Shown: positions 1 through 32,000 of the stretch, in pieces
How positions within the stretch are numbered: position 1 is the first letter of the stretch
How the letters are laid out: each line of letters opens with the position of its first letter
DNA from: Halorhodospira halophila SL1
GTDB lineage: Bacteria; Pseudomonadota; Gammaproteobacteria; Nitrococcales; Halorhodospiraceae
Length of the DNA: 32,000 bases
Assembly (NCBI RefSeq): GCF_000015585.1
Contig: NC_008789.1
Location: forward strand, 870,001-902,000
Direction: 5' to 3'
Translations under genes and position numbers: made by a program
The notes under the pieces: model-generated
Told to the model about the DNA's origin: nothing
The model's input: the letters and a program-made list of their open reading frames with translations, nothing else
Database searches by the model: none

Positions 1-64
1 GTTGCAGCCACGCCCACAACCACAGCACTGCACTCGCCAACCCTTCCCAGGGCGTCGGAATGTT

Positions 65-565
65 TCAACCCCGATCCGACAGTGAGTGCACGTTTTCTTG
101 ATGAATGTCGCTCTTCGTCCTCGGGGTCGATAGCTCCTCTGCGCTGGCCGTCAGGAAGGCTTCGGCGCTCTGGGCCACGCCGTCCTCGGGGTTAATGGCG
201 ACCTCCTGTGGAGGCGTGCGCGCGATCGGACGTCCCTTGGGATACCGGTGAGGGTGCTCGGCGAAGTAGGCGTCGAGGGCGGCCTGGCGCTGTGCGCGGA
301 CGGCCTCGACGCGGCCCTCGAAGACCTCGGCCGGGGTGTAGTAGGCGAGACCCTCATGCGGGCGGTGCTTGTAGCTTTCCATGAACGCGCTCATCCACTC
401 GCGAGCGTGGTCGATGCCCTGGAACCGGCCGGGATACCCCGGGCTGTACTTGATCGTCTTGAAATGCGCCTCACTGAAGGGGTTGTCGTTGCTCACCCTC
501 GGCCGGGAATAGCTGCGCCGGACGCCGTGGCTGTCGAGGAACTCCCGATAGCTCTGGGCGATCAT
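65..565 (-). pseudogene. IS3-family transposase OrfB, C-terminal fragment (end of rve/DDE integrase core)
   Basis: The translation contains SRPRVSNDNPFSEAHFKTIKYSPGYPGRF...HRPHEGLAYYTPAEV, typical of IS3-family OrfB C-termini. It continues the reading frame of 2493..3086 once the inserted IS is removed. Confidence 0.8.
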
Positions 566-581
566 CCCCGAGTTCCACAGC
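566..581. repeat. Left terminal inverted repeat of the nested IS
   Basis: The reverse complement, GCTGTGGAACTCGGGG, matches 2476..2490 GCTGTGGAAGTCGGG except at one position. Confidence 0.75.
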
Positions 582-641
582 TATGCGCCTAAGTTGTTGA
601 GTCGCCGACGGCGCGACCCCCGAAAATGTCACAACAGGCCT

Positions 642-2372
642 TCAAGCCGGGTGCTGAGGCACCTCTACACCTAGCTCGTCGAAGAGCTGGAGTTGCTCCG
701 GTGTCGGCTTGGTCACCCGCTCGTAGTCCTGCCCGGCGAGGTGAACTTTGTGGCGCTGTATACGGCGCAGCGCCCGTAACGCGTTCTCCGGTGAGTAACC
801 GCTACCAGCCGCCTTGAGACGCCGGCGCAGGATGCGATGCAGAACCAGGGCCAGGAAGCAGATGAGCGCGTGGGCACGGACGCGCTCCGGCAGCCGGTGG
901 TAGACCGGCGCGATTTGGATGTCGCTCTTGAGCACGCGGAAGCCGCGCTCAATGTCCGCAAGGGCCCGATAGCGGTCGGCGATCTCGCTCGGCGAGTACT
1001 CGTGGAGGCTCGTGACCAGCAGCAGCTTGCCGTCGAGCCGCTCGGCGGCCGCCCACGCCTCTTCGTCGATGTCATAGCGGAATTGCTCGGCGCCGAGGTC
1101 GGCCTTGACGATGCTCGAGAGGCTGCTGCGCAGGACGTGCTGATGGAAGCGCCGATGGGCGCTGCGATCAGTCGAGCGCCGCCCGCGGCCGGGCTTTCCC
1201 GCATCCTGGTTGTCGAGTCGCTGGGCCAGGGCCTCGCCGATCTGCTCTAGCCGGTGGATCTTGTGCCGGCGCGAGGCCTGCTGTTCGGCAGCCCGTTGCG
1301 GGTTGTGCGCCACAATCAGCCGGCGCCCCTGCCAAGTGGTCTCGGTGACGGCTTCGCCCTCATGCTCTGCCGCCTGCTTCTCGAGCTGCGGCTGCAGCTC
1401 GCTCATCAAGCCGGTGAACTCCGCATACCGGCGTCCGGGCACCGCCAGGATGTAATCGATAGCCAGGTCGTGCTGCGCGCTGAGCGCCTCCAGCGTGTCG
1501 ACATTGTCGAGGCTGAGCAGCCCCCGATCCGCGACCACGGCCACACGCCTGATCGGGTAGCGGCTGAGCAGGCGCTGGAGCATGGGTGCCAGGGTGCGCG
1601 TCTCCGCGACATTGCCCTCGAAGACCTCGTGGGCGATCGGCAGGCCATCGGAGGTCTGCACGACCCCGAGGGCGAATTGGCGGGCAACGCCGCCTGTGTC
1701 CTTGCTCTTGCCGCGCTGGCGCAGATCGTCCGCGACCTCCTCCACACCGTGGATGCGCACCGTGGTGATGTCCCAGAACACGACGCTGAGCTCCTGATCG
1801 AGCAGGGGCTTGAGCTGCCCGGCAATGGCCTGCTCGACCCGCTCGGGGTGGTTCATCAGCGCGTCCATGGCGCGCAGCAGCTGCTCGTGGTGCAGTTGCT
1901 CAGAATCCACACCCGGGAGGCTGACATCCTCCTGAAGCCAGTCGAGCACGCCGCGCTTGCTCCGCGGTGCAGCCAGCCGGTTGAAGACCATGGCGCGGAT
2001 CAGCGCCTCCGCGTCGAACTCGCGCCGCGACGAGCGCAGCGCCTTGCGAAGGGCGTCATCCAGGCCGAGTTCCTGCCAGAGCTGATGGAGCGTCCAAAGG
2101 TCTCCGAAGGCGCGAGCACGCTGAAACTCCGGTTCCGCTCTCCGGGGCTCAGACCGCCCAACAGCGCGTTGCAGGCCCTCGATGAGGCCGTCCACCTCGT
2201 CATCGCTGAGTTGGTCGGCCCGCCCGAGGTTCGCGACGGTGCGTTGCTTCACCCGTCCGTTGTCGTCGCGGTAGCCCTCGACGAGGCGGACGTAGCGGCG
2301 GGGACCGGATCGGACGACGCGTACATACATGCCACGACCGTATAACCCCCTTGTTCTATTTTCAAGGGGCAT
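642..2372 (-). CDS. IS1634-family / IS4-like DDE transposase
   Basis: The N-terminus MYVRVVRSGPRRYVRLVEGYRDDNGRVKQRTVANLGR is the classic IS1634-family opening. DDE-type motifs are present: VVFWDITT, VVADRGLLS, and YRALADIERGFRVLKSD (Y-R-E-K region). The real start is probably the internal Met at ~2330. Confidence 0.85.
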   Translation of the reverse strand: MPLENRTRGLYGRGMYVRVVRSGPRRYVRLVEGYRDDNGRVKQRTVANLGRADQLSDDEVDGLIEGLQRAVGRSEPRRAEPEFQRARAFGDLWTLHQLWQELGLDDALRKALRSSRREFDAEALIRAMVFNRLAAPRSKRGVLDWLQEDVSLPGVDSEQLHHEQLLRAMDALMNHPERVEQAIAGQLKPLLDQELSVVFWDITTVRIHGVEEVADDLRQRGKSKDTGGVARQFALGVVQTSDGLPIAHEVFEGNVAETRTLAPMLQRLLSRYPIRRVAVVADRGLLSLDNVDTLEALSAQHDLAIDYILAVPGRRYAEFTGLMSELQPQLEKQAAEHEGEAVTETTWQGRRLIVAHNPQRAAEQQASRRHKIHRLEQIGEALAQRLDNQDAGKPGRGRRSTDRSAHRRFHQHVLRSSLSSIVKADLGAEQFRYDIDEEAWAAAERLDGKLLLVTSLHEYSPSEIADRYRALADIERGFRVLKSDIQIAPVYHRLPERVRAHALICFLALVLHRILRRRLKAAGSGYSPENALRALRRIQRHKVHLAGQDYERVTKPTPEQLQLFDELGVEVPQHPA

Positions 2373-2432
2373 AGCGATCGTGGCGTGTCACAACAAGGGG
2401 TCCGCGCTACGCGCCGCGGGAAGACAGGAGGA

Positions 2433-3086
2433 TCAGCACGTTATCTTCCACTGACTGGGGGTGTGCCGGGGCTCTGCTGTGGAAGTCGGGATCATCGGGG
2501 CTCCGCGGTCCTGGTGGACGGTGAGCTCGCCGGGCCGGATGGCATAGCGCTCCAGGGCCTCGCGGAAGAGGTGCTGCGCTAGGGCGGCGTTCTCCTTGCG
2601 CGAGATCATCCACGCCACCGGGTAGCGGGAGAACAGGTCCAGGACCTCGTAGAGGTTGAGGTAGACCCCCTTCCGGACCGTGGGCAACTTACTGATATCC
2701 CAGGACCAGCCCTCGTTGGGGCCACGGACCACGATCTGCGGCTTCACATGCCGCTGTGGCGGTCGCTGGTTGCGCCGCTCCTGGGTCTGCTCCCGCCGCC
2801 GCAAGATCCGGTAGATCGTGGATACCGAGGGCATCGGTCGCCCCTGATTCAGCTCCCGGGCATGGATGACCCGTACCGTTTCGTCCGCGTACGCGGTGCT
2901 GTTCACCGTCTCGAGGACGTGCTCGGCCTCCGCCTCCGAGAGCTGGCGCGGTTGCTTGCGTCCCTCTGTGGCCGCCTGGGCCCGTGACCGCCGTCGACGG
3001 GGATAGGTCCCCGTGCGGGAGAGCCCGAGGGCGTCACAGGCCCGGCTGCGGGGGACATGCGTGGGGCGCTCCACCAGGCAGCTCAT
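2433..3086 (-). pseudogene. IS3-family transposase OrfB, N-terminal fragment; authentic sequence ends at 2493, and the tail 2433..2492 is read-through into the inserted IS
   Basis: VHQDRGAPM is the first catalytic-Asp region of an rve domain. The frame then runs into the IS terminal repeat. The ATG at 3086..3084 overlaps the orfA stop (ATGA). Confidence 0.8.
2476..2490. repeat. Right terminal inverted repeat of the nested IS
   Basis: This is the partner of 566..581. It is immediately followed by the ATCAT target-site duplicate (2491..2495). Confidence 0.75.
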
Positions 3087-3466
3087 TGCGAGCTCCCGTT
3101 GAGGTCCTCGGACAGGGTAGCTAGTTTTTTTTGCAGCTCGACAAGGTCTTCAGCGACCTTGGCACGCTTTTCGAGCCGCGCCTTCTCCTTCTCGAGTTGC
3201 TCGATGCGCCGGTCACGATCATCCTTGGCCTTGCGGCCACCGGAGCTGGGCTCCAGGCCCTGTGTCCCTTGCTCCGTCAGGGTCTTGCGCCAGTTGGCCA
3301 GCTGGCTCGCATAGAGCCCCTGCTGCCGGAGCCAGGCGGTCTTCTCCCCCTTCGGGAGGGCGTCATGCTCCTCGAGAAGCCGCTGCTTCTCGGCGCTGCT
3401 GAACCGCCGCCGGGTTCGCCGCTCGAGGGTCGGCTCCGGCTGGACTTCCTCGCTCTGATCGGTCAT
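3083..3466 (-). CDS. IS3-family OrfA (HTH transposase accessory protein with leucine-zipper-like tail)
   Basis: RRRFSSAEKQRLLEEHD...WLRQQGLYASQLANWRK is a helix-turn-helix. It is followed by the charged coiled segment RRIEQLEKEKARLEKRAKVAEDLVELQKK, as in IS3/IS911-type OrfA. Confidence 0.8.
   Translation of the reverse strand: MTDQSEEVQPEPTLERRTRRRFSSAEKQRLLEEHDALPKGEKTAWLRQQGLYASQLANWRKTLTEQGTQGLEPSSGGRKAKDDRDRRIEQLEKEKARLEKRAKVAEDLVELQKKLATLSEDLNGSSQ
3125..3132 (-). promoter_or_regulatory. Programmed -1 ribosomal frameshift slippery run (A8 on the minus strand) generating the OrfAB transposase
   Basis: The minus strand reads CAAAAAAAAC inside orfA, ~40 nt before its stop. The -1 frame is open from this run through the orfB ATG (KKTSYPVRGPQRELAMSCL...). 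Confidence 0.6.
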
Positions 3467-4080
3467 CGGGTCATCCTCCGCTCAGCGCCTCTACGTTATA
3501 CAAGAAAAACGCTTGGCACTGTCGGGCACGAGGCTGACACATAGGGACATGCCACGCGCCGTGCGGCACTTTGCGGCACTTTGAGGCCGCCGGGCTGGAA
3601 CCCATCCCGGCACCAACCCGCCACAAGACCGGCGTCGAAGCCCGCGACGAGTCGAGCTATTGGGTGCCCTCGGCGAAGGCGCTGCGCATGACCGAGCGGG
3701 CGCTTTATGAGTACATGGGGTTGGTGGCAGCGCGGTTTTGAGGCGGCGGTGTTGTCGGAGCCGACGTTAAGCTGCCGGGGCGCCTTAGTATCTGCCCGCA
3801 GGACGGCTACCGCCTACGATCCCTACGCCTACGCGGCCAAGGAGATCGGGGTCGATCTCTACACCAAGCCGAACAACTCGCGGCGCGCACGTGGACCGCC
3901 CTACTGACGGTGGGGATGATGATGGGCGGGCGTTTTAGCCCACGTCAGAGGGGAAAGGGCTGCGCCATACGCCCTTTCAACCAGGGAGCGAGTCGTCGGT
4001 GAAGGCCTCATCGACCGTCTCCGCCCGCAACAACCGAATGGACACCGCGACCTTCGAGGTTGCGCCCTGAGGCGAGTGCT

Positions 4081-4106
4081 GCTTAGTCTAGTCTTCTAGA
4101 CTAAGC
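4081..4106. promoter_or_regulatory. Perfect 11-bp-arm palindrome; probable operator of the Phd-PIN TA operon
   Basis: The sequence is GCTTAGTCTAG-tctt-CTAGACTAAGC. It ends 28 nt upstream of the antitoxin ATG at 4134. Confidence 0.5.
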
Positions 4107-4133
4107 CCGCCGCGTCACCATGCGCTTGCCCAC

Positions 4134-4421
4134 ATGATTGAGACCATCAACATCCACGAGGCCAAGACACACTTGTCCCGTATCCTGGACCGGGTTAGTC
4201 AGGGCGAGTCGGTCATCATCGCCCGAGCCGGCCAACCGGTCGCTCGCCTGTCCCGTGTGGAGGCACCACAGCCTGGAACCCGTCAGCGCATCGGCTTCCT
4301 GAAGGGGCAGATCGAGGTGCCGGACGACTTCGATCGGATGGGCGATCAAGCCATCATCGACGCCTTCCACGGAGACGACCCCGCCCTCCATGGAACGGAT
4401 TCCGATGCACCTGCTCCTTGA
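4134..4421 (+). CDS. Type II antitoxin, Phd/YefM family
   Basis: MIETINIHEAKTHLSRILDRVSQGESVIIARAGQPVARL is a typical Phd/YefM N-terminal fold. The gene overlaps the downstream PIN gene. Confidence 0.8.
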   Translation: MIETINIHEAKTHLSRILDRVSQGESVIIARAGQPVARLSRVEAPQPGTRQRIGFLKGQIEVPDDFDRMGDQAIIDAFHGDDPALHGTDSDAPAP

Positions 4422-4791
4422 TACCCACATCCTGCTTTGGGCCGCCGCAGATTCCCCCCGGCTCTCCCAGGAAGCCAGGGAACTCCTCCTGGATCCGGAG
4501 CATCAGCTCGCCTACAGCGCTGCAAGCCTATGGGAGATCACCATCAAGCGCGGACTGGGCCGTGACGACTTCCGAGTGGAACCGTCGGTGCTCAGGCGCG
4601 AGCTCATGGAACATGGCTATGAGGAGCTGGCCATCCGCGGCCCTCACACGCTCGCCGTGGGCAACCTCCCGGACGTGCACAAAGACCCGTTTGATCGGAT
4701 GCTCGTTGCCCAGGCCCAGGTCGAGGGCTACACGTTGCTGACCCGTGACCATCAAGTCGCACAGTATCCGGGACCGATCCGGCTGGTTTAG
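4390..4791 (+). CDS. vapC: Type II toxin, PIN-domain ribonuclease (VapC family)
   Basis: Motifs LLLDTHILLW, SAASLWEITIK and HKDPFDRMLVAQAQVEGYTLLTRD carry the PIN acidic residues. The start may be the second ATG at 4405. Confidence 0.85.
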   Translation: MERIPMHLLLDTHILLWAAADSPRLSQEARELLLDPEHQLAYSAASLWEITIKRGLGRDDFRVEPSVLRRELMEHGYEELAIRGPHTLAVGNLPDVHKDPFDRMLVAQAQVEGYTLLTRDHQVAQYPGPIRLV

Positions 4792-4833
4792 TCGCATCGC
4801 CCGCTCGATACCCACAGCACAATCAGACGCTCG

Positions 4834-5070
4834 ATGAGTCAGCCGACACCCGACCACGACCAGGACTTCAAGAACCTCATCGTCGACTACCCCCGCGAGG
4901 CCATCGGCTTCTTCGCCGGGCAGGAGGCAGCACGCGTCGACGAAAATGCCCGCGTGCTGCCCATCCGCCAGGAGCAGCTCAAGGAACGCCTGGGTCACCA
5001 TTACCGGGAACTCGACGACAATGAGCACAAGCTGTTCAGACAGCGCTATCCCGACGAGGAGGCCATCATG
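4834..5070 (+). pseudogene. Remnant of an Rpn/YhgA-like (PD-(D/E)XK putative transposase) family gene, internally deleted
   Basis: The N-terminus DHDQDFKNLIVDYPREAIGFFAG...PIRQEQLKERLGHHYRELD resembles that family's opening. It jumps directly to a C-terminal-like segment (LFRQRYPDEEAIMTG) and then runs into unrelated sequence. Confidence 0.3.
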
Positions 5071-5081
5071 ACCGGGATCGG

Positions 5082-5180
5082 CAGCCCGGCGGCGTGCCCG
5101 AGACCCACTCGGATATCTCCGACCTGGCGCGCGATACCGGCTACCGGCCGCAGGTCTCCGTCAAGGAGGGCGTGCGGCGC
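5082..5180 (+). pseudogene. C-terminal remnant of an NAD-dependent sugar epimerase (UDP-glucuronate 4-epimerase-like SDR)
   Basis: A different frame from the 4834 ORF reads QPGGVPETHSDISDLARDTGYRPQVSVKEGVRR. This matches the conserved QPGDVP-T-AD...L....G..P.T..EEG..RF tail of extended SDR epimerases. No upstream body is present. Confidence 0.5.
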
Positions 5181-5338
5181 ACTCTTCGGGAGCTGGGCGT
5201 TCGGCGAGCACCTGAAGGCGTAATGGGACATCGGCCGGCCCTTATCGAGCGAACTTGAGGCGGCCGAACGTTATGAGTTGATGCCCGTCCGATCTGCTAT
5301 CATGTGCTAGCAGTCAGGAGGCCACGGGGAACCAGCCC

Positions 5339-5569
5339 ATGAGCAGCATCAGCGTCCGCCGCCTGGATGAGGAGACACTCCGGCGACTGCGCGCCCGGGC
5401 CGATCGGCACGGCGTATCCATGGAGGAGGAGGTGCGGCGCATCCTGCAGTCGGCCGTCTCGGGTCCGGAGCGCTTGGGCGATCTCGCCCGGACCACGTTC
5501 GGCCCCACGCACGGCGTTGAGCTTGAACTCCCGCGCCATGACCCACACGATCCGATTACGCCAGAATGA
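5339..5569 (+). CDS. Type II antitoxin, ribbon-helix-helix (FitA/VapB-like)
   Basis: MSSISVRRLDEETLRRLRARADRHGVSMEEEVRRIL is a canonical Arc/MetJ-type RHH. Its stop overlaps the PIN start (ATGA at 5566). Confidence 0.75.
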   Translation: MSSISVRRLDEETLRRLRARADRHGVSMEEEVRRILQSAVSGPERLGDLARTTFGPTHGVELELPRHDPHDPITPE

Positions 5570-5920
5570 CGATCGTGCTCGACACCAATGTCGTCTCCGA
5601 GGTGATGCGCCCGCATCCAGAATCGGCAGTGATCGAGTGGCTGAATAGCACCGATGGCAAATCATTATACGTAAGCACGATCACCATCGCCGAGATCGAG
5701 TACGGCCTTCACGCCATGCCCGAGGGACAGCGTCGCGAAGACCTTCGCGCACGCTTTGAGACCTTTATCCACACGGCCTTTGCGCAGCGCGTTCTCGGGT
5801 TCGATGAACCGTCTGCTCGCCACTACGGGCGCATAATGGCGGCTCGACGCCAAGAGGGCCGGCCCCTGTCGGCGCCGGATGGGCACCGCAGGCCGCAACG
5901 AGCCGGAGCGGGCTTGGACA
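5566..5920 (+). pseudogene. vapC: PIN-domain toxin (FitB/VapC-like) with a degenerate 3' end
   Basis: IVLDTNVVSE, ITIAEIEYG and GRPLSAPDG give the first three PIN acidic positions. The expected IAA...TRN..DF segment is missing, and the frame runs on without a stop into the converging yoeB gene (track ORF to 6033). Confidence 0.65.
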
Positions 5921-6175
5921 TCAATAGTGATAGCGGAGCTGCGCGATCAAGAGCCCGTCGTCCCCGACTTTGTACACCATCCGGTACTCCTCATCGATCC
6001 GGCGAGACCAGTAGCCGGCAAGGCCGTGCTTGAGTGGCTCGGGCTTGCCGAGGCCCTCAAAGGGCGCGCGCTGGGTCTCCCGGATCAGCTTGTTGATCCG
6101 CCGCAGGGTCGCCTTATCGTTCTTTTGCCAATAGAGGTAGTCTTCCCAGGCGTTCTCGGAGAAGATCAGCCTCAT
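5921..6175 (-). CDS. yoeB: YoeB/Txe toxin (ribosome-dependent mRNA interferase)
   Basis: Near full-length similarity to E. coli YoeB as I recall it: WEDYLYWQ..DK...RINKLI....R.PFEG.GKPEPLKH.L.G.WSRRI.EE.R.VY.V.DD.LLIA..RYHY. Confidence 0.95.
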   Translation of the reverse strand: MRLIFSENAWEDYLYWQKNDKATLRRINKLIRETQRAPFEGLGKPEPLKHGLAGYWSRRIDEEYRMVYKVGDDGLLIAQLRYHY

Positions 6176-6423
6176 TCCATAAGGTCCCTCTCCTGGCCAC
6201 CACCCCGTTCCAAATCGGCGACGGACTCCAGCAGACGCCGAGCATTCTTCGGGGAGCGGAGCAGGTAAGCAGTCTCTTGCAGCGCCTCGTAGTCCTCAAG
6301 GGAGATCATGACCACGGACTGCGCCTTGTTCCGGGTGATGATAATCGGTGCGTGGTCCTCGCAGACTTTGTCCATGGTACTCGCGAGCTGGCGGCGTGCT
6401 GCTGTGTAGCTGATCGCGTCCAT
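6172..6423 (-). CDS. yefM: YefM antitoxin
   Basis: The internal Met at 6423 gives MDAISYTAARRQLASTMDKVCEDHAPIIITRN...ETAYLLRSPKNARRLLES, collinear with E. coli YefM. The stop overlaps the yoeB start. The track ORF extension to 6579 is upstream read-through. Confidence 0.95.
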   Translation of the reverse strand: MDAISYTAARRQLASTMDKVCEDHAPIIITRNKAQSVVMISLEDYEALQETAYLLRSPKNARRLLESVADLERGGGQERDLME

Positions 6424-6433
6424 GGGCGGCTCC

Positions 6434-6469
6434 TGTACAATAGACTCCACATGTACATTTTGTCGTACA
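6434..6469. promoter_or_regulatory. yefM-yoeB operator region: three (T/C)GTACA cores
   Basis: TGTACA lies at 6434..6439 and 6452..6457, and CGTACA at 6464..6469. Centre spacings are 18 and 12 bp. The proximal core abuts the AGGAG Shine-Dalgarno of yefM. Confidence 0.6.
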
Positions 6470-6479
6470 TAACCGAATC

Positions 6480-6990
6480 TGGCAACTTTGCCGATACCCC
6501 CCAGGCGTTGGCCAGTAAGCACCTTGATCGGCCGCCCATCGGCGCGGGTAAAGACATGGTCTTCGGGCTCCTTGGCCACGACATGCTGCCGGAGTTCCTC
6601 GGCGGGCGTGGGGGATAAGGGGATCTCGCGCCGGGTCTTGGGGTGCTTGAGCGTCGTCTGCTGTTCCGGCAGTGCAGAGGAAGACGCTGAACATTCTCAG
6701 TAGCGGCTCCCAGACGGTGGCATTAGGAGCCTTGCCTCTTGTCACACCTGCTTGCCGCAGAGCGCTTGGCTGTGTGTTTAGGTGACTGTTTTTAAAGGTT
6801 TTCCCGAGGCGAGGCGGTGGTGACGAATGGGCGGGACTATTCCAGCCAATCGGGCCGCCGATACCCCTAAAGCGGGGCAAAGCGCTGCGCGATGTGGTGG
6901 CGACGGACTCGCTCTCGCCCAAGCCGCGCAGGTAGTCCTCCAAGGCATGGTCAGATCCCCTTGGGCACGGGGGCAACCCGGCCGGACGCG
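6480..6990 (-). pseudogene. Degraded tyrosine-recombinase (phage-type integrase) remnant
   Basis: One frame (~6520..6657) reads TLKHPKTRREIPLSPTPAEELRQHVVAKEPEDHVFTRADGRPIK, the K-T-x-R-x-(I/V)-PL ... VF ... G.P pattern of integrases. Another frame (~6900..6950) reads ALEDYLRGLGESESVATTSRSALPRF, which is core-binding-domain-like. No catalytic HxxR/Y region remains. Confidence 0.35.
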
Positions 6991-7015
6991 AACAGGGAGG
7001 CGCCAACGAGCCACC

Positions 7016-7422
7016 TTACGGGATCGACCAGTCCTCAACGACCAGCCCAGGAACCCGGTCGAACTCCGGTTTATTGGCGGTAACCACCACTAAATCCTGC
7101 GCGCGAGCATGCGCTGCGATCCATAGATCATTGGCGCCAGTAGGCGTGCCGGCACGCTCCACGTCGCACCGTATCGCTGCATACTCGGCTTCGATCGGCC
7201 TTTCCAGGGAAAGGATCGTAAGGGCGCGCAGAACCGCTCCCATCTGCTGGCTTAGCCTCGCCGCGCCTTCCTTAGCGGCACCGTAGCGCAGCTCTCCGGC
7301 CACAATGAGGCTGGTACAGACTGCACCTCACCAACGCCCCGAACCCGGTTGGCCACGGCACCGCGCGGTCGCGTAATCAGCGCCGAGACCATGTTGGTAT
7401 CGAGCAGGTAGCTCGGCACCAT
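7016..7422 (-). pseudogene. vapC: PIN-domain toxin VapC, frameshifted
   Basis: The N-terminal frame from the ATG at 7422 reads MVPSYLLDTNMVSALITRPRGAVANRV. The C-terminal frame (7303..7016) reads (AVCTSL)IVAGELRYGAAK...GANDLWIAAHARAQDLVVVTANKPEFDRV. The two frames differ by one nucleotide, with the switch between ~7300 and 7328. Confidence 0.75.
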
Positions 7423-7424
7423 CC

Positions 7425-7664
7425 TTAGAGCTCGACCGGGTCGTTGGGAGGCAGCTCGGCATCCACATCCGGGAAAGACTCATCGAGGTCCTCGAGGCCG
7501 TCCAGGGTGGCGATCAAACCTTTTCGGCGGACAGGCTCCAGGATCAGGCAATCTCCTTCGCGGCGAAGCACAGCCTCATCACTATCCAGCTCGAAGCCGC
7601 GAGGGATCCTGACGGCCTGATTCCGCCCGTTACGGAAGATCCGGACCGTGCGCTTTTCTTCCAC
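7425..7664 (-). CDS. vapB: Type II antitoxin VapB, AbrB/MazE/SpoVT fold
   Basis: RIFRNGRNQAVRIPRGFELDSDEAVLRREGDCLILEP is the typical SpoVT/AbrB swapped-hairpin motif. It has a GTG start preceded by GGAGG. Its stop is 2 nt before the vapC ATG. Confidence 0.85.
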   Translation of the reverse strand: MEEKRTVRIFRNGRNQAVRIPRGFELDSDEAVLRREGDCLILEPVRRKGLIATLDGLEDLDESFPDVDAELPPNDPVEL

Positions 7665-7681
7665 GACACCTCCGGGTCATC

Positions 7682-7704
7682 GGCATATGCCCAGAGCATA
7701 CGCC
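7682..7704. promoter_or_regulatory. Possible vapBC operator: 10-bp palindrome GGCATATGCC plus a direct half-repeat GCATACGCC
   Basis: The palindrome at 7682..7691 lies 18 nt upstream of the vapB start. GCATATGCC (7683..7691) and GCATACGCC (7696..7704) repeat at 13-bp spacing. Confidence 0.3.
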
Positions 7705-7885
7705 CCCCTGCGAATGGTACGTCAACGAAACCCACTCCCCTTTTGAAGACACTTCGGCACAAATCCGGGGCGGCCAGGACGGCGTACGGCTTGCCCCCAC
7801 CCCGGTCCCGTGATTTGATAGGCGGTCACAATCAGACCAGCATCGCCAGGCGGGCCGCGATGCGGCCTGAGCGCCCTGGCGGTAG

Positions 7886-7960
7886 CGTGTCAACCCAGCC
7901 GTTGTGCTTAGGGTCTCGCGAACAGGCTATTACGCCTGGGTCGGCTGGGGCGGGCGTGAC
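7886..7960 (+). pseudogene. Short remnant of another IS3-family orfB (HTH_21-type N-terminus)
   Basis: The frame reads LRVSRTGYYAW, matching the very common (L)GVSRSGYYAW signature of IS3 OrfB N-termini. Nothing recognisable lies on either side. Confidence 0.3.
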
Positions 7961-8031
7961 AACCGGACCAAGGCACCGTTCGCGTCCCGCGAACCGAGTA
8001 TGGCTCGCCGCGACTTGCTCTAGAGCTGCAG

Positions 8032-8916
8032 GTGCACGGCATGGCGTTTCCCTGGCTGTCCGGTCCTGATACCCTTACCACCTATGTGCCCTCAGGTTCA
8101 CCGTTGCCTAAGCATACCCCGTCGACCATTATCCTCCCCGGTTACGAGCGAACGGTCCGGGACATCGCCTCGGCGCTCGAGGCAAACGTCCACCCCATCC
8201 GCGACCACTCTACTCTTGAACTTATTAAGTCCAGCAAAGCCCTGGTCTATCGCTGGTCGTGTGCCGAGAAACCGCCCCTTATTATCAAATTCTATTACGC
8301 GCACACCATCAAGGATCGGCTGAAAGCACTCCTGCGCCCCCCCAAATCACTATTACAAACGGCTCTGGCCCTGCGCGCGAAAGGCATTCGTGTACCGCGA
8401 CCCGTCGCCGCAATACAGGTCCATCTAGATTCCCGTAGATATGGCGCTTACATCATGGAGTGCGCGCCAGGAGCAACACTTAGAGAGTGGGGGCGCAAGG
8501 GCCTCCCTGATACTTACCATATGCACCTTGCAGAAGAGATGGGGTTCCTGTGGGGCCTTCTTTTACGCCACAACTACCTTCATATGGACCCCATACGGGG
8601 CAACTTTCTCTACGACACCGGTGGCGCCCTCACCGCTCTCGATATCGATAACATTTACAAACTTCCATGGTTACCAGACACTGTGCGCGCGCGTCGATTA
8701 CTCAAAATGGCACACTGGCATTTGCTTCGATCACCCCAGTTGCTTGGGGACACCCCGGAACGCGAGCTCATCAAGCGTTTTGTTCACGCCTATGCGCGGG
8801 GACGAGGGGTTACGGCTGTCGAGGCTTGGCGAGAATGGCGCCACGTTGTTGATCGGCTTGCTAGGCGAAACCCCCACGCTTATTACGTTTTGCAACGTGT
8901 CCCTCTGAGGCCGTAG
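8032..8916 (+). CDS. Protein-kinase-like fold protein, lipopolysaccharide kinase (Kdo/WaaP) family (paralog A)
   Basis: Motifs: LIIKFY (beta3 Lys), KDRLKALLRP..., GIRVPRPVA, catalytic loop HMDPIRGN (HxDxxxxN) and LDIDN. It lies in the lower-G+C block. Its stop abuts the ATG of the next gene. Confidence 0.6.
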   Translation: MHGMAFPWLSGPDTLTTYVPSGSPLPKHTPSTIILPGYERTVRDIASALEANVHPIRDHSTLELIKSSKALVYRWSCAEKPPLIIKFYYAHTIKDRLKALLRPPKSLLQTALALRAKGIRVPRPVAAIQVHLDSRRYGAYIMECAPGATLREWGRKGLPDTYHMHLAEEMGFLWGLLLRHNYLHMDPIRGNFLYDTGGALTALDIDNIYKLPWLPDTVRARRLLKMAHWHLLRSPQLLGDTPERELIKRFVHAYARGRGVTAVEAWREWRHVVDRLARRNPHAYYVLQRVPLRP

Positions 8917-9867
8917 ATGATTAGACACCACCGGGATATTAGTTACACCGTCGTCGTTCCGGTCTATAACAAGGCTCCTCATTTGGCGCGTTGCCTCGAC
9001 TCGATCCTCCAGCAACAGCGCCAGGACTTGGAAGTCATCGCGGTCAACGACGCTTCTACCGACTCAAGTCTCACTGTACTCGAGGATTATCAGCATAACT
9101 TACCAATCCGGATTTTTAGCCGTGACCAACCTGGCCCGGGTGGATACGCCGCTCGTAACCTGGCGATCGCGAATGCAAGATCAGAATGGATCGCGTTTTT
9201 GGACGCGGACGACACCTGGGAGAAAGGCTATTTAACCGAACTGGACGCCTTAAGGCGACGATTCCCAGAAGCTGACATAATCGGGACCGGTTATAGGATC
9301 ATCGATCCAGAAACGCAACACGACCACCGCTTTACGCGGCTGAACCGCAGCGGTGACCAACGCTGGATAAGCTTAAATAATTTCATCGATAGCTACTTGA
9401 ACCGTGGTGGCTGCTTTCAAACCTCTGCGACCGCAGCTCGCCGGAGCACGCTTTTAGCCGCTGGAGGCTTCCCAGAAAAAACGGCTCGCCAGGGTGGCGA
9501 CGTTGACACCTGGCTCCGCTGCATGCTCGTCGGAACCGGCGGCGCGTGGTCCCCTTCTGTCAAAATGCGCTATCACCGTGACGCGGTTAACCAGGTGACC
9601 GCGAACCCGGATAACCTGCGCCAACCTCACCCAGTGGCGACCACTGCTGCTTCGTATGCGCAAGCACTTCACGATCGCCAGCAGAAGCGACTTCTGCGTC
9701 GACTTGGCAACAAAAAGGGCCTAAAACGCGCACGTGATGCCGCAGCTGCCGGGCTCTATGACTACATTTTAGTAGCGGAATTAAACCGGTTCGACGCCGT
9801 CTACTGGCTTCACCGGGCCTTACTACCAGTTAAGAACATAGTCGCAAAAGGGCATCGGTTTGTTTAA
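8917..9867 (+). CDS. Glycosyltransferase family 2
   Basis: VVVPVYNKAPHLARCLDSILQQQ..LEVIAVNDASTDSS ... AARNLAIANARSEWIAFLDADDTW, which includes the GT-A DxD motif. Confidence 0.85.
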   Translation: MIRHHRDISYTVVVPVYNKAPHLARCLDSILQQQRQDLEVIAVNDASTDSSLTVLEDYQHNLPIRIFSRDQPGPGGYAARNLAIANARSEWIAFLDADDTWEKGYLTELDALRRRFPEADIIGTGYRIIDPETQHDHRFTRLNRSGDQRWISLNNFIDSYLNRGGCFQTSATAARRSTLLAAGGFPEKTARQGGDVDTWLRCMLVGTGGAWSPSVKMRYHRDAVNQVTANPDNLRQPHPVATTAASYAQALHDRQQKRLLRRLGNKKGLKRARDAAAAGLYDYILVAELNRFDAVYWLHRALLPVKNIVAKGHRFV

Positions 9868-11257
9868 CACACACAAAGCGTACTGGCGATCTATCCTTCC
9901 CCCCTTTGAGCCTTGGGCAAATGTCCGACTCGCGATCGCTGATCGCATTGGCTTCCTTGCCTTGCTCCTCATAGCCTTCACAGGGCTGTGGATCGGCGAT
10001 TTATACCGTCTTGGCCTGGCATTGGTGGTGGTTGCTTTCTTGATAGCCGCCGTGGACCTGTGGCCAAGCATGAAGCGCAGCGCTCTGTTTTGGGTCGGCG
10101 TCGCCTTCGTGCTCTTCGCTACGATACGCCACTGGGTGGCTGTGGTGGAGTTGGGCATCGATATGGTGGACTCGCCACCCAAGACCTCACAAATGATCCG
10201 CACCTCTCCGCTCCTGGTCGCTTTCGCGGCGATATGGCTCCGTGGGGACGAACAACGTCTAGTGTGGTTTCTGTCGGCGACGTTACTCGGTGCAATAGCT
10301 TGGCTTATTACGTCGACTCATTGGGACGCGTTTATTGAAATGTTCCGCAACTGGGACTGGAGCAACGCGCGTCGAGAGCTGTACGAAGGGAGCACCAACC
10401 GCACCCCATTTATTTATCTAGTTCTCAGCCTGGCTCTTATTACAATCGGCACTGGCTTTGTCGTACGATGCACCCATGTGTGGTGGCGTGCTGGCCTTTT
10501 CATCGCTTCCCTGACAATGGCCGTTGGATTCTTGTCGCTTACCTTGACCATCGAGACGCGTGGTGCCCAAATCGCAGCATTTGTGGCTTATGGGTTGCTT
10601 GCTGCGGCAATGGTCAGTAAGGGGCTCCGCCACCTCGGCATCATTAACCGGGGGACCCGCTGGGCATTAACGGCCACAGGGGGCGCAACCATCATTGCTA
10701 TCGGAATCGCGCTCTGGATCACCATCGGCACTAGTAGTGAGCGACTGCACAATACGATGGAGGCAGGAAAAGCGTTAGCACAAAATCCGGACTATCTCCA
10801 CGAGCCTTTCGAAGCGGCACAGGAGCATGACGCCATTCGAGCCGGGAGCGTAGTCCAGCGCCTCAACCTGGTAAGCTTGGCTGCTGATGCGATCGCGGAA
10901 CGACCATTGGTCGGATGGGGAGGAGGCACTAGTCATAAATGGGTACGCGAGTACGGACGTACTGATTTTCACAACTGGTATCTTGATGTAACGGTTGCTT
11001 TTGGTCTGATCGGCGCCGCCCTTTATTTCGGCGGCTTCGTCTATATCCTAGGAAGCAGCATTAGGGCCCGAATGATTCATCGACTTGATCCTCATGTCGC
11101 CCTGTTTGCCTTCAGCGCTACGGCAGCTTGGTTGACAACACAGCTATTCACCACTTGGATCAGCGCCGCACAAGGACGTTTTACATTAGTATTTATTGCG
11201 ACATTGTTGGCGTTCGCTCACACTGCGCGCTGGCTGCCGGAGCTACGAAAAAAATAA
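9860..11257 (+). CDS. O-antigen ligase / Wzy_C-domain polytopic membrane protein (WaaL-like)
   Basis: About 10-12 hydrophobic segments and a large loop ending in ERPLVGWGGGTSHKW...TDFHNWYLDVTVAFGLIGAALYF, typical of the Wzy_C domain. The start is uncertain (TTG at 9860). Confidence 0.7.
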   Translation: MFNTHKAYWRSILPPFEPWANVRLAIADRIGFLALLLIAFTGLWIGDLYRLGLALVVVAFLIAAVDLWPSMKRSALFWVGVAFVLFATIRHWVAVVELGIDMVDSPPKTSQMIRTSPLLVAFAAIWLRGDEQRLVWFLSATLLGAIAWLITSTHWDAFIEMFRNWDWSNARRELYEGSTNRTPFIYLVLSLALITIGTGFVVRCTHVWWRAGLFIASLTMAVGFLSLTLTIETRGAQIAAFVAYGLLAAAMVSKGLRHLGIINRGTRWALTATGGATIIAIGIALWITIGTSSERLHNTMEAGKALAQNPDYLHEPFEAAQEHDAIRAGSVVQRLNLVSLAADAIAERPLVGWGGGTSHKWVREYGRTDFHNWYLDVTVAFGLIGAALYFGGFVYILGSSIRARMIHRLDPHVALFAFSATAAWLTTQLFTTWISAAQGRFTLVFIATLLAFAHTARWLPELRKK

Positions 11258-11320
11258 AGAAAACAATAAAGGGGCTCATTTTATACACCAGAACAGCCCA
11301 CCAAAGGATTAAAGGCATAA

Positions 11321-12010
11321 GTGTACATAAAGACTCTTGGAATAGAGACAGACCGCGTCCCTCGAGTATTCCGGAGCCGGCATCTGCCTGGGAGGCGGAT
11401 TGTTGACATTCTAGGACCAACCGGCTGCGGAAAATCTACGTTTATGGCCCAAACACTCAGAGAACGACATTGGAAATTTAAAAAGGAGCCTGTTCGAGGC
11501 GCCCCGATCAAGGAAATTAGCGAGGAGCGGGCGCGGCTTTTAAACAGACACGCACAGCGTATAGCGAACCAGAATTTTCACCCGCTTTACATTAAGGAGG
11601 CGATCAAGAAAATTTGTTTAGACGAGGCGCTTGAGAAGAAAGACAGCTGTACCATCGTAGACGAAGGCTTCTTCTACTGGTTTATGCATGATCTATACGG
11701 AGCGATCCAGGAAAATCGCACCTGGGTGCACAAGCTGCTGCAGCGACGCGCAATTATTGAACTAATTGTTCCGCCTGAAAAAACAGCCGAACGGGCACTA
11801 TTTCGCTCTAGGAGAGGCGGCAAAGTGGCGCGCTGCCACGCAGAAAAAAGTTATCACGAAATCGTCAAGATGAGCGAGGAACGAATTATTGCGACAAATG
11901 CTTTTACAAAAGCGGTTGAACAACTCGGCGTTCCAGTTGCTCGGATTGACTGGGACGAGAAGACCCTAGCCTTTCACCGGGAAACGATTCAAAAGACGAT
12001 TTGCTCTTAA
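11321..12010 (+). CDS. Orphan P-loop NTPase/kinase-like protein of unknown function
   Basis: Walker A is ILGPTGCGKST and Walker-B-like is CTIVDEGF. It has a GTG start with AAAGG 5 nt upstream. This is the most A+T-rich gene in the window. No family recognised. Confidence 0.55.
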   Translation: MYIKTLGIETDRVPRVFRSRHLPGRRIVDILGPTGCGKSTFMAQTLRERHWKFKKEPVRGAPIKEISEERARLLNRHAQRIANQNFHPLYIKEAIKKICLDEALEKKDSCTIVDEGFFYWFMHDLYGAIQENRTWVHKLLQRRAIIELIVPPEKTAERALFRSRRGGKVARCHAEKSYHEIVKMSEERIIATNAFTKAVEQLGVPVARIDWDEKTLAFHRETIQKTICS

Positions 12011-12112
12011 CAGCCTGGTATCGCCAAACAGGCTAGAGACGGTACGAGCACGAGAACACCGGGTATTATGCGAATACGATTTTGATTTGGACGATGGATC
12101 GTGCATAGCGCG

Positions 12113-13009
12113 CTAGGCGCTGGTTCTAGATCCCGTGCCATGCCTCGAGAGCCCGAACATTGGCCGCAGGCAGCCACGATAAAACCGCAGCCCCTTATGG
12201 CGCACCCGACGCAACGGCAAATAAATCCACCACAGCACGAACCGCTCCGCATGACCCAGGTCCGCACCCCGCTTCTCCACGTAGGCTGCCCAGACGCGGG
12301 CGAAGTCCTCGTGCGAAAGTCGCAGCTTGAGGAGCAGACGGGCGGCGTTGAAGCAGCTCGGCCGCCCCTCGGCCAGCGCCTCCAGGTCGACGATGGTCAG
12401 CCCCTCTGTCTCGGCGCCCTCCTCCCCCCCTTCCGCAACGCTGGCAACGGCCAGCATATTCCCCATTCGGCAATCCTGTAGATAGACGCCGCTGGCGTGG
12501 AGCCGGGCCTGGAAGCGCCCCACCCGATCCGCCAGCTCGCCCAGCTCCGCACCCTCGTCCGGTTCCGGCAGCGGCTGGGCGTCGACGTAGCGGCAGATGA
12601 GGCAGGCGGCGACGACAGCATCCCCTTGGTAGCGATCCACTGCGCCGAGCGGCTGAGCAACGACACCCGGCAGCGCCCGGTCAAGGCGTCGCCCGGTTAG
12701 CCAGGCCGCCACCGCCGAACGTCGCTTGGTCTTGCCGGGGTTGGTGTACTTGAGCACCAGCGGACCAAACTCCTCCGTATCCAGACGATAGACATCGTGG
12801 CGCCGCCGAGAAGCCAACAACTCGCCGCGTACGGGCAACTCGGCCTCCCAGCGCGGCAGCCACTCCGCCAGCTCTGCCGGGGTCAGCACGCGGCTGTCGG
12901 TCAGCCACAGGGCACCGTCTTCGCCCTGCGCATGGGCAATAGCCGGGTCCTGGTGGGTTTCGGACTGAATACGGGCTTGGAGGTACTGCACGGACGTCGA
13001 ACCTAGCAA
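12113..13009 (-). CDS. Protein-kinase-like fold protein, Kdo/WaaP-like (paralog B)
   Basis: Motifs: LVLKYT (Lys), catalytic loop LQDCRMGN (xxDxxxxN) and IVDLE. The start is TTG at 13009 or GTG a few codons in. It is co-directional with, and 43 nt downstream of, the ParB-like gene. Confidence 0.5.
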   Translation of the reverse strand: MLGSTSVQYLQARIQSETHQDPAIAHAQGEDGALWLTDSRVLTPAELAEWLPRWEAELPVRGELLASRRRHDVYRLDTEEFGPLVLKYTNPGKTKRRSAVAAWLTGRRLDRALPGVVAQPLGAVDRYQGDAVVAACLICRYVDAQPLPEPDEGAELGELADRVGRFQARLHASGVYLQDCRMGNMLAVASVAEGGEEGAETEGLTIVDLEALAEGRPSCFNAARLLLKLRLSHEDFARVWAAYVEKRGADLGHAERFVLWWIYLPLRRVRHKGLRFYRGCLRPMFGLSRHGTGSRTSA

Positions 13010-13052
13010 CGTGGAACGAAGGCCCGTACTTTATCACGCTCGGCTTTTCGAG

Positions 13053-13823
13053 TTAGGCGGCATCGCCCGCCACGCCCAGGGTGTAGGCCGCCAGCCCCCG
13101 TCGCACCGCCTCGCCCGGATCCGGCTCCTGGTACGCGCGCATGCACCCCTCCACCCAGCGGCTGTGCACATGGCGGACGTGCACGACCACCGTGGGCACC
13201 GCCAGGATCTGCGCCATGGCGAAACGGTGGCGGCCGTTGCCCAGACGCACCAGCCGTCCGTGGCGATCGATGGCCACGCGGACGTCGTCCTTCGGCTCTC
13301 CGCCGAGCTCCTGCTGGCCGAGGAAGCCATTGGCGCGCATGTTCTCGTAGGCATCGAACATCCGCTGGAAGTAAGCCTGGAGCTCCTGCTCCCGCTTGAT
13401 CCCTTTGCGAACCGACTTCCCCTGAACCATCTTTCGATAGAGCTTGCGGTACTCGTCGGTCTGCTCGATGGGCAGCCCCTGCTCGAAGATCTGGTAGATG
13501 GTCCGGCTGTGCCGGCAAGCCTCGCGCCAGGTGGGGTCCGTCGCCAGCGGATAGACCAGACGGTCCCAGGGTCCGGCAATGAGCTGGTAGCCACCGAGGA
13601 TGTAGCTCGGCACATCCGCGTAGTAGTGTGCGATGCTCGCCAGCGGCACCCGAATACTGCGCTTCTTGGCGGGAAGGAGACTGGCGTCCGGCTTGCGCAG
13701 CCCCAGGCGTCGAGCAGCGAGGCGGGTGGAGGCCCGGCAGATCGGGCGCAGTGCGCTGCTGGCCAGGGCCCGCCGGGAACGGCGCAGGCGGGCCGGGAGG
13801 TTCAGGGCCGTGATATCGGACAT
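13053..13823 (-). CDS. ParB/sulfiredoxin-fold (ParB-like nuclease domain) protein
   Basis: VRVAIDRHGRLVRLGNGRHRFAMAQILAVPTVVVHV matches the ParBc pattern (I.V...g...i.dG.HR..A...lG...ipv.v). Amino-acid composition is normal (K/E/Y/F-rich), unlike the antisense shadow ORF. The start is taken as Met at 13823, and the track extension to 14081 is rejected. Confidence 0.55.
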   Translation of the reverse strand: MSDITALNLPARLRRSRRALASSALRPICRASTRLAARRLGLRKPDASLLPAKKRSIRVPLASIAHYYADVPSYILGGYQLIAGPWDRLVYPLATDPTWREACRHSRTIYQIFEQGLPIEQTDEYRKLYRKMVQGKSVRKGIKREQELQAYFQRMFDAYENMRANGFLGQQELGGEPKDDVRVAIDRHGRLVRLGNGRHRFAMAQILAVPTVVVHVRHVHSRWVEGCMRAYQEPDPGEAVRRGLAAYTLGVAGDAA

Positions 13824-13968
13824 GACGGGGCTTCGATGGGCCGCTTCGTGATCAAGCGACGGTACCGTACCACTCTCCTGCATGTTGAGCGAAGGCCGCC
13901 CGAGCCGCGTGATCCGGCCGGGAACAACCGCTAGACTGGGCCGTCGGCGCGGACGAAGCGGAGCCAGC

Positions 13969-14778
13969 ATGCGTTGCCACACCCTGGAGGAGACCCCCGC
14001 GGAGGAGCTTCGCACCGCAGCGGAGCGGCTGCTGATGGCCGGCACCGCCCCCGACGGCGCCGAGCTCGTCGCCCGACGCAAGTCCCGCGTCTACCGGTAT
14101 CCGCGCGAAGACGGGCGGGTGGTTTACCTCAAGCACTACTGCGCCACCCAACCCAAGGAGCGGCTCAAGCGGCTTGTGCGCAACCCGGTGCGCAACCTCG
14201 CCCTTTGGCAGCGACTCGACGGCCTCGGGATCGAGACGCCCCACCCGCTGCTCATCGCCGAGCACGGACGCGAGTCGGTGCTGGTCACCGCGGAGGTGGC
14301 GCACACCACCGCCCGGCAGTGGCTGCGCGATGGCCGCCCCCTGGAGCCGTCCCTGCTCGCTGCCCTGGGCACCACCTGGGGACGGCTGCACACCCACGGG
14401 ATGCAATACGTGGACCCGAGCCCGGCCAATGTCTTCATTCCCGACCCGATCCCGGAGGCGCTGGGGCTGCTGGATCTCGACTCGCTCTATCAGGTCGGAT
14501 GGATCCCCGAGTGGCTCGCACGCCAGCGCCTGGGGCAGCTCTTCTCACGCTGGAGCGCCGAGTGCGCCAAGCAGGACCAGCCGCCACCCGACCCGGAGGC
14601 CTTTCTCGCCTTCTGGCAGGCCTACGGGGCCGTCACCGGCCGGCCGACGCGCAGTCACGCCCTGGCCGTGGCCCGGCGGGTCGAGGAGCGGACCGCCCGT
14701 GGCCGCGGCGCCCGCGCGGGTGATCGACTGGCGGCGACCGCCCGGCGATGGCGGGAACGCGTCCTCGAGACCCGCTAG
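13969..14778 (+). CDS. Protein-kinase-like fold protein, Kdo/WaaP family (paralog C; closest to paralog A)
   Basis: Motifs: VYLKHY, KERLKRLVRNP, LGIETPHPL, catalytic loop YVDPSPAN, and LLDLDSLYQVGWIPEW (compare paralog A LDIDNIYKLPWLPD). The start is taken as ATG 13969. Confidence 0.6.
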   Translation: MRCHTLEETPAEELRTAAERLLMAGTAPDGAELVARRKSRVYRYPREDGRVVYLKHYCATQPKERLKRLVRNPVRNLALWQRLDGLGIETPHPLLIAEHGRESVLVTAEVAHTTARQWLRDGRPLEPSLLAALGTTWGRLHTHGMQYVDPSPANVFIPDPIPEALGLLDLDSLYQVGWIPEWLARQRLGQLFSRWSAECAKQDQPPPDPEAFLAFWQAYGAVTGRPTRSHALAVARRVEERTARGRGARAGDRLAATARRWRERVLETR

Positions 14779-14799
14779 CGCCCCCCCCCAGGCGCCGGG

Positions 14800-15348
14800 T
14801 TACGCGCTCCTCGGGCGGGGTGCGTAGTGCAGCACGAACTCGCCTTTCGGCCGTCCGCGCCCGAAACTCTGGAAACCACCGATGCGCTTGGCCGCCCGCC
14901 GGGCCGATTCGTTGTCCAGGCCGCGGTACTCCATGAGGTAGACCGCCATCAATGCGCCCGTGCGGCCGACACCGTGGACGCAGTGGATCACCACGGGCCC
15001 GTTGGCGGGGTCGTCCATCAGCTCGAGGAACGCCGCCACCGTGGATGCATCGGGCACCTGCGCCGAGGGGAGATGCACGTGGCGGATCCCGGCCGGCTCG
15101 AGCGCTGCCGCCTCGGCCTCGGCCCGATGGGCCTTGCGGCGCAGGTCGATCACGGTACGCACGCCCTGCGCCCGGCACAGCGCCACCAGGCGCTGGGGCG
15201 GCATCTCGGTGGTGCGGTAGAGGACGCCCGGCTCGATCGGGATCAGCCGGTAGTAGCCCACCGTCTGGAAAAACGCCTGCCAGCCGTTGAGGAATGCCCC
15301 CTCAAGCAGGTCCACGGTGGCGTGCCAAAGTTTACGTATGCGTTTCAT
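14800..15348 (-). CDS. Cysteine-based (CX5R) dual-specificity/tyrosine phosphatase-family protein
   Basis: The active-site P-loop is VVIHCVHGVGRTGALMAVYLM (HCxxGxxRT). An upstream Asp lies in SAQVPDAS. Confidence 0.75.
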   Translation of the reverse strand: MKRIRKLWHATVDLLEGAFLNGWQAFFQTVGYYRLIPIEPGVLYRTTEMPPQRLVALCRAQGVRTVIDLRRKAHRAEAEAAALEPAGIRHVHLPSAQVPDASTVAAFLELMDDPANGPVVIHCVHGVGRTGALMAVYLMEYRGLDNESARRAAKRIGGFQSFGRGRPKGEFVLHYAPRPRSA

Positions 15349-15419
15349 GATCGATGCAATTGTCTGGGGCTGGCGCGTATCCTACGCCGACACCCTGCTC
15401 AGGAATAGAACCCGCTGTG

Positions 15420-16271
15420 ATGGACACCCCCCGCGACCCGGCTGCTGCCACCCCGACGCCCTCCGTGCCGGAGGCCCTCCACCGCGAGGTCCTGGTGGCC
15501 CGCGACCAGGCGCGCAAGAACGTCTTCCTGCTAAGCCATCAGGGGCGTCAGGTCGTCGTCAAATTCCCCGATCAGAAGGGGCGCGGCTGGCTGCACGCCT
15601 GGTTGATGCGCACCACCGCCGCCCCGATGGTGCGCCACCCGTTGCCCGTTGCGCCGTTTCGTCTCAAGCCCCCGGCGGAGCGTACCGCCTTCGAGGCACA
15701 GCGCCTGCACGCGCTGGCTGAAGCCGGGGCTCCCGTGCCGCGGTTGGTGGGCCTCGGCGACGGCTATCTGATCATGGAGCACGCCGGACAGCGCCTGGAG
15801 AATTGGACACGGGACCTCAACCTGCCGCCTGCCGAGGTCGATGCCCGGGTGCTGGCTGCGGCACGGGCCCTGGCCCAGCTCCACTGCACCGGCGGCTGGC
15901 ACGGAGCACCGCAGTTACGCAACATCATGGTCCGGGACGACGGGAGCGTGGCCTTCATCGACTTCGAGGAGGATCTCTCCATCCTCGAGCCGGAGGCGCG
16001 CCACGCCTACGATCTGCTGCAGTTCCTCTCCTCGCTGGTGGTGCCGCGGGACGACGGCCCCCACCGCCCGGAACTGACCGAGCGGGCCGCCCGCGCCTAT
16101 CTTGCCCTGATGGGCGACGGCCCGTTGGGCCCGCTGGCCGCCTACCAGCGGCGGGCAGCCCGCATCAAGCGCTGGCTGGGCCCGGTGCGGCGGCGCCTGG
16201 GCAAGGACGTGCAGCGGACTTTCGGGGCAATCGACGTGGTGGAGGCCCTGCTCCGCGACCCCGCCCGCTAG
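15420..16271 (+). CDS. Protein-kinase-like fold protein with Asp-to-Ala substitution in the catalytic loop (paralog D; predicted pseudokinase or atypical enzyme)
   Basis: Motifs: VVVKFP (Lys), FEAQRLHAL (alphaC Glu), YLIMEHAG (hinge), WHGAPQLRN in place of HxDxxxxN, and FIDFEED. The start is taken as ATG 15420. Confidence 0.6.
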   Translation: MDTPRDPAAATPTPSVPEALHREVLVARDQARKNVFLLSHQGRQVVVKFPDQKGRGWLHAWLMRTTAAPMVRHPLPVAPFRLKPPAERTAFEAQRLHALAEAGAPVPRLVGLGDGYLIMEHAGQRLENWTRDLNLPPAEVDARVLAAARALAQLHCTGGWHGAPQLRNIMVRDDGSVAFIDFEEDLSILEPEARHAYDLLQFLSSLVVPRDDGPHRPELTERAARAYLALMGDGPLGPLAAYQRRAARIKRWLGPVRRRLGKDVQRTFGAIDVVEALLRDPAR

Positions 16272-17134
16272 TCGGCGGTCCGCTCCAGCCCACCCCGGAG
16301 GGCCTGCCCGAGGGCCGCGATGCGCCGGGCGTCCCCGCCCACCCAGCGGGCCACCCCAGCCATCACTCCCTGTATGCGCCGGGATCGCGACTGGTAGCGC
16401 TCCAGGCATCCGCGCGCTTGCGCGCCACCGGCGGTCTGCAGATAGGCCACCAATGCCTCTTCGGCCAGCGACACCTGGGGCGGGTGCTTCTTGCCCCGCA
16501 GGATCACCAGTGAGGAGAGAAACTTGACGATGTCGTTGGCGGCACATACCTCCGCAGGCACGGCCCGGAGGTCTTCTTCGAAGTCGATCAGGTGGATGGC
16601 CCCGGCCTCATCGACCAGCACGTTTCGGATGCGGGGGGCGCCGTGCCAGTGCCCCTGGGCGTGGAGCGAACCAAGCAGCTCGGCGGCCGCCACCACCTGA
16701 TCGCCGCAGGCGGCCCGCGGCTCGGTCGCCCGCCGCAGCTGCCGCTCGAGCGGTGTGCCCGCGGCCTCCATCACCAGATACCGGTTGGCCTTCACCCCCA
16801 CCAGCCGCGGCACGGGCGCCCCGGCACGGCGCAGCGCGTCGAGCCGGCCGGCCTCGAACAGGACCCGCGGTCCAGGCGCGGCCATTTGAAACGGCTCCAG
16901 CGGCAGCCGTTCACCGGCCATCGTCGAGGCGCTCATGCGCATGGCCTGGGACTTGATCCAGCTCCGCCCCTTGTCGTCCGGGAACTTGACGACCAGCTTC
17001 CGGCCATCCTGCTCCAGCTCAAGCACCGGCTTCCGGGCCTGCCCGGCCAACCCTTCGATCTGCTCCTGCAGCGCAAGCGGGACGGGGGGAAGAACCTCGG
17101 GGGGCGCGACTGCACTGACTGTCGACTGGTTCAT
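16268..17134 (-). CDS. Protein-kinase-like fold protein, paralog of 15420..16271, with the same Asp-to-Ala substitution (paralog E)
   Basis: Motifs: LVVKFPDDKGRSW, FEAGRLDALRRAGAPVPRLVG, WHGAPRIRN, LIDFEED and FLSSLVILR, collinear with paralog D. ATG at 17134. The track extension to 17926 is antisense to PAP2 and was rejected. Confidence 0.6.
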   Translation of the reverse strand: MNQSTVSAVAPPEVLPPVPLALQEQIEGLAGQARKPVLELEQDGRKLVVKFPDDKGRSWIKSQAMRMSASTMAGERLPLEPFQMAAPGPRVLFEAGRLDALRRAGAPVPRLVGVKANRYLVMEAAGTPLERQLRRATEPRAACGDQVVAAAELLGSLHAQGHWHGAPRIRNVLVDEAGAIHLIDFEEDLRAVPAEVCAANDIVKFLSSLVILRGKKHPPQVSLAEEALVAYLQTAGGAQARGCLERYQSRSRRIQGVMAGVARWVGGDARRIAALGQALRGGLERTAD

Positions 17135-17233
17135 GCGTGCGATTCTATGGGTTCCGCTTCTCTCGCGCCACCTGCGGGAAATCGCTACAATCCCGCACGT
17201 TTTGTCCACTGACGCCACCCCGGGATATCCAGG

Positions 17234-18079
17234 ATGCAGCACACCTACCGACGCCTTCTCGCAGGATCGCTCGGCATCGCTGTGCTCGTCGGGTTGAGCG
17301 GCGCTCCCGCCCCTACACACGCGGCATCCGGCGACACCCCGGGCCAGGCGGAATCCGCCCCCGGCGAGTACACGTACTGGGGCAACTTCCTGCGCATCCC
17401 GGCCCGCGCCGCCGGCGAGCTGGTGCGCACGGATCCGGAGGGGCTGCGGCGCAACGCCATCGCGGTGGGCTCCATCGCCGCCGCCTTCGCCCTCGATCAG
17501 CAGATCCGCGACACCATGCAGGACGACCTGCGCGGGCGCGATAGCGACGAACTCACCGATATCCTCTACGAGGTCGGGCGCCCGAAAGTCGCCCTGGCCG
17601 GTTTCGTCGGCGGCTACGCCTACAGCTTCCTGGCCCGGGATCGCTACTTCCGCGAGACCCTGCACCTCTCTTTCCAGTCCCTGCTGATCACGCAGGTCAT
17701 CACCGATACCACGCGGAATGTCGGGCGCGAACGGCCACGCAACAGCCCCGACGACGCCTTCAACTTCGGCAACCGCGGCGGGCAGTCGTATTTCTCGGGG
17801 CACGCCTCGGGGACCTGGGCGGTGATGACCGTACTGGCCTCCCGCTATCCGCACGCGCCGGTCCAGTGGGGCGCCTACGGGCTGGCCACCGCAGTCTCGC
17901 TCTCCCGCGTGCACGATGACGGGCACTGGACCTCGGATATCGTTACGGGTTCATTGGTCGGCTACGGCATCGGGCGACTCACCGTGGCCCTGGATCCTTT
18001 CGAGAGCGACCACGTCCACCTGACCCCGCACCGGTTCGAGGACGACGACTGGGGCGTGGGCCTCCACGCCCGTTTCTAG
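17234..18079 (+). CDS. PAP2-superfamily membrane phosphatase with signal peptide (candidate lipid A / undecaprenyl-PP phosphatase)
   Basis: Signal-like N-terminus LLAGSLGIAVLVGLSGAPAPTHA. PAP2 motifs TRNVGRERP (KX6RP-like), FSGHAS (SGH) and SRVHDDGHWTSD (SRX5HX3D). About six hydrophobic segments. Confidence 0.75.
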   Translation: MQHTYRRLLAGSLGIAVLVGLSGAPAPTHAASGDTPGQAESAPGEYTYWGNFLRIPARAAGELVRTDPEGLRRNAIAVGSIAAAFALDQQIRDTMQDDLRGRDSDELTDILYEVGRPKVALAGFVGGYAYSFLARDRYFRETLHLSFQSLLITQVITDTTRNVGRERPRNSPDDAFNFGNRGGQSYFSGHASGTWAVMTVLASRYPHAPVQWGAYGLATAVSLSRVHDDGHWTSDIVTGSLVGYGIGRLTVALDPFESDHVHLTPHRFEDDDWGVGLHARF

Positions 18080-18099
18080 GCGCTGACGAAGAGGCGAGT

Positions 18100-19995
<1,896 letters not shown>

Positions 19996-20058
19996 GCCCT
20001 GTGTTAAAGTTCCGACCTTCTGTCCTAATCCCCCGCGCTGGCAACGGAGCGCCGCGTC

Positions 20059-21141
20059 GTGACGCAAGTCGTCCTACAGATCCTCTTCGCCTTTGCGCTG
20101 ACCGCCGTGTTGTTGCTGGTCCTGCGCCGGCCGGCCCTGAAGGCCGGGCTGGTGGACCGGCCCTGTGGGCGCAAGCGCCACGGGCGCGTGGTGCCATTGA
20201 TTGGCGGGGTCTGCATCCTGCTCGGGTTCGTCGCCGCGAGCCTGCCGGCGGACTTCGGGCTGCGCGATTACCAGGGCCTGTTCGCCGGCATGGCGGTGCT
20301 GCTCATCGTGGGGGTGGTCGATGATCTGATCGATATCGACGCCTGGATCAAGTTCGGCGCCCAGGTGGTCGCCGCACTGCTCATGACCGTGTGGTCCGGC
20401 CTGGTGGTGGAGGACCTCGGGCAGCTGCTCGGTCCCCACGTGGCATTGGAGTTGGGCGCCCTGGCCGTGCCCTTTACGGTCTTCTGTGTGGTCGGCCTGA
20501 TCAACGCCGTGAACATGTTCGACGGCGTCGACGGCCTGGCCGCCGGCACCGTGGCCGCCGCCCTGGGCTGGCTGGTGCTGGCCGGTGCGGTCAACGGCGG
20601 CGCCAGCTGGCTGGTGCTGGCCGGGCTGTTCCTCGCCTCCGTCTGCGCCTTCCTGATCTTCAACATGCGCAACCCCTGGCGGCGCAAGGCGGCCTGCTTC
20701 CTGGGGGATTCAGGGAGCATGATGCTCGGCTTTGCCCTGGCCTGGTTCGCCGTAGAGGCCGCCCAGGGCGACCACGCCCTGCTGCCGCCGGTGGCCATCG
20801 CCTGGATCCTCGCCCTGCCGGTGCTCGACACCCTGACCCTGATGGGGCGGCGCATCCTCCGCGGCCGCCACCCGTTCCACCCGGACCGTGAGCACCTGCA
20901 CCACATCTTCTACCGCGCCGGCTTCACGCCGGGCCAGACCGTCACGGTGCTGGTCCTGGCCTCGTTGGCGCTGGGGAGTATCGGGGTGGTGGGCACCTGG
21001 TTGGGGGTGCCCGAGTGGGTTCTGGCCGCCCTCTTCGTGCCGGTGGCCGCGGCCCATCTGCTGGCCCAGGCGCGGGCGTGGCGCTTTGCGCGGCTGATGC
21101 GCCGCCAGCTGCGCTGGGCGCGCTCCCGCCTGCGGGGGTGA
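20059..21141 (+). CDS. wecA: Undecaprenyl-phosphate sugar-1-phosphate transferase, MraY/WecA family (GT4)
   Basis: LKAGLVDRPCGRKRHGRVVPLIGGV, VVDDLIDI and NAVNMFDGVDGLAAG are hallmark WecA/WbpL motifs. About 10-11 TM segments. Confidence 0.8.
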   Translation: MTQVVLQILFAFALTAVLLLVLRRPALKAGLVDRPCGRKRHGRVVPLIGGVCILLGFVAASLPADFGLRDYQGLFAGMAVLLIVGVVDDLIDIDAWIKFGAQVVAALLMTVWSGLVVEDLGQLLGPHVALELGALAVPFTVFCVVGLINAVNMFDGVDGLAAGTVAAALGWLVLAGAVNGGASWLVLAGLFLASVCAFLIFNMRNPWRRKAACFLGDSGSMMLGFALAWFAVEAAQGDHALLPPVAIAWILALPVLDTLTLMGRRILRGRHPFHPDREHLHHIFYRAGFTPGQTVTVLVLASLALGSIGVVGTWLGVPEWVLAALFVPVAAAHLLAQARAWRFARLMRRQLRWARSRLRG

Positions 21142-21265
21142 CTGCGCGGCGGCCCGGGGCAGGCTGCGACGAGGGCCCACGCGCGTTCGGGCCGACTGCG
21201 CATTGAGAATTATTCGCAAATCGTGCATGCTGGCTTCAACATTGCCACATCGCGCGGGAGCGCTC

Positions 21266-22393
21266 ATGGTGGACTACACGGCATCACCCCTGCTCGAGCT
21301 CAGTAACGTCCACTGCTGCTACGGCGGCACCACCGCGGTCTATCAGCTTAGCCTGCGCGTCATGCCCGGGCAGATCGCCTGCCTGCTCGGCCCCAGTGGC
21401 TGCGGCAAGACCACCACGCTGCGGGCCATCGCCGGCTTCGAGCCGCTGTGCAACGGCGAGATCCGCGTGCGCGGCGAGCCCCTCTCGGTGCCGGGCTACG
21501 TGATGCCACCCGAGAAACGGCGCATGGGGATGGTCTTCCAGGACTACGCCCTCTTCCCGCACCTGAACATCTACGACAACATCACCTTCGGCCTGCGTAA
21601 GCTCAGCCGCCGCGATCGGCGTCGGCGCGCCGACGAGCTGCTGGAGCTGGTGGACCTGCAGGGCTACGGGGAGCGGTTTCCCCACGAGCTCTCCGGCGGG
21701 CAGCAGCAGCGGGTCTCCCTGGCCCGGGCGGTGGCCCCGCAGCCGCAGCTGGTGCTGCTCGATGAGCCCTTCTCCAACCTGGATGTGGAGCTGCGCGAGC
21801 GGCTCAGCCGCGAGTTCCACGACATCTTCCGCGATCAGCAGATCACCGCCATCCTGGTCACCCACGACCAGCACGAGGCCTTCGCCATGGCGGATGAGAT
21901 CGGCCTGATGCGCGACGGCCGCATCGTGCAGTGGGACACCCCCTTCAACCTCTACCATGAGCCGGCGGACCGCTTCGCTGCGGAGTTCATCGGCCAAGGC
22001 AGCATGATCTCCGGCACCCTGATCGACGGCGAGCGCATCCAGACCAGTCTGGGTACCCTGCGCGGCAGCCACGGCTTTCCGTGGCCGGCCGGGACCCGGG
22101 TGGACGTGCTCCTGCGCCCGGACGACGTGCGCATGGGCGAGGCCCCCTCGGGGCTCTACGGCCGGGTCGTCAAGAAGGCGTTCAAGGGCGCCGAGACCCT
22201 CTACACCCTACGCACCCCGGACGGCGTCGAGCTCCTTGCCCTGGCGCCGAGCCACAGCGACTACGACGTGGGCGACGACGTGGGCCTGACCATGGACACC
22301 GAGCACCTGGTGGCCTTCCCCGCCGACGGCGAGGTGCAGGCGGCGGTGGAACAGCCCACCCGTTTTCCGGTCCGCGCCGTCAACGTCGGCTGA
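21266..22393 (+). CDS. ABC transporter ATP-binding protein, PotA/CysA/FbpC type with a C-terminal TOBE-like domain; no adjacent permease or binding protein
   Basis: LLGPSGCGKTTTLRAIAGFE, MVFQDYALFPHLN, LSGGQQQRVSLARA and LLDEPFSNLD. GGGAG lies 5 nt upstream of ATG 21266. The track start 21203 is less likely. Confidence 0.8.
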   Translation: MVDYTASPLLELSNVHCCYGGTTAVYQLSLRVMPGQIACLLGPSGCGKTTTLRAIAGFEPLCNGEIRVRGEPLSVPGYVMPPEKRRMGMVFQDYALFPHLNIYDNITFGLRKLSRRDRRRRADELLELVDLQGYGERFPHELSGGQQQRVSLARAVAPQPQLVLLDEPFSNLDVELRERLSREFHDIFRDQQITAILVTHDQHEAFAMADEIGLMRDGRIVQWDTPFNLYHEPADRFAAEFIGQGSMISGTLIDGERIQTSLGTLRGSHGFPWPAGTRVDVLLRPDDVRMGEAPSGLYGRVVKKAFKGAETLYTLRTPDGVELLALAPSHSDYDVGDDVGLTMDTEHLVAFPADGEVQAAVEQPTRFPVRAVNVG

Positions 22394-22463
22394 AGCCCCA
22401 CTCAAGGCCCCGCGACTCCTGCCGCTAAAGTCGGTAGACCCCTGATCGACACAGGTACCGACC

Positions 22464-23771
22464 ATGCGCTGGACCCCCTTGACCGCTGCGGCCCTCGCCA
22501 CCCTGCTGCCGCTGACCGCGGCCGCCAACCACCACCCTGCCGGCTCGGCGCTGGGCTTTGGCGATGCCACTCGCTTTGCCGACACCCAGGGCAGCAAGCA
22601 GAACCCCGCCGGCCCCATCGCCGCCAGCGACCGGGGCGTGCGCATGGGCGTCTTCGCCCTCGGCCTCTCCTACGAGCTGGGCGATGTCGCCGACTTCAGC
22701 GACGACTTCGAGGCGCTCGGGGAGGAGCTCGAAGACCTGGAGCGGCTGCTCGAGGAGGTGGAGTCGGGGGACGTCGATCCCGACAACGCCGAGGACGAGA
22801 TTGAGTCATTCCAGGCCAATGTGAATGAAATCCTCGACCGCATCGGTGAGGACGGCTACCTGACCGCCGGGGTCACCGGGCAGTTCGTGCCCTTCCCCTT
22901 CGAGACCACCCAGGACGCCCTGCGCGGCTCGCTGCTCATCGATCTGGACTACAGCCTGCGCGGGCACATCTCGGTGCTCCGGGGGGAAGACCTCGACCTG
23001 AGTATCGACGACCAGGATGACGCCGGGGACGCTTTGGACACCCTCGACGGCTTCGGCGGTTACGTCCGCAGCGCCGTCACCCGGACGTTCACCCTCGGCT
23101 ACGGCTCCGCCGTCTACGAGAACCGGCAGGGATTGCTCTTCGCGGGGGCGCAGCTCAAGCACCACCAGGTGGAGCTCTCGCGGATGGCGGTGGGCTTCGA
23201 TGACGACCCGGGCAGCCAGCTCAGCGACGAATTCCGCGAGAACGCCGAGACCGACTCGGATCTCGGGGTGGATCTGGGGGTGATGTGGGTCAGCGACCGG
23301 TACCGGGCCGGGGCCAGCGTGGCCAACCTGATCGAGCCCACCTTCGACTACCCGGCGGTGGAGGACGACGACACCTTCGACGCCGCCGCCGAGCGCGGCG
23401 AAATCGACCGGGATGAGTCCTACCGCATGGAGCGCCAGCTCAGCGTCGAAGGAGCGGTCCACACCGACGACGGACGCTGGCTGCTGGGCGGCTCGCTGGA
23501 TCTCAACCCCGCCGACGGGCCCTTTGCCGCCGGCTCCGAAGACGCCTACCAGTGGTTGACCGTGGGCGCCGCTTACCGTTCGCCCCACGCCGCCCTGCCC
23601 GGATGGCGACTGGGCTATCGGCAGAACCTGACCGGCTCGGAGCTCGGCTACCTGACCGGCGGTGTGACGCTCTTCCGCGTCCTGAGCCTGGATGCGGCCA
23701 TGAGCACGGAGACGGTGGACTCCGTGCCGCGGGCGTTCATGCTCAACGCCGGCGTGGGGCTGCGCTTCTAG
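22464..23771 (+). CDS. Secreted acidic outer-membrane beta-barrel protein (TraF_2-like family suspected)
   Basis: The signal peptide is MRWTPLTAAALATLLPLTAAA. The C-terminal half has alternating beta-strand patterns, and it ends in the OMP-type terminus AGVGLRF. It has a long Asp/Glu-rich helical insert. Confidence 0.5.
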   Translation: MRWTPLTAAALATLLPLTAAANHHPAGSALGFGDATRFADTQGSKQNPAGPIAASDRGVRMGVFALGLSYELGDVADFSDDFEALGEELEDLERLLEEVESGDVDPDNAEDEIESFQANVNEILDRIGEDGYLTAGVTGQFVPFPFETTQDALRGSLLIDLDYSLRGHISVLRGEDLDLSIDDQDDAGDALDTLDGFGGYVRSAVTRTFTLGYGSAVYENRQGLLFAGAQLKHHQVELSRMAVGFDDDPGSQLSDEFRENAETDSDLGVDLGVMWVSDRYRAGASVANLIEPTFDYPAVEDDDTFDAAAERGEIDRDESYRMERQLSVEGAVHTDDGRWLLGGSLDLNPADGPFAAGSEDAYQWLTVGAAYRSPHAALPGWRLGYRQNLTGSELGYLTGGVTLFRVLSLDAAMSTETVDSVPRAFMLNAGVGLRF

Positions 23772-25444
23772 CCCCCCGCCAGCACGCCCAGCAGGGCGAT
23801 GCCCAGCACCAGCAGCAGGAACAGCGCCCCGGCCATGGCCAGGGCGATGAGCCGCCCCTCCACCGCTGCGCCGAGGCGGGCGACCACCGCCAGCGAAGGC
23901 GCCGGCGGGCGCGCCGGCAGCCGGCGCCAGGCGCGGCGGCTGGTGCGGCCCAGGCGCACGCCGGCAAGCAGGGCCGGCTTGATCCAGTCGCCCTCCGGGA
24001 TCCGCGGCAGGCGCTCGGCGCCGGCCAGGCCGAAGAGCACCGCCGCCACTGCCCCGCCGGCGAGCGCCGGCAGGAGCGCGTCGAGCAGCACCGCCGGCCG
24101 CCAGGCGTAGCCCACCCAGTCCGGGGCCACCCCGGCGGCCAGCAGCCACGGCAGGCTCAGCGACAGCGCCACCAGGGCGAGCACCGCCCCGCGCTGGGCC
24201 AGCGGATCCCGCGCCCCGTCGCCGCGCCAGGCCAGCAGCAGGAAACGGACCATGAGCACCGCGGTCAGCGCCGAGGCGAGCAGCAGCAGCGGCTCCGCCG
24301 GCGCCCCCACGGCCTCGGTGCTGAGCTGCTTGCCGGCGGCCTTGGCCAGGGCGCCGCTGGTGGCCGGCACCCCCACCAGGGCCAGCGCCGGCAGCAGCAG
24401 GTACGCGCCGCGGTGGCGGCCGTGGAGCCCACAACCGAGGAACAGCGCCCCCTTGGCCAGGCCGTGGTGCAGGGCGAACAGCGCCACGCCGGTGAGGGCC
24501 ACCCCGGCCAGCGCCGGCTGGAGCAGTGCGGTGCCGGTGAAGGCGGTCATCAGCCCCATCTGGCTCACCGTGGAGTAGGCCAGCACCGTCTTGGCCCGGC
24601 GCTGGGTCACGCCCACCACGCTGGCGTAGAGGCTGCTGGCCAGCCCCGCCGCCACCAGCAGCCCGCCGGCCGCCGGCAGGGCCACCTCGCCGATGGGCAG
24701 CAGGCGCCACCAGGCCACCAGGGCGGCCTTGACCAGCAGGGCCGAGAGCAGCGCACTGGCCGGGACCGGCGCCGCCGGGTGGGCCAGCGCCAGCCAGGCG
24801 TGCAGGGGCACGACGCCGGCCTTCACCGCAAAGCCCACCCCGATCAGCGCCACCAGCACGCCGCGGTATGCGTGCTCGGCGACCAGCGCCGGCACCTCGG
24901 TGAGCGCGGCGTTGCCGCCCTCGGCGGCAATCAGCAGCACGGCGGCCAGGACCGCGGCCTCGGCCAGCACCGCCATGCCCAGGTAGACCCGCCCGGCGCG
25001 GAAGGCCTCCGGGGTGCGGAAGTGGACCACCAGCGGGTAGGCGGCCAGGGTCATGGCGGCGTAGGCGAAGTAGAAGGTGGCCAGATCGGCGGCGAGCAGC
25101 ACCCCCATCAGCGCGGCGACGGTGGCCGCCAGGGCGGTGAGCAGCCCCGGCGTGGCTCCGGTGTGCCGCTGTCCGGCCACCGCGAAGAGCAGGGCCGCCG
25201 CCGCCACCGGGGCGGCGAACAGCAGCACCGCCTGGCCGATGGGATCCGCCGCCAGGCGGGTATCGAGCAGCAGCCACGGCAGGTGCAGCACCTCGCCGCC
25301 CAGGGCCAGGGCGGCCAGCGCCGTCAGCGGCGCGACCACCAGCAGCCCGGCCCCCAGGGCACGGGCACGGCCACCGAGCAGCGCCACCGCCAGCAGCGGC
25401 ATCAGCACGGGCACGAGCAGGCCGACGGCCGGATCGATGCTCAC
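23768..25444 (-). CDS. mrpD: Mrp/NDH-1 antiporter-like subunit (MrpD/NuoLMN family), third copy
   Basis: A polytopic protein with FAVKAGVVPLHAWLALAHPAAPVPASALLSALLVKA and AYSTVSQMG, characteristic of proton_antipo_M. Its GTG start overlaps the upstream stop (GTGA at 25441..25444). Confidence 0.8.
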   Translation of the reverse strand: MSIDPAVGLLVPVLMPLLAVALLGGRARALGAGLLVVAPLTALAALALGGEVLHLPWLLLDTRLAADPIGQAVLLFAAPVAAAALLFAVAGQRHTGATPGLLTALAATVAALMGVLLAADLATFYFAYAAMTLAAYPLVVHFRTPEAFRAGRVYLGMAVLAEAAVLAAVLLIAAEGGNAALTEVPALVAEHAYRGVLVALIGVGFAVKAGVVPLHAWLALAHPAAPVPASALLSALLVKAALVAWWRLLPIGEVALPAAGGLLVAAGLASSLYASVVGVTQRRAKTVLAYSTVSQMGLMTAFTGTALLQPALAGVALTGVALFALHHGLAKGALFLGCGLHGRHRGAYLLLPALALVGVPATSGALAKAAGKQLSTEAVGAPAEPLLLLASALTAVLMVRFLLLAWRGDGARDPLAQRGAVLALVALSLSLPWLLAAGVAPDWVGYAWRPAVLLDALLPALAGGAVAAVLFGLAGAERLPRIPEGDWIKPALLAGVRLGRTSRRAWRRLPARPPAPSLAVVARLGAAVEGRLIALAMAGALFLLLVLGIALLGVLAGG

Positions 25445-26952
25445 GGCAGGTACTCCTGTTCGACGATGCGCACAGCCCAGCTCAGCGGCGAGAACTCCGC
25501 CGCCGCCAGGACGCCGGCGAGCAGCGCCGCCGCGGCGGTGAACAGCGCCGGATAGAGCAGCCAGCGGTGGGTCTCGGCGCTACTGCTCGTCCCCACCCCG
25601 CCGGGGCCGCCGGCCGGTTCCGGCAGCAGCCAGATGCGCCGGAGCACCGGCAGGAAGTAGGCGGCGTTGAGCAGGGTGCTGGCCACCAGCACCGCCAGCA
25701 CCCAGTAGAGCTCCTGGGCCAGCGCACCCAGCCCCAGGTGCCACTTGCTGATGAACCCGGCGATGGGCGGGAAGCCGATCATCCCCAGGGCGCCGATGGT
25801 AAAGGCGATGGAGGTCAGCGGCATGCGCCGGCCGACGCCGTTGAGCGACCCGATGCGGTGGATGTCCAGGGTCTCGGCGTAGTTGCCGGCGCAGAAGAAC
25901 AGGGTGATCTTCATCAGCCCCTGGTGGACCAGGTGCACCAGCCCGCCAATGAGCGCCAGCGGCCCGCCCATGGCCACGCCCAGGGTGATGAACGAGACCT
26001 GACTGACCGTGGAGAAGGCCAGGCGACGCTTGATCTCCACCTGGGCCAGGGCGCGCACCGAGCCGTAGAGGATGGTCACCGCCGCCAGCACGGCCAGCAC
26101 CGGGGTGACGTGGAGATCGGTGGCCACGGTGTGGCCGAAGACGTCCTGGACGATGCGCACCACGCCGAAGGCGCCGGCCTTGACCACGGCCACGGCGTGG
26201 AGCAGCGCACTGACCGGCGCCGGCGCCACCATGGCGATGGGCAGCCACGCCTGCAGCGGGAAGAGCGCCGCCTTGACCGCCACCCCGGCGAGCAGCAGCC
26301 CCAGCACCGCGGTGGCGGCCCCCGGCGCCTGCCCTGCCCACTCGGCCACCGCCGCCACCCCGCCCGGGGTGAAGGGCTGATCGCCCACCGCGGCGTAGAG
26401 CGCCACGGTGCCGGCGAGCAGCGCCATGCCGCCGCCGAGGGTGTAGGCCAGGTAGGTGCGCCCGGCGCTCAGCGCCGCCGGGTGACCGCGGTGGACCACC
26501 AGCGGGTAGGTGGCCAGGGTCAGCGCCTCGTAGAAGAGCAGGAAGGTGAACAGGTTGCCGGCCAGGGCGATGCCGAAGGTGGCGGCCACGCACAGCGAGA
26601 AGAAGCCGAAGAAGCGCGCCCGCTGCGCCGAGTTCTCCAGGTAGGCGACGGCGTAGACGGTGGTCACCAGCCACAGCACCGCCGAGAGCATGGCGAAGAG
26701 CAACGCCAGCGGATCCGCCGCCAGGCGGAAGGTCACGCCGGGGAGGATCTCCCAGGCCACCACGTAGCTCTGCCCCTGGACGAAGCCGTGGACCAGCAGG
26801 GCCACCAGGATCAGCTTGACGCTGGCACCGAAGAGGTTCCAGAAGGTGCGCTGGCGGCGGCGCTCGTCGCGCAGGGCGAAGATGATCACCGCGGTGAGCA
26901 GCGAGGCCAGCAGCGCCCACAGCGGCAGCAGCGCGTGGAGTGTATCGATCAT
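25441..26952 (-). CDS. mrpD: Mrp/NDH-1 antiporter-like subunit (MrpD/NuoM-like), second copy
   Basis: VKAALFPLQAWLPIAMVAPAPVSALLHAVAVVKAG and AFSTVSQVSF. The ATG at 26952 overlaps the upstream stop (ATGA). The track extension to 27051 was rejected. Confidence 0.8.
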   Translation of the reverse strand: MIDTLHALLPLWALLASLLTAVIIFALRDERRRQRTFWNLFGASVKLILVALLVHGFVQGQSYVVAWEILPGVTFRLAADPLALLFAMLSAVLWLVTTVYAVAYLENSAQRARFFGFFSLCVAATFGIALAGNLFTFLLFYEALTLATYPLVVHRGHPAALSAGRTYLAYTLGGGMALLAGTVALYAAVGDQPFTPGGVAAVAEWAGQAPGAATAVLGLLLAGVAVKAALFPLQAWLPIAMVAPAPVSALLHAVAVVKAGAFGVVRIVQDVFGHTVATDLHVTPVLAVLAAVTILYGSVRALAQVEIKRRLAFSTVSQVSFITLGVAMGGPLALIGGLVHLVHQGLMKITLFFCAGNYAETLDIHRIGSLNGVGRRMPLTSIAFTIGALGMIGFPPIAGFISKWHLGLGALAQELYWVLAVLVASTLLNAAYFLPVLRRIWLLPEPAGGPGGVGTSSSAETHRWLLYPALFTAAAALLAGVLAAAEFSPLSWAVRIVEQEYLP

Positions 26953-28412
26953 TCCAGCCCCTCCGGTGCGCCCTGCTCGAGCAGCCCCAGCGCCGGCATG
27001 GCGCTGATCCCCAGGGCGTAGACCACCAGCACCAGCAGCAGCGGCACCCACTCCATGATCCGCGGCACCCGCTGCGCCGGGCGCACCTCGGTGTACCCGG
27101 CCGGCGGCGCGGCGTGGGCCAGCGCCAGCACGCGGAAGGCGTAGGCGGCGGCGAGCACGCTACCGAGGATGATCACCACCGCCCACAGCCACTGCCCGCC
27201 GCTGATGGCGCCGCTGAGCAGCAGCCACTTGGCCAGGAAGCCGCCGCTGGGCGGCAAGGCCATGAGGCTGGCGAAGGCCAGCCCCAGGGTCAGCACGGTG
27301 ATCGACAGGTACGGCGTGAGCCCGCGCAGCCCCTCGAGCCGGTCGTGACCGAGGCTGTAGAGCATGTTGCCGGCGGCCAGGAAGGCGGCGGACTTGGCGA
27401 AGCCGTGGGCCAGGGCGTGGTAGGCCACCCCCTGCCAGGCCTGCACCGCGGCGGCGGGGACCACCACCAGCGGCAGGAGCAGCAGCAGGTAGCCGAGCTG
27501 GGCGATGGTCGAGTAGGCGATGACCTGCTTGAGCCGGGGCTGGCGCAGGGCCTGCAGCGAGCCGTAGAGCACCGCCAGCGCCCCCAGGGCGCCGATCAGC
27601 CAACCCATGTAGGTGCTCAGCAGCACCGGGAAGACCCACAGCCACAGGCGCAGCACCAGGTAGATGCCGGCCTTGGCAACCAGCGCCGAGAGCGCCGCGC
27701 TGGCCGGCGCCGGGGCGTTACTGTGCGCCGGCATCAGCCAGATGTGCAGCGGAAAGACCGCCGCCTTGGCGAACAGTCCGGCGGTGATCAGCGCCGCCGC
27801 CACGGCGGTGTAGCCATCGGCGCCGACCAGCTCGCCGACCTCGCGCAGGTGCAGGGTGCCGGTGCCGCCGTAGAGCAGCGCCACCCCCAGCAGGTAGGCC
27901 AGGGAACCGAGCAGGGCCAGCAGCAGGTAGCGCATGGCCGCGCCCAGCGAGGGCCGGTCGCCGGCCATGGCCGCCAGCGGAGCCGCCGTGAGGGTGAGCA
28001 GCTCCAGCATGACGTAGAGGTTGAACAGGTCCGCCGAGAGGAAGGTGCCGTTGAGGGTGGCCCACTGCACCAGCCACAGCGGCCAGAACAGCTCGGTGTT
28101 GTAGCCCTTGCCGCGCAGGTAGGGGCCGGCGTAGAGGGTCACCGCCAGCCCCACCACGGCGGTCATGCCGAGCATCAGGGCCGAGAGGCCGTCGGCGTAG
28201 AGCTCCACGCCCAGCGGCGGCTCCCAACCACCCAGGTGGTGGCTCTGCGGGCCGTGCTCGGCCACCTGACGAACCACGTCGGCCACCGTCGCCACGGTGG
28301 CCAGGGCGCCGAGCAGGGGCAGCCACGGCGCCCGCCGGGCGCGCACCAGGAAGACCACCAGCGCGGTGAGCAGCGGCAGGAAGAAAGCCAGCGGCAGCGA
28401 CACCCCGGCCAC
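26949..28412 (-). CDS. mrpD: Mrp antiporter subunit D (MnhD-like), first copy
   Basis: LGGWEPPLGVELYADGLSALML, the MnhD-type opening; FAKAAVFPLHIWLMPAHSNAPAPASAALSALVAKAG; AYSTIAQLGY. GTG start at 28412. Confidence 0.85.
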   Translation of the reverse strand: MAGVSLPLAFFLPLLTALVVFLVRARRAPWLPLLGALATVATVADVVRQVAEHGPQSHHLGGWEPPLGVELYADGLSALMLGMTAVVGLAVTLYAGPYLRGKGYNTELFWPLWLVQWATLNGTFLSADLFNLYVMLELLTLTAAPLAAMAGDRPSLGAAMRYLLLALLGSLAYLLGVALLYGGTGTLHLREVGELVGADGYTAVAAALITAGLFAKAAVFPLHIWLMPAHSNAPAPASAALSALVAKAGIYLVLRLWLWVFPVLLSTYMGWLIGALGALAVLYGSLQALRQPRLKQVIAYSTIAQLGYLLLLLPLVVVPAAAVQAWQGVAYHALAHGFAKSAAFLAAGNMLYSLGHDRLEGLRGLTPYLSITVLTLGLAFASLMALPPSGGFLAKWLLLSGAISGGQWLWAVVIILGSVLAAAYAFRVLALAHAAPPAGYTEVRPAQRVPRIMEWVPLLLVLVVYALGISAMPALGLLEQGAPEGLE

Positions 28413-28415
28413 GGT

Positions 28416-28718
28416 CTAGTCCTCGTCCTCGGGCAGGTGGTTGAGGCCGGTCTCGGCGTAGTAGCGGCGCGCCAGCACCAGGGCGAAGGCGGTGGCGCTG
28501 ACGGCGATGACGATACCGGTGAGCACCATGGCGTGGGGCACCGGATCGACGTAGTCGGGATCGCGCCGGGCCAGGGCCACCAGCAGCAGGAAGACGGAGT
28601 TGCCGAGGACGTTCACCGCCAGGATGCGGCGCAACAGGTGGCGCCGGGTGATCAGCCCGTAGATGCCGATCCCCGCCAGGGCACCGGCGATCAGGCAGTA
28701 GAAGGCGGCCTGGGTCAC
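28416..28718 (-). CDS. mrpC: Mrp antiporter subunit C (NuoK-like)
   Basis: GIYGLITRRHLLRRILAVNVLGNSVFLLLVAL...DPVPHAMVLTGIVIAVSATAFALVL. The GTG at 28718 overlaps the upstream stop (GTGA). Confidence 0.8.
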   Translation of the reverse strand: MTQAAFYCLIAGALAGIGIYGLITRRHLLRRILAVNVLGNSVFLLLVALARRDPDYVDPVPHAMVLTGIVIAVSATAFALVLARRYYAETGLNHLPEDED

Positions 28719-29680
28719 CGCACCTCCCCGCGCAGCCCGCCGGAGCCGCTGAACAGCAGGACCAGCGGCAGGGCGATGGCGAGCATCAGCGCCGTCTCGA
28801 TGATCAGGATGAGCTCGTAGGTCCACGCCTCGGGATAGTCGAGCACCGCCGAGGCCACCCCGGCACCGGCCAGGCCGATGGCGGTGAACAGGACCAGCCC
28901 GCCGACCAGGGCCAGGCGTTCAGCGAAGCTGGTCTCCTCCGTGGGACGCAGCCGTCCGGTCAGGCGCAGCAGCACCCCGAGGGCGGCGAGCACGGCACCG
29001 GCCTGGAAGGCACCACCGGGCTGATCCGCGCCGGCCCAGAGCAGGTAGCCGGCGGCGAGCACCGTCATCGGCCCGACGAAGGCGATGAGCGGCTGGACGA
29101 GCAGCGGCTCGCGGTAACTGGCGCGCAGCCAGTCGCCGGGGCCGGCGTGGACCAGGTCCTGGGCCACCACCCGGGCGGCGAGGAAGGCGACGAAGAGCAC
29201 CACCACCTCGGCCAGGGTGTCGATGCTGCGGAAGTTCAGCAGCACGGCGGTGACCGGGTTATCCACCCCGCTCTCCTCCAGGCGCGCCAGGGCGAGGCGG
29301 CCGGCGGTCTGCTCCGGCGGCTCGAGGCCCACCACCGCCCAGCCGATGCCGGCGATCAGCGCCCCGGCCAGGACGGCCACGGTCACCGCCGCCCACGGCG
29401 GCACCGGCGGCGGGGGCGAGTCGCTGCCGTCGTCGCGGCTATCCGGCGGCAGCAGGGCGCGGTAGGCGGAGAGCAGCAGTGCGCCGGTGATCCCGGCGCC
29501 GATGGCCGCCTCGGCCAGGGCCAGGTCCGGCGCCGCCAGGCGTGCCCAGGTCACCGCCATGAGCAGGCCGAAGACGATGAACAGCACCACGCTGCGGAAC
29601 AGCATGCGGGTGGCGACGATCTGCCAGGCCAGCCCGAGCAGGCCACCGGCGAGCAGCAGGTCGAAGGCCCAGTCGATCAC
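28715..29680 (-). CDS. mrpB: Fused DUF4040 (MbhD / MrpA-C-terminal-like) + MnhB domain subunit
   Basis: The N-terminal part reads RSVVLFIVFGLLMAVTWARLAAPDLALAEAAIGAGITGALLL (DUF4040-like). The C-terminal part reads ESGVDNPVTAVLLNFRSIDTLAEVVVL and WAGADQPGGAFQAGAVLA (MnhB-like). The GTG at 29680 overlaps the mrpG stop (GTGA). Confidence 0.7.
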   Translation of the reverse strand: MIDWAFDLLLAGGLLGLAWQIVATRMLFRSVVLFIVFGLLMAVTWARLAAPDLALAEAAIGAGITGALLLSAYRALLPPDSRDDGSDSPPPPVPPWAAVTVAVLAGALIAGIGWAVVGLEPPEQTAGRLALARLEESGVDNPVTAVLLNFRSIDTLAEVVVLFVAFLAARVVAQDLVHAGPGDWLRASYREPLLVQPLIAFVGPMTVLAAGYLLWAGADQPGGAFQAGAVLAALGVLLRLTGRLRPTEETSFAERLALVGGLVLFTAIGLAGAGVASAVLDYPEAWTYELILIIETALMLAIALPLVLLFSGSGGLRGEVR

Positions 29681-29982
29681 GGCGGCGTCCTCCGCACCCC
29701 GCCCTGGGCGCGCAGCGAGAAGCGGGCGATCAGGTGCGCCGAGACGGTGGCGGCGACCAGCGCCAGCAGCCAGATCAGCAGCAGCTTGGCCGCCACCCAC
29801 AGCGACTCGGCCTGCAGCATCAGGGCCAGCACCACGCAGCCCAGGCCCAGGTTATCGGCCTTGGTCAGGGCGTGGAGCCGGGCGAAGGCCCCGGGGAAAC
29901 GCAGCAGCCCCACGGTGCCGGTGAGGAAGAAGACCCCGCCGAGCACCAGCAGCGCGGCGCTGAGGGCATCGAGCACGTCCAT
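29677..29982 (-). CDS. mrpG: Mrp antiporter subunit G
   Basis: GTVGLLRFPGAFARLHALTKADNLGLG is the MnhG/PhaG signature. The ATG at 29982 overlaps the mrpF stop by 1 nt (TGATG). Confidence 0.85.
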   Translation of the reverse strand: MDVLDALSAALLVLGGVFFLTGTVGLLRFPGAFARLHALTKADNLGLGCVVLALMLQAESLWVAAKLLLIWLLALVAATVSAHLIARFSLRAQGGVRRTPP

Positions 29983-30245
29983 CAATCCTCCCCGGCCCGG
30001 AAGCGCCGGGGGACCCGGGTGAAGGCCACGGCGATCACCGCGGCCAGGACCACAAAGAGCAGCGCCACGTCACGCAGCGCCGGCAGCGCCATGGCCTCGG
30101 CGAGAAGCAGCAGCACGGCCACGGTGGTGGTGCCGAACAGCAGCGCGGCGAGCATACGATCGGCGGCCGTGGGGCCGCGGTGAACGCGCCACAGCCCGGC
30201 GAGGAGATTGAGCAGCAGGAAGACGGCGAGGCCCAGGTCGAGCAT
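29982..30245 (-). CDS. mrpF: Mrp antiporter subunit F
   Basis: A small three-TM protein with RVHRGPTAADRMLAALLFGTTTVAVLLL (MrpF/PhaF G-P-T..DR motif). The start is taken as ATG 30245. Confidence 0.75.
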   Translation of the reverse strand: MLDLGLAVFLLLNLLAGLWRVHRGPTAADRMLAALLFGTTTVAVLLLLAEAMALPALRDVALLFVVLAAVIAVAFTRVPRRFRAGED

Positions 30246-30261
30246 CTGCACGGCGCTTACC

Positions 30262-30795
30262 TCATGCGGCGGCACCGGAGGCGGTCCCACTGAGACCGTA
30301 GACCGCGGCGACGCGGCGCTCCAGCGCCGCCACCTCGTCCTCGGCCTGCGGGGTGATGGCGTGGACGACGAGGATATCGCCGCGCAGATCCGCGGCCAAG
30401 GTGCCGGGCAGCAGGCTCACCGCCGCCACCAGGGCGACCCGGGGCTCACCGCCGGGCAGGCTGACGGCGTAACGCAGCCAGTGGCAGTGGATGGGCATGC
30501 GCGGGTGGACGGCGCGGTAGCCGACGTCCACGGCACCGATCAGCGAGCGGACCAGGAAGAAGCCGGCGAAGCGCAGCGCCGGCAGGGGGTACCAGGGGTG
30601 GATGCGGCGGCCGGCGAAGTAGACGCCCACCCCGGCGGCGGCGAGCACCGTAGCCGCGCCGAGGACACCGCCGAAGGCGCCCTCGGCGAGGATCAGCCAC
30701 AGCAGCAGCAGGACCGCCGCTGCCCGCAGGAAGCGCCCGAGCCATACCGCCGGGCCGGGGCGGAGACCGCGGTCTGGCGCCGCCCGCGGGGCCAT
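30262..30795 (-). CDS. mrpE: Mrp antiporter subunit E
   Basis: LLLWLILAEG..., FFLVRSLIGAVDVGYRAVHP and VSLLPGTLAADLRGDILVVHAI match the MnhE pattern (ITLTPGT...D......L.VH). The ATG at 30795 is 4 nt after the hemH stop. Confidence 0.7.
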   Translation of the reverse strand: MAPRAAPDRGLRPGPAVWLGRFLRAAAVLLLLWLILAEGAFGGVLGAATVLAAAGVGVYFAGRRIHPWYPLPALRFAGFFLVRSLIGAVDVGYRAVHPRMPIHCHWLRYAVSLPGGEPRVALVAAVSLLPGTLAADLRGDILVVHAITPQAEDEVAALERRVAAVYGLSGTASGAAA

Positions 30796-30799
30796 GGGG

Positions 30800-31915
30800 C
30801 TAGCGCTCGGCGCCCTGCGCCCGGGCGCGCTCGGCGGTCTCGGCGCGGCGGCGCTGCTCGGCCTCCGGGTCGCGACCGCCGTCCACCTCACGCCACCCCT
30901 GGCCGTGCTGGAGGACCAGCGCGGTCAGCGCCTCCAGGTGGTCGGGGCGGTCGTTGAGCGCCGGGATGTAGCGCAGGCGCTCACCACCGCTCTCCTCGAA
31001 GTACTCGCGATTCTCGCCGGCGATCTCCTCGAGGGTCTCCAGGCAGTCCGCCGAGAAACCGGGGCAGACCACGTCCAGGTGCTTGACGCCTTCCTGGGCC
31101 AGGCGGGTGACCGTCTCGTCGGTGTACGGCTTGAGCCACTCCTCGTTACCGAAGCGCGACTGGAAGGTGACGTCCCAGGTGCCGGGCTCCAGGCCCAGCT
31201 CCTCGGCCACCAGGCGCGAGGTCTTCAGGCACTGGCAGTGGTACGGGTCGCCATCGAGCAGGTAGCGCTCCGGTACGCCGTGGTAGGAGAAGAGCAGCCG
31301 CTCGCCACGGCCTTCGTGCTCCCAGTGCTCGCGGATGGAGCGGGCCAGCGCCTGGATGTAGACCGGCTCGTCGTGGTATTGACCCACCATGCGCAGCTCC
31401 GGCACCCAGCGCCAGCCCATCAGCTCGCGCGCCACGGCGTCGAAGGTGGAGCCGGTGGTGGAGGCGGAGTACTGCGGGTAGAGCGGCAGGACCAGGATCC
31501 GCCGCGCCCCGGACTCGCGCAGCCGGCGCAGGGCCGCCGGGATGGAGGGGTTGCCGTAGCGCATGCCCAGCTCCACGGCGAAGGGGCCGCGGTCGTTCAG
31601 CGCCTGCAGGCGCTGACGGATGCCCGCCGCCTGGCGCTGGCCGATGCTCAGCAGCGGCGAGCCGTCCTGCTCCCAGACCTCACTGTACGCGGCCGCGGAC
31701 TTCTTGGGCCGGGTACGCAGCACGATCCCGTAGAGGATCGGCCACCAGCGCCAGCGGGGGATCTCGATGACCCGCGGATCCGAGAGGAACTGGCGCAGAT
31801 AGCGGCGCAGGGCCGGTTCCGTCGGCTCATCCGGGGTGCCCAGGTTGGCGACCAGGACCCCCACGGCGGGCGCTTCATCGTGCTGGAACGTGCTCTTCGC
31901 GGAATACAGTTTCAT
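30800..31915 (-). CDS. hemH: Ferrochelatase
   Basis: VGVLVANLGTPDEPT..ALRRYLRQFLSDPRVIE, LPLYPQYSASTTGS, LLFSYHGVPERY and FQSRFG.EEWLKPYT are canonical HemH motifs. It has a ~35-aa charged C-terminal tail. Confidence 0.95.
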   Translation of the reverse strand: MKLYSAKSTFQHDEAPAVGVLVANLGTPDEPTEPALRRYLRQFLSDPRVIEIPRWRWWPILYGIVLRTRPKKSAAAYSEVWEQDGSPLLSIGQRQAAGIRQRLQALNDRGPFAVELGMRYGNPSIPAALRRLRESGARRILVLPLYPQYSASTTGSTFDAVARELMGWRWVPELRMVGQYHDEPVYIQALARSIREHWEHEGRGERLLFSYHGVPERYLLDGDPYHCQCLKTSRLVAEELGLEPGTWDVTFQSRFGNEEWLKPYTDETVTRLAQEGVKHLDVVCPGFSADCLETLEEIAGENREYFEESGGERLRYIPALNDRPDHLEALTALVLQHGQGWREVDGGRDPEAEQRRRAETAERARAQGAER

Positions 31916-32000
31916 AGGGTCCGGAGCATATCAGGAGCAACCTTGCGTTGGGGAGTTCAGCGGCGGCTGACGACGGGCAGAGGGCCTTATGGTGTGCATA

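Follow-up and report, generated by a model that had tools for sequence, protein, structure and literature searches.

The presence of several core-kinase paralogs is a feature of Pseudomonas, in which an uncharacterised 'kinase/toluene tolerance protein' (PA4998) is also encoded between msbA and waaL (PMC8005017). ATP-using enzymes have been described among ParB-fold proteins as well, namely SerK, SbnI and Srx (PMC12704722). In Halorhodospira halophila SL1, the window analysed here (the whole stretch of 32,000 nucleotides from position 870,001 to 902,000 of contig NC_008789.1) carries several kinase-fold genes, known from sequence, and the likeness to the Pseudomonas core-kinase paralogs drawn in an earlier note is apt. 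That note had gone further and proposed that these genes, two phosphatases and a ParB/Srx-like protein constitute one coherent phospho-modification system of the envelope. On a slight balance of probability, the gene content points instead to a neighbourhood of LPS core/lipid A assembly and export, organized as a mosaic of small transcription units (Table 1); no characterised locus was found to match it gene for gene.

Table 1. Features of the locus; positions are counted from the first letter of the window.
Feature	Coordinates	Strand	Size	Remarks
Kinase-fold gene A	8032..8916	+	294 aa	Loop HMDPIRGN, LDID; paralog of C
Family-2 glycosyltransferase (GT2)	8917..9867	+		Glycos_transf_2 E=2.6e-31
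O-antigen ligase/polymerase-family membrane protein (WaaL-like)	9860..11257	+		PF04932 Wzy_C on the identical public gene (same DNA)
Small Walker-A P-loop NTPase	11321..12010	+		GPTGCGKST; AAA_33 E=3.4e-5, under cutoff
Kinase-fold gene B, APH-like	12113..13009	-	298 aa	Loop LQDCRMGN, VDLE
ParB/Srx-like protein	13053-13823	-	256 aa	Novel N-terminal ~160 residues, putative C-terminal ParB/Srx-type core
Kinase-fold gene C	13969-14778	+	269 aa	Loop YVDPSPAN, LDLD; paralog of A; alternative start 13882
Dual-specificity-type Cys phosphatase (DSP)	14800..15348	-	182 aa	P-loop HCVHGVGRTG
Kinase-fold gene D	15354..16271	+	284 aa from probable start 15417	HGAPQLRN, IDFE; Bud32/Kdo-like
Kinase-fold gene E	16268-17134	-	288 aa	HGAPRIRN, IDFE; paralog of D
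PAP2 phosphatase	17234-18079	+	281 aa from ATG at 17234	PAP2 E=3e-14 (53 bits)
MsbA-type lipid A/LPS ABC flippase	18100..19995	+		20 bp downstream of PAP2
WecA-like polyprenyl-phosphate sugar-1-phosphate transferase	20059..21141	+		Label from the earlier note; GC3 0.93

The ORFs first listed for this region are true reading frames, at or near the coordinates originally given; public gene calls on the same DNA agree with them, and the genes from B through wecA have a GC3 of 0.78-0.93, vs 0.65-0.75 in overlapping alternative ORFs, where GC1 is inflated. A 552-aa ORF taken as gene E was replaced by the refined gene of Table 1. The gene layout confirms that the strand flips at almost every gene, only the ParB-like gene and B, and the PAP2, msbA and wecA genes, being neighbours that share one direction; the intergenic gaps in order from B to wecA are 43, 145, 21, 68, -4, 99, 20 and 63 bp. 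The same gene order is found in the annotation of type strain SL1 (consecutive accessions ABM61576-61581) and in a second assembly; at least three assemblies of H. halophila share it. The kinase/phosphatase block is flanked by the A-GT2-Wzy_C ligase operon, led by A and with contiguous or overlapping genes (gaps of 0 and -8 bp), and by PAP2-msbA-wecA, a position that upholds its proposed relation to the envelope and LPS. Hydrophobicity scans gave at least nine hydrophobic segments for the Wzy_C protein and at least 10 TM segments for the WecA-like protein. Because of the matches to GT2, Wzy_C, PAP2, an ABC exporter and the Kdo family, the locus can be identified as an LPS locus.

A chance assembly within a variable, island-like region, in which APH-type phosphotransferases for small molecules or antibiotics, a stray DSP and a ParB-like gene happen to lie beside msbA-wecA, has to be weighed at this point, and is the least probable of the explanations considered. 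Directly upstream of the locus are IS transposases and three toxin-antitoxin modules, and a low-GC island extends over 8.0-12.0 kb (GC 0.49-0.56 vs ~0.68; GC3 0.51-0.60), so some of the adjacency may be accidental, and the alternating strands would fit as well. The island includes the operon of A (GC3 0.60 for this gene, vs the higher range of B through wecA) and the small P-loop NTPase, possibly a P-loop kinase, which has the lowest GC of the window (GC3 0.51) and PDB matches at the P-loop level only. Against chance, the genes from B through wecA show native GC3 values, and, as detailed below, the D/E-msbA adjacency recurs in distant lineages and the association of the ParB-like family with glycan loci in two domains of life.

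Sequence comparison divides the five kinase-fold genes into three subfamilies, A/C, B and D/E, and they are not the five equivalent paralogs first supposed. In BLASTP, D and E share 45% identity (E=2e-60) and A and C 31% (E=1.7e-14), with B apart from both pairs; in hhalign profile-profile comparisons the A/C and D/E families align in register (probability 86%, E=4.8e-6) and B matches A/C with E=2.3e-4. Together with the Pfam APH and Kdo scores, this register bears out, weakly, the kinase fold of the five ORFs, and their placement in the Kdo/WaaP-APH-Bud32 branch is supported. None of the five reaches any NCBIfam cutoff. In Pfam, D exceeds the Kdo cutoff (23.8 bits, cutoff 21.3; Bud32 8e-9) and is a 284-aa 'lipopolysaccharide kinase InaA family protein' in NCBI, and the scores of A (APH E=0.053 only) and C (Kdo 16.6 bits, E=0.0055; Bud32 E=1e-4) stay under threshold. 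The APH model matches B (28.7 bits, cutoff 23.2; 'phosphotransferase' in the SL1 annotation) and E (29.1 bits; Kdo 20.4 bits), which would suit antibiotic-type phosphotransferases, but these matches span the N-lobe only and are generic to the fold. The catalytic-loop motif HxDxxxxN, said to align in all five, is complete in A only: B and C lack the His, and D and E lack the catalytic Asp. A, B and C keep the catalytic Asp, the Mg-binding Asn and the DxD/E Asp.

D and E are convergent, with a 4-bp overlap. Their loops align residue by residue to those of Bud32 (HGDLTTSN) and MKK7 (HRDVKPSN), with the catalytic Asp replaced by Ala, and are also in register with the A/C loop. In the family alignment this loss is family-wide (HGRPALRD, HGGAQIKN, HGRPNLKD, LSQAFARN) and IDFE is kept; since the catalytic Asp is missing, D and E cannot be canonical kinases. 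In nine Shewanella species (msbA orthologs at E~1e-146, with Pfam ABC_membrane+ABC_tran followed by LpxK) and in one metagenomic contig, a D/E homolog is found ~1.4 kb downstream of msbA-lpxK, and in a Planctomycetota MAG one homolog shows translational coupling to an MsbA-type gene; the link to msbA is absent for the homologs in Neisseria, Moraxellaceae and Rhizobium and for two metagenome homologs. The D/E family is an uncharacterised family often adjoining the lipid A flippase gene msbA, a placement that recalls that of PA4998 in Pseudomonas.

Both phosphatases are borne out by profile searches. The CX5R Cys phosphatase matches PTP-NADK (1.8e-15, 57 bits), Tc-R-P (2e-15) and DSPc (3.5e-9, 37 bits), and no signal peptide or TM segment was detected in it by hydrophobicity scan. 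The PAP2 protein has intact FSGHA and SRVHDDGHWTSD motifs, and its N-terminus, read by eye, is probably a Sec signal peptide (…LLAGSLGIAVLVGLSGAPAPTHA|AS); no TM helices were detected in the mature protein by hydrophobicity scan, and it is therefore probably periplasmic. The closest solved relative of the Cys phosphatase is TpbA of P. aeruginosa (E=5.5e-11), which acts in the periplasm as a protein-tyrosine phosphatase of c-di-GMP signalling.

This relative, which carries the name protein tyrosine phosphatase in the PDB, would suit a protein-phosphorylation signalling set, in which RIO/Bud32-like kinases and the DSP act on proteins rather than on LPS sugars and control the enzymes of envelope biogenesis or some unrelated process. 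Bud32 also gives the best NCBIfam matches of C, D and E, the RIO1 Pfam model matches D and E, and the SL1 annotation calls C a 'Mn2+-dependent serine/threonine protein kinase' and E a Ser/Thr protein kinase. Such a set is nevertheless unlikely: the Bud32/RIO scores are far under the family cutoffs (35 bits vs 125), D reaches the Kdo/WaaP cutoff, D and E lack the catalytic base of ordinary protein kinases, A lies within a glycosyltransferase-ligase operon, and the genes that recur nearby are msbA and lpxK rather than signalling genes.

The ParB-like protein has no Pfam or NCBIfam match; its relatives in a full HMMER search number 2,686 (E<=1e-3). The ParB/Srx fold ascribed to it is weakly supported, and only for the C-terminal ~65-90 residues, by Foldseek and the motif G197-x-H199-R200. 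Across 45 sequences, no columns other than H199 and R200 are invariant. The AF2 model (pLDDT 90.1) finds ParB/Srx proteins throughout the top ~40 Foldseek PDB matches (E 0.09-1), among them Srx 6ky4 (probability 0.91) and SbnI 6nr6 (probability 0.90); the profile match to SbnI is non-significant (E=0.57). The GxHR motif, Box-II-like and putatively phosphate-binding, can be likened to those of the serine kinase SbnI and ATP-dependent sulfiredoxin. The order of the ParB-like gene and B, 43 bp downstream, and the B motifs are conserved in a metagenome contig (B homolog E=2e-108). Family members occur as fusions with GT1 or SAM-methyltransferase domains or adjoin MsbA-type exporters, sulfotransferases and GT4, and on four haloarchaeal plasmids they lie beside sugar oxidoreductase, flippase, epimerase, PAP2, sugar transferase and O-antigen-ligase-family genes. 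The ParB-like family is an uncharacterised one, recurring in surface-sugar and glycan loci of bacteria and haloarchaea.

An integrated system, with kinases as writers, phosphatases as erasers and an NTP-dependent ParB-like component, all interdependent, would agree with the tight packing (~6 kb, small intergenic gaps), the gene order kept within H. halophila and the conserved ParB-like/B pair. Partial combinations are also found elsewhere: the gene for the nearest plasmid homolog of the Cys phosphatase, in Mesorhizobium loti, overlaps one for PAP2, a Chromatiaceae MAG has a Y_phosphatase3 Cys phosphatase next to a Bud32-like gene, and a Natronorubrum plasmid carries PAP2, a ParB-like gene, an MsbA-like exporter and O-antigen-ligase genes. 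Co-occurrence outside H. halophila, set beforehand as the test, was however largely lacking: no examined locus there joins D/E, the Cys phosphatase and the ParB-like gene. Neither a ParB-like gene nor PAP2 adjoins any of the D/E homologs examined (15 genome loci plus several metagenome contigs), and a Cys phosphatase, of a different family, adjoins just one distant homolog. From 17 further ParB-like loci, kinases of the A-E type and the phosphatase are missing, save that one close relative has the B partner. On a short contig of Halorhodospira halochloris, the neighbours of the ParB-like gene are an RDD-family gene and one that is IS200-like, and close relatives of the Cys phosphatase were absent from the metagenomes searched. 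What recurs are sub-modules, namely the D/E family with msbA, the ParB-like gene with B, and the ParB-like family with glycan-biosynthesis genes. As seven changes of transcription direction also speak against co-regulation as a unit, the coherent system originally proposed is unlikely.

Under the preferred reading, an LPS core/lipid A neighbourhood, A, C and B would phosphorylate sugars of nascent lipid A-core or of a lipid-linked glycan on the cytoplasmic side of the inner membrane, using ATP, by analogy with WaaP, WaaY and KdkA. The ParB-like gene would be co-transcribed with B. Its product would be an NTP-binding enzyme, from a family that recurs in glycan loci, and would probably attach or activate an additional substituent of the glycan that B acts on. 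D and E, which appear to keep the nucleotide and Mg ligands but have lost the catalytic base, are most likely either ATP-binding enzymes of a non-canonical kind or accessory factors of the pseudokinase type, and may act at the step of lipid A-core completion or flipping. MsbA would then flip the product, and the signal-peptide-bearing PAP2 would trim phosphate from lipid A or core, or from undecaprenyl-PP, in the periplasm. The cytoplasmic Cys phosphatase may reverse one phosphorylation, of sugar, lipid or protein; its substrate, and with it any role in LPS, is the least certain step. Taken together, with its glycosyltransferase, O-antigen-ligase-family protein, MsbA, WecA-like transferase, PAP2 and five kinase-fold genes, the locus is not one dedicated conserved system, yet it holds two uncharacterised families, the D/E type and the ParB-like one.

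Comparative genomics did not support the single, integrated envelope phospho-modification system that the earlier note had proposed for this locus, in which kinase-fold proteins, two phosphatases and a ParB/Srx-fold protein would work together beside PAP2, msbA and wecA. Only sub-modules recur, namely the kinase-fold genes D and E with msbA, the ParB-like gene with kinase-fold gene B, and the ParB-like gene with glycan genes. The locus is best read as an LPS core and lipid A assembly-and-export neighbourhood of H. halophila, in which every gene has already been annotated in public records, either generically or as "hypothetical protein". In this GC-rich DNA, genuine and spurious ORFs were told apart by third-position G+C (GC3), which is 0.78-0.93 for the genes proposed from B through wecA and 0.65-0.75 for the long ORFs that overlap them on the opposite strand, whose GC1 is 0.83-0.89. 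The resulting gene models and coordinates bear out the alternation of strands that had been noticed before, and the minimum transcription units are A-GT2-ligase (possibly with the P-loop gene), ParB-like-B, C, the phosphatase, D, E and PAP2-msbA-wecA. The ORF of the Cys-based dual-specificity-type phosphatase (DSP) is found residue for residue on NRRO01000004.1 (GCA_016583685.1), from H. halophila strain 9630, with a genome G+C of 67.9% (PMC8877833), and on two Logan contigs; in the type strain SL1 the same genes have accessions that run consecutively (ABM61576 for B, ABM61578 for C, ABM61579 for the phosphatase and ABM61581 for E). Rfam and tRNA scans of the window gave no matches.

Gene models of the locus (window positions)
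Feature	Coordinates	Strand	Remark
A	8032-8916	+	
GT2	8917-9867	+	
Wzy_C-family ligase	9860-11257	+	
P-loop NTPase	11321-12010	+	229 aa
B	12113-13009	-	
ParB-like	13053-13823	-	
C	13969-14778	+	
DSP phosphatase	14800-15348	-	
D	15417-16271	+	ORF opens at 15354
E	16268-17134	-	
PAP2	17234-18079	+	
msbA	18100-19995	+	
wecA-like	20059-21141	+	

A kinase-like fold holds for all five of the genes A to E, but with modest profile scores. B and E exceed the gathering cutoff of APH (PF01636; 28.7 and 29.1 bits, cutoff 23.2), with alignments spanning only profile positions ~2-110 of 239, that is, the N-lobe. For Kdo/WaaP (PF06293, cutoff 21.3 bits), D lies above (23.8 bits), and E (20.4) and C (16.6, E=0.0055) lie below; A and B gave no Kdo match in the profile search, and A matches APH only at E=0.053. 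The NCBIfam Bud32 matches of D, E and C (35.2, 34.6 and 21.8 bits) are all sub-threshold against the TIGR03724 cutoff of 125. Pairwise comparison groups D with E (45% identity, E=2e-60) and A with C (31% identity, E=1.7e-14), and leaves B alone. At the profile-profile level, A/C reach the D/E family with a probability of 86% (E=4.8e-6) and the catalytic loops in register, and B reaches A/C (E=2.3e-4); no significant match was obtained between B and D/E. The genes thus form unequal groups, and the notion of five equivalent paralogs was dropped. Likewise, the HxDxxxxN loop that had been read in all five is complete in A only. B and C keep its Asp and Asn and lack the His, and D and E lack the Asp. 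A, B and C all carry the catalytic Asp, the Mg-binding Asn and the downstream DxD/DFG-type Asp, and their setting is that of Kdo/WaaP-type enzymes, with GT2, Wzy_C, PAP2 and MsbA-type exporter genes within the same 13 kb, plus a wecA-like gene. Sequence searches of B and C against the PDB returned nothing meaningful, and tblastn of B against plasmids found no match. On the strength of motifs and setting, A, B and C are taken as putative glycan kinases, which would phosphorylate the glycan in the manner of WaaP, WaaY and KdkA.

D and E are of a different kind. HMMER aligned the HGAPQLRN of D to the HGDLTTSN of Bud32 and the HGAPRIRN of E to the HRDVKPSN of MKK7, and hhalign set the D/E family loop against the "DP" of the A/C loop; since all these alignments place Ala at the position of the catalytic base, the base is replaced by Ala in D and E, which keep the Asn and the downstream IDFE. 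Homologs with ~30-40% identity were collected by a one-genome-per-species scan and metagenome protein look-ups; the scan did not return Halorhodospira itself, though its search patterns are present in the window, so that missing close relatives there are not evidence of absence. A word-index protein search with D found two homologs, and plasmid tblastn one unannotated Rhizobium match. In the alignment of these homologs, the catalytic Asp is missing throughout the family and the IDFE never varies: the loop reads HGRPALRD in Shewanella and in metagenomic contig L006, HGGAQIKN in a Planctomycetota MAG, HGRPNLKD in Rhizobium rhizoryzae and LSQAFARN in Neisseria and Moraxellaceae. The best profile matches of D, E and their homologs are to the Bud32/RIO atypical kinases, typified by the KEOPS ATPase Bud32, and cover the catalytic loop and IDF(G/E). 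Membership of Bud32/RIO1 does not follow: the HGD Asp is missing, being Ala, Arg or Gly in the D/E family, D, E and the best-scoring homolog (Shewanella, 53 bits) reach 35-53 bits against a cutoff of 125, and the genomic partner of the family is msbA/lpxK, with no Kae1 gene noticed beside any of its members in the neighbourhoods viewed. None of the homologs is captured by a curated NCBIfam model, Bud32 being again the best (20-53 bits against the same cutoff).

The link with msbA was seen in four lineages, H. halophila included. The order comEC-msbA-lpxK, followed after a short gap by the D/E homolog, is found in nine of nine Shewanella species; contig L006 has msbA-lpxK-Trm112p-like-D/E homolog, and in the Planctomycetota MAG the stop of the homolog overlaps the start of an MsbA-type gene. 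The link is missing at the Neisseria and Moraxellaceae homologs and at two metagenomic ones. No ParB-like or PAP2 gene lies near the homolog in any of the 15 genome loci, and the only Cys-phosphatase neighbour among D/E-type loci is a weak and more distant case, L018. In this uncultured Chromatiaceae MAG (L018 1827-3548), a Bud32-like gene with HGNLRPSN, in which Asn takes the place of the catalytic Asp, has a Cys phosphatase of the Y_phosphatase3 family (E=4e-65) immediately upstream, and the pair is flanked by a sulfatase and a methyltransferase; here, independently, a Cys-phosphatase is paired for a second time with a kinase-like gene that lacks the Asp. Overall, D and E are best read as Asp-less, putatively nucleotide-binding relatives tied to msbA.

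The ParB-like protein has no match in Pfam (ParBc included) or NCBIfam, and searching its single sequence against the PDB gave nothing meaningful. A word-index search found four relatives; when 1.84 billion cluster representatives were scanned exhaustively with HMMER, 2,686 relatives scored at E<=1e-3, 569 of them at E<=1e-10, which rules out extreme rarity and indicates a family that is large but unannotated. Among 45 members, the sole invariant columns are H199 and R200, within a G-x-H-R motif whose G197 is at least 90% conserved. An AlphaFold model built from the 45-sequence alignment reached a pLDDT of 90.1 and a pTM of 0.86 (pLDDT 69 with a 4-sequence alignment), and the motif G197-R-H199-R200-F-A sits at the E191-193/H198-207 junction of the model, so that the Box II, or P-motif, GxxR is present in its beta-strand-to-helix turn. 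In a Foldseek search of the PDB, ParB/Srx-fold proteins filled essentially all of the top ~40 places (sulfiredoxins, ParB, Noc, KorB, PadC, SbnI, Atu1540 and PF0380-like proteins), with matches of limited length and significance (E=0.09-1, 64-87 aligned columns, rmsd of 3-4 Å, or 3.1-4.3 Å over 64-71 columns, target TM <=0.48), the highest probabilities being 0.91 (Arabidopsis Srx) and 0.90 (SbnI with ADP). The family profile aligned its GnHRlaiA to the GvHRytsl of SbnI at a non-significant E=0.57. We conclude that the C-terminal third is probably a divergent ParB/Srx-type nucleotide-binding core, and that the N-terminal ~160 residues, for which no relative was detected, are new.

Two named members of the fold can be set aside. 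ParB proper is ruled out by the lack of an HTH domain or ParBc match and by neighbours that are kinase-like and LPS genes, and sulfiredoxin by the motif NGRHRF (family consensus GGNHRF), which has no Cys at the GCHR position. The nearest likeness is to SbnI and archaeal SerK, which are free serine kinases, and to sulfiredoxin: these have a small ParB-type nucleotide-binding core with G-x-H-R (GCHR in Srx, GVHR in SbnI), have, like the ParB-like protein, neither an HTH nor a dimerisation domain, and are the top structural matches (PMC12704722). They differ in that just ~65-90 residues of the ParB-like protein superpose, in that the catalytic Cys of Srx is replaced by Arg (GRHR), and in that its context is glycan biosynthesis and not siderophore, cysteine or peroxiredoxin repair. 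The ParB-CTPase fold was surveyed in 2025 (PMC12704722): ATP-binding members that do not bind DNA are on record there, as are methyltransferase fusions, and contexts of glycosyltransferases, sulfotransferases or polysaccharide/LPS go unmentioned.

Such contexts recur among the relatives collected here. Members are fused to GT1 (GT1-ParB-like in P0073 and P0078), to SAM methyltransferases (ParB-like-methyltransferase in P0116, P0141 and P0148) and to an enolase-superfamily domain (enolase-ParB-like in P0039). The gene lies immediately downstream of an MsbA-type exporter in loci L034 and L035, and adjoins sulfotransferases in L035 and L038, GT4 in L032 and GT1 in L038. Three Halobaculum plasmids carry a Gfo/Idh/MocA oxidoreductase gene followed by the ParB-like gene, with an epimerase and a flippase nearby and, in two of the three, a glycosyltransferase annotated close by; a Natronorubrum plasmid has the order PAP2, ParB-like, sugar transferase, and also carries aglF, an ABC gene resembling msbA (E=1e-73) and two genes of the O-antigen-ligase family. 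Other members are in uninformative contexts. Taken together, contexts and fusions point to surface glycans. The sole kinase-fold neighbour found for the family is B: metagenome contig L026 carries a ParB-like gene of 75% identity and, 13 bp downstream of it, a homolog of B (E=2e-108) that keeps the LQDCRxGN/DLE motifs, and in Halorhodospira halochloris the ParB-like gene is followed by an IS200-like gene instead of B. On another metagenome contig (L033 547-2041) two tandem ParB-like paralogs lie beside an IS630-type (DDE_3) transposase. WbdD of E. coli O9a is a bifunctional kinase-methyltransferase that caps the ABC-exported O-antigen. Its combination of an NTP-binding module with a methyltransferase within a glycan locus may recur in the ParB-like family, some members of which are fused to SAM methyltransferases or GT1 or adjoin ABC exporters; the likeness would be architectural only, as the presumed NTP-binding module of this family is ParB/Srx-like and not protein-kinase-like. 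The ParB-like protein may be a B-linked, NTP-dependent glycan-modifying enzyme of an uncharacterised family.

Both phosphatases of the earlier note were confirmed. The DSP is a clear Cys-based enzyme, with the HCVHGVGRTG P-loop and several Pfam DSP/PTP models above cutoff, the scores being 57.2 bits for PTP-NADK (cutoff 27), 57.6 for Tc-R-P and 37.0 for DSPc (cutoff 33.5). Among solved structures, P. aeruginosa TpbA (PA3885; E=5.5e-11) comes closest to it, and the two share the aligned HC(X)5R P-loop and the upstream general-acid Asp ("VPDAS" opposite "VDDAE" of TpbA). TpbA works in the periplasm, on the diguanylate cyclase TpbB. The DSP, unlike TpbA, is located among LPS genes and lacks a detectable signal peptide: in a simple hydropathy scan its N-terminus, MKRIRKLWHATVDLLEGAFLNGW, shows no hydrophobic core and no signal peptide or TM-like window, and the enzyme would be a cytoplasmic member of the neighbourhood. 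A metagenome scan for relatives of the DSP returned none. The best plasmid homolog (30% identity, Mesorhizobium loti plasmid p_2, L043 6001-7369) shares 17 bp with an overlapping PAP2-family gene, a single case which hints at a possible functional pairing of DSP and PAP2; next on the plasmid come genes for TMEM165/GDT1 and a cation transporter.

PAP2 itself scores 53.3 bits (cutoff 27.2) and has intact motifs, FSGHA (PSGH-like) and SRVHDDGHWTSD (SRx5Hx3D); against the PDB it gave generic matches only. An LpxE/LpxF-type identity, that is, an integral-membrane PAP2 lipid A phosphatase, was considered and rejected, since no TM helices were detected: no 19-residue window exceeds 1.6 on the Kyte-Doolittle scale, and the same scan gave five in MsbA and ten in WecA. 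Because the N-terminus from the ATG at 17234 resembles a Sec signal peptide and the remainder has no TM-like segment, PAP2 is predicted to be a soluble periplasmic enzyme rather than a membrane enzyme of that type, and it would act as a phosphatase after flipping.

The stretch 8032-12010, covering A, GT2, the Wzy_C/O-antigen-ligase-family gene and the P-loop NTPase, has a GC of 0.49-0.56 and a GC3 of 0.51-0.60, against ~0.68 and ~0.9 for the genome, and is probably a horizontally acquired outer-core/O-antigen module, which fits the usual variability of such genes. The protein of its last gene, for which the public gene call starts later (188 aa), has a Walker-A GPTGCGKST and weak AAA_33 similarity, with no closer family and generic PDB matches only; it may be a P-loop kinase, which would add a sixth phosphotransfer enzyme to the neighbourhood. 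On the left flank lie a DDE transposase (642-2372, -), an rve integrase fragment (2433-3086, -) and, at ~5500-7300, toxin-antitoxin pairs (FitA-like RHH/PIN, PhdYeFM/YoeB and another PIN); the LPS block thus borders a mobile, variable region. With such an island and such a border, some of the adjacency at the locus may be recent.

Downstream of wecA are an ABC ATPase with a TOBE_2 domain (21203-22393, +) and a TraF_2-family outer-membrane beta-barrel-like protein (22464-23771, +). The following stretch, 23768-29800, has a GC of 0.71-0.78 and a strong plus-strand A>T skew. The plus-strand ORFs at ~23.7-30 kb, suspected to be unusual for want of a Pfam match, are spurious; the minus strand of 23768-29800 encodes an Mrp/Mnh-type cation/proton antiporter operon with three Proton_antipo_M subunits and an MbhD/MnhB/MbhE fusion, and the skew arises from its Ala/Leu-rich membrane proteins.

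Multi-kinase LPS core clusters are already known, for example in Pseudomonas, where P. aeruginosa and P. syringae carry the heptose-kinase paralogs waaP-wapP-wapQ-PA5006 and the arrangement msbA-PA4998-waaL (PMC8005017; WaaP structure, PMC6147952). As in H. halophila, several kinase-fold paralogs, there of the Kdo/WaaP family, are found with core glycosyltransferases, an O-antigen ligase and msbA, and an uncharacterised kinase-like gene, annotated "toluene tolerance protein / kinase" (PA4998, PSPTO_4985), lies directly beside msbA, between it and waaL (PMC8005017); PA4998 can be likened to D and E by position and annotation. There is, however, no gene-for-gene match: the H. halophila kinases are under or barely at the Kdo Pfam cutoff, in D and E the catalytic Asp is missing, the window yielded no heptosyltransferase genes (waaC/waaF), and the DSP, PAP2 and ParB/Srx-like genes are interleaved. 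What appears to be new to the literature is that a Bud32-like family linked to msbA has lost its catalytic Asp throughout, and that a large ParB/Srx-like family recurs in glycan loci of Bacteria and Archaea.

A joint reading, which we regard as speculative and rather improbable, is that these two uncharacterised families act on outgoing LPS. The ParB-like protein would be the founding example of a widespread NTP-dependent glycan-modifying family of bacteria and haloarchaea, a ParB-fold sugar kinase or phospho-/nucleotidyl-transferase working in tandem with the APH-like B; D and E would be MsbA-associated pseudokinases or non-canonical ATP-using enzymes that couple lipid A-core completion or phosphorylation state to flipping, and the DSP and PAP2 would serve as cytoplasmic and periplasmic erasers. 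Outer-membrane stability and resistance to cationic antimicrobial peptides are governed by LPS phosphorylation, for which the enzymes known are, to our knowledge, only kinases of the WaaP/WaaY/KdkA type, LpxK/LpxT and lipid A phosphatases of the PAP2 type. If neither family behaves in this way, the locus would be one more lineage-specific LPS core cluster. If the ParB/Srx-like family does modify glycans, the cell-surface glycobiology of Bacteria and Archaea alike would gain a fold known from DNA partition, sulfiredoxin and serine kinases; and if the D/E family is an MsbA-linked pseudokinase or non-canonical enzyme, it would offer a handle on the coupling of lipid A-core completion to export, and might explain the long-unassigned "toluene tolerance protein" gene beside msbA in pseudomonads.

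What the first reader, a model, noticed from the sequence alone, without database searches (positions are those of the whole stretch)
12113..13823. ParB/sulfiredoxin-fold protein apparently co-transcribed with a kinase-fold protein
ORF 13823..13053 carries a ParBc-like core (VAIDRHGRLVRLGNGRHRFAMAQILAVPTVVV). This follows a Lys/Glu/Tyr-rich helical region and an Arg-rich N-terminus. After 43 nt it is followed by kinase-like paralog B on the same strand.

ParB/Srx folds are nucleotide-binding modules: CTP in ParB, ATP in sulfiredoxin, and some archaeal ParB-like proteins act as small-molecule kinases. A ParB/Srx protein inside an LPS-type locus is therefore more likely a nucleotide-dependent transferase or kinase than a DNA-partition protein. 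I could not match it to any known LPS enzyme.
Basis: partly seen in the sequence, partly recalled or inferred. Interest (0 to 1): 0.6.

Follow-up and report, generated by a model that had tools for sequence, protein, structure and literature searches.

The report
Unnamed ParB/sulfiredoxin-like protein in glycan loci
A 256-residue Halorhodospira protein in the lipopolysaccharide-core gene cluster belongs to a large, unnamed family with a remote ParB/sulfiredoxin-type nucleotide-binding core that mostly sits in surface-sugar biosynthesis loci, not DNA-partition loci, so it is probably a nucleotide-dependent sugar-modifying enzyme whose chemistry is unknown.

Summary
ORF 13823..13053 (-) encodes a 256-aa protein, identical to a Halorhodospira halophila hypothetical protein. 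It carries the quoted GNGRHRF core and lies 43 nt upstream of an APH/kinase-fold gene.

Pfam, NCBIfam and PDB sequence searches find nothing. An exhaustive profile search finds 2,686 cluster representatives (569 at E<=1e-10), so this is a large unnamed family.

The ParB/Srx call is supported only remotely. With a pLDDT-91 model, the top ~34 PDB and most BFVD Foldseek hits are ParB/Srx proteins, but none beats E=0.017. hhalign against a sulfiredoxin profile aligns residues 178-219 in register with GGCHR (score 32; 31 controls reach at most 20.5).

Family context is glycan biosynthesis:
- Glycosyltransferases, flippases and WaaL-like ligases are the commonest neighbours in 116 genomes.
- 17 of 31 long members are fused to SAM methyltransferases; others are fused to GT or TagF-like domains.
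- There are no phage hits, and only four plasmid hits, all in haloarchaeal glycan loci.

The kinase pairing recurs only in one close relative, and kinase B is not a BLAST-detectable paralog of the neighbouring kinases.

Best reading: a nucleotide-dependent glycan-modifying enzyme, most likely a phosphotransferase. The chemistry is inferred, not shown.

The parts
13053..13823 (-). 256-aa ParB/Srx-like protein, a member of an unnamed family. Layout: N-terminal Arg-rich helix (residues 11-39); strand 56-60; GPWD motif (84-87); helical insert (98-165); C-terminal core of strand, hairpin, G195-N-G197-R-H199-R200 helix and strand (178-220).
   Evidence: ORF and sequence. 100% identity to an H. halophila hypothetical protein. 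Family size. Conserved columns G84, W86, D87, Y125, G166, Q170, E/D180, G189, G197, H199, R200 (invariant), L207, H220, W223. Model pLDDT 91.1. Fold matches. hhalign to Srx.
13224..13241 (-). Codons for G195-N-G-R-H-R200. This is the GxxR 'P-motif' (Box II) equivalent; it aligns in register with sulfiredoxin F96-G-G-C-H-R101.
   Evidence: hhalign alignment. R200 is the only invariant column in 116 sequences. The role of the GxxR arginine in NTP binding is taken from PMC12704722.
12113..13009 (-). Kinase-fold protein B (APH/protein-kinase-like). Same strand, 43 nt downstream of the target (up to ~61 nt if its start is the internal GTG). Probable operon partner.
   Evidence: Pfam APH 28.7 bits. 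D-x4-N and DLE motifs retained. Ortholog directly downstream of the target's ortholog in L003, 62% identity. No terminator-like site between the genes, although the scan found none anywhere in the region.
13824..13881 (.). 58-nt divergent intergenic region between the target (-) and kinase-like gene A (+). Presumed to hold both promoters.
   Evidence: Coordinates. No sigma-70 consensus match was found, so the promoter is not located.
13882..14778 (+). Kinase-like protein A (weak Kdo/WaaP-family and Bud32-like match), transcribed divergently from the target.
   Evidence: D-x4-N motif YVDPSPAN.
8917..21141 (.). Surrounding LPS-core-type cluster: GT2; WaaL-like O-antigen ligase; P-loop kinase-like protein; kinase B; the target; kinase A; DSP-type phosphatase; kinase-like C and D; PAP2 phosphatase; MsbA-like ABC exporter; WecA/MraY-type transferase.
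   Evidence: Pfam and NCBIfam scans.

Best explanation
The gene encodes a stand-alone member of a large, so far unnamed protein family. Its core is a highly diverged ParB/sulfiredoxin (ParB-CTPase) fold. It works in cell-surface glycan assembly, here on the lipopolysaccharide core, and not in DNA partition.

Most likely mechanism (inferred):
- The conserved G-x-H-R helix start binds the phosphates of a nucleoside triphosphate, as it does in sulfiredoxin, SerK/SbnI and ParB.
- Conserved acidic and polar residues contributed by the family-specific insert (GDWD, Tyr125, Gln170, Asp/Glu180) bind the acceptor.
- The protein then transfers a phosphoryl group, or another nucleotide-derived group, to a sugar of the lipid-linked core.
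- It acts at the cytoplasmic membrane face, which it may reach through its basic N-terminal helix.
- It acts in the same pathway step series as the downstream kinase-fold protein B.

What is shown and what is inferred:
- Shown: family membership, conserved motif, fold-level similarity, genomic and fusion context.
- Inferred: nucleotide binding, phosphotransfer, the acceptor, membrane association.

Of the 0.45 confidence in a nucleotide-dependent glycan-modifying enzyme, about 0.3 is for phosphotransfer specifically.
For: Fold:
- The AlphaFold model built on 116 homologs has pLDDT 91.1 and pTM 0.87.
- The top ~34 Foldseek hits in PDB are all ParB/Srx proteins. They include the ATP-using sulfiredoxin and the serine kinase SbnI (probability 0.85, rmsd 3.6 A over 64 columns).
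- BFVD gives the same picture (probability up to 0.99).
- hhalign against a sulfiredoxin profile gives E = 1.3e-4. GRHR aligns on GCHR. The score of 32.1 compares with at most 20.5 in 31 reversed or shuffled controls.

Motif:
- R200 is invariant and H199 and G197 are conserved in at least 90% of 116 diverse members.
- The equivalent GxxR arginine is required for NTP binding across ParB-fold proteins (PMC12704722).

Context:
- In 116 genomes the commonest neighbours are GT4 (35 loci), GT2 (14), Wzx-type flippases (12), WaaL/Wzy_C (6), sugar epimerases and nucleotidyltransferases. 59 of 115 loci have at least one such gene within three genes.
- In Halomonadaceae and Ectothiorhodospira the family member sits beside GT4, WaaL-like and EptA-like genes, as in this window.
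- Haloarchaeal members lie in glycan clusters, often as 3-4 tandem paralogs. This is typical of specificity-diversified modifying enzymes.

Fusions:
- 17 of 31 long members carry a C-terminal class I SAM methyltransferase. Others carry GT1, GT2 or TagF-like domains, and one a sugar-acid dehydratase-like domain.
- The methyltransferase part of one fusion has the WbdD methyltransferase as its best PDB sequence match (E = 1.2e-4). WbdD pairs a methyltransferase with a kinase to cap O-antigen with methyl phosphate. A ParB/Srx-type kinase in the same role is therefore a coherent analogy.

Local context: the window is packed with phosphorylation genes, namely four kinase-fold genes and two phosphatases.
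Against: - No search reaches conventional significance for ParB/Srx. Pfam PF02195 is silent. All Foldseek E-values are at or above 0.017 and cover only about 64-85 of 256 residues. hhalign probability is only 54%.
- No nucleotide binding or catalysis has been tested. The Srx catalytic Cys and the ParB catalytic Glu of GERR are both absent, because position 198 is variable.
- The closest sister subgroup (P0004 and P0005, 35-40% identity) is not in glycan loci (L001, L133).
- About half of the surveyed loci show no recognisable glycan gene within the 8-kb pieces available.
- The link to kinase B is confined to the Halorhodospira-like clade. If the protein were itself a kinase, an adjacent kinase would not be required.
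- The WbdD match is marginal. Generic methyltransferases score almost as well.
Confidence: 0.45

Rival explanations
1. It is a nucleotide-gated accessory or switch subunit rather than a catalyst. The ParB-type fold binds and perhaps hydrolyses an NTP. Through dimerisation or a conformational change it then regulates or scaffolds partner enzymes (kinase B here; methyltransferases or glycosyltransferases where fused). This would be analogous to ParB, Noc and KorB acting as CTP switches.
For: - The fold's best-studied role is as an NTP switch, and fusions of PF02195 domains to SAM methyltransferases bind ATP (PMC12704722).
- The family domain is fused to several unrelated catalytic domains (methyltransferase, GT1, GT2, TagF-like, enolase-type), as a regulatory module might be.
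- No residue equivalent to a known ParB/Srx catalytic residue (Srx Cys99, ParB Glu of GERR) is conserved.
Against: - Tandem arrays of 3-4 paralogs inside single glycan clusters look more like specificity-diversified enzymes than regulators.
- Many polar residues outside the phosphate motif are nearly invariant (D87, Y125, Q170, E180, H220, W223), which suggests a substrate pocket.
- Most members are stand-alone proteins with no constant partner gene.
Confidence: 0.22
2. It transfers a different nucleotide-activated group. One example is a glycan sulfotransferase using PAPS or APS; another is a nucleotidyl or phospho-alcohol transferase. This would explain the abundance of the family in halophiles, whose surface glycans and exopolysaccharides are often sulfated.
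For: - The genome sample is dominated by haloarchaea, Halomonadaceae and MAGs whose names suggest saline or soda-lake origin.
- One methyltransferase-fused member lies in an EPS locus next to the sulfate-activation genes CysD and CysN, with no recognisable sulfotransferase in the 13 kb available.
- In L003 the target-kinase pair is followed by a gene whose N-terminus (HIGFNKTAST) resembles a sulfotransferase PAPS loop. This resemblance rests on my reading of the sequence, not a database hit.
Against: - No ParB/Srx-fold sulfotransferase is known.
- CysD/CysN homologs were found near none of the other 120 loci.
Confidence: 0.1
3. It is a classical ParB-like DNA-binding, nuclease or partition protein, or a mobile-element gene, that merely happens to lie in the LPS cluster.
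For: - One UniRef entry for a haloarchaeal homolog is named 'ParB-like nuclease'.
- IS elements are present elsewhere in the window.
- In H. halochloris an IS200-like transposase gene lies downstream of the ortholog.
Against: - No HTH domain or dimerisation domain, and no Pfam ParBc match.
- No ParA among the 25 most frequent neighbour families.
- No phage hits, and only 4 hits in 72,556 plasmids, all non-mobilizable haloarchaeal replicons in glycan loci.
- GC content of the gene matches the chromosome.
Confidence: 0.03
4. The ParB/Srx resemblance is convergent or vestigial. The protein would then be a non-nucleotide-binding structural or carbohydrate-binding component of glycan assembly machinery.
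For: - All fold and profile matches are sub-threshold and limited to a ~65-85-residue alpha/beta core.
- 17 of 28 purified bona fide ParB-fold proteins showed no NTP binding in vitro (PMC12704722).
Against: - The part that matches is exactly the phosphate-binding motif, in register, and its Arg is the single invariant residue of the family.
- Shuffled controls do not reproduce the profile score.
- Two independent structure libraries return the same fold at the top.
Confidence: 0.15

Closest known systems
Sulfiredoxin (Srx), the ATP-dependent ParB/Srx-fold enzyme (PF02195)
   Same: - Best structural matches (PDB 7lj1, 3hy2, 3cyi, 6ky4).
- Best profile match: residues 178-219 align on Srx 79-120, with G-x-H-R on G-C-H-R.
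- Small, without a DNA-binding domain.
   Different: - The Srx catalytic Cys99 is Arg198 here, and that position is variable in the family.
- This protein is twice as long, with an N-terminal basic helix and a ~70-residue helical insert carrying the GDWD and Tyr125 motifs.
- Not detected by PF02195.
- Prokaryotic glycan-locus context instead of peroxiredoxin repair.
Free serine kinases SerK (Thermococcus) and SbnI (Staphylococcus), ParB/Srx-fold small-molecule kinases
   Same: - ParB/Srx core used for phosphoryl transfer to a hydroxyl group rather than for DNA clamping (established knowledge; summarised in PMC12704722).
- SbnI is among the best-superposing hits (6nr6: probability 0.85, rmsd 3.6 A over 64 columns).
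- Part of a biosynthetic gene cluster.
   Different: - No sequence-level similarity detected.
- The SerK/SbnI C-terminal domain is absent.
- The acceptor here would be a glycan or sugar, not serine.
Canonical ParB, Noc and KorB CTP-dependent DNA clamps
   Same: Shared core fold and GxxR phosphate motif (PMC12704722).
   Different: - No HTH domain, no C-terminal dimerisation domain, no ParA partner and no parS context.
- The GERR Glu is not conserved.
- Not on plasmids or phages.
WbdD, the E. coli O9a O-antigen chain terminator (methyltransferase plus protein-kinase-fold kinase)
   Same: - A functional analogy only. A methyltransferase is physically coupled to a second nucleotide-using domain in a glycan pathway.
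- The methyltransferase of a fused family member has WbdD as its top PDB sequence hit (E = 1.2e-4).
- 17 of 31 long family members have this two-domain layout.
   Different: - The second domain is ParB/Srx-like, not protein-kinase-like.
- The domain order is reversed (family domain N-terminal).
- The Halorhodospira protein itself has no methyltransferase domain.
- The match to WbdD is marginal.
PF02195 ParB-fold fusions to SAM methyltransferases surveyed by Kaljevic et al. 2025 (PMC12704722)
   Same: ParB-type fold fused to Methyltransf_23-type domains. The tested examples bind ATP.
   Different: - That survey was seeded with PF02195. This family is invisible to PF02195, so it was presumably not covered.
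- The Methyltransf_23 fusions in that survey are enriched in phages and read as DNA methylases. The fusions here sit in glycan loci.

Membership tests
ParB/Srx (ParB-CTPase) fold superfamily | Core alpha/beta fold: strand-hairpin, helix beginning with the phosphate-binding motif, then a strand | tested here: inconclusive
   A high-confidence model returns ParB/Srx proteins as the top ~34 PDB hits and as most named BFVD hits. Probabilities reach 0.91-0.99 and rmsd is 2.9-5 A over 64-72 columns. However, all E-values are at or above 0.017.
ParB/Srx (ParB-CTPase) fold superfamily | Conserved GxxR P-motif (Box II) at the N-terminus of the core helix | tested here: met
   G197-R-H199-R200. R200 is invariant, and G197 and H199 are conserved in at least 90% of 116 members. 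The motif aligns in register with Srx GCHR, with a score above 31 controls.
ParB/Srx (ParB-CTPase) fold superfamily | Match to the Pfam ParBc model PF02195 | tested here: not met
   No hit at E<=10 for the target. None among 116 members at E<=0.01 or 31 long members at E<=0.001.
ParB/Srx (ParB-CTPase) fold superfamily | Binds a nucleotide (ATP, CTP, GTP or ADP) | not testable with these tools
   Needs purified protein, for example DRaCALA or ITC with an R200A control.
Canonical ParB partition proteins | HTH DNA-binding domain and C-terminal dimerisation domain | tested here: not met
   No Pfam domain of any kind. The model shows only the core plus a helical insert.
Canonical ParB partition proteins | Adjacent ParA ATPase; plasmid, phage or origin-proximal context | tested here: not met
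   Neighbours are kinase-fold and LPS genes. No ParA among the top neighbour families in 203 flanking ORFs. No phage hits; four plasmid hits, all in glycan loci.
Sulfiredoxin | Catalytic Cys in the F-G-G-C-H-R motif | tested here: not met
   The aligned position is Arg198 in the target. It is N, T, H, R, S or another residue across the family.
SerK/SbnI free serine kinases | Sequence homology, including the C-terminal domain and the catalytic Glu/Asp | tested here: not met
   No sequence hit to SbnI or SerK chains in PDB searches with the single sequence or the profile. There is only a local structural superposition of the N-terminal core. Catalytic-residue equivalence was not testable without coordinates.
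WbdD-type bifunctional glycan terminators | Methyltransferase and kinase domains in one protein, acting on a polymer terminus | tested here: not met
   The target has no methyltransferase domain. Relatives do, in 17 of 31 long members, but with a ParB/Srx-like second domain rather than a protein-kinase-like one. This is an analogy only.
The unnamed family itself (GDWD ... DEIxVxIDRxG ... GGxHRxAxAxxL ... VHxxW) | Full-length profile match and retention of the near-invariant columns | tested here: met
   The target seeds the profile. It retains G84, W86, D87, Y125, G166, Q170, D180 (Glu in most members), G189, G197, H199, R200, L207, H220 and W223. There are 2,686 representatives at E<=1e-3.

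The most novel reading that the evidence does not exclude
This family would be a previously unrecognised branch of the ParB/Srx fold that has been recruited as a catalytic glycan-modifying enzyme. It would be the first ParB-fold enzyme acting on carbohydrates.

It would install a charged substituent (phosphate, methyl phosphate together with the fused methyltransferase, or possibly sulfate) on LPS cores, exopolysaccharides and archaeal N-glycans.

If the substituent were sulfate, it could be the glycan sulfotransferase that, to my knowledge, has not been identified in haloarchaea and Halomonas.
Probability: 0.3. Interest if true: 0.8.

Novelty: new variant of a known kind. Interest (0 to 1): 0.6.

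Why it matters
The ParB/sulfiredoxin fold is currently being re-evaluated as a general nucleotide-binding module (PMC12704722). That survey was seeded with Pfam PF02195, which does not detect this family.

The family has at least 2,686 clusters at 50% identity. It spans Bacteria and Archaea, including Bathyarchaeia, Thermoplasmata and an Asgard MAG. No Pfam or NCBIfam model matched the members tested here.

If the family binds nucleotides, it extends the fold into carbohydrate and envelope biochemistry.

It also gives concrete candidate genes for unexplained substituents on LPS cores, on halophile exopolysaccharides and on archaeal surface glycans. Examples are phosphate, methyl phosphate and sulfate.

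The recurrent fusion to SAM methyltransferases suggests a WbdD-like two-step capping chemistry built from a different kinase fold.

For genome annotation, it would replace thousands of 'hypothetical protein' labels in glycan clusters.

Tried and rejected
- Pfam and NCBIfam scans of the target and Pfam scans of 116 family members: nothing relevant.
- PDB sequence searches with the single sequence and with the profile: only chance-level hits.
- First AlphaFold run with 4 sequences: pLDDT 69, too weak to trust. It was replaced by the 116-sequence run.
- The search for related loci with alignments A2, A3 and A4 failed, with no sufficiently conserved stretch. It was replaced by a hand-made degenerate DNA pattern for G.HR...A..L.....PV.....H..W. 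That pattern returned 120 loci, of which 116 are true members.
- The idea that kinase B co-occurs with the family across genomes was rejected. It is adjacent only in L003 and L004.
- The idea that kinase B is a close paralog of the neighbouring kinases was rejected.
- The 287-aa gene upstream of the Natronococcus homolog was tested as a possible kinase B relative. It is not one; it is another paralog of the family itself.
- Promoter and terminator scan of 11800-14200 found nothing, so it says nothing about the operon.
- PDB searches for kinase B and for the third gene of L003: no hits.
- Sulfation lead: Haloferax Agl7 (HVO_2046) is implicated in glycan sulfation. Neither its sequence nor its annotation table could be retrieved, so family membership is untested. 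CysD/CysN homologs were absent from the other loci.
- Source names for ten family representatives were uninformative.
- Literature searches for a ParB/Srx protein in polysaccharide biosynthesis found none.
- Active-site geometry (GDWD relative to the GxHR motif) could not be examined, because model coordinates are not exposed.
Full report
**1. What is there**

The window is Halorhodospira halophila chromosome. The 256-aa product of ORF 13823..13053 (-) is 100% identical to an NCBI 'hypothetical protein [Halorhodospira halophila]' found on a 2.68-Mb contig.

- an Arg-rich N-terminus;
- a Lys/Glu/Tyr-rich helical middle;
- the core VAIDRHGRLVRLGNGRHRFAMAQILAVPTVVV (residues 183-214);
- a same-strand kinase-fold gene (13009..12113) after 43 nt.

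The overlapping + strand ORF (13011..13934) is a high-GC artefact. The - strand protein has thousands of homologs.

The surrounding 12 kb is an LPS-core-type cluster. It contains:
- a GT2 glycosyltransferase;
- a WaaL-like ligase;
- a P-loop kinase-like protein;
- kinase B;
- the target;
- kinase-like A (divergent);
- a DSP-type phosphatase;
- kinase-like C and D;
- a PAP2 phosphatase;
- an MsbA-like exporter;
- a WecA/MraY-type transferase.

**2. Family**

Pfam, NCBIfam and PDB sequence searches give nothing for the target.

The word-indexed protein search found only four relatives: H. halochloris (74% identity), a metagenomic protein (75%) and one at 40%.

A profile of these four, run exhaustively against 1.84 billion cluster representatives, found 2,686 proteins at E<=1e-3. 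Of these, 569 are at E<=1e-10 and 16 at E<=1e-30.

An alignment of 116 of them (A2) shows a well-defined family signature:
- F..xGDWD;
- R(S/T)..Q(I/L)F..G;
- (D/E)QY;
- GY..Q.ELG;
- DEI.V.IDR.G.L;
- GG.HR.A.A..L.....PV.V..VH..W.

Arg200 is the only invariant column. G84, W86, D87, Y125, G166, Q170, E180, G189, G197, H199, L207, H220 and W223 are each conserved in at least 90% of members.

None of the 116 members matches any relevant Pfam model. No Pfam or NCBIfam model covers the members tested.

**3. Is it ParB/Srx?**

A first AlphaFold model built from 4 sequences was weak (pLDDT 69). With the 116-sequence alignment the model reached pLDDT 91.1 and pTM 0.87.

Foldseek against PDB returns ParB/Srx-fold proteins as the top ~34 hits:
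- human and Arabidopsis sulfiredoxin;
- Caulobacter, Myxococcus and Bacillus ParB;
- Noc, KorB and PadC;
- the serine kinase SbnI;
- Atu1540.

The BFVD viral library gives the same picture. For example, a Lactococcus phage ParB-like protein matches with probability 0.99 and rmsd 2.9 A over 64 columns.

No hit has E<1e-3, however. The best values are 0.029 in PDB and 0.017 in BFVD. The aligned part is only about 64-85 residues.

Profile-profile comparison gives independent support:
- hhalign of A2 against that single sequence gives E = 1.8e-3.
- hhalign of A2 against an alignment of 18 sulfiredoxins gives E = 1.3e-4 at 54% probability.
- Residues 178-219 align on Srx 79-120. This places G197-R198-H199-R200 on the Srx ATP-site motif G98-C99-H100-R101.
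- In my control the real score is 32.1. The reversed profile scores 9.9, and 30 column-shuffled profiles score at most 20.5.

The secondary-structure order also fits a ParB/Srx domain: strand 56-60, a long helix ending in GY..Q, a hairpin, the motif helix, then a strand. The domain would carry a ~70-residue family-specific helical insert holding the GDWD and Tyr125 motifs. That mapping is my inference.

My conclusion is a remote but real ParB/Srx relationship. The phosphate-binding GxxR motif is kept. The Srx catalytic Cys and the ParB GERR Glu are not.

**4. Context across genomes**

The target has no tblastn match in 50,697 phage records. In 72,556 plasmids it has four matches, all on non-mobilizable haloarchaeal megaplasmids. 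For the three regions I inspected, the neighbours are flippase, glycosyltransferase, epimerase, AglF, sugar-transferase, PAP2 and O-antigen-ligase-family genes.

Three haloarchaeal contigs from the protein database show the same glycan context. One carries three tandem paralogs.

For a wider sample I scanned the GTDB species genomes with a degenerate DNA pattern for G.HR...A..L.....PV.....H..W.
- 116 of 120 returned loci encode a true family member by HMM.
- They come from Halomonadaceae, Ectothiorhodospira, Alcaligenaceae, Rhizobiales, Balneolaceae, Bacteroidales, Chloroflexota, Cloacimonadota, WOR-3, Trueperaceae, Bacillota, a Mycobacterium, Halobacteria, Bathyarchaeia, Thermoplasmata and a Promethearchaeota MAG.

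Among 203 immediately flanking ORFs the most frequent Pfam families were:
- GT1/GT4: 21 ORFs;
- GT2: 10;
- Polysacc_synt flippases: 9;
- class I methyltransferases: about 7;
- Wzy_C: 5;
- sugar epimerases/dehydratases: 3.

No ParA, phage or protein-kinase family was among the top 25.

Clustering all ORFs within three genes gave:
- GT4 in 35 loci;
- GT2 in 14;
- Wzx-type flippases in 12;
- ABC ATPases in 9;
- WaaL/Wzy_C in 6;
- epimerases in 6;
- sugar nucleotidyltransferases in 4.

59 of 115 loci have at least one such glycan gene (the ABC ATPases were left out of this count).

In Halomonadaceae and Ectothiorhodospira the family gene lies next to GT4, WaaL-like and sulfatase-family (EptA-like) genes. 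That is an LPS-core cluster, as in this window.

There are counter-examples. The closest sister subgroup (P0004 and P0005, 35-40% identity) lies among unrelated metabolic genes.

**5. Fusions**

Of 31 family members longer than ~350 aa:
- 17 carry a C-terminal class I SAM methyltransferase;
- 3 carry a GT1 domain;
- 2 carry a TagF-like glycerophosphotransferase domain;
- 1 carries a GT2 domain.

Other representatives are fused to GT1 or to an enolase-superfamily sugar-acid dehydratase-like domain.

The methyltransferase half of one fusion has the WbdD methyltransferase as its best PDB sequence match. The match is weak (E = 1.2e-4).

One methyltransferase-fused member sits in an EPS locus with Wzy_C, Wza, Wzc, an FkbM methyltransferase and the sulfate-activation genes CysD and CysN.

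**6. The kinase partner**

Kinase B matches Pfam APH above threshold and keeps its catalytic motifs.

The pair is conserved in the metagenomic relative L003, with a 12-nt gap and 75% and 62% identity. In H. halochloris an IS200-like transposase gene follows the ortholog instead.

No kinase-B homolog is adjacent in the other 116 genomes. The pairing is therefore clade-specific. It is compatible with co-transcription (same strand, short gap) but is not a family-wide rule.

Kinase B is not a BLAST-detectable paralog of A, C or D.

**7. Mechanism**

Shown: a conserved family; a ParB/Srx-type phosphate motif whose Arg is invariant; glycan-locus and glycan-enzyme-fusion context; no partition context.

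From the literature:
- The GxxR Arg is required for NTP binding in ParB-fold proteins.
- The fold binds CTP, ATP or GTP depending on the protein (PMC12704722).
- Srx, SerK and SbnI use the fold for phosphoryl transfer.

Inferred: the Halorhodospira protein binds an NTP and modifies a sugar of the LPS core, most simply by phosphorylation. It would work alongside kinase B in a cluster already rich in kinases and phosphatases.

The methyltransferase fusions suggest that in other organisms the same domain supplies the phosphate that a WbdD-like methyltransferase then caps.

Alternatives are:
- an NTP-gated accessory subunit;
- transfer of another group such as sulfate;
- a non-nucleotide-binding structural role.

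A DNA-partition or nuclease role is very unlikely.

**8. Novelty and verdict**

The fold class is known, and its versatility has recently been emphasised. That survey was seeded with PF02195 and so would not have captured this family.

My literature searches found no report linking a ParB/Srx protein to polysaccharide or LPS biosynthesis.

I rate it a new variant of a known kind: a large unnamed branch of the fold in a new biological setting, with its chemistry still to be established.

The fold call is right but remote. The 'envelope enzyme, not partition' inference is well supported by context. The kinase partnership is local rather than general.

Noticed in passing
window 15354-16271 (+) and 16268-17926 (-): Kinase-like C and the C-terminal half of kinase-like D are true paralogs (44% identity). 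Both read HGAPxxRN where Kdo/RIO-type kinases have HGDxxxxN, so Ala replaces the catalytic Asp. They may be pseudokinases or use a different catalytic arrangement.
   Followed up: partly
window 8001-12000: GC content drops to 0.49-0.56, against 0.65-0.72 on either side. The stretch holds an unassigned 294-aa ORF, a GT2, the WaaL-like ligase and a P-loop kinase-like gene (11321-12010). It looks like a horizontally acquired, variable part of the LPS cluster.
   Followed up: no
window 642-3466 (-): Insertion-sequence genes at the window's left end: a DDE_Tnp_1 transposase (642-2372), an rve integrase-core ORF (2433-3086) and an adjoining small ORF.
   Followed up: no
window 14800-15348 (-): A dual-specificity/PTP-type phosphatase (HCVHGVGRTG) sits between kinase-like genes A and C. 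A PAP2 phosphatase lies at 17234-18079. The cluster thus combines four kinase-fold genes with two phosphatases.
   Followed up: no
window 23768-30000: AT skew of about +0.3 with GC of 0.71-0.78 over ~7 kb. The - strand here carries ORFs for very hydrophobic, apparently multi-pass membrane proteins that resemble antiporter/NuoLMN-type subunits by eye; I ran no family scan. I think their codon composition explains the skew, so this looks ordinary.
   Followed up: partly
L005 4574-8732; L028 4860-7998; L127 3273-6091: Haloarchaeal glycan clusters carry three or four tandem or adjacent paralogs of the family. This suggests diversification of substrate specificity.
   Followed up: partly
L134 11006-12950: The sulfate-activation genes CysD (PAPS_reduct family) and CysN lie just downstream of a methyltransferase-fused family member in a Wzy/Wza/Wzc EPS locus. 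No recognisable sulfotransferase is present in the 13 kb held. No such link was found in the other loci.
   Followed up: partly
L003 1810-2793: The gene after the target-kinase pair in the metagenomic relative starts ...LILHIGFNKTASTWFQ. To my eye this resembles a sulfotransferase PAPS-binding loop. It has no Pfam or PDB hit and no counterpart in the window.
   Followed up: partly
L013-L132 (genome scan): The sample of family-bearing genomes is rich in halophiles and apparently saline-habitat MAGs: about 40 haloarchaea, about 17 Halomonadaceae, Balneolaceae and Trueperaceae. This may be biology, since sulfated or charged glycans are common in halophiles.
   Followed up: no
L001 1-2303; L133 4766-8798: The sister subgroup closest to the Halorhodospira clade (P0004, P0005) is not in glycan loci. 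In both contigs a luciferase-like monooxygenase gene lies nearby.
   Followed up: no
L037 247-7938; L099 1893-8000: Cloacimonadota encode giant proteins (2,563 aa and at least 2,036 aa) that contain the family domain. Among the 31 long members scanned together, two carry TagF-like glycerophosphotransferase domains and four carry glycosyltransferase domains. The aggregated output does not say which members, so the architecture of these two giants is not established.
   Followed up: no

What the first reader, a model, noticed from the sequence alone, without database searches (positions are those of the whole stretch)
15420..17134. Convergent pair of kinase-fold paralogs that both lack the catalytic Asp (HGA instead of HxD)
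The two ORFs (15420..16271 on + and 16268..17134 on -) are clear paralogs. Shared blocks:
- VVKFPD.KGR.W
- FEA.RL.AL..AGAPVPRLVG
- WHGAP..RN..V
- IDFEEDL
- FLSSLV..R

Both keep the beta3 Lys, the alphaC Glu and the metal-binding Asp. In both, Ala sits exactly where the catalytic base should be, five residues before the conserved Asn. Conservation of the substitution in both copies argues it is functional rather than decay: a pseudokinase scaffold or sensor, or a non-canonical chemistry. The genes face each other and share the tetranucleotide CTAG (16268..16271) as overlapping stop codons. That leaves no room for terminators, so the transcripts are probably mutually antisense at their 3' ends.
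Basis: seen in the sequence. Interest (0 to 1): 0.7.

Follow-up and report, generated by a model that had tools for sequence, protein, structure and literature searches.

The report
Kinase-like LPS proteins lacking catalytic Asp
Two back-to-back genes in the lipopolysaccharide gene cluster of Halorhodospira halophila belong to a widespread, unstudied bacterial family of kinase-shaped proteins that keeps every ATP-binding residue but never has the aspartate that normal kinases use for catalysis, so they either use unusual chemistry or act as non-catalytic partners.

Summary
ORF A (15420..16271 +) and ORF B (16268..17134 -) are paralogs: 45% identity, E 9e-62. All five shared blocks are present, and the two stop codons share CTAG at 16268..16271.

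The motif register is right. Alignments to Bud32, WaaP, WaaY and a KdkA-like kinase all put Ala in the catalytic-Asp column.

The substitution is family-wide, not strain-specific decay. In 149 sequences (A, B and 147 representatives from an unbiased HMMER search of 1.84 billion proteins), that position is G/R/A/N/S/Q/C/K/F and never D or E. The beta3 Lys, alphaC Glu, loop His, Asn/Asp and the D-F-E motif are almost invariant.

A family HMM scores members at 133-241 bits. E. coli InaA, itself Asp-less (HGC), scores 34 bits, and canonical LPS kinases score 25 bits or less.

The AlphaFold model (pLDDT 93.5) is a Bud32/RIO-like kinase fold.

The genes recur in lipopolysaccharide contexts: MsbA, Kdo kinase, LpxL, LpxB, PldA, and one fusion to a canonical Kdo-kinase-like domain. 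Many members lie elsewhere, for example rplI-X-dnaB in Bordetella and Achromobacter.

No member is characterised. Whether the proteins are atypical enzymes or ATP-binding pseudokinases remains open. The antisense-transcript idea was not tested.

The parts
15420..16271 (+). ORF A, 283 aa: Asp-less kinase-like protein. Alternative GTG start at 15417 gives the 284-aa database protein P0001, named 'lipopolysaccharide kinase InaA family protein'.
   Evidence: AlphaFold model pLDDT 93.5, pTM 0.91.
16268..17134 (-). ORF B, 288 aa: paralog of A (45% identity).
   Evidence: The ATG at 17134 is preferred over the database TTG start at residue 29, because homology to A and the family extends upstream of that point.
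16268..16271 (.). CTAG shared by the two convergent stop codons (4-nt gene overlap).
   Evidence: Read directly. No terminator-like site nearby.
15897..15923 (+). Catalytic-loop equivalent of A, W160-H-G-A163-P-Q-L-R-N168. Ala (15906..15908) sits in the catalytic-Asp column.
16622..16648 (-). Catalytic-loop equivalent of B, W163-H-G-A166-P-R-I-R-N171. Ala codon at 16637..16639.
15957..15977 (+). I-D181-F-E183-E-D-L of A. D181 is the metal-binding Asp (DFG equivalent). E183 is invariant in the 50-sequence alignment A1 and is E in 143 of 149 family sequences.
16568..16588 (-). I-D184-F-E186-E-D-L of B.
15561..15563 (+). beta3 Lys K48 of A. The alphaC Glu E92 is at 15693..15695.
14800..15348 (-). 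Context: Cys-based dual-specificity/PTP-like phosphatase (HCVHGVGRTG), divergent from A. The same phosphatase-to-family-member arrangement is seen in L004.
13882..14778 (+). Context: canonical kinase-like paralog 'kinD' (YVDPSPAN, LLDLDS). Its orthologs sit in tandem with the single Asp-less gene and next to msbA in L003, L004 and L014.
12113..13009 (-). Context: canonical kinase-like paralog 'kinC' (YLQDCRMGN, IVDLEAL).
17234..18079 (+). Context: PAP2-family phosphatase.
18100..19995 (+). Context: MsbA lipid A/core flippase (TIGR02203, 689.6 bits, above the cutoff of 602).

Best explanation
A and B are functional members of a discrete, widespread proteobacterial clade of the Bud32/RIO/Kdo-kinase branch of the protein-kinase-like fold. 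The clade lost the catalytic-loop Asp at its origin and kept the whole ATP-Mg binding apparatus.

Shown:
- The fold.
- The motif register.
- The family-wide absence of Asp and Glu at the catalytic position.
- The near-invariance of the beta3 Lys, alphaC Glu, loop His-Gly, a basic residue at +4, Asn/Asp at +5, and D-F-E.
- Recurrent genomic linkage to lipopolysaccharide inner-core and lipid A genes.
- One fusion to a canonical Kdo-kinase-like domain.

Inferred mechanism, to which I commit at about 40%: the proteins bind ATP-Mg and still transfer phosphate, but onto an acceptor that needs no general base. The acceptor would be an already anionic group on the cytoplasmic lipid A-core intermediate, for example a phosphomonoester on Kdo, heptose or lipid A converted to a diphosphate. 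The small residue (Gly/Ala) or Arg in the Asp position, together with the conserved loop Gln and Arg/Lys, would make room for that anionic group and bind it.

In H. halophila the gene is duplicated (A-type and B-type). The two copies happen to be convergent.
For: Paralogy and motifs.

Register.

Family-wide pattern in 149 sequences (A, B and 147 representatives) from a search that used no motif filter:
- Asp position: G59, R40, A27, N9, S6, Q3, C2, K2, F1; D and E both 0.
- beta3 Lys 140 of 141 non-gap sequences.
- alphaC Glu 142 of 144.
- Loop His 147 of 149.
- Arg/Lys at +4: 142 of 149.
- Asn 104 and Asp 44 at +5.
- Metal-binding Asp 148 of 149, and the following Glu 143 of 149.

The catalytic loop is the best-conserved block of the family, which is not expected of a mere scaffold. 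Arg at the Asp position in 40 sequences would put a positive charge where the acceptor should sit (inference).

Discrete clade: the A1 HMM gives members 133-241 bits, InaA 33.7, and a KdkA-like kinase 25 or less. WaaP, WaaY, kinC and kinD give no hit.

Fold: AlphaFold pLDDT 93.5, pTM 0.91. Best Foldseek match is Bud32 in KEOPS, followed by protein kinases and Rio2.

Lipopolysaccharide linkage:
- The window cluster holds MsbA, a WecA-like gene, an O-antigen ligase-like gene, a GT2 gene, PAP2 and three canonical kinase paralogs.
- L003, L004 and L014: msbA, kinD, then the family member.
- L012 and L023: KdoO, KdkA, GT9, LpxL, the family member, MsbA.
- L002: next to LpxB.
- L006 and L008: next to PldA, with LptF/G nearby.
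- Single loci next to WaaA or LpxL.
- P0129 fuses a canonical PF06293 domain (8e-47, HPDLNARN) to an Asp-less domain, inside a heptose/GT9 core cluster.

Precedent, from established knowledge and not tested here: inositol-hexakisphosphate kinases make diphosphates without a general-base Asp.
Against: No biochemical data exist for any member. Database names are only 'InaA family', 'RIO1 family', 'Bud32', 'Ser/Thr kinase' or 'hypothetical'.

Loss of the HxD Asp is the textbook signature of a pseudokinase. Tandem arrangement or fusion with a canonical kinase fits a regulatory partner equally well.

Many members are not in lipopolysaccharide loci. In the metagenome sample, 19 of 63 have dnaB immediately downstream and 10 of 60 have rplI immediately upstream, and 8 lie next to a GGDEF gene. 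The lipopolysaccharide link is therefore recurrent but not universal.

The acceptor is pure inference. The model coordinates could not be inspected, so a spatially substituting acidic residue such as the near-invariant E183 cannot be excluded. Foldseek TM-scores are modest, at 0.3-0.5.
Confidence: 0.4

Rival explanations
1. ATP-binding pseudokinase. A and B bind nucleotide as a structural cofactor and have no phosphotransfer activity. They act as an allosteric partner or scaffold for a canonical lipopolysaccharide core kinase (kinD or KdkA-type) or for the MsbA export step. Known analogs are Fam20A activating Fam20C, STRAD with LKB1, and the JAK JH2 domain.
For: The catalytic Asp is absent family-wide. 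The gene is in tandem with a canonical kinase next to msbA in L003, L004 and L014. P0129 fuses a canonical Kdo-kinase-like domain to an Asp-less domain. The window holds three canonical paralogs that could be partners. The residue at the Asp position varies (G/R/A/N/S...), as expected if no specific chemistry is required there.
Against: Only one catalytic residue is missing. Most established pseudokinases have lost several motifs. The catalytic loop (W-H-G-x-[AP]-Q-[LIV]-[RK]-[ND]) is the most conserved block of the family. Most members are solitary genes far from any kinase gene.
Confidence: 0.35
2. ATPase-type conformational switch, like its closest structural relatives Bud32 and RIO. These hydrolyse ATP to drive a step in a larger assembly rather than phosphorylating a substrate. 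Here the assembly might be a lipid A-core assembly or hand-over complex, or an acyl-ACP-bound complex as described for WaaP.
For: The best sequence and structure relatives are Bud32/PRPK and Rio2. There is no activation segment, and a basic helical C-terminal extension is present. One subgroup sits between fabH and fabD, close to acpP. P. aeruginosa WaaP needs tightly bound acyl-ACP (PMC6147952).
Against: From general knowledge, not checked here: ATPase activity in Bud32 and RIO still depends on the catalytic-loop Asp that is missing in this family. No conserved partner gene is seen across the family.
Confidence: 0.15
3. Decaying or strain-specific inactivated kinase genes (pseudogenes in the making).
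For: Only the missing Asp itself.
Against: Both ORFs are intact. All other key residues are conserved in both copies and across the 149 aligned sequences, out of 353 hits at E<=1e-3. Named members come from Rhodospirillales, Burkholderiales and Halorhodospira. No homolog carries HGD. The model is confident.
Confidence: 0.02

Closest known systems
E. coli InaA (b2237), 'putative lipopolysaccharide kinase InaA'; NCBI names ORF A after it
   Same: It shares the PKL fold branch and also lacks the catalytic Asp. It reads QHGCCYVRH and FLDLEKS, aligned column for column with WHGAPQLRN and IDFEED. Its function is also unknown.
   Different: It lies outside the clade: the family HMM gives InaA 33.7 bits against 133-241 bits for members. 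InaA also lacks the loop Asn (it has His). At 216 aa it is shorter and lacks the C-terminal helical extension. It is not in a lipopolysaccharide cluster.
Canonical LPS core kinases WaaP, WaaY and KdkA (Pfam PF06293)
   Same: Same Pfam family at marginal score: A scores 24.1 bits against a cutoff of 21.3. They occupy the same kind of gene cluster and share the Lys, the Glu and the D-x-[ED] metal motif.
   Different: WaaP (HRD), WaaY (SGD) and the KdkA-like kinase (HPD) all keep the catalytic Asp. B scores below the Pfam cutoff (20.4), and only 13 of 50 family members hit PF06293 at E<=1e-3. WaaP 6dfl matches the family profile only at E 0.0078.
Bud32/PRPK (KEOPS) and RIO kinases/ATPases
   Same: They are the best solved-structure relatives by sequence profile (2e-9) and by Foldseek (8k20_B, 6fdn). 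They share the compact kinase fold without an activation loop, and the H-G-x...N loop spacing.
   Different: Bud32 and RIO have HGD/HxD. NCBIfam Bud32 models score 35 bits against a cutoff of 125. Bud32 and RIO are archaeal and eukaryotic tRNA and ribosome factors, whereas this family is proteobacterial.
Kinase/pseudokinase pairs such as Fam20A-Fam20C and JAK JH2-JH1 (functional analogy only, from general knowledge)
   Same: A kinase-fold protein lacking a catalytic residue is encoded beside, or fused to, a canonical paralog (L003, L004, L014, P0129).
   Different: There is no homology beyond the fold. No interaction was tested. Most family members are not adjacent to a kinase gene.

Membership tests
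Protein-kinase-like (PKL) fold superfamily | Bilobal kinase fold | tested here: met
   AlphaFold model pLDDT 93.5, pTM 0.91. Foldseek against PDB gives 704 matches at E<=0.001, and all 50 listed are kinase-fold proteins. The top match is Bud32.
Protein-kinase-like (PKL) fold superfamily | ATP-binding beta3 Lys, alphaC Glu, catalytic-loop Asn and metal-binding Asp (DFG equivalent) | tested here: met
   K48, E92, N168 and D181 in A; K50, E94, N171 and D184 in B. These columns are almost invariant across the 149 aligned sequences.
Protein-kinase-like (PKL) fold superfamily | Catalytic-loop Asp (HxD), the general base or acceptor-orienting residue | tested here: not met
   Ala in A and B. D and E are both 0 of 149 in the family. 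Register confirmed.
Pfam PF06293 Kdo/WaaP lipopolysaccharide kinase family | Score at or above the gathering threshold (21.3 bits) | tested here: inconclusive
   A scores 24.1 bits (above), B 20.4 bits (below). Only 13 of 50 family members match at E<=1e-3.
Pfam PF06293 Kdo/WaaP lipopolysaccharide kinase family | ATP-dependent phosphorylation of a Kdo or heptose hydroxyl of the LPS inner core | not testable with these tools
   Only the genomic context supports a link to lipopolysaccharide.
InaA family (NCBI naming of P0001) | Close sequence relationship to E. coli InaA | tested here: not met
   BLASTP 23% identity, E 7e-5 over 137 residues. The family HMM scores InaA 33.7 bits against at least 133 bits for members. 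InaA is a neighbour, not a member. No NCBIfam model reached its cutoff.
Bud32 / RIO atypical kinases | Curated model cutoffs (TIGR03724: 125 bits; PF01163: 22 bits) and the HGD catalytic loop | tested here: not met
   TIGR03724 gives 35.5 bits for A and 34.6 for B. RIO1 gives 20.4 for A and 13.6 for B. The loop has no Asp.
Pseudokinase (operational class) | Kinase-fold domain lacking at least one of the canonical catalytic residues (VAIK Lys, HRD Asp, DFG Asp) | tested here: met
   The HRD-equivalent Asp is absent.
Pseudokinase (operational class) | Absence of phosphotransfer activity | not testable with these tools
   Requires biochemistry.

The most novel reading that the evidence does not exclude
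The Asp-less clade are lipopolysaccharide 'pyrophosphokinases'. They would add a second phosphate onto an existing phosphomonoester of Kdo, heptose or lipid A on the cytoplasmic lipid A-core intermediate, which needs no general base. The divergently encoded Cys-based DSP-type phosphatase, syntenic in the window and in L004, would be the matching phosphatase. The pair would form a kinase/phosphatase cycle that tunes the diphosphate content and charge of the outer membrane. This would assign an enzyme family to core di- and triphosphates whose origin is still unassigned, to my knowledge, for example in Pseudomonas.
Probability: 0.15. Interest if true: 0.8.

Novelty: new variant of a known kind. 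Interest (0 to 1): 0.55.

Why it matters
Phosphates on the lipopolysaccharide inner core and lipid A hold the Gram-negative outer membrane together. They also set resistance to cationic antimicrobials. WaaP is essential in P. aeruginosa and is a drug target (PMC3147165, PMC6147952).

This work delimits a large, uncharacterised sister clade of these kinases. It is present in Bordetella, Achromobacter, a Neisseria MAG, a Coxiellaceae MAG, Halorhodospira and many metagenomic lineages. It has dispensed with the catalytic Asp while preserving everything needed to bind ATP-Mg.

Two outcomes are possible:
- If the proteins are active, they define a kinase-fold chemistry without a general base in envelope biogenesis.
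- If they are inactive, they are a conserved bacterial pseudokinase partner of lipopolysaccharide assembly, of which I know no described example.

Either way the family is sharply defined. An HMM cleanly separates members from other kinase-like proteins, and there are testable residues (K48, A163, R167, N168, D181, E183). The question is directly approachable in genetically tractable Bordetella or Achromobacter.

Tried and rejected
- The word-indexed homolog search with A alone or with the 50-sequence alignment returned only 3 and 9 proteins. It even missed B. The exhaustive HMMER search was needed.
A narrower alignment, A2, worked, but the search pattern WHG[GA][AP]Q[LIV]RN biases that set of 80 loci towards the G/A subfamily. 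Those loci were therefore used only for gene context, never for the residue tally.
- A tblastn panel of window and LPS genes against the 80 loci showed that MsbA/LPS linkage is limited to a minority. MsbA-like ABC hits occur in 6 loci, of which 3 are strong. I therefore rejected the idea that the family is universally part of an msbA operon.
- My first crude ORF caller failed on high-GC loci and was replaced by one using a GC3 filter. Neighbour calls remain approximate.
- tblastn of B against PLSDB plasmids found nothing.
- The promoter and terminator scan gave nothing informative at the junction.
- Foldseek TM-scores are low, and WaaP was not among the top 50. No specific structural neighbour beyond 'Bud32/RIO-like kinase fold' is claimed.
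- Model coordinates are not exposed. I could not check whether another acidic side chain reaches the catalytic position.
- Literature searches for pseudokinase, LPS kinase, InaA, PA4998 and Ttg8 found no description of this clade.
- Pseudomonas PA4998 ('toluene tolerance protein/kinase', next to msbA; PMC8005017) may be related to kinD or to this family.
- Decay or pseudogene status was rejected.
Full report
**1. Observation**

The window comes from Halorhodospira halophila. The database copy of ORF A, P0001, is 100% identical and is named 'lipopolysaccharide kinase InaA family protein [Halorhodospira halophila]'.

ORF A (15420..16271, +, 283 aa) and ORF B (16268..17134, -, 288 aa) are both open. 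They are clear paralogs: 45% identity over 251 residues, E 9e-62.

Reading the DNA gives these details:
- CTAG occupies 16268..16271. TAG at 16269..16271 ends A, and the reverse complement of 16268..16270 ends B.
- The A loop W-H-G-A-P-Q-L-R-N is encoded at 15897..15923.
- The B loop W-H-G-A-P-R-I-R-N is encoded on the minus strand at 16622..16648.

The database version of B (P0004, 260 aa) starts at an internal TTG. The region upstream of that start is homologous to A and to other family members, and it is a confidently modelled helix. The ATG at 17134 is therefore the better start.

**2. Is the motif register right?**

Yes. Four independent alignments agree:
- phmmer against PDB aligns wHGAPQLRN of A with iHGDLTTSN of Bud32 (9x4g_B), and IDFEE with IDFGL.
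- A profile of 50 family members aligns HwHGgaqlRN with the HGD loop of three different Bud32/PRPK structures.
- BLASTP aligns the loop with QHGCCYVRH of E. coli InaA.
- MAFFT places the family's Ala/Gly/Arg in the column that holds the catalytic Asp in five kinases. These are E. coli WaaP (HRD), WaaY (SGD), the two canonical kinase paralogs of the window (LQD, YVD) and a KdkA-like kinase (HPD).

**3. Is it family-wide?**

An exhaustive HMMER search with B against 1.84 billion cluster representatives found 353 proteins at E<=1e-3 and 42 at E<=1e-10. I aligned A and B with 147 of the 150 best hits and tallied the key columns.

| Position | Residues observed (149 sequences) |
|---|---|
| Catalytic-Asp position | G59, R40, A27, N9, S6, Q3, C2, K2, F1; never D or E |
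| beta3 Lys | 140 of 141 non-gap sequences |
| alphaC Glu | 142 of 144 |
| Loop His | 147 of 149 |
| +4 | Arg/Lys in 142 of 149 |
| +5 | Asn 104, Asp 44 |
| D-F-E motif | Asp 148 of 149; Glu 143 of 149 |

Two loop flavours are visible: HG[GA]xQx[RK]N and HGRPxx[KR]D. In the subgroups from the Neisseria MAG and from the fab cluster even the His is replaced (YLSQAFARN, YLGAPVARN). They still have no Asp.

The loss of Asp is ancestral to the clade and has been maintained under selection.

**4. What family is it?**

Curated models barely see it:
- PF06293 (Kdo/WaaP) scores 24.1 bits for A and 20.4 for B, against a cutoff of 21.3.
- RIO1 and APH give weak matches.
- NCBIfam Bud32 and KdkA models score far below their cutoffs.
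- Only 13 of 50 members match PF06293 at E<=1e-3.

An HMM built from the 50-member alignment separates members cleanly:
- Members score 133-241 bits. These include proteins from a Coxiellaceae MAG, a Neisseria MAG, an Alcaligenaceae locus, and the fab-linked and pldA-linked subgroups.
- E. coli InaA scores 33.7 bits.
- KdkA-like domains score 25 bits or less.
- WaaP, WaaY and the window's canonical paralogs give no hit.

The AlphaFold model of A is confident (pLDDT 93.5, pTM 0.91). It shows an N-lobe sheet with the alphaC helix, a short C-lobe without an activation segment, and three extra C-terminal helices. Foldseek finds Bud32 in KEOPS first, followed by many protein kinases, Rio2 and the MLKL pseudokinase. 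TM-scores are modest, at 0.3-0.5.

This matches the published grouping of KdoK with Rio and Bud32 (PMC1821047). That paper also notes that almost every 'invariant' kinase residue is dispensable in some family.

Database names for members are only 'InaA family', 'RIO1 family regulatory kinase/ATPase', 'Bud32', 'serine/threonine protein kinase' or 'hypothetical'. The named members come from Phaeovibrio, Pigmentiphaga, Achromobacter and Bordetella. I found no paper describing the clade.

**5. Genomic context**

The window is a lipopolysaccharide assembly cluster. In order it holds:
- a GT2 glycosyltransferase and an O-antigen-ligase-like gene;
- three canonical kinase-like paralogs, at 8032..8916 (found only by comparison with kinD), 12113..13009 and 13882..14778;
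- a Cys-based DSP/PTP-like phosphatase divergent from A (14800..15348);
- A and B;
- a PAP2 phosphatase;
- MsbA (TIGR02203, 689.6 bits);
- a WecA-like transferase.

The closest relatives whose neighbourhoods could be read show a single Asp-less gene:
- L004: phosphatase(-), then the family member(+), kinD-like(+) and MsbA(-).
- L003: MsbA, kinD-like, family member.
- L014: kinC(-), then MsbA, kinD, family member ... WecA.

L003 (2.2 kb) and L014 (12 kb) are short contigs, so a second copy elsewhere in those genomes cannot be excluded.

A neighbour-joining tree groups A with the phosphatase-linked P0006, and B with the kinD/MsbA-linked P0005 and the L014 gene. The internal branches are short, so this is weak. 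It suggests two old subtypes, both retained in H. halophila. The convergent arrangement of A and B is local.

Other lineages also show envelope contexts:
- KdoO, KdkA, heptosyltransferase, LpxL, family member, with MsbA convergent (L012, L023).
- SLT, family member, LpxB in a Neisseria MAG.
- Next to PldA, with LptF/G nearby.
- Between fabH and fabD, close to acpP.
- Single cases beside WaaA or LpxL.
- P0129 fuses a bona fide PF06293 domain (8e-47, HPDLNARN/IDFD) to an Asp-less domain (YHSRPALRD/VDFEE). It sits inside a heptose-biosynthesis and GT9 cluster.
- P0012 fuses DUF347 membrane repeats to the domain.

The link is not universal. In 80 metagenomic loci, 19 of 63 scanned downstream neighbours are DnaB and 10 of 60 scanned upstream neighbours are ribosomal protein L9. 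That rplI-X-dnaB arrangement belongs to Alcaligenaceae (Bordetella, Achromobacter). Eight more loci lie beside a GGDEF sensor gene.

**6. Mechanism**

Shown:
- A kinase fold with an intact ATP-Mg site.
- A strongly conserved catalytic loop that lacks the general base.
- Recurrent linkage, and one fusion, to inner-core and lipid A genes.

Inferred: the proteins work on the cytoplasmic lipid A-core intermediate before or at MsbA.

My preferred reading (about 40%) is that they remain phosphotransferases for an acceptor that is already anionic, such as a phosphomonoester. Three points support this:
- The loop is the most conserved part of the protein.
- The Asp position is either small (Gly/Ala) or Arg.
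- A basic residue at +4 is nearly invariant.

In the kinase fold these positions would face the acceptor, and positive charge or extra room there suits a phosphate (inference). Inositol-pyrophosphate-forming kinases are a precedent for base-less phosphate-to-phosphate transfer. That point is general knowledge and was not tested here.

The main rival (about 35%) is an ATP-binding pseudokinase that partners a canonical LPS kinase or MsbA. This is equally compatible with the tandem arrangement and the fusion.

An ATPase switch in the manner of Bud32/RIO is third (about 15%). One subgroup sits in the fab cluster, and P. aeruginosa WaaP depends on acyl-ACP (PMC6147952). That makes an ACP-bound state worth testing.

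Decay is excluded.

The near-invariant Glu after D-F (E183) corresponds to the DFG-Gly position. In choline kinases a Glu at that position stabilises the ATP pocket (PMC1821047). It does not have to be a substitute base, but I could not inspect the model coordinates to check.

**7. The convergent overlap**

No terminator-like hairpin is found around the junction, so read-through into the partner gene is plausible. It remains untested. The same 4-nt convergent overlap occurs between a family member and msbA in L012. This suggests ordinary genome compaction rather than a dedicated antisense mechanism.

**8. Verdict**

These genes are two members of a sharply delimited, widespread and uncharacterised Asp-less clade. 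The clade sits next to the LPS kinases and InaA in the Bud32/RIO/KdoK branch.

It is a new variant of a known kind (atypical kinase or pseudokinase), not a new category. Interest is moderate. The biology, envelope phosphorylation with unknown chemistry in pathogen genera, is directly testable, but nothing here yet shows an unprecedented mechanism.

Noticed in passing
window 8032..8916 (+): A fifth kinase-like gene in the cluster. Pfam finds nothing at E<=1e-3, but it is 31% identical to the canonical paralog at 13882..14778 (E 3e-15). It keeps the catalytic Asp (HMDPIRGN) and the metal motif LDIDN. The cluster therefore holds three canonical and two Asp-less kinase-fold genes.
   Followed up: partly
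window 14800..15348 (-); L004 5318..5869: A Cys-based DSP/PTP-like phosphatase (HCVHGVGRTG) is encoded divergently from ORF A. Its best Pfam matches are PTP-NADK, Tc-R-P and PTP-SAK, with weak PTP-like phytase and Y_phosphatase2 matches. The same arrangement is seen with the A-type ortholog P0006 in GCA_022229325.1. This may be a kinase-like/phosphatase pair.
   Followed up: partly
window 13053..14081 (-); L023 8456..8857; L027 2378..2815: An ORF with no Pfam or NCBIfam match lies between two kinase paralogs. It has weak tblastn relatives (E 8e-6 and 3e-8) immediately upstream of msbA in two unrelated metagenomic loci. This may be a small conserved msbA-associated gene. The listed 342-aa ORF is probably too long at its 5' end.
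   Followed up: no
L094 6001..7653 (P0129); P0012: Two natural fusions of the Asp-less domain. P0129 has a canonical Kdo-kinase-like domain plus an Asp-less domain, in a heptose/GT9 LPS core cluster. P0012 has DUF347 membrane repeats plus an Asp-less domain.
   Followed up: partly
L043-L045, L049, L054, L065, L068, L072, L079, L090, L093 and others: In Alcaligenaceae (Bordetella, Achromobacter) the family member sits in a housekeeping position, rpsR-rplI-X-dnaB. It is far from LPS genes and is annotated as hypothetical, 'RIO1 family' or 'Ser/Thr kinase'.
   Followed up: partly
L010 6001..6819; L011 2554..3372: One subgroup is embedded in the fatty-acid synthesis cluster: rpmF-fabH-X-fabD-fabG-acpP-fabF. 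This is intriguing because P. aeruginosa WaaP is stabilised by tightly bound acyl-ACP (PMC6147952).
   Followed up: no
window 16268..17134 (-), residues 1-28: The public protein for ORF B (P0004, 260 aa) starts at an internal TTG (residue 29). That omits a conserved N-terminal helix and is probably a mis-called start.
   Followed up: yes
L012 5455..5458: A family member and msbA are convergent with a 4-nt overlap. This is the same geometry as the A/B junction in the window.
   Followed up: no
window 642..2372 (-) and 2433..3086 (-): A DDE transposase (PF01609) and an rve-type integrase ORF lie about 5-7 kb upstream of the first cluster gene (8032). They are insertion-sequence remnants.
   Followed up: no
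window 22464..23771 (+): A 435-aa ORF matches PF13729 (TraF_2, E 3e-56). It lies downstream of a PotA/PhnT-like ABC ATPase and is unrelated to the finding.
   Followed up: no
PMC8005017 table (Pseudomonas PA4997/PA4998): In Pseudomonas, msbA is followed by PA4998, a 'toluene tolerance protein/kinase' of unknown function. This echoes the msbA-kinD arrangement seen here.
   Followed up: no
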